Of a stretch of DNA of 64,000 bases, positions 1 to 64,000 are shown piece by piece. A program made the translations under genes and the position numbers. The stretch comes from a virus (taxonomy: Duplodnaviria; Caudoviricetes), in the IMG/VR virus record IMGVR_UViG_3300037634_002636, positions 29,081 through 93,080 of that record, one strand, 5' to 3'. Under the pieces are notes generated by a model. That model was not told the DNA's origin. It made no database searches and saw only the letters and a list, made by a program, of their open reading frames with translations. Each line of letters begins with the position of its first letter. The stretch's first letter is position 1.

Positions 1-292
1 TTGTTTTAATGTCTAATATAGAGTTAATTCTATACTTTTTATTCTCATATAATATAGCTCCCTTATCCTTTAATCTCTTAACATAGTTATTTAATGTTCT
101 ATAATCATCTACTTTAAGTAGTTTAGCTACTCTTTTTTTATTAGATGCACTACATAAATTAATATCTGTATCTAAAGATGTGTCTAATAAAGAGGATAAT
201 ACCTCTAATTCCATCATAGTTAAGTCAAAAATGCCATTCCAGATTTGAAGAGCCTTTATTGTATTATTTGCGGTTATCGTTAATTTTTTCAT
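1..292 (-). CDS. Putative winged-HTH DNA-binding protein (partial, runs off the window; not in the ORF track)
   Basis: Manual translation from ATG at 292: MKKLTITANNTIKALQIWNGIFDLTMMELEVLSSLL...NKKRVAKLLKVDDYRTLNNYVKRLKDKGAILYENKKYRIN, open to position 1. The 'LT..ELEVL...vakll....tlnnyvkrLkdKGai' pattern is typical of wHTH. Confidence 0.6.
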   Translation of the reverse strand, partial: MKKLTITANNTIKALQIWNGIFDLTMMELEVLSSLLDTSLDTDINLCSASNKKRVAKLLKVDDYRTLNNYVKRLKDKGAILYENKKYRINSILDIKT

Positions 293-527
293 TAAATTCA
301 ATTTTTGCTTTTCCATCTACAATCTTTATCTTAGAGTTCTTTGCTTGGTTATTATATTCAATTACATAAGGTTCTATATCCTCACGTGTACATATAAAAG
401 ATAGAAATACTTCTATTTCTTTAGACGCTGCATGTAGATTATTGCGAATTATATTAACTTTAGGATACTCCTCTTTAAGTTTAGTGAAGTCTCCTAAGCT
501 AATAGTTACTGTTCCAATTACTTCCAT
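264..527 (-). CDS. Hypothetical protein
   Basis: 87-aa ORF coupled to GroES (shared base 527) and overlapping the next gene. Confidence 0.6.
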   Translation of the reverse strand: MEVIGTVTISLGDFTKLKEEYPKVNIIRNNLHAASKEIEVFLSFICTREDIEPYVIEYNNQAKNSKIKIVDGKAKIEFNEKINDNRK

Positions 528-790
528 TAAAATGTACCTAATACTTGGAATTCTTGTATTAATAAATAATTACAGTCCTCTATAGTAGAACGAACCGCCT
601 CTGTACGGGGATCAATTAATACAGTATCACCTGCTTCAACAAATTTACAGTCTGGGCCCACTTTAAGCGCCTCTAATACATTAGTTGACTGCGCTTTAGC
701 AGCAGCTTCACCTAATATAATACCTGATTCTGTTTTAGTTTTGGTAGGATCTGGGATAAGGATCCAGTTTCCATTTGGTGTAAATTTCAT
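527..790 (-). CDS. groES: GroES-like co-chaperonin (Cpn10)
   Basis: MKFTPNGNWILI...KTESGIIL...VGP....V..GDTVL...YLLIQEFQVLG matches the Cpn10 pattern (mobile loop T.SGIIL). Confidence 0.85.
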   Translation of the reverse strand: MKFTPNGNWILIPDPTKTKTESGIILGEAAAKAQSTNVLEALKVGPDCKFVEAGDTVLIDPRTEAVRSTIEDCNYLLIQEFQVLGTF

Positions 791-808
791 AGTTTATATA
801 TTTTTTGA

Positions 809-839
809 CAAAGATATAAACTATTTCTTTATAAACAAA
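809..839 (-). promoter_or_regulatory. Bacteroidota sigma-A type promoter for the groES operon
   Basis: Minus strand reads TTTG-N19-TATCTTTG, matching the Bacteroidetes -33/-7 consensus (TTTG...TAnnTTTG), 18 nt before the groES ATG. Confidence 0.75.
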
Positions 840-854
840 TATTTTTTACAATTT

Positions 855-1070
855 TTATTCTTGTATCCAAGCAGAAGAATTCACTATTGCTAATATTTCC
901 TCGTGAGTATATTGGTGTAGACCTGTTAAAAAATTAGGAGTTTCACCTATAAATTTTAATACTGTTTTTGTTCCATCTAAAGATAATCTTAATGTATCTT
1001 GACTTATTTCTCTTACTTGAGAAAAATCAATACTTGCTATATTTGTCATATCATAAATTACATATATCAT
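855..1070 (-). CDS. Small hypothetical protein, LamG-gene neighbour
   Basis: 71-aa ORF directly downstream of the LamG gene. Confidence 0.65.
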   Translation of the reverse strand: MIYVIYDMTNIASIDFSQVREISQDTLRLSLDGTKTVLKFIGETPNFLTGLHQYTHEEILAIVNSSAWIQE

Positions 1071-1081
1071 ATCAATATTTT

Positions 1082-1828
1082 TTAAGGTACAGCTGTTGTT
1101 ATATCTCCACTAACCATATTTGTCATTGTTCCGTCGTTACTGTTAGAACTGTCATCAGGTATTGTTGGGGATGTAGCACCATCACCCATTCTCCAATAAC
1201 CAACCAATCCTGTATGTGATGATAAGTCAGTTGGTGTCCCGCTATTATAAATATCTGTTACTTGTGCTGATGATAACTCTATATTAAATAACGCAACTTC
1301 ATCTATGTCCCCATCTAAATAAAACGAGTTCATTTCAGAAGAAGCAATCCTTAAAGCAGAAGTTGTGTTTTCCATTGCTGTATATGTCCCTGAAGATGTT
1401 TGGGTTTGTGTTGGGGACGACCCATCTTTATAAATAGTTATCCCTGTCTGACTGCCACTACCATCATAAGTAAAAGTATAATAAACCCAACTTCCTGTAC
1501 TAACTACATCATCCAGTTGACATTGTATATAAGCATTAGTGCTCTGGTCATACAATCTAAATCTTAACTTATCAGTATGACCAGAAAGAATATGATACTC
1601 TTTAGTAGATGATCCTGCCTTTGCACAAAATGGCTGTTGTGATGGGTCATTTAATTTAACCCACATTGATATACTAAAAGAGCTATCTGTTGAGCCATCA
1701 CCAAAAGAAAAATCATTACTATCACCGCAGTCTATATAATCATCAACACCATCAAAGTTTATTGACTTGATATTAGAAAATCCACTAATAGCTCCACTAG
1801 TACTTAAACTTGCTCCTAATCCTAACAT
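1082..1828 (-). CDS. Concanavalin A/LamG-like lectin domain virion protein
   Basis: FDGVDDYI, FSISMWVK, W.YYTFTYDG, IYKDG, G.IDEVALFN.ELS..QV..IYNSG, LVGYWRMGDG are LamG_3 hallmarks. Confidence 0.85.
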   Translation of the reverse strand: MLGLGASLSTSGAISGFSNIKSINFDGVDDYIDCGDSNDFSFGDGSTDSSFSISMWVKLNDPSQQPFCAKAGSSTKEYHILSGHTDKLRFRLYDQSTNAYIQCQLDDVVSTGSWVYYTFTYDGSGSQTGITIYKDGSSPTQTQTSSGTYTAMENTTSALRIASSEMNSFYLDGDIDEVALFNIELSSAQVTDIYNSGTPTDLSSHTGLVGYWRMGDGATSPTIPDDSSNSNDGTMTNMVSGDITTAVP

Positions 1829-1831
1829 TTA

Positions 1832-2119
1832 TTATTTTTTATATGCTAATACTTTACCAGCAGTTACTAAATATATAGATGTAAAATTACCATATATCGT
1901 TACTCCTTTTGGAATTATAAAGTCTGCCCCATTAGTAATATTAGTTGTACATGCTGAATGATCTATTGTAGAGTCTTCTAAAGCTGTAACCGCAAAAAAC
2001 GGTCCTGCGTGCAATGCACCTACAGTTGGTATTAATACCGTTTCACTAGGTTGTATTGCTGATCTTGTATTATTTTTTACATCATTTATTAATGCCTCTT
2101 GTTCTGTTCTTATTGCCAT
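1832..2119 (-). CDS. Small beta-rich virion protein, paralog of 63516-63815
   Basis: GPFFAVTALEDSTID.SACT...GVTIYGNFTSIYLV.GKVLAY aligns by eye with the 63516-63815 product. Confidence 0.65.
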   Translation of the reverse strand: MAIRTEQEALINDVKNNTRSAIQPSETVLIPTVGALHAGPFFAVTALEDSTIDHSACTTNITNGADFIIPKGVTIYGNFTSIYLVTAGKVLAYKK

Positions 2120-2144
2120 TTTTTTATTTTTTATTTTAAAAAAG

Positions 2145-2385
2145 ATATAATTATCCCCCTTTGGGATTCTTTTTCAAGTTTAGATTTCCGTTTAGCAGTG
2201 CTCCAATGGACCTAGGGATAATAAGACCGGTGTTAATTCACCACACATACTTATGTGTACTCTACCCCAACTAAATTTTATACTTAACTCTTTTGCAACT
2301 ACCGGAGAAAACTCTAATCCTTATTTAGGATCTACAATCCGATGTCTTTGCCCTTTTATGGTTACCAGGGGCTGAAATTGTTGCG
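2145..2385 (-). ncRNA. Putative structured RNA or 5' leader of the late operon
   Basis: GC-enriched non-coding stretch right after a TATCTTTG element. Minus-strand hairpins: GCCC..GGGC, ATCCT-aaata-AGGAT, TACACAT-aagt-ATGTGTG, GGTG-aattaa-CACC, plus long-range TTATCCC/GGGATAA pairing. Confidence 0.45.
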
Positions 2386-2388
2386 GTG

Positions 2389-2396
2389 CAAAGATA
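2389..2396 (-). promoter_or_regulatory. Bacteroidota -7 promoter element (TATCTTTG) at the start of the leftward late transcript
   Basis: Exact TAnnTTTG at the divergence point, with AT-rich sequence upstream. Confidence 0.6.
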
Positions 2397-2574
2397 AAAT
2401 AAAATAATTGATATAAAAAAATAAAATGGGAAAAAAATTTTTTTAATTTGTTATTGAGTGTGTGAAGGTCCCCAAATGTAACCCCTATCGGGAATAGTGA
2501 TTGGGACCTCCTCCCCTTCATATTCTCAAATTTTTACATTTTGTAAAGATACAGAATAAATACATACTTAATTT

Positions 2575-2922
2575 ATGGCAACAAAATCCGTATTAGCTAA
2601 ACCATTGTCTATTGACAAAATCAGAAAGGAAATAGACAATTACATTAAAGAAGGAAGAACAACAGCCTTTGGTGGTGGAACTAAATTACCGTTAGATACG
2701 ACTGATAAATCAGCGACTCTTACAGGTAACTATGAAAATATTCCTTACACTAATGCAAGTGGTGAAGATAAAGTTCTTACTCTTGCTGAGTTCAAATGTG
2801 GTACTATCTTAGATACGACTGCAGTAAACCATTCAGATACTAGATTGGTAAAAGGTACAAAAATTCTAGTTTCTGTAAAAGAAATATCAGGACAAATGCG
2901 AAACAGAATAGAATTTGTCTAA
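2575..2922 (+). CDS. First early gene, hypothetical beta-rich protein
   Basis: 115-aa ORF followed by a strong terminator. Confidence 0.7.
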   Translation: MATKSVLAKPLSIDKIRKEIDNYIKEGRTTAFGGGTKLPLDTTDKSATLTGNYENIPYTNASGEDKVLTLAEFKCGTILDTTAVNHSDTRLVKGTKILVSVKEISGQMRNRIEFV

Positions 2923-2935
2923 TCATTTCACAATT

Positions 2936-2962
2936 AAGGGAGAGTAATTCTCCCTTTTTTTT
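2936..2962 (+). terminator. Intrinsic terminator
   Basis: AAGGGAGA-gtaat-TCTCCCTT followed by a T-run. Confidence 0.85.
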
Positions 2963-3230
2963 AAATGAATGCAACTTATTATGTCGTGAGAGTGTACACC
3001 AACGCTCTCACAGGCATTTTAAGCATTTATAATTAACTATGTATTTCAGGAGTATTAAATAAATATAACACAAACAACAGTTGAGGTAAAGTGGAGTGTC
3101 CATATAGATCATAGAACAACCACATCTAAAATAACTCTGGGACATGTAGTAAACTTACTGTTGTTTTATAAAATAGAAAGGACGTGATAATCGTCGTATT
3201 CCTAGGCATGAAGACAAAAGGCTTTTTAAC

Positions 3231-3269
3231 TAACCTTGACACAGACGAGACAACTGGATAAAACTGTCA
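3231..3269 (+). repeat. Early-region leader repeat, copy 1
   Basis: taaccttgac-acagacgagacaactggataaaac; near-identical copy at 3760-3800. Confidence 0.7.
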
Positions 3270-3278
3270 CTAATTATT

Positions 3279-3755
3279 ATGAATTCAAATGAAAAAAATG
3301 TTGAACTATTATACCAGGACATGGATACTAAGTTTAACAAAAACTATTATCGTAACAAATATGTAGAAACAACTAATAAAATTGCACATATGACTGGCAC
3401 AATAGTAGATCTTCAACAACAGTTAATAACAGCAAAAGATAGAATAGATATTCTTAAATCAACTAATAGCACTTATAAAAAGACTATAATGCTAAAGGAT
3501 GGTAATGAAGCACTTCATAACTTATTTTCTAAAACAGAAATAGAGTTAATAGAATATAAGAACTATCTTAAGACAGCACATTGGAAGATAAACAATTTAG
3601 AACAACAATTATTAGAAAAACAAGATGAGTTATTAAAAGCTCATTTTATAATTCAACATCTTACAGAAGATGTAGATGTTATAGATCTAATGAAAAGAGT
3701 TCAAGAAGTAAGAAAACAAAGAGAACAAGATCGTTTGGAAGACCAAGCGATGTAA
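3279..3755 (+). CDS. Coiled-coil hypothetical early protein
   Basis: 158-aa ORF with heptad L/Q/E/K-rich pattern. Confidence 0.7.
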   Translation: MNSNEKNVELLYQDMDTKFNKNYYRNKYVETTNKIAHMTGTIVDLQQQLITAKDRIDILKSTNSTYKKTIMLKDGNEALHNLFSKTEIELIEYKNYLKTAHWKINNLEQQLLEKQDELLKAHFIIQHLTEDVDVIDLMKRVQEVRKQREQDRLEDQAM

Positions 3756-3759
3756 TAAT

Positions 3760-3800
3760 TAACCTTGATAAACAGAAGAGTCAACTGGATAACACGGACA
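3760..3800 (+). repeat. Early-region leader repeat, copy 2
   Basis: taaccttgataaacagaagagtcaactggataacac; directly precedes the ATG at 3810. Confidence 0.7.
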
Positions 3801-3809
3801 ACAAAGACA

Positions 3810-3983
3810 ATGACAATTAAAACAGAACATGAATTCATACCACATTGTGGTATTGGATTAGGAACAGCAAGTAGATTAAGACATGGATGGAATTGGTATG
3901 GTATAAATATTCAATTACCATTTATCATGATTTGTATCTTACTTAAATGGAGTGATGCAGATAAAGCAACAACAAATTTATAA
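3810..3983 (+). CDS. Small hypothetical protein (likely start ATG 3810 rather than TTG 3765)
   Basis: MTIKTEHEFIPHCGIGLG...INIQLPFIMICILLKW; the upstream TTG lies inside the leader repeat. Confidence 0.55.
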   Translation: MTIKTEHEFIPHCGIGLGTASRLRHGWNWYGINIQLPFIMICILLKWSDADKATTNL

Positions 3984-4057
3984 CAATGTGCCTAAGTAAG
4001 CCTAAACTGCTTGTAGTACTACATTTTGTAGTATTATAATTATAAACCTTGACAGAT

Positions 4058-4723
4058 ATGAACAAAAGACAAGAAGTCAACTATTGTGTTTCAGGCACAA
4101 CAGGACGTAAAATAGCACCTTATACTAGTATGTATAAGCCAAAACCTGAAAACTGGTTCAAAAGAAACATACGTTATCCTTATAATGCAATATTAACGTG
4201 GTTAGCTTGTATTGGAACAGTAATAACAATATTACTATTACTAACATCATGTAGTATGCCTCCAAAATGTGGAGATCCAATAGGCGAGTTTAATAATGTT
4301 ATAGTATATTATAATGATGGATTTAATTCATGCGATGATAGACATTTTGCAAGTGATGGATATTCATATGGTATGAAATGGCAATGTGTTGAATACATTA
4401 GAAGATACTACAAAGATGTATTTAATCATGAAATGGTAAAATGGGGACATGCTAGTGGATATTTTGATAAAACTGTTGAAAATGGTGATCGAAATACTAC
4501 ACGAGGCTTAACTCAATATTATAATGGTATGGAAAAACCACAAGTACATGATATTGTAGTTTGGAACGGTAAATATGGTCATGTTGCAATTGTAACTGAA
4601 GTAACAGATGATTATATAACTGTAATTGCCCAAAATATTGGAGCTCAATGTATAAATAAATTAGAATTAGAAGGTAATACAATTGCACCTGGTTTTAATG
4701 TTCTTGGGTTATTAAGATTATAG
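4058..4723 (+). CDS. CHAP-domain amidase with hydrophobic segment and lipobox
   Basis: GMKWQCVEYIRRYY (catalytic Cys) and YGHVAIV (catalytic His), similar to glutathionylspermidine-amidase-type CHAP; LLLLTSC lipobox. Confidence 0.85.
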   Translation: MNKRQEVNYCVSGTTGRKIAPYTSMYKPKPENWFKRNIRYPYNAILTWLACIGTVITILLLLTSCSMPPKCGDPIGEFNNVIVYYNDGFNSCDDRHFASDGYSYGMKWQCVEYIRRYYKDVFNHEMVKWGHASGYFDKTVENGDRNTTRGLTQYYNGMEKPQVHDIVVWNGKYGHVAIVTEVTDDYITVIAQNIGAQCINKLELEGNTIAPGFNVLGLLRL

Positions 4724-4892
4724 AAAGTAGTACTTTATTAGCGTAAAGTAACAGACAGGTAGAGGTGACTCTATGAATAAAAACAAGTATTACAACAAGA
4801 CATAATTGCTAGCGCAAAAACTATTGTTGTATATTAAATTACATTTATATGGTATGCAAGCAGTATATTTGTGAGCCTGTCTACTACTTTTT
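4722..4892 (+). ncRNA. Putative multi-branched structured RNA
   Basis: Closing stems AAAGTAG/CTACTTT and AGACAGG/CCTGTCT; internal hairpins TACTTTAT-tagc-GTAAAGTA, TAGAG-gtga-CTCTA, TACAACA/TGTTGTA. Confidence 0.45.
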
Positions 4893-5040
4893 ATATTAAA
4901 ATATACAGAATAGAATGAGTAAAATATTTCATAATATCACTTATTTTGTCGTAAGAGGTTGCGATTCCATCTCAATTCTATTCTATAAAACACAAGTATT
5001 ACGCACATAAAATGAATGTTAAATTAAATAAATCAAAGAG

Positions 5041-5268
5041 ATGAAAATCAAGATTAAAGGTGTTTGTGTTGACATAAACAGACCAAGAACTCAAGAAGAT
5101 TTAAACAGATTACTAAATGTGTGTAAGTCAGAAGCCTCGACAGCTTCAGGAGCAAGAAAACAATTTATTCATATGATTATTAAAATGATTGATAGCAAAC
5201 TCACGAAAGAGTACTATTCATCAACTAAAATAAATATATATGAAGAAAAAACAGTTAAACTTGCGTAA
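5041..5268 (+). CDS. Hypothetical protein
   Basis: 75-aa ORF overlapping the next gene. Confidence 0.55.
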   Translation: MKIKIKGVCVDINRPRTQEDLNRLLNVCKSEASTASGARKQFIHMIIKMIDSKLTKEYYSSTKINIYEEKTVKLA

Positions 5269-5944
5269 CTCTGGTGATGCAGAATCATTAGAACAAGATA
5301 ATAGTCTTTTACAAGCTGTTATCAAAACAAACTCAGAAGCTGGACTTCTTCAGATTAGGTTACTAGAAATAGTAGCACCTGATCCTGAAGAGTCTAGAGA
5401 TCTGAAACAATTATTTCAATCAATAACGAGAGCTGATAATAATGATCGTAAACCAAGACATGCATATATGCCAATAGGTTATGCAGAGTTAGAAGCTTTT
5501 TTTGGTATTAAAATATCAGAAAGAAGTGATTGGAAAATAAACAAAAGAGGTAAAGAAGAGTTAACATTAAATATGCTTAATCCAACATTTATTAAATCAT
5601 TTAATAAAGGTAAGAGATTAAGAGTACAAGTGAGAGAGTCAGTATATCCTAAAGATGAATGGCAAGCAGATCATGCTGATGATGAAGTTAAAATAAATCC
5701 ATCAACCGGACAAAGATATTATTATGAAGGACAATATATATTTGCTAATTGTTTTATAGTTGTAGGTAAACCCAAACATATATGGTTAGCTGCTGATGCA
5801 GATTATAGAGAAAAAGGGACATTTAAATTAGACACAAAAGATAAAACTAAATTTGAAGATTTAAGTTGGTCTCCTCCAAAGAATATTATAATTCCAAAAA
5901 AAGGTTCATTTGATGATTTGCGAAAAAGTTTAGAATTATCATAA
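5240..5944 (+). CDS. Hypothetical phage protein
   Basis: 234-aa ORF on the early strand with no recognisable motif. Confidence 0.7.
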   Translation: MKKKQLNLRNSGDAESLEQDNSLLQAVIKTNSEAGLLQIRLLEIVAPDPEESRDLKQLFQSITRADNNDRKPRHAYMPIGYAELEAFFGIKISERSDWKINKRGKEELTLNMLNPTFIKSFNKGKRLRVQVRESVYPKDEWQADHADDEVKINPSTGQRYYYEGQYIFANCFIVVGKPKHIWLAADADYREKGTFKLDTKDKTKFEDLSWSPPKNIIIPKKGSFDDLRKSLELS

Positions 5945-5982
5945 AAATTTTAATAAATACACTGTTATATTAAATTTCTTTG

Positions 5983-5990
5983 TATATTTG
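5983..5990 (+). promoter_or_regulatory. Bacteroidota -7 promoter element (TATATTTG) upstream of the replication operon
   Basis: Exact TAnnTTTG in AT-rich intergenic DNA about 225 nt before polA. Confidence 0.55.
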
Positions 5991-6079
5991 CATAGAATTG
6001 TAATAAAATTTAATATACATAAATGTTAACTGATTGAGTTTAAATGGTTTATATAGACTACGGCTATTTAACGCTACTG

Positions 6080-6112
6080 AAACCAGGGGAAGAAATTCCT
6101 CTGGTTTTCTTT
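6080..6112 (+). terminator. Terminator-like hairpin in the polA leader
   Basis: AAACCAGGGGA-agaaa-TTCCTCTGGTTT followed by TCTTT. Confidence 0.6.
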
Positions 6113-6117
6113 ACTAG

Positions 6118-6210
6118 ATGGAAGAAATAATAAGAAATATAATAGCGGCTTTTATAGTATTCATAATACCATTATGTATTATGTATGATAAATTACGCAA
6201 TAAAAATTAA
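6118..6210 (+). CDS. 30-aa hydrophobic peptide (not in the ORF track)
   Basis: MEEIIRNIIAAFIVFIIPLCIMYDKLRNKN, ending 5 nt before the polA ATG. Confidence 0.4.
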   Translation: MEEIIRNIIAAFIVFIIPLCIMYDKLRNKN

Positions 6211-6215
6211 AATTT

Positions 6216-8102
6216 ATGATATATTTTGTTGGACCTGAAACAGTATTGTCATGTTGTGAAGTTGCAACTATGGCTGATGTTGTTAAATATTGTAGTGGTA
6301 AAAACTACTTAGGTGTGGATACAGAAACTGAGGGTTTAGACTTTACCTGTGATAAGATGATAATGTTTCAAATAGGTGATGGGGACAATCAGTTTGTAAT
6401 AGATACACGACATGTTAGTATAGAACCATTAAGGTCAGTTCTAGAAGATATTAACATTCAAAAGATCTTTCATAATGTTAAATTTGACTACAAATTCATC
6501 AAGAAATGGTCAAACATTACTTGTCAAGGGGTGTGGGACACATTTCTTGTTGAAGTAGTCTTAAACTGCGGTAAAAGAATAGGTTTTGGATTAAAAGATT
6601 TAGTTAAAAGATATTGTAATGAAGAACTAGATAAAGAAGTAAGAAGCAAGTTTATTGGAGCAAATAAACAATTATTTATAGAGTCTCAAATAATTTATGG
6701 TGCTAAAGATATATCATACTTAAGTAGTATTAAATGGGAACAAGTGCATAAATTAACTAAACTACAATTGGGACCAGTTGCTAATCTTGAGAATGAAGCA
6801 GTACTTGCGTTTGCTGACATTGAATATAATGGATTAGATTTAGATATAGATAAATGGAAATCATTAGAATCAGAATCTATATTGAAAGCAAATGCATTAG
6901 CTATTAATTTAGACGCATTAGTACTTGAAAACTCTAAATTAGACAAATTCATTAAAACACATATTCAAGCGGATATGTTTAAAAGTCTTGATGATATAAG
7001 AAAGATAGATGTTAAATGGACATCACCTAAACAAGTATTAGAGGTATTTAAAACTCTTGTACCTGATTTAGATGATGTAAATGGTAAGAATATGTATAAA
7101 CATAGATTTAAACATGAAATTATAGATACTTATATTAGATATAAAGAAGCTATGAAATTATGCACATCTTATGGAGATGCATTTCTTAAGAATGTTAAAA
7201 ATGATAATAAAATCCATACCAATTTTCACCAAATACTAGACACAGGACGTGTTAGTAGTAGTAAACCTAATATGCAACAGATACCTGCAGATAATAAATA
7301 TAGAAATTGTTTTATAGCTCCTCAAGGTTGGAGTTATGTATCTGCAGATTATAGTTCACAAGAACTGAATGTAATCGCCTTTGGATCTAAGGATCCGGTT
7401 TGGTTGGAGGCTTTAGAAGAAGGTCAAGACTTACATTCAACATGTGCAGAATTAGTTTATGGTAAAGATTGGATGGAAAGTGGAGAAGATAATTGTGCTT
7501 ACCTTAAGAAAAAGGAAAAGTGCAATTGTCCTTCACATAAAAAACTTAGAACAAATGTCAAAACAATCAATTTTGGTCTTGCTTACGGTATGGGTCCTAA
7601 TAAGCTTGCTGATACCCTTAATATTAGTGTGGACGATGCTAAGCTTCTTATTAAGAAGTATTTTAAAGCTTTTCCTGCTATTAAAGGGTTCTTAGATAAA
7701 TTAGGTTCATATGGTGTTAGATATGGTTATATCAAAACATTTCCACCTTATAATAGAAAAAGATGGTTTACTAACTGGTATCCTAAGATATGGGATAGTA
7801 GAGCATCTAAGTTAGAGCTTGGTACTATTGAACGAGCTTCAAAGAATACACCAATTCAAGGAGCTAGTGCAGATATGACTAAACGTGCTTTAATATTAAT
7901 GCGTGAGCACATACAAACATTTGATATTCCTGTTAAAATGGTAATGACTGTACATGATCAGATAGATACTATATGTAAGAATGATTATATAGATCAATGG
8001 AAAGAGGATATTAAAATGATAATGGAATGGGCAGCTGATGAAATAGTAACCAACAAACTATTAAAAGCTGAAGCAACAGTAAGTAATTGTTGGGAGAAAT
8101 AA
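6216..8102 (+). CDS. polA: Family A DNA polymerase with 3'-5' exonuclease domain
   Basis: ExoI DTETEG, ExoII HNVKFD, ExoIII YGAKD; TGRVSSSKPNMQQIP; motif A ADYSSQEL; motif B RTNVKTINFGLAYG; NTPIQGASADMTK; motif C VHDQ. Confidence 0.97.
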   Translation: MIYFVGPETVLSCCEVATMADVVKYCSGKNYLGVDTETEGLDFTCDKMIMFQIGDGDNQFVIDTRHVSIEPLRSVLEDINIQKIFHNVKFDYKFIKKWSNITCQGVWDTFLVEVVLNCGKRIGFGLKDLVKRYCNEELDKEVRSKFIGANKQLFIESQIIYGAKDISYLSSIKWEQVHKLTKLQLGPVANLENEAVLAFADIEYNGLDLDIDKWKSLESESILKANALAINLDALVLENSKLDKFIKTHIQADMFKSLDDIRKIDVKWTSPKQVLEVFKTLVPDLDDVNGKNMYKHRFKHEIIDTYIRYKEAMKLCTSYGDAFLKNVKNDNKIHTNFHQILDTGRVSSSKPNMQQIPADNKYRNCFIAPQGWSYVSADYSSQELNVIAFGSKDPVWLEALEEGQDLHSTCAELVYGKDWMESGEDNCAYLKKKEKCNCPSHKKLRTNVKTINFGLAYGMGPNKLADTLNISVDDAKLLIKKYFKAFPAIKGFLDKLGSYGVRYGYIKTFPPYNRKRWFTNWYPKIWDSRASKLELGTIERASKNTPIQGASADMTKRALILMREHIQTFDIPVKMVMTVHDQIDTICKNDYIDQWKEDIKMIMEWAADEIVTNKLLKAEATVSNCWEK

Positions 8103-8202
8103 CAAGTATTACGAAGGGGTGGATATAAAGGCGTTTTTGCCGTAACAGTTGATACTATTATCCACCCTGGAGTAATTTAAATATTAATCAAAAATAATAA
8201 AA

Positions 8203-8352
8203 ATGGCAATAGAAGCAATAACATTTATAGCACTAGTTCTTTTAATAATAATTTTTCTTGGAAGAATAGCATTATCTGAAGGACGTAGAGCAGAAGAAAG
8301 AAAGAAATTAAGAGAGAACCTTAAAAAATTTGATGATGAAAGAAATAGATGA
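8203..8352 (+). CDS. 49-aa single-TM membrane protein (not in the ORF track)
   Basis: MAIEAITFIALVLLIIIFLGRIALSEGRRAEERKKLRENLKKFDDERNR, with an A-rich initiation context. Confidence 0.55.
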   Translation: MAIEAITFIALVLLIIIFLGRIALSEGRRAEERKKLRENLKKFDDERNR

Positions 8353-8426
8353 AATGTTAGATAGATGGATATTTAATTCTATTATAAGAAAAAAGTTAAG
8401 AAATTTAATAATTAAAAAATTAAAAC

Positions 8427-8789
8427 ATGGTAAATAAAAAATTAGTTAGATATTTTATAAATGAATGTAAAAGAGATCAAGAATGGGAAGAACGTTGGAT
8501 TGCAAATTATATTGAAATGGATAATTTTTTTAAATATAGTGGTAGAATTGAAAAAACTACAAATATAATAGAATGTTATTATAGTCAAGGTAAATATGGT
8601 ATGATGCTTGAGAAGCCTATATTAAAAGCAAAAGATCCAGTAGTTAGATGGTATTTCCAAAATCCAAATGAATCTATGTATAATATAGCAATTAGATTTA
8701 ATGTTAGTTATAAAGAAGTAAGTAATAGAATCAGTAAATATTTAAAGACAAGAACGAATGAACAAGGTAAAAAAATATTTACATTATGA
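8427..8789 (+). CDS. Putative HTH DNA-binding protein
   Basis: C-terminal NPNESMYNIAIRFNVSYKEVSNRISKYL is HTH-like. Confidence 0.6.
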   Translation: MVNKKLVRYFINECKRDQEWEERWIANYIEMDNFFKYSGRIEKTTNIIECYYSQGKYGMMLEKPILKAKDPVVRWYFQNPNESMYNIAIRFNVSYKEVSNRISKYLKTRTNEQGKKIFTL

Positions 8790-8986
8790 GTAGTTTAAGA
8801 GATCAGTTAAAAAGAAATAAAACAGTAAGAGGAAGACGCTGGACCATACGTAGAAACAAAGAAAACAAATTAACAGAGGTTAAAATGATATTTGACCCTC
8901 ATGTTTATAAAACTTTTAAGAACTCTAAGAAAATGTATGGAGATAAAGCACTTCTTAAAATATTAAATAAAGAATTTAAAGAATAA
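8786..8986 (+). CDS. Small basic hypothetical protein
   Basis: 66 aa, ATGA-coupled to the upstream gene. Confidence 0.6.
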   Translation: MSSLRDQLKRNKTVRGRRWTIRRNKENKLTEVKMIFDPHVYKTFKNSKKMYGDKALLKILNKEFKE

Positions 8987-8990
8987 AATT

Positions 8991-9650
8991 ATGGAATACA
9001 CAATTATAGGGCACCCATTAATGTTAGTAGCAGGGTGTTTAATCGCAGGTATAAGTTTAGGTGCATTTTTTATGTATCGTAAGTATAATATAGATATACA
9101 CTTACTAGAAACAGACCTAGGTATAGCTCATGAAAGGCTAAGAGAATTACTCGGACAATACAATGTTGTACGTTCAAAAAAAGATAAAATTACTCCTACA
9201 AAGCTTGATGATTCATTTAAAGCACAACTTCAAATAAAGGATGATACTATCGACAGGCTCAATGGTTTACTAGAGTCTAAAACTACTCAATTAGAGCATG
9301 ATTCTAAAAACTTAGAAATTGCAGCTTCACAAATTTTAGTATTAGAAGGTAGAATATCTAAAAATAAAAAAGTAGCTATTGAAAGAGAAGAAGAATTAGT
9401 AAAAGCTTTAACAAAGATAAATGATCACTTATCTACTATAGATGATTTAGAGTCTAATAATAGATCTGAAGGTATACAATTAAAATCTAGTAATGATGAA
9501 ATCGATGATCTTAAGAAAACTATTAAAATAAGAGATAATAAATTAGAAAGATTAAATACAAGAGTAACAGAATTAGAGAGTGAATTAGAAGAGCATAAAC
9601 CTATAGAAGGTGAAACTGGATATTATAAAAAAATGAAAAAATTTAATTAA
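8991..9650 (+). CDS. Membrane-anchored coiled-coil protein
   Basis: N-terminal TM (LMLVAGCLIAGISLGAFFM) followed by about 170 aa of heptads. Confidence 0.7.
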   Translation: MEYTIIGHPLMLVAGCLIAGISLGAFFMYRKYNIDIHLLETDLGIAHERLRELLGQYNVVRSKKDKITPTKLDDSFKAQLQIKDDTIDRLNGLLESKTTQLEHDSKNLEIAASQILVLEGRISKNKKVAIEREEELVKALTKINDHLSTIDDLESNNRSEGIQLKSSNDEIDDLKKTIKIRDNKLERLNTRVTELESELEEHKPIEGETGYYKKMKKFN

Positions 9651-9655
9651 AAATT

Positions 9656-9823
9656 ATGAAAAAAAGAAAGCTGGGAAGCAAAAATCCAAAGTATAAATCA
9701 GTAGAAGAAATAGGAGAGAAAGTAATCCTTAAAAGAGTTCATATGTGTGATGCTAAAATAAGAACAGCAAGCGGTAAAGACACAGGATTTACTGCTGCAG
9801 TACATAGTATATGGTATGAATGA
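9656..9823 (+). CDS. 55-aa hypothetical protein (not in the ORF track)
   Basis: MKKRKLGSKNPKYKSVEE...AVHSIWYE fills the gap and overlaps the next start. Confidence 0.55.
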   Translation: MKKRKLGSKNPKYKSVEEIGEKVILKRVHMCDAKIRTASGKDTGFTAAVHSIWYE

Positions 9824-10052
9824 AGAAGATATAGAAGAGATTTTAGGTTATAATTATTGGCCTGTTGTAGATTTAGCTTGGATACCAAATAAATCTCATC
9901 CCCCAGCATTTATTGCTAAATTATATAAGAATGTTACTCGTGGTAAACGTAAAGGTTGGAGATTAATAAAAACAAGATCTTTTAAAACACCACTAGAAGC
10001 TTGGGATTATCTAAAAGAAACTTTAGCAGATACATTAAAATTTGTATTATGA
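9816..10052 (+). CDS. Hypothetical protein
   Basis: 78-aa ORF within the operon. Confidence 0.6.
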   Translation: MNEEDIEEILGYNYWPVVDLAWIPNKSHPPAFIAKLYKNVTRGKRKGWRLIKTRSFKTPLEAWDYLKETLADTLKFVL

Positions 10053-11272
10053 TAACACAACAATTAAAACTTTTTAAAATGGATACAAATGATTTAAGAG
10101 ATCAGCAACAACGAAAAGCCCTTAATAATTGGGCTATAAATGGATTTGAAGGTAGTATAATAGCAGGGACTGGTTTTGGTAAATCTAGATGTGGTGTTAT
10201 AGCAGTAGGTGAAACTATTAAACGTTTAACTGAATATAATGATTATGGCGAACGTATTGTATATATTACAGGCTTAATATTAGTACCAACAACACAACTA
10301 AAAGATCAGTTTAGAGAAGAATTTATTAAATGGGGATATGAAAATGTATTAGATACTGTAGATATTATGTGCTACCAAAGTGCTTATAAAATGACAGGTA
10401 GACATTATGATATAGTAGTATGTGATGAAATACATTTAGGACTATCTAAAGAATATCGTAAATTCTTTGACAATAATGTATTTGATCGTTTATTATGTAT
10501 GACTGCTACATTACCTGAAGAATTTGAATATAAAGAGTTATTAGTAGAGATGGCACCTATTGTATATGAAATTACATTAGATGAATGTGTTGATCTTGGG
10601 CTAGTGTCTCCTTATAATATTATATGTAAACCTTTAGAATTAACATATAATGAACGAACTAAGTACAAAAAAATAAATAATAGATTTGTTTATTGGAAAG
10701 GTCAATTAGGTAACTTTGATGCTTGGGAAAATGCTAGTTATATATTAAAAAATATATCTGCAAGTCCTGAAGAAAAAAAAGCTGCCATACAATTCTATAA
10801 AGCTATAAGAGAACGTAAGAAAATTATAGATTTTGCAGAAAATAAAATAGAAACATTTAAAGATATAGTATTAAATAATCCTAATAAAAGAATACTTGCA
10901 TTTAGTGGTGCTAATGAATTTACTGATATATTAACAGATTCAGTAATACCATTAGCGCAAGCTTATCATTCAAAGAAAACTAAGAAACAAAGAAAAAGGG
11001 CTTTAGAGCATTTTAAGAGTGGTATGATAAATGTATTATGTTCAACTAAGGCTTTGAACCAAGGATTTGATGTGCCGGACGCCAACATGGGTATTGTATG
11101 TGGATTGACAAGTAAGTCTCTGCCTATGATACAAAGAGTTGGTAGGTTAATTAGATTTCAAGAAGATAAGACAGGTGAAATTATAATATTATATATTAAA
11201 GATAGCCAAGAAGAGAAATGGCTAAAGAATGCAGTTAAGAATTTAAACAACGTAAAATTTGAAGAATCATGA
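10049..11272 (+). CDS. Superfamily 2 (DExH) helicase
   Basis: GTGFGKS, LVPT, DEIH, MTAT, GFDVP, QRVGR. Start probably ATG 10049 (ATGA overlap) or 10079. Confidence 0.92.
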   Translation: MITQQLKLFKMDTNDLRDQQQRKALNNWAINGFEGSIIAGTGFGKSRCGVIAVGETIKRLTEYNDYGERIVYITGLILVPTTQLKDQFREEFIKWGYENVLDTVDIMCYQSAYKMTGRHYDIVVCDEIHLGLSKEYRKFFDNNVFDRLLCMTATLPEEFEYKELLVEMAPIVYEITLDECVDLGLVSPYNIICKPLELTYNERTKYKKINNRFVYWKGQLGNFDAWENASYILKNISASPEEKKAAIQFYKAIRERKKIIDFAENKIETFKDIVLNNPNKRILAFSGANEFTDILTDSVIPLAQAYHSKKTKKQRKRALEHFKSGMINVLCSTKALNQGFDVPDANMGIVCGLTSKSLPMIQRVGRLIRFQEDKTGEIIILYIKDSQEEKWLKNAVKNLNNVKFEES

Positions 11273-11790
11273 AAATAGAAATAGATTTAGAACTCTTAGA
11301 TGAGTTAAAATTAACACCTAATGAATACATTGCTTTACATTGTAAACATAAAGAGATTGAAAGAGAATCTTATGGAGATTTAAGATTTGGCCATTTACAA
11401 GCAGAAGGATGGTTAGATGAAGAGTGGGAATTAACTGATAAGTGGCTAGATTTATTTGCAGCAGATTTTGATGATTTGTTTAAAGAGTTACTTTCAGTTT
11501 ATCCTGCAATAGTAGAGTCTCCGGGTAGAGGTAGGCGTGTATTACATGCTAAGGACCCGGATGCTTATACTAATATGAAAGCTAAGAACAGGTACCGTAA
11601 AATTACTAATGAAAAAGTAGCAAAGCATAAAGAGATTATGAGACTCTTATATATCCAATTAGAAACAGATAAAGATAGTCTTGGGTATATGCAGAAACTA
11701 GAAACATGGCTTAATAATTATACGTGGGAAGATTACATAGATATTAACTTAGAAGAAAATAACGATGGAAGAATCACAAGATCCCTTTAA
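11269..11790 (+). CDS. Putative replication initiator / helicase loader
   Basis: Directly precedes DnaB; F.ELLSVYP and YMQKLETWLNNYTWE resemble phage replisome-organiser C-termini. Confidence 0.5.
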   Translation: MKIEIDLELLDELKLTPNEYIALHCKHKEIERESYGDLRFGHLQAEGWLDEEWELTDKWLDLFAADFDDLFKELLSVYPAIVESPGRGRRVLHAKDPDAYTNMKAKNRYRKITNEKVAKHKEIMRLLYIQLETDKDSLGYMQKLETWLNNYTWEDYIDINLEENNDGRITRSL

Positions 11791-12688
11791 AGGGTTTCAA
11801 AAAATAGGTAAGGCAGTAAAACAATCGCTTACTGTAGTAAAGAATGCTATGCTTGGTCGACGAGATGTTATACCTACTAAGTGGCCAAGATTAAATCGTA
11901 ATTTATTAGGTGGTTTACAAAAAGGTAAACTATATGTTATTGCGGGACGTCCTGGAGTGGGTAAATCAGCATTTAGTAATCAAATGATATTTGATATATT
12001 AGATGTTAATGTTAACCACTCTATTGTTGTATTATATTGGACATTTGAAATGCCAGGATATCAACAAATAATGAGAAGCGCCTCTAAAGACCTTAAAAAG
12101 GGGTTAGGAGAGTTATTTTCTTTAGACAATCCTTTATCTAAGGATGATTTTGATAGATACGCTGCTAATGCTATTAGATATAATAAATATGAAATATATT
12201 TTAATAATCATCCTAGAAGTATGAATTCTATAATAGAATCTAATGAAAATATATTTATAGCATATCCAGATAAAACTATTATTAATATATTTGATCATTC
12301 TAGGCTAATTAAAGGTAAAGCAGAAACAGAATTACAACGCTTAAATGTAGTATCTAAAGGATGTATGGAAATGCAATCTAAAATGGGAGCTATAAATATC
12401 TTGTTATCTCAGTTAAATAGAAATATAGAACAAGAGCATCGTGCAAAGAACCAATACCAACCATTACTGACAGATTTATTCGGGGGTGATAGTATTGGGC
12501 AGGATGCTCATGTAGTTATGATACTTAACAGACCAAATGATTTATATGGAATTACAGGAACCTATTGTGACGAGGATCCTGTTGGATTATTAGCATGTCA
12601 CGTAGAAAAGAACAGAGATGGAATGTTAGGTATGATACCATATCAAGCAGAAATGTCTACATTTACAATTAACGAAAGAAAAAAATAA
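11765..12688 (+). CDS. dnaB: DnaB-like replicative helicase (ATPase domain only)
   Basis: GRPGVGKS, FEM, IFDH, LSQLNR, SIGQDAHVV, KNRDG. Confidence 0.93.
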   Translation: MEESQDPFKGFQKIGKAVKQSLTVVKNAMLGRRDVIPTKWPRLNRNLLGGLQKGKLYVIAGRPGVGKSAFSNQMIFDILDVNVNHSIVVLYWTFEMPGYQQIMRSASKDLKKGLGELFSLDNPLSKDDFDRYAANAIRYNKYEIYFNNHPRSMNSIIESNENIFIAYPDKTIINIFDHSRLIKGKAETELQRLNVVSKGCMEMQSKMGAINILLSQLNRNIEQEHRAKNQYQPLLTDLFGGDSIGQDAHVVMILNRPNDLYGITGTYCDEDPVGLLACHVEKNRDGMLGMIPYQAEMSTFTINERKK

Positions 12689-12691
12689 ATT

Positions 12692-12901
12692 ATGTCAAAA
12701 AAAAGAGCAATTGAAATCGTTCAAGATTTAATGCAAACTATTAATAAAATGGAAGTTAAATCAATTATTACAAAATCTGGTAATTCAATTTTTAAGCATC
12801 CATCAGTATCTAAAACATCTTTAATAAGAAAAAAAGATAAATTAATAAAAAAATACAATCTTAATAAAAAAGAATATGGAATTACCAAAAACGAAGGTTA
12901 A
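12692..12901 (+). CDS. Small basic hypothetical protein
   Basis: 69-aa ORF within the operon. Confidence 0.55.
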   Translation: MSKKRAIEIVQDLMQTINKMEVKSIITKSGNSIFKHPSVSKTSLIRKKDKLIKKYNLNKKEYGITKNEG

Positions 12902-13574
12902 AGCGAGCCGTAAATCGCCTAAGAATATGATAATATACGGTCCCCCTAAAATAGGTAAAACTAGTGTATTAGCAGAACTAGATAATTGTTTAATTATTGA
13001 TTTAGAAGATGGTTCAGATATGGTTGATGCTTTAAAAATTAAAGTGAATAGCTTAGAAGAATTAACTGAAGTTGGTAAAGAAATAATAAAAAACAAAAAA
13101 CCATATAAATATGTAGCTATTGATACTATCTCAAAGTTAGAAGAGTGGTGTGAAGCAGAAGCTAAAGAACTTTATATGAAAACTCCTATGGGTAAAAACT
13201 TTAATCAAAAGTATCCTGGAATGTCAATACTATCATTGCCAAACGGCGGTGGCTATTTATATTTAAGAATAGCCTTTAAAAAATGGGTAGATAAATTGAA
13301 CAAACTAGCAGATCATGTGATTTTAGTTGGTCATCTTAAGGATAAAATGCTTGATAAGAAAGGTCAGGAAGTAGTTGTAAAAGATTTAGATTTGACTGGA
13401 AAACTTAAGCAAATAACATGTGCAGGATCTGATGCAATTGGTTATATTAGCCGTGAAGGTAATGAGACTATAATCTCATTTGATTCTTTACAAGATGTAA
13501 CTGGAGGTACTAGATGCCCGCATTTAATAGGGAAGACCATGCCCTTGGACTGGTCACAGATATTTATAGATTAA
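12876..13574 (+). CDS. AAA_24 / Sak4-like ATPase (putative ssDNA annealing protein)
   Basis: YGPPKIGKT, IDLEDG, VAIDTIS, ILVGH; followed by an SSB-like gene. Confidence 0.8.
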   Translation: MELPKTKVKASRKSPKNMIIYGPPKIGKTSVLAELDNCLIIDLEDGSDMVDALKIKVNSLEELTEVGKEIIKNKKPYKYVAIDTISKLEEWCEAEAKELYMKTPMGKNFNQKYPGMSILSLPNGGGYLYLRIAFKKWVDKLNKLADHVILVGHLKDKMLDKKGQEVVVKDLDLTGKLKQITCAGSDAIGYISREGNETIISFDSLQDVTGGTRCPHLIGKTMPLDWSQIFID

Positions 13575-13582
13575 AATAACAA

Positions 13583-13960
13583 ATGATTGAAGCAAATGAA
13601 CCAACTAATGGCACGGTTGTAAAACAAGAAACGCCAGAAAGAATTACCACTACTCAGATCATAGAAGATTTAGAAAATGGTATAAATAGAGATGGAATTA
13701 AAGAGAAGTACAGTTTAGAAACTTGGATGGTTACTCAATTATTTCAACATCCTAAGTTAAAAGGTAAAAAAGCTAAAAAAATTAGAAAATTACCTTTTCA
13801 AATTATAGATGATACTGTAGAAGAAGCATATGGAGTAGATAAACCTTCTAGTATACTTGATATAGAAGCTACAATAGATGATCCTAATCAAACTGTTATA
13901 GAAATAGATGCTGTAACTTCTTTTGAAGAAGAAGATTCAAATGAATTTAATAATTATTAA
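13583..13960 (+). CDS. Hypothetical protein with HTH-like N-terminus and acidic tail
   Basis: DLENGINRDGIKEKYSL...LFQHPKLKGKK; acidic C-terminus. Confidence 0.6.
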   Translation: MIEANEPTNGTVVKQETPERITTTQIIEDLENGINRDGIKEKYSLETWMVTQLFQHPKLKGKKAKKIRKLPFQIIDDTVEEAYGVDKPSSILDIEATIDDPNQTVIEIDAVTSFEEEDSNEFNNY

Positions 13961-13971
13961 AAATTAAGAAA

Positions 13972-14730
13972 ATGATAGAAAGTAACGACAGCTCAAAGGA
14001 AGTTTTGGGCACAATTAAATTATGGGCAGGATTAACTAATATGGAAGTTAAAGCTGTAAACCCGACAATGGCAGAATTACATGCTATGGGTATAAATGTT
14101 AAACAAGAACCAAATTATGAGATAGAATTACAACCTGGTAGACCTGTTTTTAAAGTTGTGTTTTGGGTAAGCAATCCTGATCTTACAACTAAGGTAGAAT
14201 TTTTATTAGAGAATAATCCTAAGAAAACTAGAGATGGAATAAAAACTCAATGGGTTAATGATTTTGGTCAGTTTATATATGCCGCTGAAATAGAAGATTT
14301 AGCACAATGGGATTGGTATAAAACTGAAGGTGTTAGAGCTGCATATCCTAATGAAGAGAAATTAATTAAATTTATTAAAGCTTGGGCTAATGTTGCAAGT
14401 GGAGGTAAAGTTAGTTTAGAAACTATGGATAAAATTACTTCAGGTACTGATCTTTCAGAACTTAAACAATTAGTTACTCAATTATCTAATAATAGAGTTA
14501 GAGTATTGGTTGGAGTTAAAGATGGTAAATATCAAAATGTATATACACATTATTTTGGTAGAACTCAAAAATCTGGTGATCATTATTTTGTTAAAGAACT
14601 TAATGGAGAATATTCAAGTTTTAATGCTGAATTCCCTGGAGATTTACAATGGGGACAATTTACACCTCAATTATCAGTAACACAACCAGATGAAGAAAAA
14701 GCTCCAGCTGAAACAGATGATTGGGTATAA
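13972..14730 (+). CDS. Putative single-stranded DNA-binding protein
   Basis: Lies between the Sak4-like ATPase and primase; aromatic/beta-rich with acidic tail ending ETDDWV. Confidence 0.55.
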   Translation: MIESNDSSKEVLGTIKLWAGLTNMEVKAVNPTMAELHAMGINVKQEPNYEIELQPGRPVFKVVFWVSNPDLTTKVEFLLENNPKKTRDGIKTQWVNDFGQFIYAAEIEDLAQWDWYKTEGVRAAYPNEEKLIKFIKAWANVASGGKVSLETMDKITSGTDLSELKQLVTQLSNNRVRVLVGVKDGKYQNVYTHYFGRTQKSGDHYFVKELNGEYSSFNAEFPGDLQWGQFTPQLSVTQPDEEKAPAETDDWV

Positions 14731-15773
14731 TGATTGAAAGTAGAGATAGTGATGCTTACCTTCATACGGATGTAATATTAAAGAAAATATCACCTTATGA
14801 TATATTTAGATATTATTGTAACCCGTTTACAGATGTAGGAAAAAGGTTTTGTAGTGAACTTAGAGAGGACACTTCAAACGATAGTGTTATTATAGCCTGG
14901 AATGGAGGACTGTTATACAAAGACTTTGGGCACCCAGAGCACACGTTTAACTGTTTTACATATGTAAGCTATAAACATGGATGTAACTTTCACGAAGCTT
15001 TACAAATAATTGATATAGATTTTAATTTAGGACTAGGTTCTAGGGATCTTGGAGTACGCTCTGAGAGACCTAAGCCTGTCTTATATAATAAACAGATTGA
15101 ACAACACAAGAAACTAACAATTATTAAGAAAAAGAAACGTGCATGGAACATGTATGATCAAATATTTTGGACTCCGTTTAATATAACTAAAAAGATTTTA
15201 AAAGATTTTCTTGTTGAACCAATATCACATTATTGGATTAATGAGAATAGATTTGTATGTAAATCTATTACTTATGCTTATAGAATAGGGCTAAAATATA
15301 AGATATATGCACCAAAAGAATTGGAAAGGAAATGGTTTTCAAATACTAATTCAACTCAAATTCAAGGATTGCATATGATAAAAGGACTCGAAGGCACACT
15401 AGTTATAACCTCCTCACTAAAGGATGTAATGACTCTGTATAGTATTGGAATCCCGGCTATTGCGTTTCAAAGTGAAACAACAATGCCTGATGAAAATATA
15501 GTAGAACAGCTTAAAAGTCGTTTTAATTGTATAATTTTGTTTTACGATACTGATCTTGCTGGTCAAACTATGGCAGAAAGAATTTGTGGTACATTTGGAT
15601 TCTTAAATGTTAAGTTAGATGAAGATTATGCAAGTAAAGATATATCAGATTTTATAGCAAATGAATATGTTCAAAGAGGTAAAGAATGGAGAATTAATCA
15701 TATTAAAGAATTAATACATAGTGTACAAAGTCATGAGAAGATACAAGAAAAGACCAAAAAACAAGAAAGTTAG
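14730..15773 (+). CDS. DNA primase (Toprim)
   Basis: N-terminal CSELRED...YKDFG region; Toprim ITSSLKDVM and YDTDLAG; KDISD. Start likely ATG 14730 (TAATG overlap). Confidence 0.85.
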   Translation: MIESRDSDAYLHTDVILKKISPYDIFRYYCNPFTDVGKRFCSELREDTSNDSVIIAWNGGLLYKDFGHPEHTFNCFTYVSYKHGCNFHEALQIIDIDFNLGLGSRDLGVRSERPKPVLYNKQIEQHKKLTIIKKKKRAWNMYDQIFWTPFNITKKILKDFLVEPISHYWINENRFVCKSITYAYRIGLKYKIYAPKELERKWFSNTNSTQIQGLHMIKGLEGTLVITSSLKDVMTLYSIGIPAIAFQSETTMPDENIVEQLKSRFNCIILFYDTDLAGQTMAERICGTFGFLNVKLDEDYASKDISDFIANEYVQRGKEWRINHIKELIHSVQSHEKIQEKTKKQES

Positions 15774-16179
15774 AAATGCAGTAGCTAGTTCTTATAAAGG
15801 AATAAAGTTTAGATCAAAATTAGAATTATTCACTTATAAAAAATTAGAAGAAGCTGGTATTAAATCATTATATGAAAAGAAAAAATTCATATTAATGGAA
15901 GGCTTTCGTTTTAGTAATAGGTCTGTAGAACCTCATAAAAGTAAAGGATATATAGACATGACCACCAAAATTAGAGATATAACATATACTCCTGATTTTG
16001 TGGATCCTAATGGTGCTTGGATAATAGAAGTTAAAGGCTTTGCCAATGACGTCTTCCCACTTAAGTGGAAATTATTTAAACAACATCTTATGGATCATGG
16101 TCATGGCTATGTCCTTTTTCTACCAAAGAATCAAAAGCAAGTTCTAGAAACAATAGAACTAATCAAACAAATAGGTTAA
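15721..16179 (+). CDS. PD-(D/E)XK endonuclease (DUF1064-like, possible resolvase)
   Basis: GIKFRSKLE, YTPDF, IEVKG. Confidence 0.85.
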   Translation: MYKVMRRYKKRPKNKKVRNAVASSYKGIKFRSKLELFTYKKLEEAGIKSLYEKKKFILMEGFRFSNRSVEPHKSKGYIDMTTKIRDITYTPDFVDPNGAWIIEVKGFANDVFPLKWKLFKQHLMDHGHGYVLFLPKNQKQVLETIELIKQIG

Positions 16180-16263
16180 GGTTTTTCCATCAGAGGAACA
16201 TTAAATGAGGGTCTAATTGTGACCACAGCCTTTTCCTTTTTATTAATTAATCAAATTAAAATT

Positions 16264-16530
16264 ATGGCCTATATGGTAAGCCCTTGCTGTGGGGCAGAAT
16301 ATAACAGTGATGAAGTTCCTATAAGTACTTGTTGCGGGGCTAAAAAACAAGAAGATTCTGAGTTATGTGCAGATTTTGATTGTTTAGAGCATGCAGATTT
16401 TTTAGAATACCAATGCGTAAATTGTAGTGATTGGTTTGAAGAGCCTGAAGAAGACTATGAGTATAAAGAACGTATGAAAGAATCTATTGCGGAAGATCGT
16501 ATGGATGAAAAAAGAGATATGGGAGAATGA
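16264..16530 (+). CDS. Cys-rich putative zinc-binding protein
   Basis: SPCCGA, TCCGA, CADFDC.EH, CVNC; acidic. Start likely ATG 16264. Confidence 0.65.
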   Translation: MAYMVSPCCGAEYNSDEVPISTCCGAKKQEDSELCADFDCLEHADFLEYQCVNCSDWFEEPEEDYEYKERMKESIAEDRMDEKRDMGE

Positions 16531-16656
16531 AAGAAATATATGAAATGATCCTGCAAGAAAAATTAAAAGAAAACTCGAATAAAAAATTTATTCAATGGTT
16601 ACAGAAACTTACTAAAAATAAGTTAAAACGAATATTAATTAATCAATATAAAAAAT

Positions 16657-19404
16657 ATGAGTATTAAAACAATTGATAAACCTATGCAGGGCAGCGCCGG
16701 CATAGCTAAAAAGATCAACAAGGGCGCTGAGAAGATGGTATTTGACATTCTTCAATCCACACAATATTCTATGCCGGTTCAGTCTACAATTAGAGAGTTA
16801 GTTACAAATGCATGTGACTCTCAACGTGAGAAAGAAATAGCTATAGAAATATTGATAGGTACAAAGAAAGTTGAAGACTATTATATTGAGAGGCATGGTC
16901 CTCAATATGAAGATAGTAACTTTGATATAAGTTATTATAATAGAGATCATTTAGATACTGCATCTGAAATAGAGTTAGTTTATACTAAAAATGAAGGTGT
17001 AGGTTATTGTGATACTTTTGCGGTTACTGACTATGGTGTAGGTATTGGAGCAAGGCGTTTAGAAGGTATATTGGAACTGGGTTATTCTACGAAAAGAAAT
17101 ACCAGTGAAAATTTTGGTGCCTTTGGTCTTGGTGCAAAAGCTGCGCTATCAACAGGTGTAGACTTTTATACTATAGAAACTATATACAATGGTATGAGGT
17201 TTAAATGTAATTGTTATAATTACAAAACAGACTTTATTATACCTGCGTTTAACCCGGTAACTGGTACTACAAATCCATTTGTTACATTTAGTGATGGATC
17301 TAAAGTTTATTATGTTCCTACTGAAGCTACTAATCAAACTACTGTATCATTTGGTGTTAAGAAACACAATCGTAATAAGTTTGAAGAAGCTATTGAAGAG
17401 CAGTTAATGTACTTTGATAATGTTAACTTTAAAATTCTAGATACAGACGAAGATGCTTGGGAGAAAGAGAAGGTTGTTAATTTTAAAGCTGGAATAATTT
17501 ATAATTCTAAGAATCTTATAGTTTCTGATTCATATTATTATAATAAACCACATATTGTACTTGTTAAAGATGAAAATGCTACAACAGGTATTAACTATGG
17601 TTATATTGATTTTCGTGAGTTAGAAATGGAACAAATGTATGGTTCTATTGCTTTCAAATGTCCTGCTCGTCAGGTTGTTACTAATGAAGACGGTACAGAA
17701 ACTATATTACAAGAGGGTGTAGATGTTACTCCATCTCGTGAGAAAGTTATATGGAATGAAGCTACTAAAAAATACATTAAAGGTGTAATTATGGCTGCAG
17801 CTAAAGAAGCTAGTGATATTATAGAAGAAGAATTACAAGAAACTGATTTCCTTAAATGGGTTGATGCTTGTAGGTCAATTATCACTGGGAACAGTAGCGA
17901 GAATAGAATTCTTAATAAGCTTGCACGTATTATAGATACTGATACATTAAAACCTAAATTTAGTCCTGATCCTAGAATTAAATACGGGCCAGCCAATAAA
18001 CTATTTGAAGGATTACAAATAATGAGGCCTTATCAACATAATAATGAGCATAAAAGAGAGACAGTTAAAGATTGGTCTGGATTTGACGCTAAGCATTTTT
18101 ATAACAGAGAAGATAAATGGTCTAAATATAAAGATATGTATTTAATGGATAAAGGTCAAGAAGACTCTTATCATAAAAATCATGTTACTACTTATAGTAT
18201 CCAGGATCTAGATGAAAAGTATGATTCTCAAATAGGTAAAGCTACAGGTGATGCTAAAACTAAGTTATCTAAAGAAAAGATTAGAGTTACAGCTAAACGT
18301 ACCGCTATACTTAAGCTTATTGAAGCATCGGAGTGGTATAAAAGCTATGATGATGTTGAAATTCCTGAAGAATGGTTAGCTAATTGTAAAGAAGAAGAAG
18401 CAGAAATAGAAGAGAAATCTAAATTTTCTAATCTTACTGCTGCAGAACGTAGAGAGATAGAAAAAAGAATGGTAGCTTATACAGTTAGATGGGATAAACG
18501 TAAAGATGATAATTTTATTATGGAAAAGATTGAGCCTAAAGCTAAAGATCTTATGAATAGTAAAAATCGTATTTATTATTGTACTAGAGAGGATGAAGGT
18601 AAGATGAAAGCAGCTGCTTTAATGCTTAAGAACATAGCACCTAAATTTAATCAAGTTTATACTGATGCTGCCAATTATGCTAATGGGAATGATTTTGAAT
18701 CTCAAGAGTATCCTATATATTGGTATGAACATGCCCCTGTTAGATATGCTAATTGGCAGGATACATATCCTGAATGGGCCGTACCTAAGCAAGGATGGGA
18801 TACACCTCAGCTTATACGTGTTAGTCAAAATAAAGTTAAGTTTATTAAACAAAACCCTAATGTCAAACACATAGATGAAATCTTTTTACAAACTAACGAT
18901 AACAATGAATATATTATGGATGAATCATTAGTAAAATACTACACAGCTCATAAACTAAAAAAGATAAACCAATTTAAATTTATGCAAGGTTTAGGCTGTA
19001 TACATGATCAATTACAAAAAGATTACTGTGAACTTAAAGATTTAAGAGACAATAATTATTCTGAATATGAGTATAGAAATGTAAGTACAATAGTACCAGC
19101 TATAACTGATCACATGGATAAACTATATGAGTTTCAAAAGTTTTGTAATGAATGTGATGACGCAGAAATGATTAAAGATAAATCGAGAGAGTTATTTGTT
19201 TTATCTGATATTAGTGCTGCTAGAGCTGTAGACTTAGATATATTAGCAAAGTATGATAATATATGTGAATTTGCAGAAGAAATTAAACCGCTATTAGATG
19301 AATTTGACCTTCTTGAACAAAGAGAATGTAACATGTCTCCTGAACTTGAGAAAGAATTAAGAGTGTATTTAAGAGCAAAATCAAGAGAAACCTGGGACGA
19401 GTAA
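16657..19404 (+). CDS. rIIA: rIIA-like protein (N-terminal GHKL ATPase)
   Basis: IRELVTNACDS, DYGVGI, STKR, GAFGLGAK, VTPSRE; adjacent to an rIIB-like gene. Confidence 0.85.
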   Translation: MSIKTIDKPMQGSAGIAKKINKGAEKMVFDILQSTQYSMPVQSTIRELVTNACDSQREKEIAIEILIGTKKVEDYYIERHGPQYEDSNFDISYYNRDHLDTASEIELVYTKNEGVGYCDTFAVTDYGVGIGARRLEGILELGYSTKRNTSENFGAFGLGAKAALSTGVDFYTIETIYNGMRFKCNCYNYKTDFIIPAFNPVTGTTNPFVTFSDGSKVYYVPTEATNQTTVSFGVKKHNRNKFEEAIEEQLMYFDNVNFKILDTDEDAWEKEKVVNFKAGIIYNSKNLIVSDSYYYNKPHIVLVKDENATTGINYGYIDFRELEMEQMYGSIAFKCPARQVVTNEDGTETILQEGVDVTPSREKVIWNEATKKYIKGVIMAAAKEASDIIEEELQETDFLKWVDACRSIITGNSSENRILNKLARIIDTDTLKPKFSPDPRIKYGPANKLFEGLQIMRPYQHNNEHKRETVKDWSGFDAKHFYNREDKWSKYKDMYLMDKGQEDSYHKNHVTTYSIQDLDEKYDSQIGKATGDAKTKLSKEKIRVTAKRTAILKLIEASEWYKSYDDVEIPEEWLANCKEEEAEIEEKSKFSNLTAAERREIEKRMVAYTVRWDKRKDDNFIMEKIEPKAKDLMNSKNRIYYCTREDEGKMKAAALMLKNIAPKFNQVYTDAANYANGNDFESQEYPIYWYEHAPVRYANWQDTYPEWAVPKQGWDTPQLIRVSQNKVKFIKQNPNVKHIDEIFLQTNDNNEYIMDESLVKYYTAHKLKKINQFKFMQGLGCIHDQLQKDYCELKDLRDNNYSEYEYRNVSTIVPAITDHMDKLYEFQKFCNECDDAEMIKDKSRELFVLSDISAARAVDLDILAKYDNICEFAEEIKPLLDEFDLLEQRECNMSPELEKELRVYLRAKSRETWDE

Positions 19405-19443
19405 TAAAGCTAGTTCCTTTAACCAATTTAAATAAAGTAAATT

Positions 19444-20610
19444 ATGATTACAATTAATGTCATAGAAGACAAAATATGTGGATCGTATGGGGATAACCCA
19501 TTTACGGTAGAATATAGCAAAGAGCTATATGATGAAATGCAAAAACTAGCTGCAGAAAGTGCTAGTGTTAAAACAATAGATGACTACAAAACTATTATAA
19601 GTGAATTTGCAGACTTATGTATTGTAGATTATACTAAAACCATTGAAACACAATGTGAATACATTTATGTTAACAAGGGAACGGGAGAATTCTTTCTTAA
19701 GCACGAAGGTGTGGTGTCTACGATACCTATGCCTCAAGCGCTAGTAGATAGAATATTTGAATCCTTAGATAAAGATCTAGACTTTATGCCTTTAGTTAAA
19801 ATGTGGACTAGATGGTTACGTAACCCAATCTTGTGGAGAAAGATGAAGCAAGGTCACGGGAACGATTTCTGTGAGAGATTCTTTAACTTTGTGAATATGC
19901 AATATGTTCACCCAAAACATAAAGAAGATCTTATAGAGCAAGGTCTTACTGATGAAGCAGCTTCTAAAAGAGCGACAATGTACCAAATGAAAATCACCCA
20001 TGAGGGATTACTTAATGGTTATAAGGTCTCTAGTGAAGTGCTTCATAAGTATGACGCAGAAACCGGTGAACAAGTTGATCGTTATAAAAGAACGTTCAAT
20101 ATTGATACTGGTGAGATAGATGGTGAAGGATTACCTGAATTTGTAGAAGATAGATTATTTGAACCTTCTATGATGGGCTCAAGGGGTGACGCTTTCTTCT
20201 GTGAAGGGCCTAATGGCTTTGCTAATCCAGGCCATTTTATCAAAGTTGGGTGTACTCATAGACTAGAAGATTGGAGCCAAGTTAATGTTAATGATACTAT
20301 ATCATGCGTTAAAGGTCTTCATATTGGCGGTCTTAAGTATATTAATTGCTATAGTGGAGAAATCCACAATATCTTTGTAGACCCTATGCACATCGGAGCA
20401 GTACCAGATGATACTGATGGAGCTATAAGATGTAAGCAATATTTTGTTCATTCATCTCTTGTTGGGGTGAATGGATCTATTTATCATAGTTCTAGCTATG
20501 CAGCAATGACTGATGCAGAATGGGACGATATGAGAGCTAAAGCTGTTCAAGAAAGAGCAGAGAAAAAGGTTCAACAAGACAGAGAGATTGCAGAGATAAA
20601 TGCTTTGTAG
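19444..20610 (+). CDS. rIIB: rIIB-like protein
   Basis: MWTRWLRNP, ITHEGLLNGYK, SCVKGLHIG, VDPMHIGAVP, IRCKQY. Confidence 0.8.
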   Translation: MITINVIEDKICGSYGDNPFTVEYSKELYDEMQKLAAESASVKTIDDYKTIISEFADLCIVDYTKTIETQCEYIYVNKGTGEFFLKHEGVVSTIPMPQALVDRIFESLDKDLDFMPLVKMWTRWLRNPILWRKMKQGHGNDFCERFFNFVNMQYVHPKHKEDLIEQGLTDEAASKRATMYQMKITHEGLLNGYKVSSEVLHKYDAETGEQVDRYKRTFNIDTGEIDGEGLPEFVEDRLFEPSMMGSRGDAFFCEGPNGFANPGHFIKVGCTHRLEDWSQVNVNDTISCVKGLHIGGLKYINCYSGEIHNIFVDPMHIGAVPDDTDGAIRCKQYFVHSSLVGVNGSIYHSSSYAAMTDAEWDDMRAKAVQERAEKKVQQDREIAEINAL

Positions 20611-20726
20611 TTAGTTATGATAAGATATAATTGGGGAGAGAGAACTAGATAGTATATGAAATATTGCGTTAGTAATATACATACGGTTATGCAATCTCTC
20701 CCCTTTATATCACAAAATAAATTAAT

Positions 20727-21497
20727 ATGATAAGAAAAATAGCATTAATAGACGGTGATAGTCTATTATATTATGAGATGGGAAAACCTACTTTAGAAGA
20801 AGCTATGGAAAATTTAGATACTAGAATTAAACATATACTAAATTTTGCTGGAACTAATGAATATTTAGGTTTTCTTACTTTAAGTCGATGTTTTAGATAT
20901 GAAAGAGCTAAAACGCGTCCTTATAAGTATAATCGTAAAGGAGGTACATCAAAACCACCTATATTTTATGCTTTAAAAGAATATATTCAACAAAAATGGG
21001 GGTTTTTAGGTATAAAAGGTTTGGAAGCAGATGATTTAGTAGCGATATTTCAAGAAGAACTTATATCTACTCCTTTAACCCAAACAATTATATGTAGTCC
21101 TGATAAAGATGTTCTTAAACAATTAATAGGAACACATTTTAATTATGGAAAAATGGAATATATTGAAACAACTGAAGAAGAAGCGAATAAATTTTTATTG
21201 ATGCAAGTACTAATGGGTGATTCCACAGACGGTATTCCTGGTATCCCAAAAGTTGGACCTAAAACTGCAGAAAAATGGGTGAATGATAACCCATCTTTTG
21301 AAATGATTCTAGAAAAATATCAAGAAAAATTTGGTATTAGAGAAGGAATTCATAAATTTGCAGAGACTTTTGACTTAGTTTATCTTATACGAACTTCAAA
21401 GGAGGCATTAGATTTAAGTATAGAAATACCTAAATTAAAGATTCTTAAATTTAATATTGAAGAAGAAATAACAGACGATGACAGTGAATGGAACTAA
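20727..21497 (+). CDS. 5'-3' exonuclease / flap endonuclease (RNase H-like role)
   Basis: IDGDS, YKYNR, LEADD, SPDKD, GDSTDGIPGIPKVGPKTA (H3TH motif). Confidence 0.92.
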   Translation: MIRKIALIDGDSLLYYEMGKPTLEEAMENLDTRIKHILNFAGTNEYLGFLTLSRCFRYERAKTRPYKYNRKGGTSKPPIFYALKEYIQQKWGFLGIKGLEADDLVAIFQEELISTPLTQTIICSPDKDVLKQLIGTHFNYGKMEYIETTEEEANKFLLMQVLMGDSTDGIPGIPKVGPKTAEKWVNDNPSFEMILEKYQEKFGIREGIHKFAETFDLVYLIRTSKEALDLSIEIPKLKILKFNIEEEITDDDSEWN

Positions 21498-22221
21498 CAT
21501 ATCATTTCAACCACTTAGTGCTACATCAGTAAGAGTGCAAGGAAATACTGAAGATATAATCCCTTCTTATTTTAAAGACGAATTATTATCTTTAGAGTTT
21601 CCAACAGGTAAAAAGATTTCAATAGGAGAAACTATAAAAATTAAAAAAATACCATATAAGATCAATATTATAGATAGTATAATTATTGATGATGAGTTAT
21701 TTTATGATTTAAAAGTAGCTTCTCCTACAAAATCTTCGTTATTTATACTTCCTATGTTAGGAGGCAATCGTACATTATTATTTTATGATAGTTTATTAGT
21801 TAATACCTTTATAGAAACCAATGAAGATGAAGATTGTATTGCTTTATTATATAGAAAATCTACTAAGAAAGTATTTAAAGAATTTTGTGAATTATTATTA
21901 GAAACAAAATCTTTTAAGAGAACTTATGAGCCTACTAAATATCATGTGATATTTATATTTAATATACCTTATAAACAGAAATTTAATTATAAAATATTTA
22001 AGAAAGGACAATATTCTAAATTTAAAGATGAGTATAAATTAAAAATATTAGATTTTCATAGATGGGATATAGATGGTCCTATGGGACAAATCTTATTCAA
22101 ATCAAGCGAAAGAAAAAAGCAATTAGAAGAAAGACTAGATGCTATATTACCAGAAGGTTCTGAATTATATAGTATAATGAATAAAAAAGAAGAAACGTTT
22201 AACGAAAATTATTATTTTTAA
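21478..22221 (+). CDS. Hypothetical protein
   Basis: 247-aa ORF overlapping the exonuclease stop. Confidence 0.7.
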   Translation: MTVNGTNISFQPLSATSVRVQGNTEDIIPSYFKDELLSLEFPTGKKISIGETIKIKKIPYKINIIDSIIIDDELFYDLKVASPTKSSLFILPMLGGNRTLLFYDSLLVNTFIETNEDEDCIALLYRKSTKKVFKEFCELLLETKSFKRTYEPTKYHVIFIFNIPYKQKFNYKIFKKGQYSKFKDEYKLKILDFHRWDIDGPMGQILFKSSERKKQLEERLDAILPEGSELYSIMNKKEETFNENYYF

Positions 22222-22222
22222 A

Positions 22223-22636
22223 ATGACAAAAAAGAAAAAAGAAGTAAAATGTTCTGTACCTAAAGGTGCAGAATTTAACACAAGTTATACTATACCTAAT
22301 GAAAATATGGATACTACAATACATAGTAAATATTATTGGGAGTATGAAAGAAACGGACGAGTTGATATTAGTAATATTTTTTCTGATCAAGTAGATAATA
22401 TAGTTATAGAGATAACAAATCTATTAAAAGAAAAAAACAAAGCATATGGAAATACAGCGCTTAATCCTCCTAAAATATTTAGTAAACTAAATTCTACAGA
22501 GGCTTTATGTGCTAGAATAGATGATAAAATTTCAAGAATTAAAAATAAAGGAATTAATGATGAAACAGAAGATACAGTAAGTGATTTAATAGGATATTTA
22601 ATATTATTAAAAATATCAATGAATGAAAAAGAATAA
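22223..22636 (+). CDS. DUF1599 / nucleotide-modification-associated domain 1 protein
   Basis: LLKEKNKAYGN...RIDDKISRI...EDTVSDLIGYLIL. Confidence 0.8.
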   Translation: MTKKKKEVKCSVPKGAEFNTSYTIPNENMDTTIHSKYYWEYERNGRVDISNIFSDQVDNIVIEITNLLKEKNKAYGNTALNPPKIFSKLNSTEALCARIDDKISRIKNKGINDETEDTVSDLIGYLILLKISMNEKE

Positions 22637-22958
22637 ATTATACAAACCATTACCTGACTATTTATCAATAGGGCCCTCTTCTATACATGGGGCAGGTATT
22701 ATTGCTAAGGAAGATATTCCTTCTGATATTGAGATAGGAATAAGTCACGTATATGATCCTAATTTTCAACATGAATACATACGCACACCTCTTGGTGGGT
22801 TTATAAATCATTCAGAAAAACCTAATTGTGAATTAATAGATGATGATGAGAACACTGATTATAAAAAGATTAAAACTATTAAAAAGATAGAACAAGGTAA
22901 AGAATTAACATTAAAATATAGTTTATATGATATATGTGATTATTTAGATTGTAAATAA
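22623..22958 (+). CDS. Minimal SET-domain protein (putative lysine methyltransferase)
   Basis: SSIHGAGIIAKEDI, GGFINHSEKPNC, IEQGKELTLKY. Confidence 0.88.
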   Translation: MKKNKLYKPLPDYLSIGPSSIHGAGIIAKEDIPSDIEIGISHVYDPNFQHEYIRTPLGGFINHSEKPNCELIDDDENTDYKKIKTIKKIEQGKELTLKYSLYDICDYLDCK

Positions 22959-22988
22959 AAAGAAAAGGGGCTTTTGCCCCTTTTTTTT
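22957..22988. terminator. Bidirectional intrinsic terminator at the convergence of the two arms
   Basis: AAAAGGGGC-tttt-GCCCCTTTT flanked by an A-run and a T-run, between convergent stop codons. Confidence 0.9.
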
Positions 22989-25900
22989 ACCTTTCTATCA
23001 AACCGTATCGTTCTAATTCATATCCCATAGATAAAAATGGTATATCTTTTCTCATTGCATCTGGAGAAGTTGCTTCTATTAAACTATTTAAATGTGTAAT
23101 TACAGCAAATGGATTTTTAAGAGTTCTAGCAAGTTCAAAAGGGTCTAACCCTTGAAGTGCATCCTTTCTTAAATAAACCAATCTTTGGAATATTGCATCC
23201 TCATCATCTCCATCCATACCAGATAACGCAAATCCCATAAGGAAATATACTAAAAATTTAGAATGTATCCCTATAATATCATGTTTATCTCTTTCATTTA
23301 AATTACCCCATTTATAATTAGTGTATTGTCCGCCGAATAAACTACCAATTGTAGTTTTTAATAACAACTTAGCTCTACCTTCATGTTCCCAAGTTTTCCA
23401 ATCCATAACATCCATATCAACCATCTCACCATCAATTTCTACTTCTTGTTTAATTCTATTGCCATTTTCATCTGTAAATTCCTGAAATGCACCTAAATGT
23501 ACATCATCTTTTCTAGACTCCCATTCTTGAATTAATAATGCAGGTAAATATTTTTTAAATTGCACTGCCCACACACCTACTGAAGTACTCTCTAATAACA
23601 TTCTTTCATGTGATCTATAAGCACCATGTACATCAGTAGATGTTTTTAACATTCTAATTATTTCATCTTCTGTTAACTCATCAATTATAGTTTTTTTACC
23701 ACTAGGTTCAATCCTTACTCCCCTTATATTTCTTTTTCCATTTTTAACTTTCATAAAAGTACCATCGTCATTATAATTGTCCCAAATAGAAGACTTATCT
23801 GGCATCTTTATTCTTCTCATTTGTGCAGCTAAAAATAATGCATGCCCCCATTCTTCATGGATAGCATGAAAAAAGAATAATTTATCATAACTAAGCCCCT
23901 TATTCTTTAAAAACATCATATCTGAATTATCTACAGCATAATCATAGTTATCTGGTAAATATTTAAAACGTCTTAATAAATTATGTAGTTTATTTTCAGA
24001 TGGTTTATCTGTAAATGAATTTTTAATCTGATCTGCAAAATATCCTGCAACTATTTTAGAGCCCCATATAAGATCACTTGTTGTTAAATCAATAGCACTA
24101 GGATGATAACCGGCACGCTTAGCAATACTTCCTTGAAGACCTTTCATAACAGTAAACATAGTAATAAGTAATCCGTTTACTGTACCAGCAATAACTTTAA
24201 AGAATAAAGCTTTACCCGTAGTTAAATGTTTCATTGCCATCATTATTTTAAATAAACTAATATTAAAACTTCGTCTATTAGTTAAAGTAGCTGGTTTAGT
24301 TTTATCAAAAAATGGATTTACTATAGAGAATTGTTTAGAAGACCAATGATCTCTTCTACCCGCTGCTCTTTCTTCCATAACAGAACTAATTATAAAATTC
24401 TCCATAAAGTTTTCATAATTCTTCCACCCTTTATCATCATCCCCTTTAACCCTTTTCATTGTATTGTAAAAACTTTTTAAACCATCTCCTAAAGCTACTA
24501 CAAAATCCATTTCTTGTTTACGTATAAGATTACCAACAAAACTATAATGCATGTTTTCTAAGTTAAAAGAATGGAGCTCATCTGCTATAATACCTGAAGA
24601 CCCTATATATCTAACAGGAATATGGGCATTTATAGAATCTGTTTGTCCATAGTAATTTTCTTCAAGAAATAATGAAAAAGTCTTTGCGGCAAAATTATTA
24701 AGCACTCTTCCGGTACCTTTCCATCTTCTTGTAATAAAATTTTCATCATCATACCTTTCATAAGCTTCTCCCGTTTCCATAGGAAGCCTAGGCATAAAGT
24801 TTTTGTGTAATTTACCGTCTACAACCGCATTATCTACATCATGCATCCCAATATGTTTAGAATAAGGAACTCCACTTTCCATTTTTTTCTCCATAAGAGC
24901 ATTCCACTCTGTATTCCATGTAGTATGTAAATGTTCTAACAACTCATATTGAGCTTTAGTTATTTCTTCATTAGCTCTTTTCTTTTGGGCGTCTTCTAAG
25001 CTTATCATATATACCCCTGGAGTCTGTACACCATCCATTCTTTGTTCAAAAGCAAAACTAAAAGCATCCTTATACGAATACTTAGATAATTGACCAAAAG
25101 ATAAAGCACCTATGGCTTTAGCTCCAAGATTATCAGCCATATATTCAGATTTAACGGCTGCAAATAACTTTTGTGCCTTTTGTTTCTCATCTTCTATTCT
25201 CTTTTGATATTTATTAGTAGCTTTGAAGAATATTTTTGCAAATGCTTGTATTCTAGGACTTGCTATATTATATATTGAACTAGCCCAAGTTTTAAAATTA
25301 CCAAAATCTTTTTCAGAATTTAAAGATTCTTTGGAAATTTTAGTTAATTCTAGATATTCATTAGTTAATACTTGAAGTAATTCTTCGTCTTCATATATAT
25401 CAGAAGACATTCCTGGAGTCTTAATTTTATTTCTTAACACTTCTATATCTTTTTCTAACCCTTGCAGTTGCTCTTCCATAGGTAAATGATCATATTTAGA
25501 TAAAGCAGCGCTATTTCTAATCTTGGTTGTAGTATAATTATCACCATTTAATAAATCTGCAGCCATCAATCTCTGATATACTTCAGGTTTTTCAGCTTGT
25601 AAATAATTACCAACAATAGTAAGATAATCTTTTAAATGTACTTCATAAGGAGCTTTAAATGGATTATTTCTTTCTAAATGCTGAACAATAACTTGTCTAA
25701 ATTTTGCATCTGGCATATGCTCTTTAACCATTATAGCCCTTAAAGCTAATTCTAACATAGCTTTACTTAATTTACTATTAGAAACATTATCTAAGGTACC
25801 ATTAGAATATCTCATCATTTCTGTAGTAGTTTTATCATTTAAAAAATACCCACCAGATTTCCAATCTACCATACTTAAAGTACCATCATCATGTTGAATC

Positions 25901-27678
25901 AAACCATCTATCTGTGTAGCTATACCTAATGAAGGGCTGTGAATCATTAATTCAGCTACCATTTTATCTGTAGATGTAACGCCTATTCTTCTTAATACTC
26001 CTTCTGCAACATTCCAAACCCATTGAAGTGATTGATCTGTAATTTCATCTTGATTAGACTTCTCTTTTTGTATCTCTGCTAATTCCTTTAAAATACGTTT
26101 ATCTTTATTTGCACTGTATTCCATTATTTTATGAACAGCGTGACCTCTAGCTGTAGCATTATTAGACTTCTTTTGATATTTATCAACTAACTCTGGATAA
26201 GTATATTCTATTTTATCTTGTGTTAAAGTATCAGTTTCTATATTCTTTTTATTTTTTATGAACTGCCTTTTTGCTGCATATTCAGAATTAACAGTATCAC
26301 TGTCTTGTCCCATAATATTGACTTTAACAAAGTGTGTTAACCTTTGAAATATGCCTGATCTACCTTCATATTCAGATTCATCTGTAGATAATCTTACTTT
26401 TTCTGTATCTCTTGCACTTTCTAAAGTTGATATAGTATCCCCTTCAACTATTTTTTCTACAGATGGTTTCTCATCAATACTTATATCATCTTCTATAACT
26501 TGATATTGAGCATTAGCATTAAAATTAGTTGGATCAGCATCAAAATTAAAAGCAACATCATTATCAACACGTCTGATTAAACCTGGAAAGTATTTTTCAT
26601 ATTGATCAATAATTCTAATATTCTTATCTAATACTTCTTTATTTATTTTAATTTCACCTGGTAAGGTATCTACAATACCATAATATCCTCGAACTTGTCC
26701 CGGTGTTACAATATTATCTTGTTGAAGACGTTTTAAGAAATTTCTTTTAGTTACTCTTCTAGGAGCATTAGTAAACTCTGATAATTCTGTTTCTAATCTA
26801 GCATCAGTTTCAACCATAACCATAGCTAAATTTCGTAATTTTAATCCTGACAGATCTTTAGGTGTAATAACTGCATCAGAATCATATAATTTTTTTATAA
26901 GATTTCCTATTTTTTTAAGTAATTCAAATATAGCTTGGCCTAATCCTTTACCTTTTTCATCGATCATACCTGCAGCATATTCTCCTATAGCTGTTACAAT
27001 AGCCTCTTTATAATATTCATTTCCCCCTAATTTAGGATATCTATCTTTTACTTTCTTTAATATAGCACGTCCTTCAGGACTATTATGTAACTCTTGCTTC
27101 AAAGATTTAAATAAAGCAGGGTTCTGTGTAAATATAGCTTCAACCCATGGGTGTGCAAACTCATGAAAAGCAGTATCTGCTCTCATATATGCTATATTTA
27201 TTATAGGAATATCAGCTACAAATTTACCAGCCCATTTCTTATCTTTTCTATTTATTACTTTAGCTTTAAATCCAAATACTCTTTCTAATCTTTCAACTAT
27301 TCTTAAAGCAGCTGGTTCACCTATTGTCTGAGCATCAGATGTTTTTTGATTCCACTTTATTTGTCTTTCTTCTAACTCTTTATCTTCTATGTCTTGTATT
27401 TTATCCTCCACATCCATTATACCACCAAAACGTAAAGAGTCTAGTCTAGGCTCACCGTTTAGGTCCAGATCCATTTCTCCTCGCTCATCCCCTTCATAAG
27501 TTGTAAAATCTAGCCAATCTCCAAACTTATCTATAAATTCATCAGAAAAAATTCTTTTATAAATCTCATCAGCTTTTCTTTCATCTTGAAACACATTTAA
27601 TAAGCCATTAAAAAGACGACTATTAGTTTTTTTCCCTTTATTAGGACCTCTACTTGGTATTATTAATCTACAAGCCAT
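22987..27678 (-). CDS. Giant virion cargo protein with zincin metallopeptidase and RecB/Cas4-like PD-(D/E)XK nuclease domains
   Basis: N-terminal FGDW...DLNGEP; DTAFHEFAHPW...EAIVTAIG (HExxH); RGHAVHKIME...AE...GIATQIDGL...VDWKSG; hydrophobic C-terminal helices. Confidence 0.75.
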   Translation of the reverse strand: MACRLIIPSRGPNKGKKTNSRLFNGLLNVFQDERKADEIYKRIFSDEFIDKFGDWLDFTTYEGDERGEMDLDLNGEPRLDSLRFGGIMDVEDKIQDIEDKELEERQIKWNQKTSDAQTIGEPAALRIVERLERVFGFKAKVINRKDKKWAGKFVADIPIINIAYMRADTAFHEFAHPWVEAIFTQNPALFKSLKQELHNSPEGRAILKKVKDRYPKLGGNEYYKEAIVTAIGEYAAGMIDEKGKGLGQAIFELLKKIGNLIKKLYDSDAVITPKDLSGLKLRNLAMVMVETDARLETELSEFTNAPRRVTKRNFLKRLQQDNIVTPGQVRGYYGIVDTLPGEIKINKEVLDKNIRIIDQYEKYFPGLIRRVDNDVAFNFDADPTNFNANAQYQVIEDDISIDEKPSVEKIVEGDTISTLESARDTEKVRLSTDESEYEGRSGIFQRLTHFVKVNIMGQDSDTVNSEYAAKRQFIKNKKNIETDTLTQDKIEYTYPELVDKYQKKSNNATARGHAVHKIMEYSANKDKRILKELAEIQKEKSNQDEITDQSLQWVWNVAEGVLRRIGVTSTDKMVAELMIHSPSLGIATQIDGLIQHDDGTLSMVDWKSGGYFLNDKTTTEMMRYSNGTLDNVSNSKLSKAMLELALRAIMVKEHMPDAKFRQVIVQHLERNNPFKAPYEVHLKDYLTIVGNYLQAEKPEVYQRLMAADLLNGDNYTTTKIRNSAALSKYDHLPMEEQLQGLEKDIEVLRNKIKTPGMSSDIYEDEELLQVLTNEYLELTKISKESLNSEKDFGNFKTWASSIYNIASPRIQAFAKIFFKATNKYQKRIEDEKQKAQKLFAAVKSEYMADNLGAKAIGALSFGQLSKYSYKDAFSFAFEQRMDGVQTPGVYMISLEDAQKKRANEEITKAQYELLEHLHTTWNTEWNALMEKKMESGVPYSKHIGMHDVDNAVVDGKLHKNFMPRLPMETGEAYERYDDENFITRRWKGTGRVLNNFAAKTFSLFLEENYYGQTDSINAHIPVRYIGSSGIIADELHSFNLENMHYSFVGNLIRKQEMDFVVALGDGLKSFYNTMKRVKGDDDKGWKNYENFMENFIISSVMEERAAGRRDHWSSKQFSIVNPFFDKTKPATLTNRRSFNISLFKIMMAMKHLTTGKALFFKVIAGTVNGLLITMFTVMKGLQGSIAKRAGYHPSAIDLTTSDLIWGSKIVAGYFADQIKNSFTDKPSENKLHNLLRRFKYLPDNYDYAVDNSDMMFLKNKGLSYDKLFFFHAIHEEWGHALFLAAQMRRIKMPDKSSIWDNYNDDGTFMKVKNGKRNIRGVRIEPSGKKTIIDELTEDEIIRMLKTSTDVHGAYRSHERMLLESTSVGVWAVQFKKYLPALLIQEWESRKDDVHLGAFQEFTDENGNRIKQEVEIDGEMVDMDVMDWKTWEHEGRAKLLLKTTIGSLFGGQYTNYKWGNLNERDKHDIIGIHSKFLVYFLMGFALSGMDGDDEDAIFQRLVYLRKDALQGLDPFELARTLKNPFAVITHLNSLIEATSPDAMRKDIPFLSMGYELERYGLIER

Positions 27679-30600
27679 TAGTTACATTTATTTTCGCTGG
27701 CAACATGTGCTGCATATCTTTTAGCTGCAATATTTTTAAAGTTAGATAGTGGTGTATGTTTAGCAAGTGATACTTTCCATTTAATACTATCTTCTGTTTC
27801 TACCTTTTCAATACCAGTTACAATTGCCTGTACAGCATTAATTCTTAATCTATCATCATGAGTTCTTAATAACATTTTATCTCCCTCTTTTAAACCTTTG
27901 ACTTCTGAGAATAATTCTATAGATTCTGTTGTAATATCATTTACAGGTCTCACTAAAGTATTTTTCTTAAAATGATCATTAATTGAATAAGGTTCTGATA
28001 AATATGCTTCTTTAACACTATATAAACTAGAAGTAGCTGATCCCTTTGCTATTGTTTGATAATATGCATTACCTCCTGTACCATCCTTTTTTACATCAGA
28101 ATGTACTAAAACATAAACTTGACCATAGTTAGGGTTAGATATAAATCTAGGCGGCGAAGGTAATAAATTTTGATCAATTTTCAAATCATAAAATACAGTT
28201 TCTCCAGTTGTTAAATCTTTTCTTCTAGTTCCAAATATAGAATTATTCTCGGAAACAACTGCTTGACTTATTTTTTTACTACTTAAAGATGCAATTTGAT
28301 TAATATTACTTAAAGCATACTGAACCATAAAAGACTCTTTACTATTTTCTAGTCTAGTACTAATTCCTGTTTTTGTATTTACTTCACGTTTAACTAATTT
28401 AAATAATAAATCAGATCTTTTCTTATCGTATCCAATAGAACCCTTTTCTCTAGCTCCATATAGTTCTGGACGCATTAACATAGTTATATTACTAGCAGCA
28501 AAAAGCATTCCTTCTTTAGCTATTGTATATAATAATAAAGACTCTTGTAATTTAGGATTTAATCTACTAAAGTCAGAATAAACTTGGACTAATTCTGGTT
28601 GTAATATTCCTTTAGAATTTCCAACTATATATTTAATACCCCGTCTATCTGTTTTAACAGATATTCTATTTATAAAAGAGTTTGATGCTATTTCTGATTT
28701 AAGATGTGCTATCTCTTCTGCTACTCTATGCGATAAGGCTTCAGTACCTGACGCAATTGTTTCTATATCTCCTCTTTTTATAATAATTGGATCTATAGCT
28801 GTTGTGTCAACTAATGACGACGCTAAATATCTAATAAACTCTTCTCTTATTATTTTATATTTCTCAGTAGCTGTTGTATTATCTTCTGATTTAGAAGTTA
28901 AACCTAGTATATCAGATATCTCTTCTGCATATTTCACAAGTCCTGGATTATTCACATCTAAAATGTGCCCTGACATACTATATAAATGGTCTGAAGTTTC
29001 TCTTGCTGCTTTTAAATGTGGTAATGCTGTTTCTATACCGGATATCTCTAAAGATAAATTAGAATCCTCATTAAACATTTCTGCCATATCTCTTGTCAGA
29101 TCTGTTAATTCCTCATGATTAGAAGGTAATTTCCTAAGTATATTTAAAGTAGTTGCAACTTTAGTTAAATCTGAACCAAACTTATTAAGACCTCTTTTTT
29201 TACCCCCAGGACTTAATAATTCCAACACTTTTAATTGGAATAATAAATCTGGAACAGTGGTACCTAATTGTTTATCTAAGCTATTTTTAAATTTAGGATT
29301 AGTTCTTTTTATACCTTTTGATAGTTTTTGACTAATAAGTTTAATCTCAGCATATTGGCTCTCTAACGCTTTTGCAGTATAATTACTTTCCGCCAACTTT
29401 TTATTAATAAGCTCTCTAACTTGTGTTGCGCCTTTACTAAAATCTTTTGGATTCAATCTAGCCGCCTCTTTAACTGCCGGTTGTAGTAAAATCCTTACAG
29501 CTGTATGTAATGGAACCCCTGTACCTATCATAACATAGAACATAGAAGCAGTAGCCCGATTCATATTAATAATATTTAATATCTGCTCTTTAGCATTATC
29601 AATTGCTGCATTAATTATAGAGTCCATAGTAGCCCAAATAGTATTAGTGCTAAACTTATTTTTTGGGTGTTTTTCATATCTAGATAACTCACTATATGTT
29701 ACACCATCTATTTCAAAACTAAATGGAATTATATCTATAGTACCATCTTTTTGTTGTGTTCTACTATGAATTAAATAAGAAGGGCCTCCATCTCTAGCTG
29801 CCTCCATCATATATACCAAAGCTTTCATTGCATTAGCTCCTGCACCTGTTAATATAGATCCTTGTTGATTACTTTGATGCATATATAACTCATCTAAAGG
29901 ATTAGATAAATCTCTAGTTTCGTATAATTGTGAATGGTCTTCTTTTAAAACTAATCCCAAATCTTTAGATATTATATCAAATACAGAATTATTAATATCT
30001 ACACCGTTAACTACATCACCTTTAAGATTATTCATAGTAATAGGAGATAAAATAGAGTTTCTATTTTCAGGTTTTTTTAGAACCTTTAAATAAATATCCA
30101 ACATTTTATTTTTTAAAGCTGCTTGTTGAACTGTTTCAAGTATTTTAAGTAATTTTTTATGCGCTTTTTTTGTTTCTTTAAAAATTTCTATATCCTCTGA
30201 AACTATTGATTGTCCAATTTTTGTATTAAGTTCTTTAAGCTTATTTTTAATCTCATTCATATCAATAATTAAATTAGCTAAGAACTTATCATCGGACGGA
30301 ATTACATCACCAGTTGTAAAGTATAGTTTATCATTTCTAGATACTAATCCTTTATCAGAATTTGTATATAATTTATTACCAGATTTTGATGTATCTGTAG
30401 CATGAGCTTTTCGTATTACAAACAAAGAATCTACATCAAAATCTGACCCATGTATAGTCTGCAGCTCTTTAGGTGCAATAACAACATTAGTATCTAAACT
30501 ATCATAAAATCCAACTACTTTAAGTGCTACAGAGGAATGTAGTTCAGTAGAAGGTATACGGAATCCCATCATATATTCGTTTTGATATATCTCATCTCCT

Positions 30601-33600
30601 ATTTTAAATTTCTTTGAATGTACTCTAGGCATTAGCACCTCTGCATATGGTCTATCAGCTGTAATATGCTTTAAAGGTCTTTCTATAATACCACTGTCTT
30701 TTATATATGCATCAAGAGTCACCCCTGCTTCTGCGGCTAGATCTATAAGATCATCTTGTAATAACACTTCTCCAAGTTGTGTTTCATATACACTAGCTCC
30801 ATATCCAGTTTGCAGAACTAGTTTAGAGCCTGGAAATTTAATTTTTATAGTGGCTTTAGATAGCGCAGAAGATAATACAGAAAATACCTTATTAACTACT
30901 CCTGGGAAGTTTATAGTAACCGCTGGATTACCATTAACATCTTTTGCATGTAAAATTTCTGCTTCTTTATGTGCAGACTCTTGTATTTTAGTTCCTTGTA
31001 AAATCTTCTTTCTTATTTTTGCTTCTACAGATTTTCTACGTGCAGGCTTTAGATTTGAAAAATCTCTTATTTGACCATTACTCATTAACCCTATACCATG
31101 AAAAAATTCTTTAGTTCCTAAATCTATTATTTGCGCCATAGTTTCATAATACTCCTGAGCTTCTACAGAATTTAAACCATTTGTATTAATCATATAAGCT
31201 AACTGACTGGGATTACTAACTAAAGTATTAGCATCATGTACTGGATCTAACTGAAGTCTAAGATATTTGTTATTTAATGTCTTTATAGAATTAGGATTAA
31301 TTTTTGGAGCTAATTTAAAGCCTTTCTTACCAGGTCTCCATGGAGAGTATCCATGCTTTGATAAATCTTCTTTATTAGGAGCGCCAATCTTAACAGCTGA
31401 TTTCATTACTAGTTCATCTACTTCAGAACCTTCCATAACATCTCTTAATGCTTTTAATCCTTTATGCTTACTAACTAAATCGTTTGTTAAAACTACAGTA
31501 GAATATTTTAAAGCTATTTGATCGCCATTCTCATCAATACCATAATATACAGGCTTCATAACTGTTCCTGCTTTCAATCCTCCTCCAAAACCTTTACGTA
31601 AATCCTTTAATCTACTAGGTAATACAAACCCTTGGCCATCTGCTAATTCAAATGCTTTATCTAATCCTAAGTCTTTTAAATCTTTTAATAAAGCTGTTCT
31701 TTCTTTTGGTGCTAAGAAATCAAATGCTGTTCCTTGAGGATCTTCCATTACAGCAACTCTAAATGTGTTTTTCATACCTATAATAGGATTAACAAAACCT
31801 CTATATCCAGGCGCAAAAGCAATAGACATACGCTTCACTACGTCATAAGAGTCTTTAAATTTAGCAGTGTCTCCTAATACTATTTGATTTAAGAAAAAAG
31901 AATTAATAGCGTAATTAGCAACAAATACAGAAGCTAAATCTTTATTATTTTCTTGTAATTCTTTTTCTGCTTTTTTACCTTTAGGTTTCTTTAAATATTT
32001 TTTATCTCTTAAATTAGCTCTAGCACTAGCAAGATCAGAAGATATTCTATCAAATAAACCTTCAGTTTGCATTTTAGTAACTAATTCGTCTGTTCTTTTA
32101 TTAAATTCTTCAAGAATTCGAGATACCTTTTGTGCTTTATTTAAATTTGAATTATTTAATATATTAGAAAATACAAGAGATTTTTTTATTGGTTTCTTAT
32201 GGTACTGCTCAACGATTGCTTTAACAGCTTCTACAATCTGTTGGTCAGTTAATAACTGTACTTGAGCTGCTTTAGGAGATGATTTGTCTGAAACAGTAGT
32301 TAATTGTTGTGTATAATATAAACTATCTTTAGATTCTTTTAAACCATTAACAAACCAATAATTAAAATTTCTATCTAACCACCCTTTTTCAGATTCTTGA
32401 GAATACGTTACCGGGGTGTATTTACGTTTTTTATCTATAATACCATCCCAATCATGTATCTCTCTTAGTTCACTTTTACCGTTGGCAAATATATTAAATT
32501 GATAAATGTTATCATACGATTTTGTATTTTTCTGTAGATGTAAAGGTGTACTGTCTTTTCTATTACTTATAATACCACTCAAAATATCTATACCAAAAGA
32601 ACTATTATGATAAGCATATATGGTTTTACCCTCAACGTTTCTAATGCTATGTGCTTTAGTTCCTTCATGCTCTAATTTTAACATGTCTCCTAAAGCTTCA
32701 ACAAATGTTTTTTCATCATCTAATAAATCACTGATAGTAAATAAAGGATAAACTTCTCTACCTTTATCATTAACTATTTTTTTAGCGCTTTGATCTCTTT
32801 TACCTACTTTAGGAACCTCTTTAAGAAATCCTTCTAATTTCATAATAACATTATCTAACTCTTTAGGACTGAGGATAACTTTCTCTGCAGGATATCCTAT
32901 TAAGTTCATAAAGTTTTTAGCTATTTCCCTTTTATCTGCTTCTTTGATGGCTTTTCCTTTATTTTGAATCTTAGCTAATATCTTAGGAGCATTATTTTGT
33001 ATTTTAACTATGTGTTCTTCAATAAAATTTTGAATATCAGAACTTATTATAGATCTTGTTCCAAATTCTTTATGTTTATAATATCTTAATGATTTTTTTG
33101 ATTGTTTAGTGTCAGAGTCAAATTTATACTCATAATCACCCATCATGAAGTTTTCCTCTCTTAAACTTGCAGTATTAACAAATATATTCTTTAAATCTCT
33201 GTCGGCTTTATTCTTACGATTTAAGGCTATTAATAGCTCTGCAGGTACTCCTATACCTTTTGAGTTCAACTCTTCATATATACGATAATAATAATCTTCT
33301 GAAGCCTCCCCTTTCTTTCTTGCTATAGCAGAATGAATATCTTGTTGTTTTATGTCATAAAGAATATCACTAGCTTCAACCTTAATATCTTCTGAATAAA
33401 CAAATAAATCATTATTGACAAAATGCATGTTTTTAGGCATAGGAAGTATACTTGTTTTATTTTCAGCATTTTCTAATTTCTTTTGAAGTCTTTTTCTTTT
33501 TGCTTTAATTGCCTTAGTTTTACCTTTTAATTCAGATAATTCTTTTCGTAATCTTATAGCATCTGCTCTCCCTTCGCCAACAATAACTTGATTCATAAAC

Positions 33601-36600
33601 GCTGTGTCTATTAAATCAACTATAGCTTCTTTTACAGCCCATCCAGCACTGCCCTTTTTATGGCCAAGTGAGTTAGACTTAGCTACTATATTCCTTCTAA
33701 ATTCTAAATAATTAATTGAATCTGTATCACTTAACATTTGTAGTATCTTATAGTAAGCATGTGGAATAGTCAATCTTTTTGTTTTTCCATCTGCTGTTTG
33801 ATAAGTTATACCTGTTAAAAACTCTATAACAGATTCTGTAAGGTTTTTATTATGATCTTTTGAATTTGCATTTTCAATCACATCCATTAAGTTAACAGTA
33901 TCTAAATATGTGTCTTCTTCTAATTCATATCCTTGTGTAAATTGATCTCTTTGATATACATCAGCAAACATATATTTAGCTAATCTTTTATTACCTAATG
34001 CTTTTACTCCTTTATAAGCATTCATTTGATGTATATTTAAATTATCAAGTCCTATTTTCTCAAATGCTTCTATTTGCTCTGGTACAAGATCGTCAATTAA
34101 ATACTCTAAAGCCTCGTCTCTAGACATTGGTGTCTCTGATATAGTACCACTTTCATGATCTACTTCAGATATAATATAAGTACCGTCTAAGGTTACTGAA
34201 TCATACTGTCCTAGTAATGAAGACATTCCTATAACAAATCTAGATCTAGCTTCTCTATATATTTCAATAGAACCCCAATTCTTTTCAATATCTTGGTAAT
34301 TCATATTAGTATCTATAGGATCTCCTACCATTCTTTTACCAGAGAAATAACCAGAATCTATATTATCAAATAATTTTTCTATATTATCTGCATTCTTATT
34401 AATGAATCCTAAAAATTTAGCTATCTTTTTAAATATACGTCTTATTACAGCTGGGACACTATTCTCATTTCGTCTAAACTTCATAAACTCTCGTGCTAAT
34501 CTTTCCTCAACTTCAGAGTTAGTCATAAAGGCAGGTAAATTATATTTAACACGAGCTGTGCTAAACAAAATTTCTCTTTCTTTTTTAGTTAAATAATATG
34601 ATACAATTTTATGAAATACCTCATGCCTAATTACGTTATCTAATATCCCATCTCTTTCCTCTAATAAAAATATTCTTTGATTTATAAACTTTCCTAATAC
34701 ATCACTACTTTCAGATAATTCTAACATTCTTAATGAGTCTAAAAACACTACATTACCTGGTATTAAATCGCCATGCTTATTAAATAGATCAGGTAATAAA
34801 CTCTTAAGCAACCATTTAGCGTCGTCTTTAGTTATATAATCACCTTTTAATCCTTCTTCAGTACCTTCATCTCTAAATTCATCGCCTGTAAGAGAATCAG
34901 TTCCTCCTAAATTACCTCTTCGTTTCTTTTTCTTTTTGGGCTTTTTTACTTTTATTGGTGCGGGTTTATTATCTTTCTTTACTGCTTCTTCTTCTTTCTC
35001 TTTCATAGTCTCAGACTTATCTAAAACTATTTTAGTACTTTCAATACTTTCTAGTTGAGATGTTAAATATTTTTCAGCAGATTTATGATTATCTTCCGCG
35101 CTTCTAAATTTAGATGACACACCTGAATAATCAATATCTCTAAAATCACTCATCTTTATAGGAACATATAATACTTGATTATAGCCCTTACTATCTTGAT
35201 TACTAAATACTGCGTTTAATATACTGCTAGTTATAGGCCCTCTAGCTGTAACTCTCTTTCCTGGATATGAAAGTATACTCTTAGAAACTACTCTACGTAC
35301 TTTTTTACCTTTAATCATTGTACGCTTTTCTTCTCTAAATATACTATTAGCTCTAGCTAATCTATCCATCGCTAATTGAGCTCTACCAGTCCCTCTAGTT
35401 TGCTTTGAAATACTCCCTGAAGGATTAGTTTCTACTATATCCCACTTAAGTTCTCTTACAGTATCTCTTAATTGTATTAGTTTGTCTACTAGTTTAGGCT
35501 TTCCTAAACTTAAAGCTATCCTTTTTACATTATTATCAGTTCCTTTAATAAAGTCTACAAACGTTTTAGTCCCTAACTTTAAATTACCTTCAGTTAACTT
35601 TTCAATTGCATAAATAACACCTGTGAACTCACTTAAAGGCTTAAAGTAATTTTTAACATCATCTTTAATGTTTGCAGAAAGTCTTCTAGGAGTTAATGCT
35701 ATATATTGAGTTTTAGATTTTGACCCAACAGACTCTACGCCTTTTATAACTAAGTAAGGCATACCAGACTTAAGATTAAATCCATTTGGTATTTGTCCTT
35801 TTCTAGCTAACTCTTGAATGTCTTTTTTCTTAAATACTTTAACTCGTGATTCCTTTATATTACGCTGTTGTTCAGGAGATATAGATTGTTTCTGATCATA
35901 AAATTGTTCTATGAATTGTTTTAATAACCTTTTAATTAACCCTTTATTTTCTTTTTGAAAGTTTTCTCCTCTAGGACTGTTCTCATGTAACTCTGCTCTA
36001 GATTTATATTTATAAGCTAAGCGCCTTGCTCCGCCAGGAGGTATAATAATACCTTTAATAAGATTACTTTTTGCTGCAAATCCGGTATTATCAACTAATA
36101 AACTTTTATCTCCAGCTTCTGCTAACTCTGTAAATTGTATTGAAGGTTGATGATTTAATTGATATTTTAAAGCTTCTTTTTCTATTTTATTTAAAAAGCC
36201 CATTTCATCAATCTCTGCTTCATTCCCTATTACAGCTACACGTCTAAAGACTGGTTTATTTTGATGTCTAAAAATTGTTTGGCCTCCCTCCACAGGAGTT
36301 CTTGCGGGTTGTACTACTATAATACCCTCGATAAGATTACCATCTCTTCCTACAGTTTGAGTTTTTACAAATAATACAGGTTGATTATCTTGTATAGGAA
36401 GTACAATAGTTTCATCAGCTAAAACCGTAGAACTTAATCCATCATATTCTGGATAATATAAAACATGTTTATTCTTTACATCTATTTCCTTATTAAATTG
36501 AATATTATCTCCTCCTTCAGTATAAGCTGTAGAGTTGTTATCACTATCAAAAGCGTCTTCTGAAAAGTTATCATCTTCTGTTATATCTTCTCCTTCAGTG

Positions 36601-39600
36601 ATCCAACTATCCTTTTTATCTTCTTCATTAGCTTGCTCTTCTACTATTTCTTCCTCTTCTTGAGGAGCTGCGTCTTCAGAGTGTTCATCTCTTTCTTCTT
36701 CTTCTATAGTAGGAGCGCCTCTATGTATTTCCTCCATTTGATCTCCATCATCACTGTCGTCATCTTCTTCTATTTCTTCACTAAGTAAGTCCTCAGGATC
36801 TTTTAAGTCTTCAAATTTCTTAAGCAGTTCAGTATTATCTTTTGTTTCTTCCTCGAACTGAATTCTTCTAGCCTCCAATTCCGATGACAATGTATCTTGT
36901 ACAACGCTCATTTCAGAATCAAGGGTATTTTTTAAATTAAGATTAGCAACAACAATTAAATCTTGAGCTCTAGAAGCTGCTGTATACAACGCTTTGTTGT
37001 ATTCTAAAGCTTGCATATTTCCTCTCTCTATATCCATATAAACTTCGTTGATAGTCTCTCCTTGAGCGTCTATAAAAGATAATACTTCTACATTCTGTAT
37101 TTGATTAGTTTTTAAGAAAGCATTATATCCTTCTACTTTTTCTGGAGTTGTTATAATAACTCTTCTAATATCTGAAGAAACAGGGTTTTGTAATTTTAAA
37201 AGTAATCTTTCTTTAAAATTACCACTTACTCCATATACTCCTAAAGCACCATCTGACCAGGGATTAGGTTGGTTAAGTTTAACAATAATCTCTTCATTAG
37301 ATATATCGTCTCTTCGTCTTCTAAATATATCTTGAAATGTAGATATAGCAGGGTTATCACTTCTATATATATTAGTAACAGGAGTTATATAAGTATCCAT
37401 CCTACTGAATGTATCAAAAGAAGATAATGGAGTAGTGGTTTCTGTGGTTATCTGAGCCTCATCTCCTAACATAATCACCTTTAAAAGAGATTCTCCTGCC
37501 TCGGCTCTCTTTGTATTTATGTCTAATACTTTATCGTGTAATGCTGTGTATTGTATATCACTTAAACTAGGAGCTTCATCAATAACTAATACCTTTAAGT
37601 CACTTGCATCATCATCGCTTATATCTATAAAATCAGCGAAAGTATTTACTCCTTCTAAACCTAATGCTTCGTTTATAGTTTTAGATGAACTATCATTATG
37701 TCCTATAGCAAATACTTTATTATTAACTATACCAGCAGTATGTAGCGCCCAGGGTAAAACTATTTTACTTTTTCCTGTTCCTGCTGCTCCTTGTAAAAAG
37801 GATGATATATCTCCTAAATTAAAATCTTCTGAATTAAAAGAAACGTTTCTATTTAAAAATACTGATAACTCTCTAATAGCATTTATCTGTTGTTTAGTTG
37901 GTATAAAACTTTCTGCTTTAGTTCTAACTAAAACTTCTTCATTAATCAATTGAGCTTGAGTATCGAAATTAGATGTTAATAATCTAAATAATTTAACTGC
38001 GCTTTGGCTTTGTATATGATGCCCTAATAAGGATAATAGAACTTCACTACTTACTTTTCTATTAGATCTATCTTCTTCAGCTATATCTTCTATTAATCTA
38101 CTTGTATCTAAATGATCAACATATTTCCATAAAGCAGATTCTCTATTATTTAAATCTAAATCTGCGTCTAAAGTAGAGATATTATGTAATAAACCAGTTA
38201 TTCCATTTTCTGGGTTGGCTTTATAATCTGTTGCAACCATCTCTTGCTCTTCTGTTGATATTTCTTTTTCAACTATATCTGCAACAACTTGTGCTTGTTC
38301 TCTGTGTAAGGTTTTTAAACCTTCTAATATCTGATTTTTTAATTCTGGTTGATTATTTAACTCTAATTTAATAAGTTCTACAGCTACTAATGCAACAGCC
38401 ATTTTATCAGTCATTCCCATTATAACACCTTCAGCTGCTGTAGCGCCTTCTTCTAACTTAATCAATGCGTTTCTAAGGATATTAACATTATCGCCTAGTA
38501 AAGTTAAAAATTGTGCTCCTATATTCTTAAATAAACTTTTATCATCAATTGTAAAATTAGGTTTTAATCCTAAAGATTGTAATAAATTATTAAATGTACG
38601 CTCTTCAAAAGCAGTTTGCTCAGCGGTTCTGTCTGCAGCATTCTCTTTAATAGTAGTAAGTAAACCTTTCATAGTAACTTCAGCAGCTTGTAGCTGATCA
38701 ACTATATTTTGCATATAATCTTTTTTACCTTCAGGCGCTTCTACTAATCTACGTTTAAATATTTCTAACCTACCTTTAATATTTTGATAAATCCTTTCTG
38801 CAGTTGCTACGTCTGCGTATTCTGGAAGGTGTTCTAACTGACTAGCAAGATAATCCATACCTTCCATAGCCTCAAGAGCAGCTTCTTCTAATATTTTATC
38901 ATTACTAATTTTATCGAATAATTCATCTTTAAATTCAAAAGAAGAAGAATCTTTTTCTAGCCTGGCTACAAATTTTTCAGACATATTAGCTGTGTCATTT
39001 AGCGAAGCAACTTCAGCTTTTATTTCTTCAGCTTGTATTGTTAGTTCTTTAAGAGTTTTATCTTTTAAACCTCTGTCAACTAAAGAATTTAATACCGCTT
39101 TTTCTTCTCTACTTAACTCGCCAACTTCTTCTTCAAGAGTTCTTAGTCTCTTTATATCTTCTTGTTCCGCAGGAGTTAAAGGTTCATGCGTTTCTTTTTG
39201 TAGAGTTTGATTATTAAATGTCTCTTTAATATCTTGCTGCATCTTTTCAATATCAGCAAGTTTTTGTTCTAACTCTTGTTTAGTTGTTACTACCTCATCA
39301 GCTAACCTGGCTAGATCCTCTAAAGTTTGTGGATCCATCTTAGCATTATTTTCTAATATACTAGGTAAAATCCTATCCAATCCTTTAACTCCGTATTTTT
39401 CTATATGTTGCATTATCTCCCCTATACCATGCATTGCAACTGCGCGTTTTACTTTATTATTAAACTGGCCTTTCTTTAAAGCTGTATATTCAAAAGCTTG
39501 TTCATATAATATTTTATTCTTTTCTAGTATTAAATCATTAAGAGTTGTCCTATCATCTTGAGTCATCTCCTCTTTCTTTAATATCTCAGTAATTTCTTTA

Positions 39601-42218
39601 TTAATATCTAGATATTGTCGAAGCTCATTCCTACCCCATAAAGCGCCGTGTCCTGTTCTTTTATTTTCTATAAAAGTTTTCTCCTCAGTAGCTATTTCTT
39701 CATTAGCTTTCTTAGCTTGTTCTATTGACTCTTGATTTTCTAAAATCTCTAAATCGTAAGGAGTAACTTCTAGTCCTCTCTCCTTCATCTTATTACGAAG
39801 AGACTCTTTTTGTTCTGATGAAGGGGCTGCTTCTTTTAATATCTCTGATAACTCTTTCTTTCTTTCAGCAGATGTTTCTGGATTATCGTATTCTGCTTGT
39901 TCTTCAGAAGTTAATGCGGTAGTATATAAATCTAAAGACTCATCTTTACCTCTTCTATACGCTTCTTGTTTCTCTGTTAGCTCCTCATTTCTTTTCTCTT
40001 TATTAACAATGTCCATCGCATTATTAAATACATGCTTCTTGTCATCTTGAGTATAGCCTCGTATACCTCTATTTTTACCTATATCATACTCTAATCCAAA
40101 AGCTGAAATAGCTAAGGGAGATTTATCATCAAATACATCATCATATATTTGCTTAGCTTGTTGGATCTCATTTATAGTATTGATAGCATCTTCTTTTGAG
40201 AATCCATCTAATCCTCCTTTTCTACCCATACGGTATATAGCATCATATAAATCACCCTCTTTACCTTCATCAAAATATTTATATAAAAGATCTTTCTTCT
40301 GCTCTAATAAATTTTCAGCATTTAATGCATCACCATTCTCACCTAATAAATTTATAGCATTATTTAATTCTACGAAAGTTCTAGCACCTCCCCAATTAGA
40401 TAAGGTTCTACCTCCTCCTGTTAACATAGTAGCCATATCTCTACCAGATTGAACAGCATGTTTAAACGCTAAACTTTCATACATATCAGGATTAGACCTT
40501 CTTAACCCACTCATATTCATACCATAATCTACTGCATCAACTGCAGCATCTTTTGTACTATTCCATACATTATTTAACCAAGAGCCTGAACGTTCTTGAT
40601 TATATCCTCCTAAATAATCTTGGGCCCATCTATATTGAAGACCCTCTTCCATACCTTCTAGCTCTCTAGATATACCTACACCTGTAGCAAAAGTACCAGC
40701 TTTTACTAATCCTCTAGACCAGAATCTAGAACCAACTTGTCTAGCAGCTAAATTTCTAAAAGTACTACCTGTAAAAGCTTTAGATAGTCCAGGCATCTTC
40801 ATAAATGTTAAAGCAAACTGTATTATATCAGATCCTCCAAGAGCCATATTCTTTTCAAATAACTCATCTAAACCATCTCCTGCTAATATAGCAATCTTAT
40901 TCTTTTCATCTTCAGTTAATTCTCTATCTTCTCCTTTCTTTTTTAAGTCTTGTTTCCATGCTTGTTCTAACATATCAACTTTTTGCCAATATGCATCACC
41001 AGCTTCCATTTTAGTTTCAAGATTTCTACTATACCAGTTACCTGCAGCAATAGTTCCAAATTGTAATAAGGCCGAGATTGATCTTATATAAGGATTCTTA
41101 ATTCCGTTTAAAAGTTTATTACTTATTTGTGTTTCTATAGTCTGAACTAGAGCAGGTCCAAGAATAGCAGCTACTTGACCTTCAAATGTAGAAATAGTAC
41201 CAGCTAAATCTTGAGCAGCTTTATACTCAAAATACTCATCTCCCATAAACTTATCACTAAGTCCAAACATAGGACTAATTATAGGGATAGAACTAAGAGC
41301 TGTTGCTCCCATATTCTTTTCTACGGCACTCCTAACGCTATAATCTTCTGCTACATCTCCTCCACCGTACAAAGGTAATGGAAGTCCTTGTTGGTACCAT
41401 TTATCTCCTACCCCTGTTAGTCCAGAAAACATCCTTCCTCCTATACTTCCCCATCCTCCTTCAGTTATCTCTTCTTCTCTATCAGCTATTTTACCTTTTA
41501 CTGTTTCTAAGTCTTCTAGAAGAGAAGCATATGTATCAGATTTATTACTCAAAGAACGTTCAAGTTTACTTCTATTTAATAAATTAGCGTCTTCCGCTCT
41601 TTGTACCGCAGCTGTATAATCCTCAGCAGATAAATTTGTATGCATACCCGTTAACACACCATCTAATAATTGATCTACTAGGTCTTCATGTTGTCCTGAA
41701 CCTATTGTATTGGTTTCTATATTTGCTAAGATTTGAGAATGAGCGTCAGCAGATATTAAACCTTCTGCATAAAAATCATCTGCTCTTTTTTTAGCAGTTT
41801 CATACTCTGCTAGCTTCATTCTTATTTTCGCTACTTCATATTCGTATCCACCTTTGTCCTGCTCACGTATATCGTTAAACAAAGTATTCCATGAGTTTTT
41901 CATGTTACCTTGATATATAGTTTTGTACATTTCAGGACTAAACTCAGGAGTCATATAACCTTTGTTATACATACTCTGTTGTTTATAAGACTCATCTGCT
42001 GTTATCCTTTGCTCAAACCCAGCTGATCTAGCACTAGCAGATAGCACTGTTCCACCACGTTGTGGAGAACTGTCCATTAATTTAAAGGACTCTCGTGGGC
42101 TTAACCCTGAAGATCCTTGATCTAAATAGTCTAATGCTGAATTAGTTGGTGTAGATTGTGGAGATAGATTGTTAGCGTCCAAACCTCCCCTCTGATATTT
42201 CTTACGGTTTTTATTCAT
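27678..42218 (-). CDS. Giant (4846 aa) virion RNA polymerase protein with SF1 helicase and zincin domains
   Basis: RNAP: LADGQGF, SAVKIG, RIPSTELHS, GSDFDVDSLF (DxDxD at 30429-30443, like phi14:2 gp66 DFDID). Helicase: GAAGTGKS, IDEA, LGDEAQ, YRS, AQGET, YTAASRA. Zincin: RHEVFH. Confidence 0.88.
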   Translation of the reverse strand: MNKNRKKYQRGGLDANNLSPQSTPTNSALDYLDQGSSGLSPRESFKLMDSSPQRGGTVLSASARSAGFEQRITADESYKQQSMYNKGYMTPEFSPEMYKTIYQGNMKNSWNTLFNDIREQDKGGYEYEVAKIRMKLAEYETAKKRADDFYAEGLISADAHSQILANIETNTIGSGQHEDLVDQLLDGVLTGMHTNLSAEDYTAAVQRAEDANLLNRSKLERSLSNKSDTYASLLEDLETVKGKIADREEEITEGGWGSIGGRMFSGLTGVGDKWYQQGLPLPLYGGGDVAEDYSVRSAVEKNMGATALSSIPIISPMFGLSDKFMGDEYFEYKAAQDLAGTISTFEGQVAAILGPALVQTIETQISNKLLNGIKNPYIRSISALLQFGTIAAGNWYSRNLETKMEAGDAYWQKVDMLEQAWKQDLKKKGEDRELTEDEKNKIAILAGDGLDELFEKNMALGGSDIIQFALTFMKMPGLSKAFTGSTFRNLAARQVGSRFWSRGLVKAGTFATGVGISRELEGMEEGLQYRWAQDYLGGYNQERSGSWLNNVWNSTKDAAVDAVDYGMNMSGLRRSNPDMYESLAFKHAVQSGRDMATMLTGGGRTLSNWGGARTFVELNNAINLLGENGDALNAENLLEQKKDLLYKYFDEGKEGDLYDAIYRMGRKGGLDGFSKEDAINTINEIQQAKQIYDDVFDDKSPLAISAFGLEYDIGKNRGIRGYTQDDKKHVFNNAMDIVNKEKRNEELTEKQEAYRRGKDESLDLYTTALTSEEQAEYDNPETSAERKKELSEILKEAAPSSEQKESLRNKMKERGLEVTPYDLEILENQESIEQAKKANEEIATEEKTFIENKRTGHGALWGRNELRQYLDINKEITEILKKEEMTQDDRTTLNDLILEKNKILYEQAFEYTALKKGQFNNKVKRAVAMHGIGEIMQHIEKYGVKGLDRILPSILENNAKMDPQTLEDLARLADEVVTTKQELEQKLADIEKMQQDIKETFNNQTLQKETHEPLTPAEQEDIKRLRTLEEEVGELSREEKAVLNSLVDRGLKDKTLKELTIQAEEIKAEVASLNDTANMSEKFVARLEKDSSSFEFKDELFDKISNDKILEEAALEAMEGMDYLASQLEHLPEYADVATAERIYQNIKGRLEIFKRRLVEAPEGKKDYMQNIVDQLQAAEVTMKGLLTTIKENAADRTAEQTAFEERTFNNLLQSLGLKPNFTIDDKSLFKNIGAQFLTLLGDNVNILRNALIKLEEGATAAEGVIMGMTDKMAVALVAVELIKLELNNQPELKNQILEGLKTLHREQAQVVADIVEKEISTEEQEMVATDYKANPENGITGLLHNISTLDADLDLNNRESALWKYVDHLDTSRLIEDIAEEDRSNRKVSSEVLLSLLGHHIQSQSAVKLFRLLTSNFDTQAQLINEEVLVRTKAESFIPTKQQINAIRELSVFLNRNVSFNSEDFNLGDISSFLQGAAGTGKSKIVLPWALHTAGIVNNKVFAIGHNDSSSKTINEALGLEGVNTFADFIDISDDDASDLKVLVIDEAPSLSDIQYTALHDKVLDINTKRAEAGESLLKVIMLGDEAQITTETTTPLSSFDTFSRMDTYITPVTNIYRSDNPAISTFQDIFRRRRDDISNEEIIVKLNQPNPWSDGALGVYGVSGNFKERLLLKLQNPVSSDIRRVIITTPEKVEGYNAFLKTNQIQNVEVLSFIDAQGETINEVYMDIERGNMQALEYNKALYTAASRAQDLIVVANLNLKNTLDSEMSVVQDTLSSELEARRIQFEEETKDNTELLKKFEDLKDPEDLLSEEIEEDDDSDDGDQMEEIHRGAPTIEEEERDEHSEDAAPQEEEEIVEEQANEEDKKDSWITEGEDITEDDNFSEDAFDSDNNSTAYTEGGDNIQFNKEIDVKNKHVLYYPEYDGLSSTVLADETIVLPIQDNQPVLFVKTQTVGRDGNLIEGIIVVQPARTPVEGGQTIFRHQNKPVFRRVAVIGNEAEIDEMGFLNKIEKEALKYQLNHQPSIQFTELAEAGDKSLLVDNTGFAAKSNLIKGIIIPPGGARRLAYKYKSRAELHENSPRGENFQKENKGLIKRLLKQFIEQFYDQKQSISPEQQRNIKESRVKVFKKKDIQELARKGQIPNGFNLKSGMPYLVIKGVESVGSKSKTQYIALTPRRLSANIKDDVKNYFKPLSEFTGVIYAIEKLTEGNLKLGTKTFVDFIKGTDNNVKRIALSLGKPKLVDKLIQLRDTVRELKWDIVETNPSGSISKQTRGTGRAQLAMDRLARANSIFREEKRTMIKGKKVRRVVSKSILSYPGKRVTARGPITSSILNAVFSNQDSKGYNQVLYVPIKMSDFRDIDYSGVSSKFRSAEDNHKSAEKYLTSQLESIESTKIVLDKSETMKEKEEEAVKKDNKPAPIKVKKPKKKKKRRGNLGGTDSLTGDEFRDEGTEEGLKGDYITKDDAKWLLKSLLPDLFNKHGDLIPGNVVFLDSLRMLELSESSDVLGKFINQRIFLLEERDGILDNVIRHEVFHKIVSYYLTKKEREILFSTARVKYNLPAFMTNSEVEERLAREFMKFRRNENSVPAVIRRIFKKIAKFLGFINKNADNIEKLFDNIDSGYFSGKRMVGDPIDTNMNYQDIEKNWGSIEIYREARSRFVIGMSSLLGQYDSVTLDGTYIISEVDHESGTISETPMSRDEALEYLIDDLVPEQIEAFEKIGLDNLNIHQMNAYKGVKALGNKRLAKYMFADVYQRDQFTQGYELEEDTYLDTVNLMDVIENANSKDHNKNLTESVIEFLTGITYQTADGKTKRLTIPHAYYKILQMLSDTDSINYLEFRRNIVAKSNSLGHKKGSAGWAVKEAIVDLIDTAFMNQVIVGEGRADAIRLRKELSELKGKTKAIKAKRKRLQKKLENAENKTSILPMPKNMHFVNNDLFVYSEDIKVEASDILYDIKQQDIHSAIARKKGEASEDYYYRIYEELNSKGIGVPAELLIALNRKNKADRDLKNIFVNTASLREENFMMGDYEYKFDSDTKQSKKSLRYYKHKEFGTRSIISSDIQNFIEEHIVKIQNNAPKILAKIQNKGKAIKEADKREIAKNFMNLIGYPAEKVILSPKELDNVIMKLEGFLKEVPKVGKRDQSAKKIVNDKGREVYPLFTISDLLDDEKTFVEALGDMLKLEHEGTKAHSIRNVEGKTIYAYHNSSFGIDILSGIISNRKDSTPLHLQKNTKSYDNIYQFNIFANGKSELREIHDWDGIIDKKRKYTPVTYSQESEKGWLDRNFNYWFVNGLKESKDSLYYTQQLTTVSDKSSPKAAQVQLLTDQQIVEAVKAIVEQYHKKPIKKSLVFSNILNNSNLNKAQKVSRILEEFNKRTDELVTKMQTEGLFDRISSDLASARANLRDKKYLKKPKGKKAEKELQENNKDLASVFVANYAINSFFLNQIVLGDTAKFKDSYDVVKRMSIAFAPGYRGFVNPIIGMKNTFRVAVMEDPQGTAFDFLAPKERTALLKDLKDLGLDKAFELADGQGFVLPSRLKDLRKGFGGGLKAGTVMKPVYYGIDENGDQIALKYSTVVLTNDLVSKHKGLKALRDVMEGSEVDELVMKSAVKIGAPNKEDLSKHGYSPWRPGKKGFKLAPKINPNSIKTLNNKYLRLQLDPVHDANTLVSNPSQLAYMINTNGLNSVEAQEYYETMAQIIDLGTKEFFHGIGLMSNGQIRDFSNLKPARRKSVEAKIRKKILQGTKIQESAHKEAEILHAKDVNGNPAVTINFPGVVNKVFSVLSSALSKATIKIKFPGSKLVLQTGYGASVYETQLGEVLLQDDLIDLAAEAGVTLDAYIKDSGIIERPLKHITADRPYAEVLMPRVHSKKFKIGDEIYQNEYMMGFRIPSTELHSSVALKVVGFYDSLDTNVVIAPKELQTIHGSDFDVDSLFVIRKAHATDTSKSGNKLYTNSDKGLVSRNDKLYFTTGDVIPSDDKFLANLIIDMNEIKNKLKELNTKIGQSIVSEDIEIFKETKKAHKKLLKILETVQQAALKNKMLDIYLKVLKKPENRNSILSPITMNNLKGDVVNGVDINNSVFDIISKDLGLVLKEDHSQLYETRDLSNPLDELYMHQSNQQGSILTGAGANAMKALVYMMEAARDGGPSYLIHSRTQQKDGTIDIIPFSFEIDGVTYSELSRYEKHPKNKFSTNTIWATMDSIINAAIDNAKEQILNIINMNRATASMFYVMIGTGVPLHTAVRILLQPAVKEAARLNPKDFSKGATQVRELINKKLAESNYTAKALESQYAEIKLISQKLSKGIKRTNPKFKNSLDKQLGTTVPDLLFQLKVLELLSPGGKKRGLNKFGSDLTKVATTLNILRKLPSNHEELTDLTRDMAEMFNEDSNLSLEISGIETALPHLKAARETSDHLYSMSGHILDVNNPGLVKYAEEISDILGLTSKSEDNTTATEKYKIIREEFIRYLASSLVDTTAIDPIIIKRGDIETIASGTEALSHRVAEEIAHLKSEIASNSFINRISVKTDRRGIKYIVGNSKGILQPELVQVYSDFSRLNPKLQESLLLYTIAKEGMLFAASNITMLMRPELYGAREKGSIGYDKKRSDLLFKLVKREVNTKTGISTRLENSKESFMVQYALSNINQIASLSSKKISQAVVSENNSIFGTRRKDLTTGETVFYDLKIDQNLLPSPPRFISNPNYGQVYVLVHSDVKKDGTGGNAYYQTIAKGSATSSLYSVKEAYLSEPYSINDHFKKNTLVRPVNDITTESIELFSEVKGLKEGDKMLLRTHDDRLRINAVQAIVTGIEKVETEDSIKWKVSLAKHTPLSNFKNIAAKRYAAHVASENKCN

Positions 42219-42222
42219 ACGT

Positions 42223-42230
42223 CAAATATA
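42223..42230 (-). promoter_or_regulatory. TATATTTG -7 element immediately before the vRNAP start codon
   Basis: Minus strand TATATTTG-acgt-ATG in the 16-nt intergenic gap. Confidence 0.4.
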
Positions 42231-42234
42231 CAAA

Positions 42235-44238
42235 TTATTGTGCCTGCGGATAGAATATAGGCATAAGATATTCTTGAATCTTTTTATCTACAAAATCTCT
42301 ATCTGCTCCTGGAGTATTAGAGGCAGTGTTAATAACTATTCTTAACTGTTTACTTATTTGGCTATATAATTGTTGTGCATTTTGTGCCCCACTTGCAGTA
42401 GATACTCTTCCACCATCTGCAATCTTTTGCATTACCACTTGTAAATATGCTTGACCTAAATCTTTAACGTCATTTTTTAAAGCTTGTGATATAGGAACGC
42501 TAGCTAAGTCACTAAGAATAAGAGATACAGTATTTTCTTGTGTTGCATCCATGCTATATGCTGTTTCCCTAGCATTATTTATAGGAACTTCCAGTTCATC
42601 AAAGATCTTTTGCCCGTGGGTTTCTGTAAACCACTTATTTCCTGCTGTGCCACTATATGGCACAACAGATTTACCGGTCATAGACCAATACTTAACATCA
42701 TCTATCTCGCCTTCTTCTTGGAATATCTTATTACCACTAGCATCAGTTATATTTTCTAAATTATCGCCAAATAAATCCCAACCAAATAACCATCCACCAG
42801 TTCCTTCATCTTTTCCCATTTGACTTGCTATATTCTCCATCTCTTGTTCAGTAAACCAATATCTACCATCAACAATTAAATCTCCTCCTATAACTTCCAT
42901 ATTATGACCACTTCCTGTATTAGGTTTAAATGATCCTGTTAGATTATCAACTTTTAATAACCCTCCCATATTCTGTAAGGTTTCTACATCTACAATAGCT
43001 TTTAATTGCTGGGAGACCGCTTGAATTATTTCCTTACTCTTTCTATCATTATAATCAAAACCTAATGTCCCTGCTATTGTGTTTGCTAAATCTGTCTTAC
43101 CAGCTTCTTCAGCTACTAAGAAATTTAATAAAGGTCCTACCATACTAGAAGCCTCATTTACATCATTTGCTAACTTTCCGTCTACTAATGCTACGGCTAT
43201 CTTTGACTTAGTACTTTCAGACATTTGAGATGCAAAATCCATTATCATACCCTTCTGACCTGAAATTGCTACAGAGTTTGCAGCAGTCCCATCTTCTAAT
43301 CCAGATAATGCTTTAAAAGATGTTATATCAACTCTCTGAGGACCTTTATTCAGAATAGCTTTAGTATAAGGATCAAGAGTTAAAGCCGACATCTCATTAG
43401 TAGGAGCATTATCTTTTAATCCTGATAAAGTAGTTTTCATTCCCACTTGCGGTCTAGCTATACCTTTCATTCTATTTAAAATATCAGCTTTTGCTTCAGA
43501 AGGCGATAATCCTTGTATCTTTGTTAATCTTCTAAAGTCTTGATCTCCCACTTTATCTTCTATATAGGTTTCGTATAAGCCATTTACTACACGCTCCATT
43601 TTACTTTTACTCACACCTACAGTATTTCCATAAGTCAAGTATTGTCCTAATTGGTCTTCTGATATACCATATTTATCAGATATCCATGGAGATCCTGACT
43701 CTGCTATACCTGAGACTAGATTTTTCATGAAAGCTGCATATCCTTCTTTCATCTCCATATTCTCTCTGTAACTATTTAATATAGGCTGGCCGTTCTTATC
43801 AGCTCCTTTAGTTGTAAAAGTTTCTCTTGCATTTCTATTAAAATCTAGTACACCACTAGGGCCGTATTGATCTATTAATGCTTCTTCTTTTAAGTATTCT
43901 GCGGCATTTTGTTGTGCTCTTAAAACTGTTTTATCAGATGTAATAAAACTTACTGCATTTTGTACCGCCATATCTGCATCTTCATATGCACCAGACGATA
44001 TAATTTGTTCAAAACTTTGATCTATCGTAGAAGTAAACTCATCTCGTAGTCCAGAGTCTTCATCTCCAGGCATTAATTGTAATTGATTTACAATTCTTTT
44101 AGTTAAGTTATACGCATCTTTATTTTTATCGTAATTTGCCCTATGTAAAGTTGCAGCTTCTTTAAAAGTAGCTAATCCAGGATCTACAAATGTAGATTGA
44201 ACTGGAGTTAATGCGCCTGTTATATCATATTTACCCAT
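42235..44238 (-). CDS. Putative ejected virion (cargo) protein
   Basis: 667-aa helical protein between the muzzle and vRNAP genes, as in crAss-like gene order. Confidence 0.6.
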   Translation of the reverse strand: MGKYDITGALTPVQSTFVDPGLATFKEAATLHRANYDKNKDAYNLTKRIVNQLQLMPGDEDSGLRDEFTSTIDQSFEQIISSGAYEDADMAVQNAVSFITSDKTVLRAQQNAAEYLKEEALIDQYGPSGVLDFNRNARETFTTKGADKNGQPILNSYRENMEMKEGYAAFMKNLVSGIAESGSPWISDKYGISEDQLGQYLTYGNTVGVSKSKMERVVNGLYETYIEDKVGDQDFRRLTKIQGLSPSEAKADILNRMKGIARPQVGMKTTLSGLKDNAPTNEMSALTLDPYTKAILNKGPQRVDITSFKALSGLEDGTAANSVAISGQKGMIMDFASQMSESTKSKIAVALVDGKLANDVNEASSMVGPLLNFLVAEEAGKTDLANTIAGTLGFDYNDRKSKEIIQAVSQQLKAIVDVETLQNMGGLLKVDNLTGSFKPNTGSGHNMEVIGGDLIVDGRYWFTEQEMENIASQMGKDEGTGGWLFGWDLFGDNLENITDASGNKIFQEEGEIDDVKYWSMTGKSVVPYSGTAGNKWFTETHGQKIFDELEVPINNARETAYSMDATQENTVSLILSDLASVPISQALKNDVKDLGQAYLQVVMQKIADGGRVSTASGAQNAQQLYSQISKQLRIVINTASNTPGADRDFVDKKIQEYLMPIFYPQAQ

Positions 44239-44239
44239 A

Positions 44240-45868
44240 TTATTCGTTTTTATCTGTGTCTTTATTTAACGTTTGTAAATCTGTTGTCATAGTAGTAGCT
44301 TGTTCTTGAGATATATAACCATTACCTAACATATATTGAATAGCAGGAAGTAATTTTCTTTCATCAAGTCCTGTTCCTCCAGAAATGGCTTTAGCAAAAA
44401 CTTCCATTTGTTTCTCTGCTGATCTTAATAATTTTGCATCTTTAATCTTAGTAGAAATTGCATCTCTCATTTGATTATATAAAGCTATAGAACTTTGTAA
44501 TGCAGCAGCTTGAATTTCATTATTTGCTATTTGATCTTTTCTATCATTTGTTAAATTAAATTCTTCAGCTCCTGCTCTTAAAGTTGCATTTGTTGTTAGT
44601 TCTTTGTTTTTAATCTCTGTATTTGCAGTCGACTCTGCTACTTGTATTCGTTCTAGTTCTTTTGCTGTTCCTGTTTTAAGCGCTTGAATTTCTGCTATAC
44701 TCTTACCTTCTTGCATAGCTTTTTTTACAGCAGTTACACCTAATTCTGATACGTCTCTTTTTGCAGCCCCATAATCAACTCTTGATAAAGACACTCCTGT
44801 AGGAGTTAATTGCTTGCTTTTTACTTTTAATTTTTTTAAGTCGTTTAATCTTTCATGAGCTTTCTTATTAGTTTTCATGATAGAAGCAGCTTCTATTAAA
44901 TCAGTTATATTATTTACCCCTATCTTTTGATACCATTTTAAATTTTCTTCTTTATCTTTGTCTGAAAGTTTTTGTGTGTTGATATTATCTTCTATTTCTC
45001 CATATAATTTATTATACTCTTCTAAAGTTATTGCATTACCTTCATTATCATAAGCATAATGTTCGTCTTCAAATGTGTTAGTTTCAGAATTATATACATC
45101 ACCATAAGAACTTTTAGTCCCATGTTTAGGCTGATAAATTCCCCACGAATTTCCATACCCAGGCTGATCTTCCCCTGGATTAGGATTAGGTATCCATTCT
45201 AAATCATCATCACTAATACCCCAATCTGTAGCTGCTTGCTTCCTTAGCTTAGCGTCCCATTCAGCAGCTGCTTTACTTTTAGTGCCCCAATCTCCATCTA
45301 CACCATCCTTCTTAGGGCCATAATTACCTAAGTCATACCCTTTATTTACTAAATCTTGCTGCCTAGATGCAGCATTAGCATCATAAGAAGAGGTGCTAAT
45401 ATTCGGAGAGGTAATAGCATTAGAACTATTAGAAGGAGGAACCTCAGTAGTTTCTCGTGCATTATATTCTATATTCCATGGCCCATCATTTATGAGACTA
45501 TCTGGTTGAAGATTAAGTATAGGTGAGACACCAGTTGAATCTATAGGTGAGATACTAGTTGAATCTGGAGGTGATATACCAGTTGAATCTGGAGTAACTA
45601 TAGAAGGATTTTGTATTGTATTACGTCTATTTATATTAGAAGAGGACTCACCTGATGTTTGTAATTCACTTATTATAGTACTTATAGCTTGATCTGTTAA
45701 ATTAAAATTCGTTCTCATATAATTCAAATAAGCTATCCTATTTGGAGCACTCAAATTACTTGCATTATTTACATAATTACTAAGCAAACTTCTTATCTCC
45801 TGATCTTCAGGTGTAGTATTAATATTAATTAAACTATCATTTGCATCTGTTATATAATCTTGTGGCAT
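44240..45868 (-). CDS. Putative cargo protein with peptidoglycan-binding (PG_binding_1-like) motif
   Basis: RQQDLVNKGYDLG...DGVDGDWGTKSKAA; S/P/T-rich linker; helical C-terminus. Confidence 0.65.
   Translation of the reverse strand: MPQDYITDANDSLININTTPEDQEIRSLLSNYVNNASNLSAPNRIAYLNYMRTNFNLTDQAISTIISELQTSGESSSNINRRNTIQNPSIVTPDSTGISPPDSTSISPIDSTGVSPILNLQPDSLINDGPWNIEYNARETTEVPPSNSSNAITSPNISTSSYDANAASRQQDLVNKGYDLGNYGPKKDGVDGDWGTKSKAAAEWDAKLRKQAATDWGISDDDLEWIPNPNPGEDQPGYGNSWGIYQPKHGTKSSYGDVYNSETNTFEDEHYAYDNEGNAITLEEYNKLYGEIEDNINTQKLSDKDKEENLKWYQKIGVNNITDLIEAASIMKTNKKAHERLNDLKKLKVKSKQLTPTGVSLSRVDYGAAKRDVSELGVTAVKKAMQEGKSIAEIQALKTGTAKELERIQVAESTANTEIKNKELTTNATLRAGAEEFNLTNDRKDQIANNEIQAAALQSSIALYNQMRDAISTKIKDAKLLRSAEKQMEVFAKAISGGTGLDERKLLPAIQYMLGNGYISQEQATTMTTDLQTLNKDTDKNE
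45522..45593 (-). repeat. 3 x 24-bp in-frame tandem repeat (PDSTGISP-like)
   Basis: ggtgagacaccagttgaatctata / ggtgagatactagttgaatctgga / ggtgatataccagttgaatctgga. Confidence 0.85.
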
Positions 45869-45883
45869 AATTTTTAATTTTAT

Positions 45884-48196
45884 TTATTCAACAACATTCC
45901 AATTATCTGGATTAGTAGGGCCTTCAGAATCTGTACCGCCCACATACATATAATTAATTCCATTATATGTTCTTACTTCTCCTGAATCAGGAAATATAGT
46001 ATTTGGAGCATTTGTTTCTACTGGACGTATACTATCATAAATATTTGATTGAGTAGTTTCTACATTAGCTGAATCGCTTACTGTTGGTATATAATCTTTT
46101 GTTATATTTGTAAAGTCTAATTTATCTACGTCTGTAGAAAGATCTGTAGTACTGCTACCACTTCCGCTATATAATGCTGGAGGCACACCATATATGAGAC
46201 CTTTCTTTATAGCAGTTGCTGCATTTGTTTTTAAAGCACTTCCTACTTGCCATTGTTTTGCCACTCCTCCATAAGGAATTTTAACATTACTTCTAAAAGC
46301 TTTCCATCCTTGAAGAGGATTTAATTGAGAACTCTTTAAATACTTACCTGCACTTACAACACCTCTTCCAGCTTTATATTTATTTAACCAGTTCATAATT
46401 TTACTTCCTTTTCCTATTGCTCCAGCTGGACCTGATAGCATTTGAAATCCTATAGGAGCGCTTCCTACAACATTAGCCTGTGGATCATATTCAAAATTTT
46501 CTTGTAAATATTGTGACACTAATTCTTGATGATTTTGTTGATAAACACTCATATCTTCAACAATTTCATCTGTATTATAATTCTTATATTTTTTAATAGT
46601 TGGATCATAAAATAAATCATAGTCTTGTGGATTAAATTTAAATTGAGATACATCTATTTTATTACCTTCTGCATCTTTAAATGCTCCATATCCTGAATGT
46701 ATTTGAGTCTCTGAATTTTTTGCTGTATATGTTTTCTTTTCTCCACCCGCATCACCAAATAAACCAAAAGTAAGTTTATTTGCTATATCTGGAGATGTAG
46801 TATATGACTGCTTTGTAGTGCCATAACTGGCTAGTTTATCAGAATTATTATCTTTAGCTGCATAATATTCTTCTCTAGTCCAAGGTTGTTCTGTTGATGG
46901 ATTTATTATTGCAGCCCCTGCAGATCCGTCCTCATTTATATGATGAGGTCCTCCGTGCATATACTTCTTTCTTATACCTCCATTCATATATTTTCTCATC
47001 TTATTTCTACTAATAAACTCTTCTTGACTTCCACCGTTATATGTTACTCCATTAACAGTATCCCCAACTTCTAATTTAGGATTAAATCCTCCTTCTGCAA
47101 CTCCATATACTAAAGCTCCTCTTCGCTGCGCCAGAGAATTTATATGATTTTCTGTATCTGAATTAATGTTATAATCAGAAAGGAAACTTGATTCCTGCTG
47201 TGTAGTAGGCATTCCACCCATAAAATATTTATTCATACCACCATCTTCCCAATTAAACATGTTTTTCATTGCACCCCAAGCACTTCCTTTTCCTCCCAGC
47301 TTTAGCCCACTTAGACTACCTCTTTCAGAAAGATTTCTTCTCGTAGTATCAAAAGCACTTCCTTTTCCCCCTAAAGCTCCTCCCAAAGCTCCTCCCAGCC
47401 AATATTTTTTCATACCTCCTTGACGTTTAGGAGCGTACTGAGGATCAGGTTCTCCACTAAATCCCATATCTCCTATATATGTCCAAGAGGTAGGATCCAT
47501 AGGGTCTCCACTATTAAAAACATATCCATTCATTATAGTTCCTGGTTTTATATTTTGCCCTTTCTCATAATGCTCTTGACTTGTATATTCATGTCCTCCG
47601 AACCCAGTAGCTTTACTCCACTTTATATAATTTTCACTAGGTATAGGAATACCATGCTCATCTCTTATATTCCCTCCAGAAAGATCAAATTTATTCTTAT
47701 TCTCTATAATTCTTTGTTGTACTGCTCTACTTTTGGCAAAATCGTGATGCCAATCTGTTCCTTTATTTGTTCCTCCATTTTCAAAGTATCGTTTCATTCC
47801 ACCTTGTTGTGCTATTTGTTGAGGTTGGCCTTCACTACTAACTTGTTCATTCATTCTAGCAAATTCTTGTTTAGTCTTTTGGGGTAAAGTTCCTCCAGCT
47901 TGTGCTTTTGCTTGTAAATACTTTTGAGCTATACCATTCTGATGAGACATATAAAATTCCTGATTCTGACCATTAGAGTCTACAACATTAGTGATAACTT
48001 CTCCAGCAAGAGGCTGACCGCCAGCGCCAAAACCTCCTCCTTCTAACTCCACATCTGGCCCTCTAAGAACTCCTCCTTGTTCATGTGTAGGACCATACAC
48101 TATTTGATCACCACCTCCAGCGTCTTGTATAAATCCTCCTGTATTCATTCTAGTAGGTTGTCTTAATGCTTGTCTAACTCTATCTTTAAAATTCAT
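45884..48196 (-). CDS. Putative cargo protein with repeated xxGG motifs
   Basis: GPTHEQGGV...VELEGG...GEVI N-terminal block and about 10 (K/R)xxxGG-type motifs. Confidence 0.65.
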   Translation of the reverse strand: MNFKDRVRQALRQPTRMNTGGFIQDAGGGDQIVYGPTHEQGGVLRGPDVELEGGGFGAGGQPLAGEVITNVVDSNGQNQEFYMSHQNGIAQKYLQAKAQAGGTLPQKTKQEFARMNEQVSSEGQPQQIAQQGGMKRYFENGGTNKGTDWHHDFAKSRAVQQRIIENKNKFDLSGGNIRDEHGIPIPSENYIKWSKATGFGGHEYTSQEHYEKGQNIKPGTIMNGYVFNSGDPMDPTSWTYIGDMGFSGEPDPQYAPKRQGGMKKYWLGGALGGALGGKGSAFDTTRRNLSERGSLSGLKLGGKGSAWGAMKNMFNWEDGGMNKYFMGGMPTTQQESSFLSDYNINSDTENHINSLAQRRGALVYGVAEGGFNPKLEVGDTVNGVTYNGGSQEEFISRNKMRKYMNGGIRKKYMHGGPHHINEDGSAGAAIINPSTEQPWTREEYYAAKDNNSDKLASYGTTKQSYTTSPDIANKLTFGLFGDAGGEKKTYTAKNSETQIHSGYGAFKDAEGNKIDVSQFKFNPQDYDLFYDPTIKKYKNYNTDEIVEDMSVYQQNHQELVSQYLQENFEYDPQANVVGSAPIGFQMLSGPAGAIGKGSKIMNWLNKYKAGRGVVSAGKYLKSSQLNPLQGWKAFRSNVKIPYGGVAKQWQVGSALKTNAATAIKKGLIYGVPPALYSGSGSSTTDLSTDVDKLDFTNITKDYIPTVSDSANVETTQSNIYDSIRPVETNAPNTIFPDSGEVRTYNGINYMYVGGTDSEGPTNPDNWNVVE

Positions 48197-48208
48197 AACT
48201 TTTAATTT

Positions 48209-49516
48209 TTATATGTTGTATTTAAATCCTCCTAAATTACCATAGCCTGTATTAGAGAATCCTGATCTTCTACCTGTTGAATATCTTGCATCATACGGTT
48301 GTCTTCTAGATTCAGCCCATGCTTGTTCATAATCGTATTGTGCCTTATCGTTTAGAGCACTAATTCTCCTGTTTTCGTTTTTTATTTTTTTCTTAAGCTT
48401 TTTAGCTGTAACTCCCTGTACAACCATATCTCCAATTTGCATTACAGCTCCTATCCAATCAAATGTAACAATATCTAAAGCTAAGCTACCTATATCTGTT
48501 GCAACTTCTCCTGCTGTATACGTACTAGGATCATTGTCATCACTTAAATAATGTAACCCTATATCAACAGGCACAGTCCATAGACCTCCCTTAACTGGAG
48601 CTTTACTAGCAGTATTAACAAACATATTACCACCTTTTACAGCCTCTCCATAATTACTATGTGTTTGTTTAAGTCCTTTACTAGTCATTTCATATGTCTC
48701 TCCACTAGCTGTAGAAAATCCTTCTCCTATTTGTGTACCTCTTTCTGCAGCAAGATTCAAAGTATCTGAACTAACTCCTGTATACCGACCCTTTTCAAAT
48801 ATACCTTTTTGAATCGTTTCTTGCTTACCTTCCTGCCATGCGGTTAATTCTTCCCCCCTTAAAGGCATACCAGCTGCATCCCTAGGCACCCTCATACTCT
48901 CTTGATACTCCTGTTTATACTGCCTATAGGCGTTTCTAGTAGGCGTAAAGGTTTCTCCTTTAGTAGTTGCCATTTCACCTTGAAACTCTGACCATTGGTC
49001 ATAAGTCTGCATATAGTTTGGACTCGCTTGATAATTTGGGTCCCATACTGATAACCCTTTATTGCTTTTTGTTAAACCTTTAACCTCTGCTTTAGTAGGA
49101 TATCCCGTACTTCCAGGCCCAACACCATACTGAGGGTTTTTACCACTAAAAGCATTTGTTATTCTATTATTTATATTTTGGTTCCAGGATTGGTTAGTAC
49201 CTTTTACTTTACCTTGTAAAGTAGTATTAATACCAGACTTTACTGTATTATAATTTTTCAATGATTGATTAGCTTGTAAATATGAACTCTCTAAAAAATT
49301 TTGATAGTTTTCTGCAGTAGATACATTGGTTTGATTATATGCATCTGTAGCAGCTTGGCTATCTTTCTGTACTTGTCCCCATGTGTATTGTAAATAAGCT
49401 TCATTATTATCATAATCATAAGCTCCATAACCACCTTCTGGAAACTTTCTAACATTTTTTGATATATTATATTTACTCATAATAGATTTATCTATACGTT
49501 TTTGAATAAGTTGCAT
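48209..49516 (-). CDS. Putative cargo protein with hydrophobic C-terminal helices
   Basis: 435 aa; RKFPEGG near the N-terminus; amphipathic segment IGSLALDIVTFDWIGAVMQIG. Start may be ATG 49480. Confidence 0.6.
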   Translation of the reverse strand: MQLIQKRIDKSIMSKYNISKNVRKFPEGGYGAYDYDNNEAYLQYTWGQVQKDSQAATDAYNQTNVSTAENYQNFLESSYLQANQSLKNYNTVKSGINTTLQGKVKGTNQSWNQNINNRITNAFSGKNPQYGVGPGSTGYPTKAEVKGLTKSNKGLSVWDPNYQASPNYMQTYDQWSEFQGEMATTKGETFTPTRNAYRQYKQEYQESMRVPRDAAGMPLRGEELTAWQEGKQETIQKGIFEKGRYTGVSSDTLNLAAERGTQIGEGFSTASGETYEMTSKGLKQTHSNYGEAVKGGNMFVNTASKAPVKGGLWTVPVDIGLHYLSDDNDPSTYTAGEVATDIGSLALDIVTFDWIGAVMQIGDMVVQGVTAKKLKKKIKNENRRISALNDKAQYDYEQAWAESRRQPYDARYSTGRRSGFSNTGYGNLGGFKYNI

Positions 49517-52500
49517 CCGCAGAATGCAAAGTTACTAAATATTTTCCACTTGTGCTTCCACTATTCGTTGTATTTATAATTAATCTAACAGCCATCCATT
49601 TATCTACAAATTTACGTCTCTCGTTCCAGTCTTTATTAAGATCAAGCGCTCCTGAATTTAAAGTAATTAAAGAAGTTAAGTAATTAGTATTCAATATATT
49701 ACCTGGAGTTCCGGTAGTCATAGTAGAACTAATACCATTTGTTTGTTCCATATCATCTCTAAAGTCGTTACAATACCAAGTTCTTTCTTTTCTTCTTATA
49801 TTTGCTGTAGTTTGTATAAAATTATACTGCCCATTTGCCGTTATAAATGGAGTTCCTCTTGACATTTGTCTGCTATTATAAATATAAAATGTATCAAATC
49901 CAGGGTCTTGTACTTCTGTTCTTGCTCCCTCTTCTAGGTTTGAAGGTTCTTCTACATCTACTGTATAATAAAAATTACTATACTTTTTGTTGTCGTTTGG
50001 TTCAATGTTTGATATATACTCAAATACTATATCATAATCAGTATTATAATATCGTCCTATATTATAAGCAGATGTTTCATGATTATGTTTCCATATATAA
50101 GCGTTAGTAGCTTCTGGTATACTATATAAATTTTCACTTGTATAAAAATAAACTAAAGGAGCAAAATCATGAACAGAAGCCCAAAATTTTAGAGCTGGAT
50201 AATAAGACACAGTCCAACTATAATCAGAAAAATATGTGTTACTATACCAATTAATTTTCTGACCGTTAATTCTATAGCAACGATAGTCATTATCCCATTC
50301 AATCTCATTATTATCCCATTTAGTTATAAATGTACTAGTAGGAGCCTTATCTAATTTAGTTAATACAAATCTTTCATATTCTGGATCCCAAGAAGCTATT
50401 ATTCCTAAACCAGCTGTTGGTATATCTAAATTTATAGGTAACCCATAATCCTTAAGACCCCATGTAGTTAGCCTTCTAAATAAAAACTCCCGCATACCTA
50501 AAGCAGAAATCTCTTCTAATTTATCTCCTAATAAAAATACCTTACCTGCTTGTTTATCTACAGAGAAATGTCCATACTTAGTTACAACTACTGCGTATTG
50601 ACTAGTAGTACCTGCATGGCCCCTAGATGTGTATAAAACTTCTGAAGGATCGTGTTTAAATAGGTTACCATCTCCTAATGCTAATTCTGTTATATCAGCT
50701 GCTCCTTCTTCTCCTGTTTTTAATGTTTCTTTTCCTCTTGTTTTTAATAAAGTTCTTTCAGTCTGAGGTAATAGCACATTGTCAAATACTGCTAAATTCC
50801 ATAACTCTCCTCTATGTCGTGGTAAATCTCTATATTGGGCAGAATGATACATTCTAAAACTATCTGTTAAACCAGATTGATTGTGAGGTACACTTCTTAT
50901 AATTCTTGTAGGAAAATCTGATTGGACTGAAATTTTATTTAAATGATTAAAAGCTACTACTGGCCTAAGATTCATTTGAGAACTATAATCTGGATTATAA
51001 CTAAATATTCTAGGACCAGCTTTCCACTGGCTTATAACTGGATCTTGTATATGCTTCAAAGGAAAGAAATCCTCATTATCATTCCCCATACTGTGTCTCA
51101 TATGAATATTTACCTTAGATTCTATTATATACAATTGATGAGAAGTATCTTCATGAGCGCCCTTATGCATCCATGTATCTCCCATTAATCCATATACATA
51201 ATGAATATATCTCCCAGGTTGATCAAATCGATCCACATCCCACTCATCAGAACTACTACTCCCATACATTGCTTCAACTGGCATAGGACCATTACCTGGC
51301 CATGCATATCCAGGAGCTTTCATACTTCGTGTTTCACAATAAAAATCTATATATGTATCACCTCCAAAAATTCTATCACTATTAGCTATAGTTTGAACAG
51401 ACGTTAGAGCAGAAACATCATACTCATAGCCTGTATATACTAAATTTGCCTGCAGATCAAATGGAGTATATACATCAGAGATTACTCTATGTAATCCCGC
51501 ATAAGCCATATGCTGTATTACTGTATCGTCTTGATCACTTCCATATTGAACACCAAACGAGAAATAGTTACCCTGTCTCTGGTGCCCCATCATTGGTGGT
51601 TCGATCCCAGTATCAGACCACCAAAGGAAAGTCTGGCACCAGCTATTCTGCCAATTGCCTGTATTATCTGTACCACTAAATACACTACCAAAATCTGCAG
51701 ATTGAATACACATTTCTTTAAACGCCCAAGTACCAGCGCCATAACCCACCTGATCATACATATTAATAAAACAATTATGCATATCATTATCTAAATAAGG
51801 GTAATTAAAATTTAGAGGTGCACTAGTACTATAAGCTTGTTTATTTGTTAATAATGATCCATAAAGTTGATAAGCATAATAATTTCGCATAAACGTACTT
51901 ATATCATGAGTAAAAACATCATTATAAGTATATAGATATGTTGTCTGACATCCTCCTGAGTTTACAATTTCGCCAGCAGGACTGTTTGGTGCATCTATTA
52001 TCTGATCTGCAGGTATATTCATAGACATTCCTATTGCTCTAAAATAAGGATATTGAGTACCACAACTTTGTCCAGCAGATCCTCCTACTTCACCTGTATT
52101 ATACAAAACACCATAGGTTTTATTATCATCATACTCCTGACAATCATTTTGAGTCCAATCAAATAATATATACATTCTATCTTCATCTTGACCAGTAGTA
52201 GAGTTTATTTTCGAACCACCTTGATCTTTTCTAATAAAATAAGCTCCCATAAATGCATTAGTAGCGTCTGGTCTTCCTTGTCTAAAATGTCTTTGAATCT
52301 TCATATATGAAACATTAGATATATCTGGATCCATCATTCTTGTATATAAACCATTAAAAGAAAAATGATTTCCTCTTGGTTCTTTAGTATGTCTGTCTAA
52401 GTATCCTCCATGTTCTATATCTGAATATGGAGCATGAACACAACTAAATGGGTAAGCAACTACACTTCCTCCTGTAAAATTTCCAGACCAAGAAGCATAA

Positions 52501-54563
52501 TCATCTCCTCCTGGAGGAGCGTTCATAGCATAATCTTTAACTAATACTGTTCCCTCATATCCTGTAGCACCCCAAGATCCTCCTGCATGGTATCCATTTG
52601 TATCGAACCCGTTTAAAGGATGTATAAAAGAATTATTCCATCCATTCTCCTCACAAGCTCCCCAAGTATCGTCTGACGCTGAGCATGCCGCACTAGGCAT
52701 AAGATTAAGTATACCTGTATCAACAACTAAAGAGTTACCTTCTGTTCTCTTAGCGTAATATATTCTATACGATAAAACCTTACCAATCATAAAATCAGGA
52801 AAAGGTATATTAGTTATTTTTACAGCTAACGGATTTAATTTTTGCTGTCCTTTATAATAACCAGCAGGGCCTCCATAAGGATGGCCTCCACCTTCTCCCA
52901 CACAAGCTGACGGCATATGATGGTGTCTAACTGGTGTAATACCATTACCATATTGTAAAGAAGGTAGTGAATTCCCGTTATGATCTAGCCCGTTATAATT
53001 AACATCTGTTGGATACGTTTCATTTTTATTTTCCCAATATCCCGTCTTAGTACTTGTAAGATTACTTCCCCAAGTAGTAAGATCTCCTATTTGTACAGTA
53101 GCAGTAGCTGGATTATTCTGCCCCATTCTTTCTAATTGACTTATTCCAACACCGTCGCCTGTATCCATATAAGGAACATCATTTACAGTAAGACATGCCA
53201 AGTCGTCTTCCTTAAGACCTGCTCCCGCATAGTCATCAATATCTAATGGAGGTCTACCAGGTATATGATAAGCTACCGTTTCATTACCATCTACTGTTAT
53301 CCATGATATATAAAAAGCATATACCTCATCTCTTTGATATCCTGTATAATCATATTTATCCTTTGCATCTCGCATAGCATTGGTTGCAGAAGCGATATTT
53401 ATATTCATATTAACATTAGTAACAGCATTAATATCAACCAAATCATCAAAGCCGTCATTGATTTGCCTTGCCATAACTTTAATACCCATTGCATATGGTT
53501 GATATCCTATATCTATTGTATTTTTTTCCAGATTACCCCAATATAGTGTATCATCTACTTGGGCTACTGTTTTAGCTTTAGTGTACGTATCTCTTGGTAT
53601 TAAAACTTCTTCTATAGCTATTGCCTCTGTCTGTTCATTGCCTGTGTATGATACTAGTATACTAGTACTAGCAGTAATATCATAATCTAAATCTTGTAAT
53701 TGATGTGCTGTAATTACCCCCGCTTCTCTTTTTAATATTACTGGTCTAATAAAAGAATATCTAGGATCTAAATTAGTAATTTTAAAAATAATACCTTTTG
53801 CGCCAGCAGTACCAGGCTCCCCGCCTTGATAACTCATTGGAGGATGCCCATCTATATTTGATACAAAACCCATATTTGAAACAGTAGCAGCATTAGCTCC
53901 TAGAGCAGTTGTTGCATTCGACTCTGGAGAAGTATTAGGTGTTATATATACCCATAAGGATATATCTAAATAATTCGTTGGAGTACCTTCATTATCTAAT
54001 AATGCAAATGTTAAAGCATAAGCCCCCACAGTTAATACTCCGGTTTGCATTCTATCTAAAGTTACTTGAGGACATTCACTAAGTTGAGGAAATATATTAA
54101 AATCTTCAATATCATGTGGACAAACTGGAGGTTTATATAATTTAATATATCGCATCGGATTAAAGTCATCTGTCCAATATACAGATATCTTACCTGTAAT
54201 ATCCATTTTAGCTTCTGCTTGAATAGGAAATTCTATTTTAAAGTTTAATTTATTAATACCAACGCATGCACTATCATTATATATTACAGTGTATGTATTA
54301 CTTGCTGGATTAAATACACCTATTTCAGAATTAAAAGGAGAGGCAATTTTTGTTGAAAATAAACACACTTTTTCATCAGGCAATAAACAACTCCCTATAA
54401 CTCTATATCCTGCAGTAATATTAACTATTTGATCTGTTCCTTTTTCTGATTGAACTGTTCCTGCTCCAGGAGGTATTACCATATTTCTGGCATACCTCCA
54501 AGTTCCTGCAGGTTGATCTACAGGATTTATGTCTCTATTAAGTCCTTTTAAAAATTTTCCCAT
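49488..54563 (-). CDS. Tail stabilisation / muzzle protein (P22 gp10-like family of crAss-like phages)
   Basis: KGLNRDINPVDQPAGTWRYARNM start; VYWTDDFNPMRYI; LYWGNL; IFGGDTYI; YSNFYY; RRKERTW; position after the tail ring genes. Confidence 0.75.
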   Translation of the reverse strand: MGKFLKGLNRDINPVDQPAGTWRYARNMVIPPGAGTVQSEKGTDQIVNITAGYRVIGSCLLPDEKVCLFSTKIASPFNSEIGVFNPASNTYTVIYNDSACVGINKLNFKIEFPIQAEAKMDITGKISVYWTDDFNPMRYIKLYKPPVCPHDIEDFNIFPQLSECPQVTLDRMQTGVLTVGAYALTFALLDNEGTPTNYLDISLWVYITPNTSPESNATTALGANAATVSNMGFVSNIDGHPPMSYQGGEPGTAGAKGIIFKITNLDPRYSFIRPVILKREAGVITAHQLQDLDYDITASTSILVSYTGNEQTEAIAIEEVLIPRDTYTKAKTVAQVDDTLYWGNLEKNTIDIGYQPYAMGIKVMARQINDGFDDLVDINAVTNVNMNINIASATNAMRDAKDKYDYTGYQRDEVYAFYISWITVDGNETVAYHIPGRPPLDIDDYAGAGLKEDDLACLTVNDVPYMDTGDGVGISQLERMGQNNPATATVQIGDLTTWGSNLTSTKTGYWENKNETYPTDVNYNGLDHNGNSLPSLQYGNGITPVRHHHMPSACVGEGGGHPYGGPAGYYKGQQKLNPLAVKITNIPFPDFMIGKVLSYRIYYAKRTEGNSLVVDTGILNLMPSAACSASDDTWGACEENGWNNSFIHPLNGFDTNGYHAGGSWGATGYEGTVLVKDYAMNAPPGGDDYASWSGNFTGGSVVAYPFSCVHAPYSDIEHGGYLDRHTKEPRGNHFSFNGLYTRMMDPDISNVSYMKIQRHFRQGRPDATNAFMGAYFIRKDQGGSKINSTTGQDEDRMYILFDWTQNDCQEYDDNKTYGVLYNTGEVGGSAGQSCGTQYPYFRAIGMSMNIPADQIIDAPNSPAGEIVNSGGCQTTYLYTYNDVFTHDISTFMRNYYAYQLYGSLLTNKQAYSTSAPLNFNYPYLDNDMHNCFINMYDQVGYGAGTWAFKEMCIQSADFGSVFSGTDNTGNWQNSWCQTFLWWSDTGIEPPMMGHQRQGNYFSFGVQYGSDQDDTVIQHMAYAGLHRVISDVYTPFDLQANLVYTGYEYDVSALTSVQTIANSDRIFGGDTYIDFYCETRSMKAPGYAWPGNGPMPVEAMYGSSSSDEWDVDRFDQPGRYIHYVYGLMGDTWMHKGAHEDTSHQLYIIESKVNIHMRHSMGNDNEDFFPLKHIQDPVISQWKAGPRIFSYNPDYSSQMNLRPVVAFNHLNKISVQSDFPTRIIRSVPHNQSGLTDSFRMYHSAQYRDLPRHRGELWNLAVFDNVLLPQTERTLLKTRGKETLKTGEEGAADITELALGDGNLFKHDPSEVLYTSRGHAGTTSQYAVVVTKYGHFSVDKQAGKVFLLGDKLEEISALGMREFLFRRLTTWGLKDYGLPINLDIPTAGLGIIASWDPEYERFVLTKLDKAPTSTFITKWDNNEIEWDNDYRCYRINGQKINWYSNTYFSDYSWTVSYYPALKFWASVHDFAPLVYFYTSENLYSIPEATNAYIWKHNHETSAYNIGRYYNTDYDIVFEYISNIEPNDNKKYSNFYYTVDVEEPSNLEEGARTEVQDPGFDTFYIYNSRQMSRGTPFITANGQYNFIQTTANIRRKERTWYCNDFRDDMEQTNGISSTMTTGTPGNILNTNYLTSLITLNSGALDLNKDWNERRKFVDKWMAVRLIINTTNSGSTSGKYLVTLHSADATYSKTYR

Positions 54564-55435
54564 TATTGATCTCTATCTAATTGTTCTCTTGTATTTAATG
54601 TATTAAAGTTAGAATCATGCTCGCTAATTCTAGGTATTAGTCTTACCCATTGATTTAAAAATGATTCATATCTATCTATATCAGGATACATAGCAGAATT
54701 CCTAGCTTGTGTAACATAATACTTCCATTGCTGTTCCGCAATATCATATGTAATACCGTTAGGTTTAATATTAGGATCTCTTAATAATAACTTTTTATAT
54801 ATATACCAGAACATAGCTTCTTTAAAGCTAATATCATCAGGTACCATAGGATAACAATTGTCATCTGTTGGAAAAGCCATATAACTTAAACAAATAGTCC
54901 CAGACACAAAAGACGTCTTAATTTTACCTCCATTTATAAAGTAAGTTTCTTTTGTTTCTGCATTACGATTTAAACAATTATCACAATGTAATGCTACAGG
55001 AAACTCAGAAGTAGCATATGATAAAGGAGATAATTCGTCAGGATTTTCCCAGTACATACTTTCTAATACTACGTATCTAGAATTTAGTTCTCTTAATTCT
55101 GTTAATACATTTTGATCTGGATTAGCATCTAATAAATCTTTTATCTCTGCTATTTTAGATGTAAGTGTTTTTAACTCGGTAGATATACTTCCTGCCACTC
55201 TTTTATTGGTAGCCACTAAATTAATATAATATAAGTCAGATGGCAGACAAGCTGTATACTCAGCAACTGTTAGGGTACATACTTTCTTTTCTAATTGAGG
55301 AGCTGCTCCAACGTGTTCTAAAGCTTCTCCCATCCATTCAATTGCATCTTCAACCCAATTGTCTGTACTTAAACTAAGGTCTCTCATTATCTTTCTGATA
55401 ATAGTTTGACTAGATATTTGTTTGTATATTGCCAT
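54563..55435 (-). CDS. Tail ring / tail tubular protein
   Basis: IEWMGEALEHVG, CLSYMAFPTDDNCYPMVPD, WKYYVTQAR; crAss-like tail gene order. Confidence 0.65.
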   Translation of the reverse strand: MAIYKQISSQTIIRKIMRDLSLSTDNWVEDAIEWMGEALEHVGAAPQLEKKVCTLTVAEYTACLPSDLYYINLVATNKRVAGSISTELKTLTSKIAEIKDLLDANPDQNVLTELRELNSRYVVLESMYWENPDELSPLSYATSEFPVALHCDNCLNRNAETKETYFINGGKIKTSFVSGTICLSYMAFPTDDNCYPMVPDDISFKEAMFWYIYKKLLLRDPNIKPNGITYDIAEQQWKYYVTQARNSAMYPDIDRYESFLNQWVRLIPRISEHDSNFNTLNTREQLDRDQ

Positions 55436-55436
55436 A

Positions 55437-55916
55437 TTATTTATATTTTTTAAATTTTAAATAAGCTAACTCGTTTTCTTTTAATAATCTAGTTAATCTT
55501 TCTTTATTGCCTTTTAAACCCCTAGTAGTATCGAATCTATATACTGATTTATTCTTAACTGCACATTTCCCTTTTCTCCAATAATATTTATAATAATACT
55601 CATCAGTAAAGTATATTTGCCATTTTACCCCTTCTCCTGTTTCTTTATCATAAAGCTTCTCTCCACTATCTTTAAGTTCCTGTTTATATTTATTAGATTC
55701 AGCCCAATTTACTCTAGGAGCTCTAGGATCTCTCTCCATTCTAACTATAGATAATGTAGATAGGTTATATCCCATATTAAACTCCTTACCTTCTAATATA
55801 TAATCCATAATCATTATATTAAAATCCCCACAAATATTTTTAAATGTAGAATTATCTACAGCTTCTGATATATCATTCTTATAAGCCTCATATATATGTG
55901 TTAAAGTATATGCCAC
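55437..55916 (-). CDS. IHF/HU-like protein (crAss-type)
   Basis: FKNICGDFNIMIMDYILEGKEFNMGYNLSTLSI...VYRF pattern; located between the tail ring genes. Confidence 0.6.
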   Translation of the reverse strand: MAYTLTHIYEAYKNDISEAVDNSTFKNICGDFNIMIMDYILEGKEFNMGYNLSTLSIVRMERDPRAPRVNWAESNKYKQELKDSGEKLYDKETGEGVKWQIYFTDEYYYKYYWRKGKCAVKNKSVYRFDTTRGLKGNKERLTRLLKENELAYLKFKKYK

Positions 55917-56632
55917 TATTCTTGTTGTTGTTGTTGTCCTTGTGGAGGTCTAGGAATATTAGGAGCAGGTGCATTATCTTGATGTCTGTCTAACTCTACA
56001 TCATTAGGAGTAGAAGCTATTAAACCTAACTCTCCCTGAACTATACCTTGAGTTATAGCTTGTACCATATCTCCAGGTATAGGAAAATCACTAGTATTAT
56101 CATAACAAGATCCATCCTCACAATCAAATTTAGCTACTTCTTCTGGATTTTCAAACACTCCTCTTATATTTACTAAGCCTATTTCATGTGGTTCATATAA
56201 ATATAAATAATCATCTATCATATAAGCTTTAGTATTTTTACCTGTATATTTATCCCACATTAAGTATTTTACCATATGTGATTGTACTATAGGTATTCTA
56301 GTAATACCATCTATAGCTCCTACATATGTGATTGCATCCGTAAAATTAAATCTAACAGTTCTAGGAATTTTAATTTCTGTCCTCATAACGTGACAATCAA
56401 TAGGTAGTGTACAGCATTTAGAAGCGTCTACTTTAATAAGTTTAACACATCCTAAATCTTGTTCTACATGTCGTGTTACTAAACCATTACGAGCAAAGTC
56501 TCTTCTTAAAAGCATTGCTCTGTAATATTTAATATTAAATTTAATTTGATCTAAAGAGATTGTTTCGTCATGGTGAGACTTTCCTCCTCTTACTAAATTT
56601 AAGATATTGTATGCAATTTCATCTAAAGTCAT
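55916..56632 (-). CDS. Tail ring / head-tail connector protein
   Basis: MTLDEIAYNI...YYRAMLLRR...NIRGVFENPEEV...FPIPGDM. Confidence 0.6.
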   Translation of the reverse strand: MTLDEIAYNILNLVRGGKSHHDETISLDQIKFNIKYYRAMLLRRDFARNGLVTRHVEQDLGCVKLIKVDASKCCTLPIDCHVMRTEIKIPRTVRFNFTDAITYVGAIDGITRIPIVQSHMVKYLMWDKYTGKNTKAYMIDDYLYLYEPHEIGLVNIRGVFENPEEVAKFDCEDGSCYDNTSDFPIPGDMVQAITQGIVQGELGLIASTPNDVELDRHQDNAPAPNIPRPPQGQQQQQE

Positions 56633-56639
56633 TTTTTAT

Positions 56640-57770
56640 TTATAGATTAGTTTGTAAATAGCCTTCATATCCTCGTTTTTTATTCCATATATGCGCTTGT
56701 CCAGTACGCTTAGCTTCATACCCCATCATCTTATGCCATGCATCATTACCACAAATTGATGGAATAAATCTTACTTTTATACCACGGTATTCATTTACCA
56801 TTTCTTTATGCATATGTCCACAATGAACTTCTCTATGTGTTGTTCTCGCAAACATCATAGGTTCTTCTGTCGCCATAATAAGCGGCATATTAGCTGGTTT
56901 TTCTTTATCTCCATGTGTAAACATAATCATATTTGTTCCATATTCATAATATTTTCTAGAGTTATAATTATTATCAACTGTAACTCCTTCATGCTCTAAA
57001 AAGAAAGCTCTTAGAAACTCTCCTGAATAAAACATTCTTTCGTAGTCATGATTACCTTGTATGACAATCACATCTACTGGTGCTATACCTGATAAGAAAT
57101 TTATTGCTCGTACCATTAAGTTACAATAACCAACAAATGTCTCTTGCCATTCTGCACCATCATGTTGAGGGGTTCCTTTGGTAGTAGCTCTAGAGTATCC
57201 CTCAGAGTTCATACCATCATTACCTATTGGTAAAAGTATTCTTTCTATATTTAATCCTGCAGCTTTATTCATAAGATCTTTAATCGTATTCATATAAGCC
57301 TCTTCTGCTTGATCTAATGTTTGTCCATCTATTTTACCATAATGAATATCTGGTAAGGAGACTTCATACACTATAGGATCTTCTACAGCTTCATACTTCT
57401 TCTCAACTTTAGGACTATATTTTTCAAGATTTGAAATAATTTCTTCTTTCACCTCTTTCATTATATTATCCTCACCTTTTGTAACTACAGAAAATCTATT
57501 ATCTCCTTTAATTGTTTGCCAAAACTTTACAGATTTAACATCATCTTCTGCTATACCGTTACTGTCTAAGAACTTTTTAAACTCATTAATCTCAGATTTA
57601 CTTACATTATCTAAGTCAAAGTCACTTCCTTTTGCTTCAATCCTAGCTTCTTTTAAAGCATTCCTACATGCCTCAACACTACAATCTAGGCGTTCAGAAA
57701 GACGTTCAGCACCTTCTTTAAGGTAGCCAGGCCTGTCTTTCAAAAAGGCCTTGATCTGATCTTTGGTCAT
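56640..57770 (-). CDS. Calcineurin-like metallophosphoesterase with N-terminal helical/HTH region
   Basis: DIHYG, GND, GNHD, THGD, GHMH motifs. Confidence 0.88.
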   Translation of the reverse strand: MTKDQIKAFLKDRPGYLKEGAERLSERLDCSVEACRNALKEARIEAKGSDFDLDNVSKSEINEFKKFLDSNGIAEDDVKSVKFWQTIKGDNRFSVVTKGEDNIMKEVKEEIISNLEKYSPKVEKKYEAVEDPIVYEVSLPDIHYGKIDGQTLDQAEEAYMNTIKDLMNKAAGLNIERILLPIGNDGMNSEGYSRATTKGTPQHDGAEWQETFVGYCNLMVRAINFLSGIAPVDVIVIQGNHDYERMFYSGEFLRAFFLEHEGVTVDNNYNSRKYYEYGTNMIMFTHGDKEKPANMPLIMATEEPMMFARTTHREVHCGHMHKEMVNEYRGIKVRFIPSICGNDAWHKMMGYEAKRTGQAHIWNKKRGYEGYLQTNL

Positions 57771-57785
57771 ATATCTAGTTATTAG

Positions 57786-58181
57786 TTACGACTTCTTAGT
57801 TTTTTCAAGTGAACGACCACCAAAATAAGCGCCTATTACAGTTATTAATACTATCTGCAATAAGTCAGTCCATTTTTCTTCAACTACAAAGTTAATCATA
57901 CCAGCATCAATAAAAATCATTAATACTGTAGATATAACTAAAAAAGCCAAAGTCATTGGCCTTATATTCTTTGATAACCAAGAATCGGAATTCATATCTG
58001 CTTTCCAACGATCAGTTATCGTCTTCTCCATTTCAACTTCATAGTTGGAGATTAATTCTTTTACTTTTAATTCTGCTGCTAATTTTTCTTCTTTAGATGT
58101 ATGAAGATTATCTATAACCCCGCCTACACCCTTAACAAGTTCTGTTGCCCCGCTACTAAATATTTGTGTTAATATACTCAT
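57786..58181 (-). CDS. Holin (GTA 3TM holin-like)
   Basis: RWKADMNSDSWLSKNIRP, two TM helices, YFGGRSLEK. Confidence 0.82.
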   Translation of the reverse strand: MSILTQIFSSGATELVKGVGGVIDNLHTSKEEKLAAELKVKELISNYEVEMEKTITDRWKADMNSDSWLSKNIRPMTLAFLVISTVLMIFIDAGMINFVVEEKWTDLLQIVLITVIGAYFGGRSLEKTKKS

Positions 58182-58190
58182 AATTAATTA

Positions 58191-58667
58191 TTATATATGT
58201 ACTTCATGTTTATATTTAGTCTTACCTTTTCTATCTCTATAAGCAACGGTTAATCTCTTTCTATTTTCCCTATGAGTTACATAACTTACATGTATCCAAT
58301 TAGGATTATCATCATCTCCAAACTCCCATATTAGTTGATCATAGTCTAAATTATCTTTTATATAGTGATACATCTCTGCATTTGTTTTATACCCAAAAGT
58401 ATCATCAATATCCATTGCCTGCCCTTTCATATGTTGAGAAGTCTTAGATCCTCCTATAGATGTATTCACAGGTTCTCCTCTAAAAAAACTGTTAATCTTT
58501 ATAGGACCACCAACCCATTCCCTTAAAGGTTCAAATAAATACTGTGCTATATCATGCATATATTTTAATTGTTCTGCATTAGGAGTATTATCTAATCCCT
58601 TTCGTAAGGCTGTAGCACTATAAATTCCTTCTTTATAACTTATGTGTTTACTAATTTTTTCCATCAT
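58191..58667 (-). CDS. Endolysin, peptidase M15A (Zn D-Ala-D-Ala-type)
   Basis: INSFFR...N..IGGS..SQHMKGQAMDI...DQLIWE...WIHVSY. Confidence 0.9.
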   Translation of the reverse strand: MMEKISKHISYKEGIYSATALRKGLDNTPNAEQLKYMHDIAQYLFEPLREWVGGPIKINSFFRGEPVNTSIGGSKTSQHMKGQAMDIDDTFGYKTNAEMYHYIKDNLDYDQLIWEFGDDDNPNWIHVSYVTHRENRKRLTVAYRDRKGKTKYKHEVHI

Positions 58668-59077
58668 TATTTTTTCTTTTTAAATATTTTAAAAAATGAT
58701 TTTTCTTTTTTACGAACACAAACTGCGCAAACTGAATCTGGTATTATAACTCTTACACTATCAACTATCTCACAAACTTCAATTCTATAATCATAAACAA
58801 CACTATCCCTATTTATTAATCTTAAACTTTTTAAATCATCTATACTATCTTTATATCTATCTCTTAAACGAGCAACATCTGACAACCTTTTGTTTAGCCT
58901 TAATTGAGCATTTCTAGTTGCTTGTTTTTTCTCGTTAAGGTTATCTATAGCCTCATCTGCTAATCTTATTAAACTATCTAAATCATTATTAATAACGACT
59001 TTTGTTTCTACCACAGGCTTCTCTGAGTAGGAGCATGAGAAAAATATAAATAATAATATACACCATGTCTTTTTCAC
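58667..59077 (-). CDS. Lipoprotein, putative o-spanin-like
   Basis: MKKTWCILLFIFFSC lipobox, coiled coil, located in the lysis cassette. Confidence 0.5.
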   Translation of the reverse strand: MKKTWCILLFIFFSCSYSEKPVVETKVVINNDLDSLIRLADEAIDNLNEKKQATRNAQLRLNKRLSDVARLRDRYKDSIDDLKSLRLINRDSVVYDYRIEVCEIVDSVRVIIPDSVCAVCVRKKEKSFFKIFKKKK

Positions 59078-59286
59078 CTTATGTTTTTTAGAGTTTCTAT
59101 AAACTTATCATTTAATTTTTTATAATCATCTCTAAGAGTTATAACTTCCTCTTGTAAAACTTCAATTTGATTTGTAAGTGTTGTTTTATTATCAACATAC
59201 AAGTAGCCTATTGCTATCAGGGATAGTAATAAAACTCCAGATATAGGATTACTTGCAAAATCTTTAAAGTTTATAATTCCTTTCAT
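59074..59286 (-). CDS. Single-TM coiled-coil protein, putative i-spanin-like
   Basis: TM segment ISGVLLLSLIAIGYLYV followed by a coiled coil; overlaps the lipoprotein gene. Start likely ATG 59286. Confidence 0.45.
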   Translation of the reverse strand: MKGIINFKDFASNPISGVLLLSLIAIGYLYVDNKTTLTNQIEVLQEEVITLRDDYKKLNDKFIETLKNIR

Positions 59287-59287
59287 C

Positions 59288-59596
59288 TTACCAAAATAAG
59301 TTTTTAACAATCCAACCGACTATAACAGTATACAAACCCCATAACGCTCTCGTAACATTACTTTTCCATTTTTTCATTTGATGAAAGTCATCTATATCCC
59401 TCATCCACTTACTCATATTTTGATCTCTCTCGTCTAAACGGTCAGTATTTTTATTAACTCTGACTACTAAACCTTCATCTGGGTCAAGTAACTTTAACAT
59501 AAGTTTATCCATTTTTGCATCAAGAGTATCGATTTTATCTTCCATAGAATTCATTCTTTGTTCCATTAATGCTATTTTTTGAGCTAAAGTTGCCAT
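59288..59596 (-). CDS. Coiled-coil protein with C-terminal TM (XhlA-like lysis accessory)
   Basis: N-terminal heptads; C-terminal ALWGLYTVIVGWIVKNLFW. Confidence 0.5.
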   Translation of the reverse strand: MATLAQKIALMEQRMNSMEDKIDTLDAKMDKLMLKLLDPDEGLVVRVNKNTDRLDERDQNMSKWMRDIDDFHQMKKWKSNVTRALWGLYTVIVGWIVKNLFW

Positions 59597-61191
59597 TATT
59601 TTTCTATTGTTAAATATTCTAAATCAGTTATTGCTACGTTTGCATCCACATATAATTTAGAAAATCCTGAGAGTGGTGCGTATATATGCTCACCCGGATC
59701 TAATCTACATATTAAATGGTATCTATCTAAACCTCCAGTAAAATCAGTATCTGTTACTGTTAAAGTTCCTCCAGTCCAGTTTTGAGTTATTGTAGTATTA
59801 CCAGTTGTACCAGCATCAGAATCTGTTTGTCTTATATTAATACTTAAACCATTTTCTGCTGCTGTAGCTTCAAAAGGTCTTGCCTCTCTCCCAGCTTTAT
59901 TATCTACCAACATAAAAGTTTCAATAAGGTTTTGTATAAATACATCAGAAGCTGCATTCATTTCTACTTGATACACTAAATCACTTACTTTTACACCAAC
60001 ATCTATAGCACCTTCAGCTACAATTGTGAATGTATAATCATATCCTGCAGCAGAACTTAATGTAAGAACTCCTGCTCCTCCATCATTAATATCAGTTGTA
60101 TCCGCCTTAGACATAATAACTGATCCTGCTCCTCTAGCAACTGATTCTTTATGATAAATATTTACTATACCAGAATTACTTTTATTAGCAGCATATAAAT
60201 ATACTTTATTATATAAACTATTAAACTCTCCACAAGGTAATATGTCTGGTATTCCAGCTCCTGAGAATGCAGTAGCTGCTGTAGTAGAAGCAGTAGTTAT
60301 AGCTGTTCCTGATAAAGTTAAGGTATTATCATTTACATAAGGACCATCCATATATACAAGTAGAGTGCTAGCTGTAGGAACTTCTCCTACTCTCATATTT
60401 AACTTACCTTCATTAATAGCTTTAGATAATGAATTTCTTAAAGAAATTAAATGAGCTGTAGTTGTAGCTGCATTATTTGATATACCCGCATAAGAAGAAG
60501 TATACGGGTCTCCCCCTGTAGTAAATGAAGTTAAAGTTATTTGTCCTCCACCCGATGTACCAGTTATACTAGTATTTCCTCCATTTCCTACTACATCTTG
60601 TGTTAAATTAATTAATTCAACATTTGTCGCAGACGCTACTGCAATAATACTTAAATCTCCTGCTGTTCTTATAGCAGTTAAATCTGTTACTATTTTATCT
60701 CTAATTGCTGTAGGAGTTGCTAATCCACTTAATCCTAGTGCATATGCAATAGCTGTAGAGGTTGCCCCAGCCTGTCTTACAAGAGTTGTAGTTGTATGAT
60801 TAAAGGTAATAGTTACTGTTCTAGCGCCTCCAGAGTGATTATCAACTAAGATTAGAGTTAATCCATTATAAGCTGCTACTGTTCCTCCATTAACATTAAG
60901 AGTACCTGTTGCTTTATTACCACTAGATTCATTAGAATACTCATCACTAAATGTAATGGTATGTGAATTCTGTTGATTATCTGTGAATATTATCGTTTTA
61001 TTATCCATACCAGCAAGTGCTGTTGCTGTTTGTGTGATAGTAGTATACGCATTTACTCCAACAGGAACGCGTTCAACACTAAAAGCTCTATCATCTCCAG
61101 TAGTTAATGTAGTATTAGAAGTAGATACATCTAATTTAGTGCTAAAAAAATCGCTACTATCAATCTTAATTGTACTTTTAAGTGTCGCCAT
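59596..61191 (-). CDS. Tail hub/fibre-associated structural protein with inserted T/G-rich modules
   Basis: Thr/Gly/Ala-rich beta modules ending FTTGG, FSGAG, FTGG; C-terminus paralogous to the ORF at 63820-64000. Confidence 0.6.
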   Translation of the reverse strand: MATLKSTIKIDSSDFFSTKLDVSTSNTTLTTGDDRAFSVERVPVGVNAYTTITQTATALAGMDNKTIIFTDNQQNSHTITFSDEYSNESSGNKATGTLNVNGGTVAAYNGLTLILVDNHSGGARTVTITFNHTTTTLVRQAGATSTAIAYALGLSGLATPTAIRDKIVTDLTAIRTAGDLSIIAVASATNVELINLTQDVVGNGGNTSITGTSGGGQITLTSFTTGGDPYTSSYAGISNNAATTTAHLISLRNSLSKAINEGKLNMRVGEVPTASTLLVYMDGPYVNDNTLTLSGTAITTASTTAATAFSGAGIPDILPCGEFNSLYNKVYLYAANKSNSGIVNIYHKESVARGAGSVIMSKADTTDINDGGAGVLTLSSAAGYDYTFTIVAEGAIDVGVKVSDLVYQVEMNAASDVFIQNLIETFMLVDNKAGREARPFEATAAENGLSINIRQTDSDAGTTGNTTITQNWTGGTLTVTDTDFTGGLDRYHLICRLDPGEHIYAPLSGFSKLYVDANVAITDLEYLTIEK

Positions 61192-61246
61192 TTTATTATT
61201 TTTTAATTATTATTGTTAAAATTTGTTATTTGAATATATATTTATT

Positions 61247-62041
61247 TTAGCCATTACCTAATCTATTTAATCCGTTTTTCTTTAATAAATAATCTTCTAT
61301 TTTTTTTCTTATAAAATTATCTTGGTAGTTATTAATAAATATAACATCATACATAGCCCCATCAAACCAATTAGAAGCAGATACATCTAAGTTTTTTACT
61401 CCCAATGATTCTAGATCAAAATTACCAGAGTTAGTAACTTCAGCGTTGTGTGCTAATCCATTTTTATACAGTCTCATTTCATCCTCTGAATTTCTTTCTA
61501 CAACAAATAAATGTTTTTCTCCATTACTAATTTGAAATGTACTACTATGATTCATATTAGAAGTTGTTCCTGTTTTTAATTGGTGTGTATTACCAGATTG
61601 AAACTCTAAAACTTCAGCCCCGCTATCAGATAAATAACATGATGTACCAGTACTACCTAATGAACATACAATAAATGACATGAAAGGTGTACTAGAATCA
61701 ACAGTAAAATTAGTAAGATTCATATGATCTGCATAAGTTGCGTTATCAGAATAATTAAAAAATTCTATACTATTATCAGTATTTAGAACAGGTTTATTCT
61801 CAGCAGTAGTTTGAGCAGCATTATTCCCAGAAACTGATTGATCTGCCCAACCGTGTACTAGATACTCAGTTACAGGATTTCCATCTTCACCTGTATGAGA
61901 CTGATTTAACTTGCTAATACCTTGATTATGTAATAAAGCAAGTTCTACTTTTGTTTTACCTATACTATTTGTCATAGTAGCCTGTACAGGATTTCCAGCA
62001 TGATTAAATCTTCTATGTCTTAATCCTCCTCTCATTACCAA
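61247..62041 (-). CDS. LamG-like beta-sandwich tail fibre/receptor-binding protein
   Basis: WADQS.SGNNAAQ...KP, LYKNG, FDGAMYDVIF, IEDYLLKK. Confidence 0.65.
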   Translation of the reverse strand: MVMRGGLRHRRFNHAGNPVQATMTNSIGKTKVELALLHNQGISKLNQSHTGEDGNPVTEYLVHGWADQSVSGNNAAQTTAENKPVLNTDNSIEFFNYSDNATYADHMNLTNFTVDSSTPFMSFIVCSLGSTGTSCYLSDSGAEVLEFQSGNTHQLKTGTTSNMNHSSTFQISNGEKHLFVVERNSEDEMRLYKNGLAHNAEVTNSGNFDLESLGVKNLDVSASNWFDGAMYDVIFINNYQDNFIRKKIEDYLLKKNGLNRLGNG

Positions 62042-63231
62042 GCAGCTTCTACAGTTAAGTGTTCTTGATATTGTATACTAACTCCTAATAATTCTGCATC
62101 TACTGCATAAGTATCTCCTAAGGCATTAGCATCTCTATAAATTGCAAAATAAATCATATCATCTGCTGCCGGTGAATTACCAACAGTCATAGCTCCTGTA
62201 GCATCTGTTATACTAACAGGTTGATCAGCATCAGCTTCTTCATGTGCTGCATCTGTTACTACAACCGCAGTACCAAAAGCAACATCAATCTTATCATCAT
62301 TACTCCTAGCATTAGATTGTATACCCCATATAACATCCCCTGCCGCACTAGATGAAGCTTTCCAATAGAATTTAATTTTCATTGTTCCCAAATCCCATTG
62401 CTCTGGCATTACCATATTAAAGAATACATATTCATTTGTAGTAGCATCAAATATATATTTATCTTGAGTTAAATAATTACTAGTAGAAGTCCATGAGTCT
62501 GCTCCTGCGGCTGCTCCATTAGTAGAGGCGGTAGACATTGCTCCTGCTCCAACCCATATTGTTCTATAATTTAAAGATGTAAGTTGCCCATTAGCATCAA
62601 CAGCAGCTAAAGAAGTACCATCATCTTTAAATGTAATATCTCCTCCATCAGCGTCTATTATAATATCTGTAGCAGCATCTAAAGTAATACCCCCAGCACT
62701 AGCCGTTATAGCACATGCCGCAGCACCTGTACCGGCAGATGAAACTATAGCTTGTTGTGCAGCTCCTCCTCCTGCAGCATTTAATGTTAAAGATTTCCCA
62801 GATCCTGTTATTGTGTAGTTTGAATCATTAACGGAATCTATAGACATAGAAGATGCAGTGTCTATGGCTATAGCACCTGAAGCATCTATATCTAATGCTC
62901 CGGTATCTATATCAACTATATTGCCAGCAGAAGCATTTGCATCTAAATGAAAGACTGTACCAGCAATATCTGCTGGGGTCATTGTTATTTTACCATCAGC
63001 ACTAAATACCATATCAGAATCTGTTGTACCACTACCTACCGTAGTAAATGTAGCTGTACCTGTAGATGCAGTTGCAAATGAGATATAATTAGTTGCATCA
63101 TAAGATAACCTAAGTTGTTCTGTAGTTCCAAGTATATTTGCTTCTGTAAACCACGCTTTATCCCATCTTTTTACTGTTGTCCCTATTTCACCTTCTGCAT
63201 TAGCTCTAGGTACTATATTTTTTGTTGCCAT
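62035..63231 (-). CDS. Tail fibre protein
   Basis: NIVPRANAEGEIGTTVKRW N-terminus; low-complexity A/G/T/D repeats (ITLDAATDIIIDADGGDITFKDDG); C-terminal beta domain. Confidence 0.7.
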   Translation of the reverse strand: MATKNIVPRANAEGEIGTTVKRWDKAWFTEANILGTTEQLRLSYDATNYISFATASTGTATFTTVGSGTTDSDMVFSADGKITMTPADIAGTVFHLDANASAGNIVDIDTGALDIDASGAIAIDTASSMSIDSVNDSNYTITGSGKSLTLNAAGGGAAQQAIVSSAGTGAAACAITASAGGITLDAATDIIIDADGGDITFKDDGTSLAAVDANGQLTSLNYRTIWVGAGAMSTASTNGAAAGADSWTSTSNYLTQDKYIFDATTNEYVFFNMVMPEQWDLGTMKIKFYWKASSSAAGDVIWGIQSNARSNDDKIDVAFGTAVVVTDAAHEEADADQPVSITDATGAMTVGNSPAADDMIYFAIYRDANALGDTYAVDAELLGVSIQYQEHLTVEAAW

Positions 63232-63252
63232 ATCTTTTTATTTTATATATTA

Positions 63253-63516
63253 TTAAACTGCTTCGGGCATTATATCCCCATTACTATCTATATCCCAACA
63301 CCCACTCATACCAGGAACTACTTCTGGCATTATATCACTGTTACTATCTAAATCCCATGTATCACAGAAATCTGTAATAACATCTTGGGGCATTAACTGT
63401 ACTGTAGGTGCAACATTACACGCTTCAAAGAAACAACATAATGTATAAGCTGCCAACACTGGATAATTCCCCATCCTTACGTGATGAGTACCTAATGCAT
63501 TCTGCAGTATACCCAT
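63253..63516 (-). CDS. Small virion protein with tandem WDxDSNxDIMP repeats
   Basis: TWDLDSNSDIMPEV and CWDIDSNGDIMPEA. Confidence 0.6.
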   Translation of the reverse strand: MGILQNALGTHHVRMGNYPVLAAYTLCCFFEACNVAPTVQLMPQDVITDFCDTWDLDSNSDIMPEVVPGMSGCWDIDSNGDIMPEAV

Positions 63517-63815
63517 TACTTACTATAACATATTACCGCTCCATCAACTAATTGCACTGCACTAAAATCTCCATAATACGGAAGACCTGTTATTAGATCT
63601 AAATCTGTAGATAGTGCACCACCATTTTCTTCCCAATTAATCGTACATCCAGATACGTCTAGTGTTGTATTATCTGCTATTGCTATTATACAATACCAAG
63701 CTCCAGATTGTGCAGCAGTATTATTTATAATATTAGCGCCTTGCATTCCATATGGAGCATTTAATAATTGTTCTACTTTTGTTGATAAATCACTTGGTTT
63801 TTTTACATTTCCCAT
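63516..63815 (-). CDS. Small beta-rich virion protein, paralog of 1832-2119
   Basis: GAWYCIIAIADNTTLDVSGCT...GLPYYGDFSAVQLVDGAVICYSK. Confidence 0.65.
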   Translation of the reverse strand: MGNVKKPSDLSTKVEQLLNAPYGMQGANIINNTAAQSGAWYCIIAIADNTTLDVSGCTINWEENGGALSTDLDLITGLPYYGDFSAVQLVDGAVICYSK

Positions 63816-63819
63816 AATT

Positions 63820-64000
63820 TTATTTTTCTAAGATTAAAAATTCTAAGTCTGGAGTTCCTTCTACTGCATCTGCATATATATATGAATTATTTGCAATTGG
63901 TATATATAAGAACTCTGATGGTTCGAGCATAGCAATTTTATGATATGCAGGACCAGCTATCAGTACATATAAATTTACAATTTCTCCTGCTAATGAAGAT
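63820..64000 (-). CDS. C-terminal fragment of a structural protein (5' end outside the window)
   Basis: Manual translation ...GEIVNLYVLIAGPAYHKIAMLEPSEFLYIPIANNSYIYADAVEGTPDLEFLILEK*. Confidence 0.65.
   Translation of the reverse strand, partial: SSLAGEIVNLYVLIAGPAYHKIAMLEPSEFLYIPIANNSYIYADAVEGTPDLEFLILEK

Follow-up and report, generated by a model that had tools for sequence, protein, structure and literature searches.

A predicted SF1B helicase and a crAss-type virion RNA polymerase joined in one giant gene of an uncultured phage

The minus strand of a 64,000-nucleotide stretch of phage DNA (the window) carries a single unbroken open reading frame of 4,846 codons (product P0001), followed by the gene for a large partner protein. 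Under translation table 11 the frame has no in-frame stop codon, so a special genetic code is unneeded, and a frame of this length cannot arise by chance in DNA of 30% G+C. The product is colinear from end to end with 24 homologues (4,650-6,970 aa) at identities from 75% down to about 25%. Because these homologues lie on independent metagenome contigs, an assembly or frame artefact was excluded as the source of the giant ORF. The features of the two genes are listed in Table 1.

Table 1. Domains, regions and motifs of the giant gene, and its downstream neighbour (nucleotide positions in the window).
Feature	Residues (aa)	Nucleotides	Strand	Basis or remark
Giant ORF	1-4846	27678..42218	-	table 11
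N-terminal module	1-1388	38055..42218	-	mostly helical, charged; conservation profile
SF1B-type helicase domain	1389-1800	36819..38054	-	Pfam, predicted model, conserved motifs
GAAGTGKS (Walker A)	1477	37767-37790	-	motif scan
IDEA (within VIDEA, Walker B)	1546		-	motif scan
LGDEAQ (motif III, GDEAQ)	1584		-	motif scan
YRS (motif IV)	1618		-	motif scan
AQGET (motif V)	1718		-	motif scan
YTAASRA (motif VI)	1745	36966-36986	-	motif scan
Acidic linker	1801-1900	36519..36818	-	45% D+E, poorly conserved
Basic middle region	1901-2440	34899..36518	-	17-23% K+R over most of it; KKPKKKKKRRG patch at end
Zincin-like metallopeptidase domain	2441-2720	34059..34898	-	HEVFH; alignment, predicted model
HEVFH (zincin)	2532	34611-34625	-	motif scan
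crAss-type virion RNA polymerase core	3350-4300	29319..32171	-	profile match to 6VR4
ADGQG (RNA polymerase, first barrel)	3526		-	motif scan
RIPS (RNA polymerase)	3887		-	motif scan
DFDVD (RNA polymerase, catalytic)	3926	30429-30443	-	motif scan
C-terminal region of polymerase part	4301-4846	27681..29318	-	conserved within family; no family assigned
Downstream partner gene	1,563 aa	22987..27678	-	likely gp65 equivalent; start overlaps the giant gene's stop by one base

A first-pass annotation of the window had described, in this frame, a helical N-terminal region, a complete SF1 helicase, a long acidic linker, an HEVFH zincin domain and an RNA polymerase with a DFDVD motif. Every motif that it quoted was recovered at its position in the giant ORF, the helical region and the acidic linker are present, and all three domain calls proved right. 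The motifs are not chance matches, since the helicase passed Pfam thresholds, the polymerase matched PDB 6VR4 and the HExxH of the zincin is invariant. The gene probably specifies a cargo protein that unites the 'transcription block' of a divergent crAss-like phage, and from the N- to the C-terminus its parts are a helical module, an SF1B helicase, an acidic spacer, a basic region, a zincin-like metallopeptidase and a two-barrel RNA polymerase. As a whole, the protein matched no PHROGs family and, by phmmer, no PDB sequence, so that profiles were required for matches; megablast of the gene against the phage collection gave no match.

To our knowledge, phi14:2 gp66 is the one characterised crAss-type virion polymerase. 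A profile of the polymerase part (A2) matched gp66 (PDB 6VR4_A) with an E-value of 1.1e-27 over gp66 residues 811-1547 and 1611-1679, covering both double-psi beta-barrel regions. The GSDFDVD of the giant protein aligned with GSDFDID of gp66, the first-barrel motif was aligned too, and HGSDFDVD was invariant in alignment A4. By this homology, the C-terminal part is a two-barrel virion RNA polymerase of the gp66 family with predicted polymerase activity. Related polymerases formed 2,118 clusters in a library of 1.84 billion proteins. The preference of gp66 for single-stranded template, cited as background in the first-pass annotation, is upheld by published template assays: the recombinant enzyme was efficient on single-stranded M13 DNA and on denatured phi14:2 DNA, weak on native phi14:2 DNA and inactive on double-stranded M13 DNA. 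QDE-1, a eukaryotic relative of gp66, needs the helicase QDE-3.

In the helicase region, Pfam AAA_30 scored 30.5 bits (cut-off 27) and AAA_19 scored 28.4 bits (cut-off 25.1), and PF13604 was also above threshold in a six-frame search of the genome (33.6 bits). The match to the C-terminal family UvrD_C_2 was below its cut-off (15.5 versus 27.4 bits), so only the N-terminal half of the helicase passes Pfam. Motifs I-VI were kept in an alignment of 23 homologues with identities down to 22%. A predicted model of the region (m7d5338a1de0b) was of moderate quality (mean pLDDT 59), with the accessory 2B/SH3-like region poorly modelled. Its top Foldseek matches were SF1 helicases, led by RecD, RecD2 and Dda (E 5e-9 to RecD), and VIA placed it nearest T4 Dda (Z 17.6, rmsd 4.0, 277 residues aligned), followed by Dda at 16.8, Pif1 at 16.4 and RecD2 at 15.8. 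UvrD and SF2 helicases reached Z 14-15.6; because SF1A and SF2 enzymes are just 2-3 Z units below the best matches to this moderate-quality model, we infer the 5'-to-3' polarity only provisionally.

The helicase sequence is very divergent, with best PDB profile matches at E 5e-4 to 1e-3. In tblastn searches of the phage collection, neither the window version of the region nor the L004 version gave a match, and an IMG/VR scan gave no confirmed relative. The domain resembles its best structural matches, T4 Dda, Deinococcus RecD2 and Pif1, in having two RecA-like domains with all SF1 motifs, and its core of about 340 residues is compact as in Dda; it differs from them in its sequence and in being embedded in a chain of 4,846 residues. 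Judged by motifs and model, it is an SF1B (Dda/RecD2/Pif1-like) DNA helicase with intact catalytic motifs and predicted activity.

In the zincin-like domain, H2532, E2533, H2536 and the downstream E2572 were invariant (alignment A5, 10 sequences, 25-80% identity to the window); Glu2572 is a candidate third metal ligand. In the predicted model (core pLDDT 77-92), the HExxH lies within helix 88-103 and the downstream Glu within helix 128-142. The top 12 VIA rows were almost all zincin or zincin-derived folds, at Z values of at most 7.0 that are within chance reach: PPEP-2 (7.0), anthrax lethal factor (6.8), PprI (5.5), ArdC (5.1) and an SPRTN-type fold (4.8). The best Foldseek match had an E-value of 0.17 and a probability of 0.93. 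The zincin profile had no relevant Pfam match among curated peptidase families at E <= 10, no meaningful match among PDB sequences and no significant match to the upstream protein of Rudgehvirus (ZnMc_tr in the depositor's note). It matched the HEAFH domains of cr4_1 gp26 (E 1.3e-16) and cr118_1 gp14 (E 1.2e-12), and the zincin of the giant chain corresponds to the one that precedes the polymerase in gut crAss phages. The transcription module holds two HExxH domains, one in the giant chain and one, unnoticed in the first-pass annotation, in the next gene.

Outside the three enzyme domains, the basic middle region (aa 1900-2440) gave no usable match in an Atlas search, and the N-terminal module, which has a better conserved core at aa ~300-700, matched nothing in Pfam or PHROGs. 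The helicase adjoins this long helical module of the cargo block, and cargo proteins are thought, according to published work, to leave first and help build the entry channel. Both points would suit a helicase that acts as a motor for DNA entry, held at the channel by this module and pulling the genome in along one strand. Pulling the genome into the cell was the second role suggested in the first-pass annotation. We consider such a motor quite improbable. Enzymes of the SF1B type travel along single strands, and a nick or a single-stranded end would have to be available to them; the N-terminal module showed no membrane-spanning segments (the whole protein has one weak hydrophobic window only); and most reference crAss-like phages checked enter without such a domain.

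crAss-like phages belong to the most abundant viruses known, and their first infection step relies on a particle-borne polymerase. The phage analysed here is a divergent crAss-like phage, uncultured and probably of marine source, with a 93-kb genome. The tail/cargo block ends with the giant gene, which is downstream of and on the same strand as the gene for the crAss Ring-1 protein (PF24228, E 1.3e-57). This Ring-1 protein had matches in 112 phage records, for the most part of crAss-like and Flavobacterium phages; identity stayed under 60% in every case, with the best listed rows at about 30%. In relatives, the crAss muzzle protein (PF25731) is encoded upstream of the giant gene. The gene order matches g067-g066-g065 of phi14:2, the products of which are virion proteins by mass spectrometry, and the polymerase-associated proteins of crAss001 are capsid cargo. 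From this synteny (the block end after Ring-1 and the phi14:2 order), we infer that the giant protein is packaged in the virion and ejected into the host.

The replication block, on the opposite strand, encodes DnaB, a primase, PolA and an SF2 helicase. Because the genome has DnaB and a primase, the giant-gene helicase was ruled out as the replicative helicase of the phage. Might it still be unrelated to early events, either as a recombination/repair enzyme released by the zincin or as a decaying relic? It is the sole PF13604-type helicase in the 93-kb genome, and in some other crAss-like phages the replication block contains an SF1 helicase. We nevertheless regard this as highly improbable. 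The replication block is already equipped with the four enzymes named above, the domain is only remotely like the SF1 helicases that Rudgehvirus and Fpv1 encode in their replication blocks (about 22-23% identity), and at least 73 clusters share its placement in the cargo block. A relic is further contradicted by the retention of all catalytic motifs across the 23 homologues.

The partner protein encoded downstream has a second HExxH (FHEFAHPW at aa 172) and a PD-(D/E)XK-like nuclease region at aa ~486-708, which scored 20 bits with Pfam PDDEXK_1, under the cut-off of 22. The protein also matched the exonuclease family phrog_298 (E 2e-4), and its profile had no match in the PDB. Residues 1046-1360 of gp65 weakly matched the family profile (domain E 2e-4, whole-sequence E 6). 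In about half of the close homologues the partner is fused in frame to the giant chain; many relatives have such fused chains, of 6,100-7,300 aa, and several fused homologues carry precomputed PF12705 matches. An adjacent or fused nuclease suggests that the helicase acts in DNA processing, with the nuclease rather than the polymerase: the helicase and the PD-(D/E)XK-like region would together form an injected helicase-nuclease of the RecB/AddA/Dna2 kind, which degrades host DNA or disarms defences acting on the incoming genome. The zincin region, moreover, resembles the domains LPD23 and LPD1 of polyvalent proteins, which have been interpreted as early counter-defence effectors (PMC5512222). 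On balance we think a helicase-nuclease unlikely. The candidate nuclease match falls short of the Pfam cut-off, and more than 3,000 residues, the polymerase among them, separate the helicase from the nuclease. The two are also not obligately linked, because cr4_1 has a nuclease-bearing partner and no helicase.

We compared the locus with gp67-gp66-gp65 of phi14:2 (6VR4; Drobysheva et al., preprint 10.1101/2020.03.07.982082). In both, a homologous polymerase core is encoded where the structural/tail block ends, flanked by genes for large partner proteins, and the downstream partner has an HExxH near the N-terminus, the C-termini being weakly similar. In phi14:2, however, there are three separate proteins, and PF13604 detected no helicase in them or elsewhere in the genome; gp66 has no zincin, whereas the giant chain has one about 650 residues before the polymerase core; and the family profile of the giant protein, including its N-terminal module, showed no detectable similarity to gp67.

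In two RefSeq gut crAss phages of the Suoliviridae, cr118_1 (gp14, NC_055872.1, 4,946 aa, annotated 'exonuclease V') and cr4_1 (gp26/gp27, NC_055893.1), the polymerase is likewise part of one giant chain with an HEAFH zincin before it, and a downstream partner follows (1,667 aa and 1,803 aa, respectively, that of cr4_1 being annotated as an exonuclease). cr4_1 gp26 differs from the giant chain in having no helicase. The chain of cr118_1 gp14 does include an SF1 helicase (PF13604, 96.9 bits), but at the C-terminal end, after the polymerase (Walker A at aa 4471), rather than N-terminal; it is a much more canonical AAA_30 helicase and bears only a remote likeness to that of the giant protein (E 3.6e-6 to the profile). 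Because the cr118_1 helicase is different and differently placed, the association of helicase and polymerase was probably gained more than once.

The first-pass annotation had proposed a survey of Crassvirales virion polymerase genes for helicase fusions. With helicase profile A1, we found the helicase upstream in the same chain in 73 of the nearest 150 polymerase clusters (the best 150 of the 2,118). A split form, in which a 2,585-aa helicase protein adjoins a zincin-polymerase gene, was also seen. Among ten reference crAss-like genomes checked, the polymerase gene carried a PF13604 helicase in cr118_1 but not in the other nine (phi14:2, cr4_1, cr52_1, cr56_1, cr6_1, cr131_1, cr271_1, Fpv1 and Rudgehvirus), so a built-in helicase is not required for a crAss-type polymerase. 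Flavobacterium phage Fpv1 has at this position a helicase-free gene of 4,401 aa, and no cultured phage is known to have the join seen in the giant chain. The helicase-polymerase join is real and conserved; as it recurs in many uncultured phages and one reference genome, it belongs to a known design. Its novelty had been overstated. Fusion of the polymerase and its neighbours into a 'huge polyprotein', with a zincin in the same block, had already been published, and the helicase join is routine in sequence databases. Among the papers found, none discusses the helicase.

An intact, conserved helicase fused in dozens of lineages and at two positions constitutes gene-fusion evidence for a working partnership. 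By analogy with gp66, the helicase may supply the polymerase with the single-stranded template that it needs, as the first-pass annotation had suggested; of the roles considered this is the best supported, at a little under an even chance. The poor use of duplex DNA by gp66 and the dependence of QDE-1 on QDE-3 both point to a need for a strand opener. As judged from characterised relatives, the giant protein would be produced late, loaded into the capsid as cargo and then pushed through the tail, partly unfolded, ahead of or with the DNA. In the host it would refold, and the polymerase would transcribe early genes; the zincin may cleave the chain into functional parts or may activate the polymerase. 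SF1B motors run 5'-to-3' along one strand. Such a motor on the non-template strand would travel in the same direction as the polymerase, open the duplex ahead of it and clear bound host proteins. About 1,600 residues, including a putative protease, lie between helicase and polymerase, which may be separated by cleavage and act independently.

More tentatively, we propose that crAss-type virion RNA polymerases are unable to use duplex DNA by themselves, that an attached SF1B helicase provides the strand-opening factor they lack, gained at least twice independently (N-terminally in the giant chain and C-terminally in cr118_1), and that lineages without the fusion use a separate factor. If so, the giant chain would be a self-contained injected unwinding-and-transcription machine, the equivalent in a bacterial virus of QDE-1 paired with QDE-3 in eukaryotic RNA silencing.

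The giant chain also resembles the polyvalent virion proteins, including that of N4 (Iyer et al. 2017, PMC5512222), as a very large multidomain protein, presumably delivered with DNA, with a zincin-like hub beside a virion RNA polymerase and nucleic-acid enzymes. N4-type virion polymerases are always fused to zincin domains (PMC5512222). The N4 polymerase is T7-like, whereas that of the giant chain is of the two-barrel crAss type. No Pfam polyvalent-protein family matched the giant chain at reportable E-values, and the words SF1 and RecD are absent from the main text of PMC5512222. The 'transcription block' is modular. One module combines the N-terminal part and the helicase, another pairs a zincin and the polymerase, and a third pairs a zincin and the nuclease; in evolution the three are joined and split at fixed seams. 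Reading giant genes by these modules should improve their annotation, the public labels now being 'hypothetical', 'exonuclease V' or 'nuclear pore complex protein-like'.

The giant gene was confirmed as a single open reading frame of 4,846 codons under table 11, and all the motifs quoted in the first-pass annotation were found in it at their positions, together with the acidic linker (Asp plus Glu, 45% of residues 1801-1900). In a search of 5.8 billion proteins we found 24 homologues (3,796-6,970 aa) on independent metagenome contigs, colinear over their full length from 75% to about 30% identity, which ruled out an accidental ORF or an assembly artefact. Helicase, zincin and polymerase segments follow one another in unchanged order in more distant homologues too.

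The virus record is 93,080 bp long and rated complete by CheckV; the window takes up its final 64 kb. Upstream of the giant gene, on the same strand, lies the gene for a crAss tail Ring-1 protein (PF24228, E 1.3e-57), with about 30% identity to its Suoliviridae and Flavobacterium phage counterparts; in relatives, whose contigs come from marine and other environmental samples, the giant gene is preceded by one for the crAss muzzle protein. In the Cellulophaga phage phi14:2, g067-g066-g065 occupy exactly the place where the giant gene ends the tail/cargo block of our phage, which is a distant crAss-like lineage. A replication block on the opposite strand encodes PolA, an SF2 helicase, a Toprim primase and DnaB. 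The helicase inside the giant gene gave the only PF13604 match in the whole 93-kb genome, and no SF1 helicase was found in the replication block with this profile. Because the phage has its own DnaB, primase and PolA, a replicative role of the giant-gene helicase is unlikely.

Positions of the genes and regions discussed, in the window or in related genomes
Feature	Location	Strand	Accession	Remarks
Giant gene, 4,846 aa	window 27678..42218	-		helicase, zincin, polymerase
Next gene, 1,563 aa	window 22987..27678	-		starts on last base of the giant gene's stop codon (1-base overlap)
DnaB	window 11765-12688	+		E 2e-30
cr118_1 gp14, 4,946 aa	L024:4382-19222		NC_055872.1	zincin aa 1734, polymerase DFDID aa 3209, helicase Walker A aa 4471 (96.9 bits)
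cr4_1 gp26, annotated 4,491 aa	L009:4698-18173			38 in-frame stops under table 11
Fpv1 'structural protein', 4,401 aa	34368-47573; L011:30461-40921		KU599877.1	in the place of the giant gene
P0048, 2,496 aa, zincin plus crAss-type polymerase homologue	L014:10001-17491		CP023777.1, GCA_002557795.1	polymerase profile E 1e-131
Stretch without called gene, 3 kb	L016:6888-10001			directly upstream of zincin-polymerase gene P0056, which starts at the zincin

A six-sequence profile of the polymerase segment matched a single PDB entry, 6VR4 (phi14:2 gp66), at E 1.1e-27, covering gp66 residues 811-1547 and 1611-1679. The first-barrel motif was aligned, and GSDFDVD stood opposite GSDFDID of gp66, which bears out the proposed crAss-type virion RNA polymerase.

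The region around HEVFH had no match among Pfam families or PDB sequences; a language-model look-up returned LPD23 and LPD1, domains of 'polyvalent' virion proteins. H2532, E2533, H2536 and E2572 are invariant in a 10-sequence alignment, and the structure model (core pLDDT 77-92) puts HExxH in a helix that precedes the one bearing the Glu. Almost every top VIA row was a zincin or zincin-derived fold: PPEP-2 (Z 7.0), anthrax lethal factor (6.8), PprI (5.5), ArdC (5.1) and an SPRTN-type protease. Foldseek pointed in the same direction without reaching significance. The gut phages cr4_1 and cr118_1 have the same type of domain (HEAFH) upstream of the polymerase (E 1.3e-16 and 1.2e-12, respectively). 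We accept the region as a zincin-like domain and putative peptidase.

Residues 1472-1592 matched AAA_30 and AAA_19 above the curated Pfam cut-offs, with a sub-threshold C-terminal match to UvrD_C_2. PDB matches of a five-sequence helicase profile were weak (Dda-like, E 5e-4; Pif1, E 1.4e-3). The AlphaFold2 model was of moderate quality (mean pLDDT 59; first RecA-like domain, 74-89), and its best Foldseek rows were SF1 helicases with RecD, RecD2 and Dda at the head (E about 5e-9). VIA-align ranked T4 Dda first (Z 17.6, rmsd 4.0, 277 residues), ahead of other Dda-like chains, Pif1 and RecD2 (15.8-17.1) and of UvrD and SF2 helicases (14-15.6). The region thus models as SF1, as claimed; the label 'RecD-like' is acceptable if it is taken to mean SF1B at large, and the closest structure is Dda. 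In 23 homologues, with identity down to 22%, the two Walker motifs (A and B) and motifs III-VI are kept, so the predicted ATPase is under selection.

A survey of crAss-like polymerase genes for helicase fusions had been proposed. The polymerase profile (E <= 1e-3) gathered 2,118 clusters (50% identity) from 1.84 billion proteins. Among representatives of the best 150, 73 have this helicase in one chain with the polymerase and upstream of it (median length 5,048 aa), 10 more have only a Walker A at the equivalent place, and 92 have this type of zincin. When ten reference crAss-like genomes were searched with PF13604, no helicase was found in the giant gene of nine (phi14:2, Rudgehvirus, Fpv1, cr4_1, cr52_1, cr56_1, cr6_1, cr131_1 and cr271_1); the tenth, RefSeq cr118_1, has one in gp14. 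There the helicase follows the polymerase, whereas it precedes it in our protein, and the two helicases are only remotely alike, so the association probably had at least two origins. The helicase could be an unrelated repair enzyme. Many crAss phages lack such a domain, which shows that this type of polymerase can do without it. The second fusion, probably independent and placed after the polymerase, favours a tie to transcription.

A separate HExxH occurs in the 1,563-aa product of the next gene (FHEFAHPW, aa 172); relatives retain it, and it is similar in position to HEIMH of phi14:2 gp65, which the C-terminus of the product weakly matches. The product also has a PD-(D/E)XK-like region (PF12705, 20 bits, below the cut-off of 22; also phrog_298). 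About half of the close homologues have this protein fused in frame to the giant chain (6,100-6,400 aa), and the longest chains among more distant homologues reach 7,277 aa. Since this often-fused gene adds a second HExxH and a nuclease-like region, the block reads as three modules: A, the N-terminal part and helicase; B, zincin and polymerase; C, second zincin and nuclease-like region. The seams are where evolution joins or splits the block. In 18 of the best 150 representatives there is no helicase and the zincin lies inside the first 350 residues; at another locus (L015), a separate 2,585-aa AAA_30 protein adjoins a zincin-polymerase gene. A helicase-module gene, recoded or frameshifted, may lie in the stretch of L016 that has no called gene. 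With module C, the helicase could alternatively form a helicase-nuclease machine for host DNA destruction or counter-defence.

The preference of gp66 for single-stranded or denatured DNA is borne out by its published study, which also describes a zincin-like protease domain in gp65 and notes that QDE-1, related to gp66, requires the helicase QDE-3 (Drobysheva et al., 10.1101/2020.03.07.982082). We favour, at slightly less than even odds, the reading that the helicase unwinds the duplex for use by the polymerase, and it may also remove proteins bound there; on the non-template strand, an SF1B motor would run the same way as the polymerase. The helicase could instead be a DNA-entry motor, as also suggested at first. 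Polymerase-associated proteins are capsid cargo and need partial unfolding for exit (Bayfield et al. 2023). Domain identity and genomic context are well supported; the sequence observation is confirmed and its initial interpretation partly supported. The helicase-polymerase chain offers a clean experimental route to how these polymerases obtain their template.

The crAss virion polymerase polyprotein, or polyvalent cargo protein, is a design already described, and the giant protein is a divergent version of it. Fusion of such a polymerase to neighbouring proteins as a 'huge polyprotein' has been published. Polyvalent proteins were defined with the zincin as a hub domain, and N4-type virion polymerases are always fused to one (Iyer et al. 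2017, PMC5512222); the crAss block was described as 'several large, multidomain proteins' (Yutin et al. 2021). 'Helicase' appears nowhere in the text, figures aside, of a 2023 review or the structural atlas, and is never applied to this block in that of two other crAss papers. The helicase module is common in sequence databases but seems to have escaped discussion in print.

Public annotation of this block is uninformative: cr118_1 gp14, a zincin-polymerase-helicase chain, is labelled 'exonuclease V', and its sister genes 'nuclear pore complex protein-like' (cr52_1) and 'hypothetical' (cr4_1). The in-frame stops of cr4_1 gp26 are in keeping with stop-codon reassignment, which some gut crAss phages are known to use; for our giant gene table 11 suffices.

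P0048 (HEVAH, aa 78; DFDID, aa 1480) lies in a 5.3-Mb bacterial chromosome with ordinary chromosomal genes on its flanks. About 1.2 kb upstream are an AAA ATPase and the tape-measure gene of a contractile injection system (PF19268, E 1e-115). Such a system, acting outside the cell, may carry P0048 as its payload; we found no publication on this. Cultured phages of Flavobacterium psychrophilum (Fpv1 and many FPSV isolates) have the crAss Ring-1 protein as well. Fpv1 encodes an SF1 helicase elsewhere in its genome, outside the 4,401-aa gene, and these phages are possible laboratory models for this gene block.
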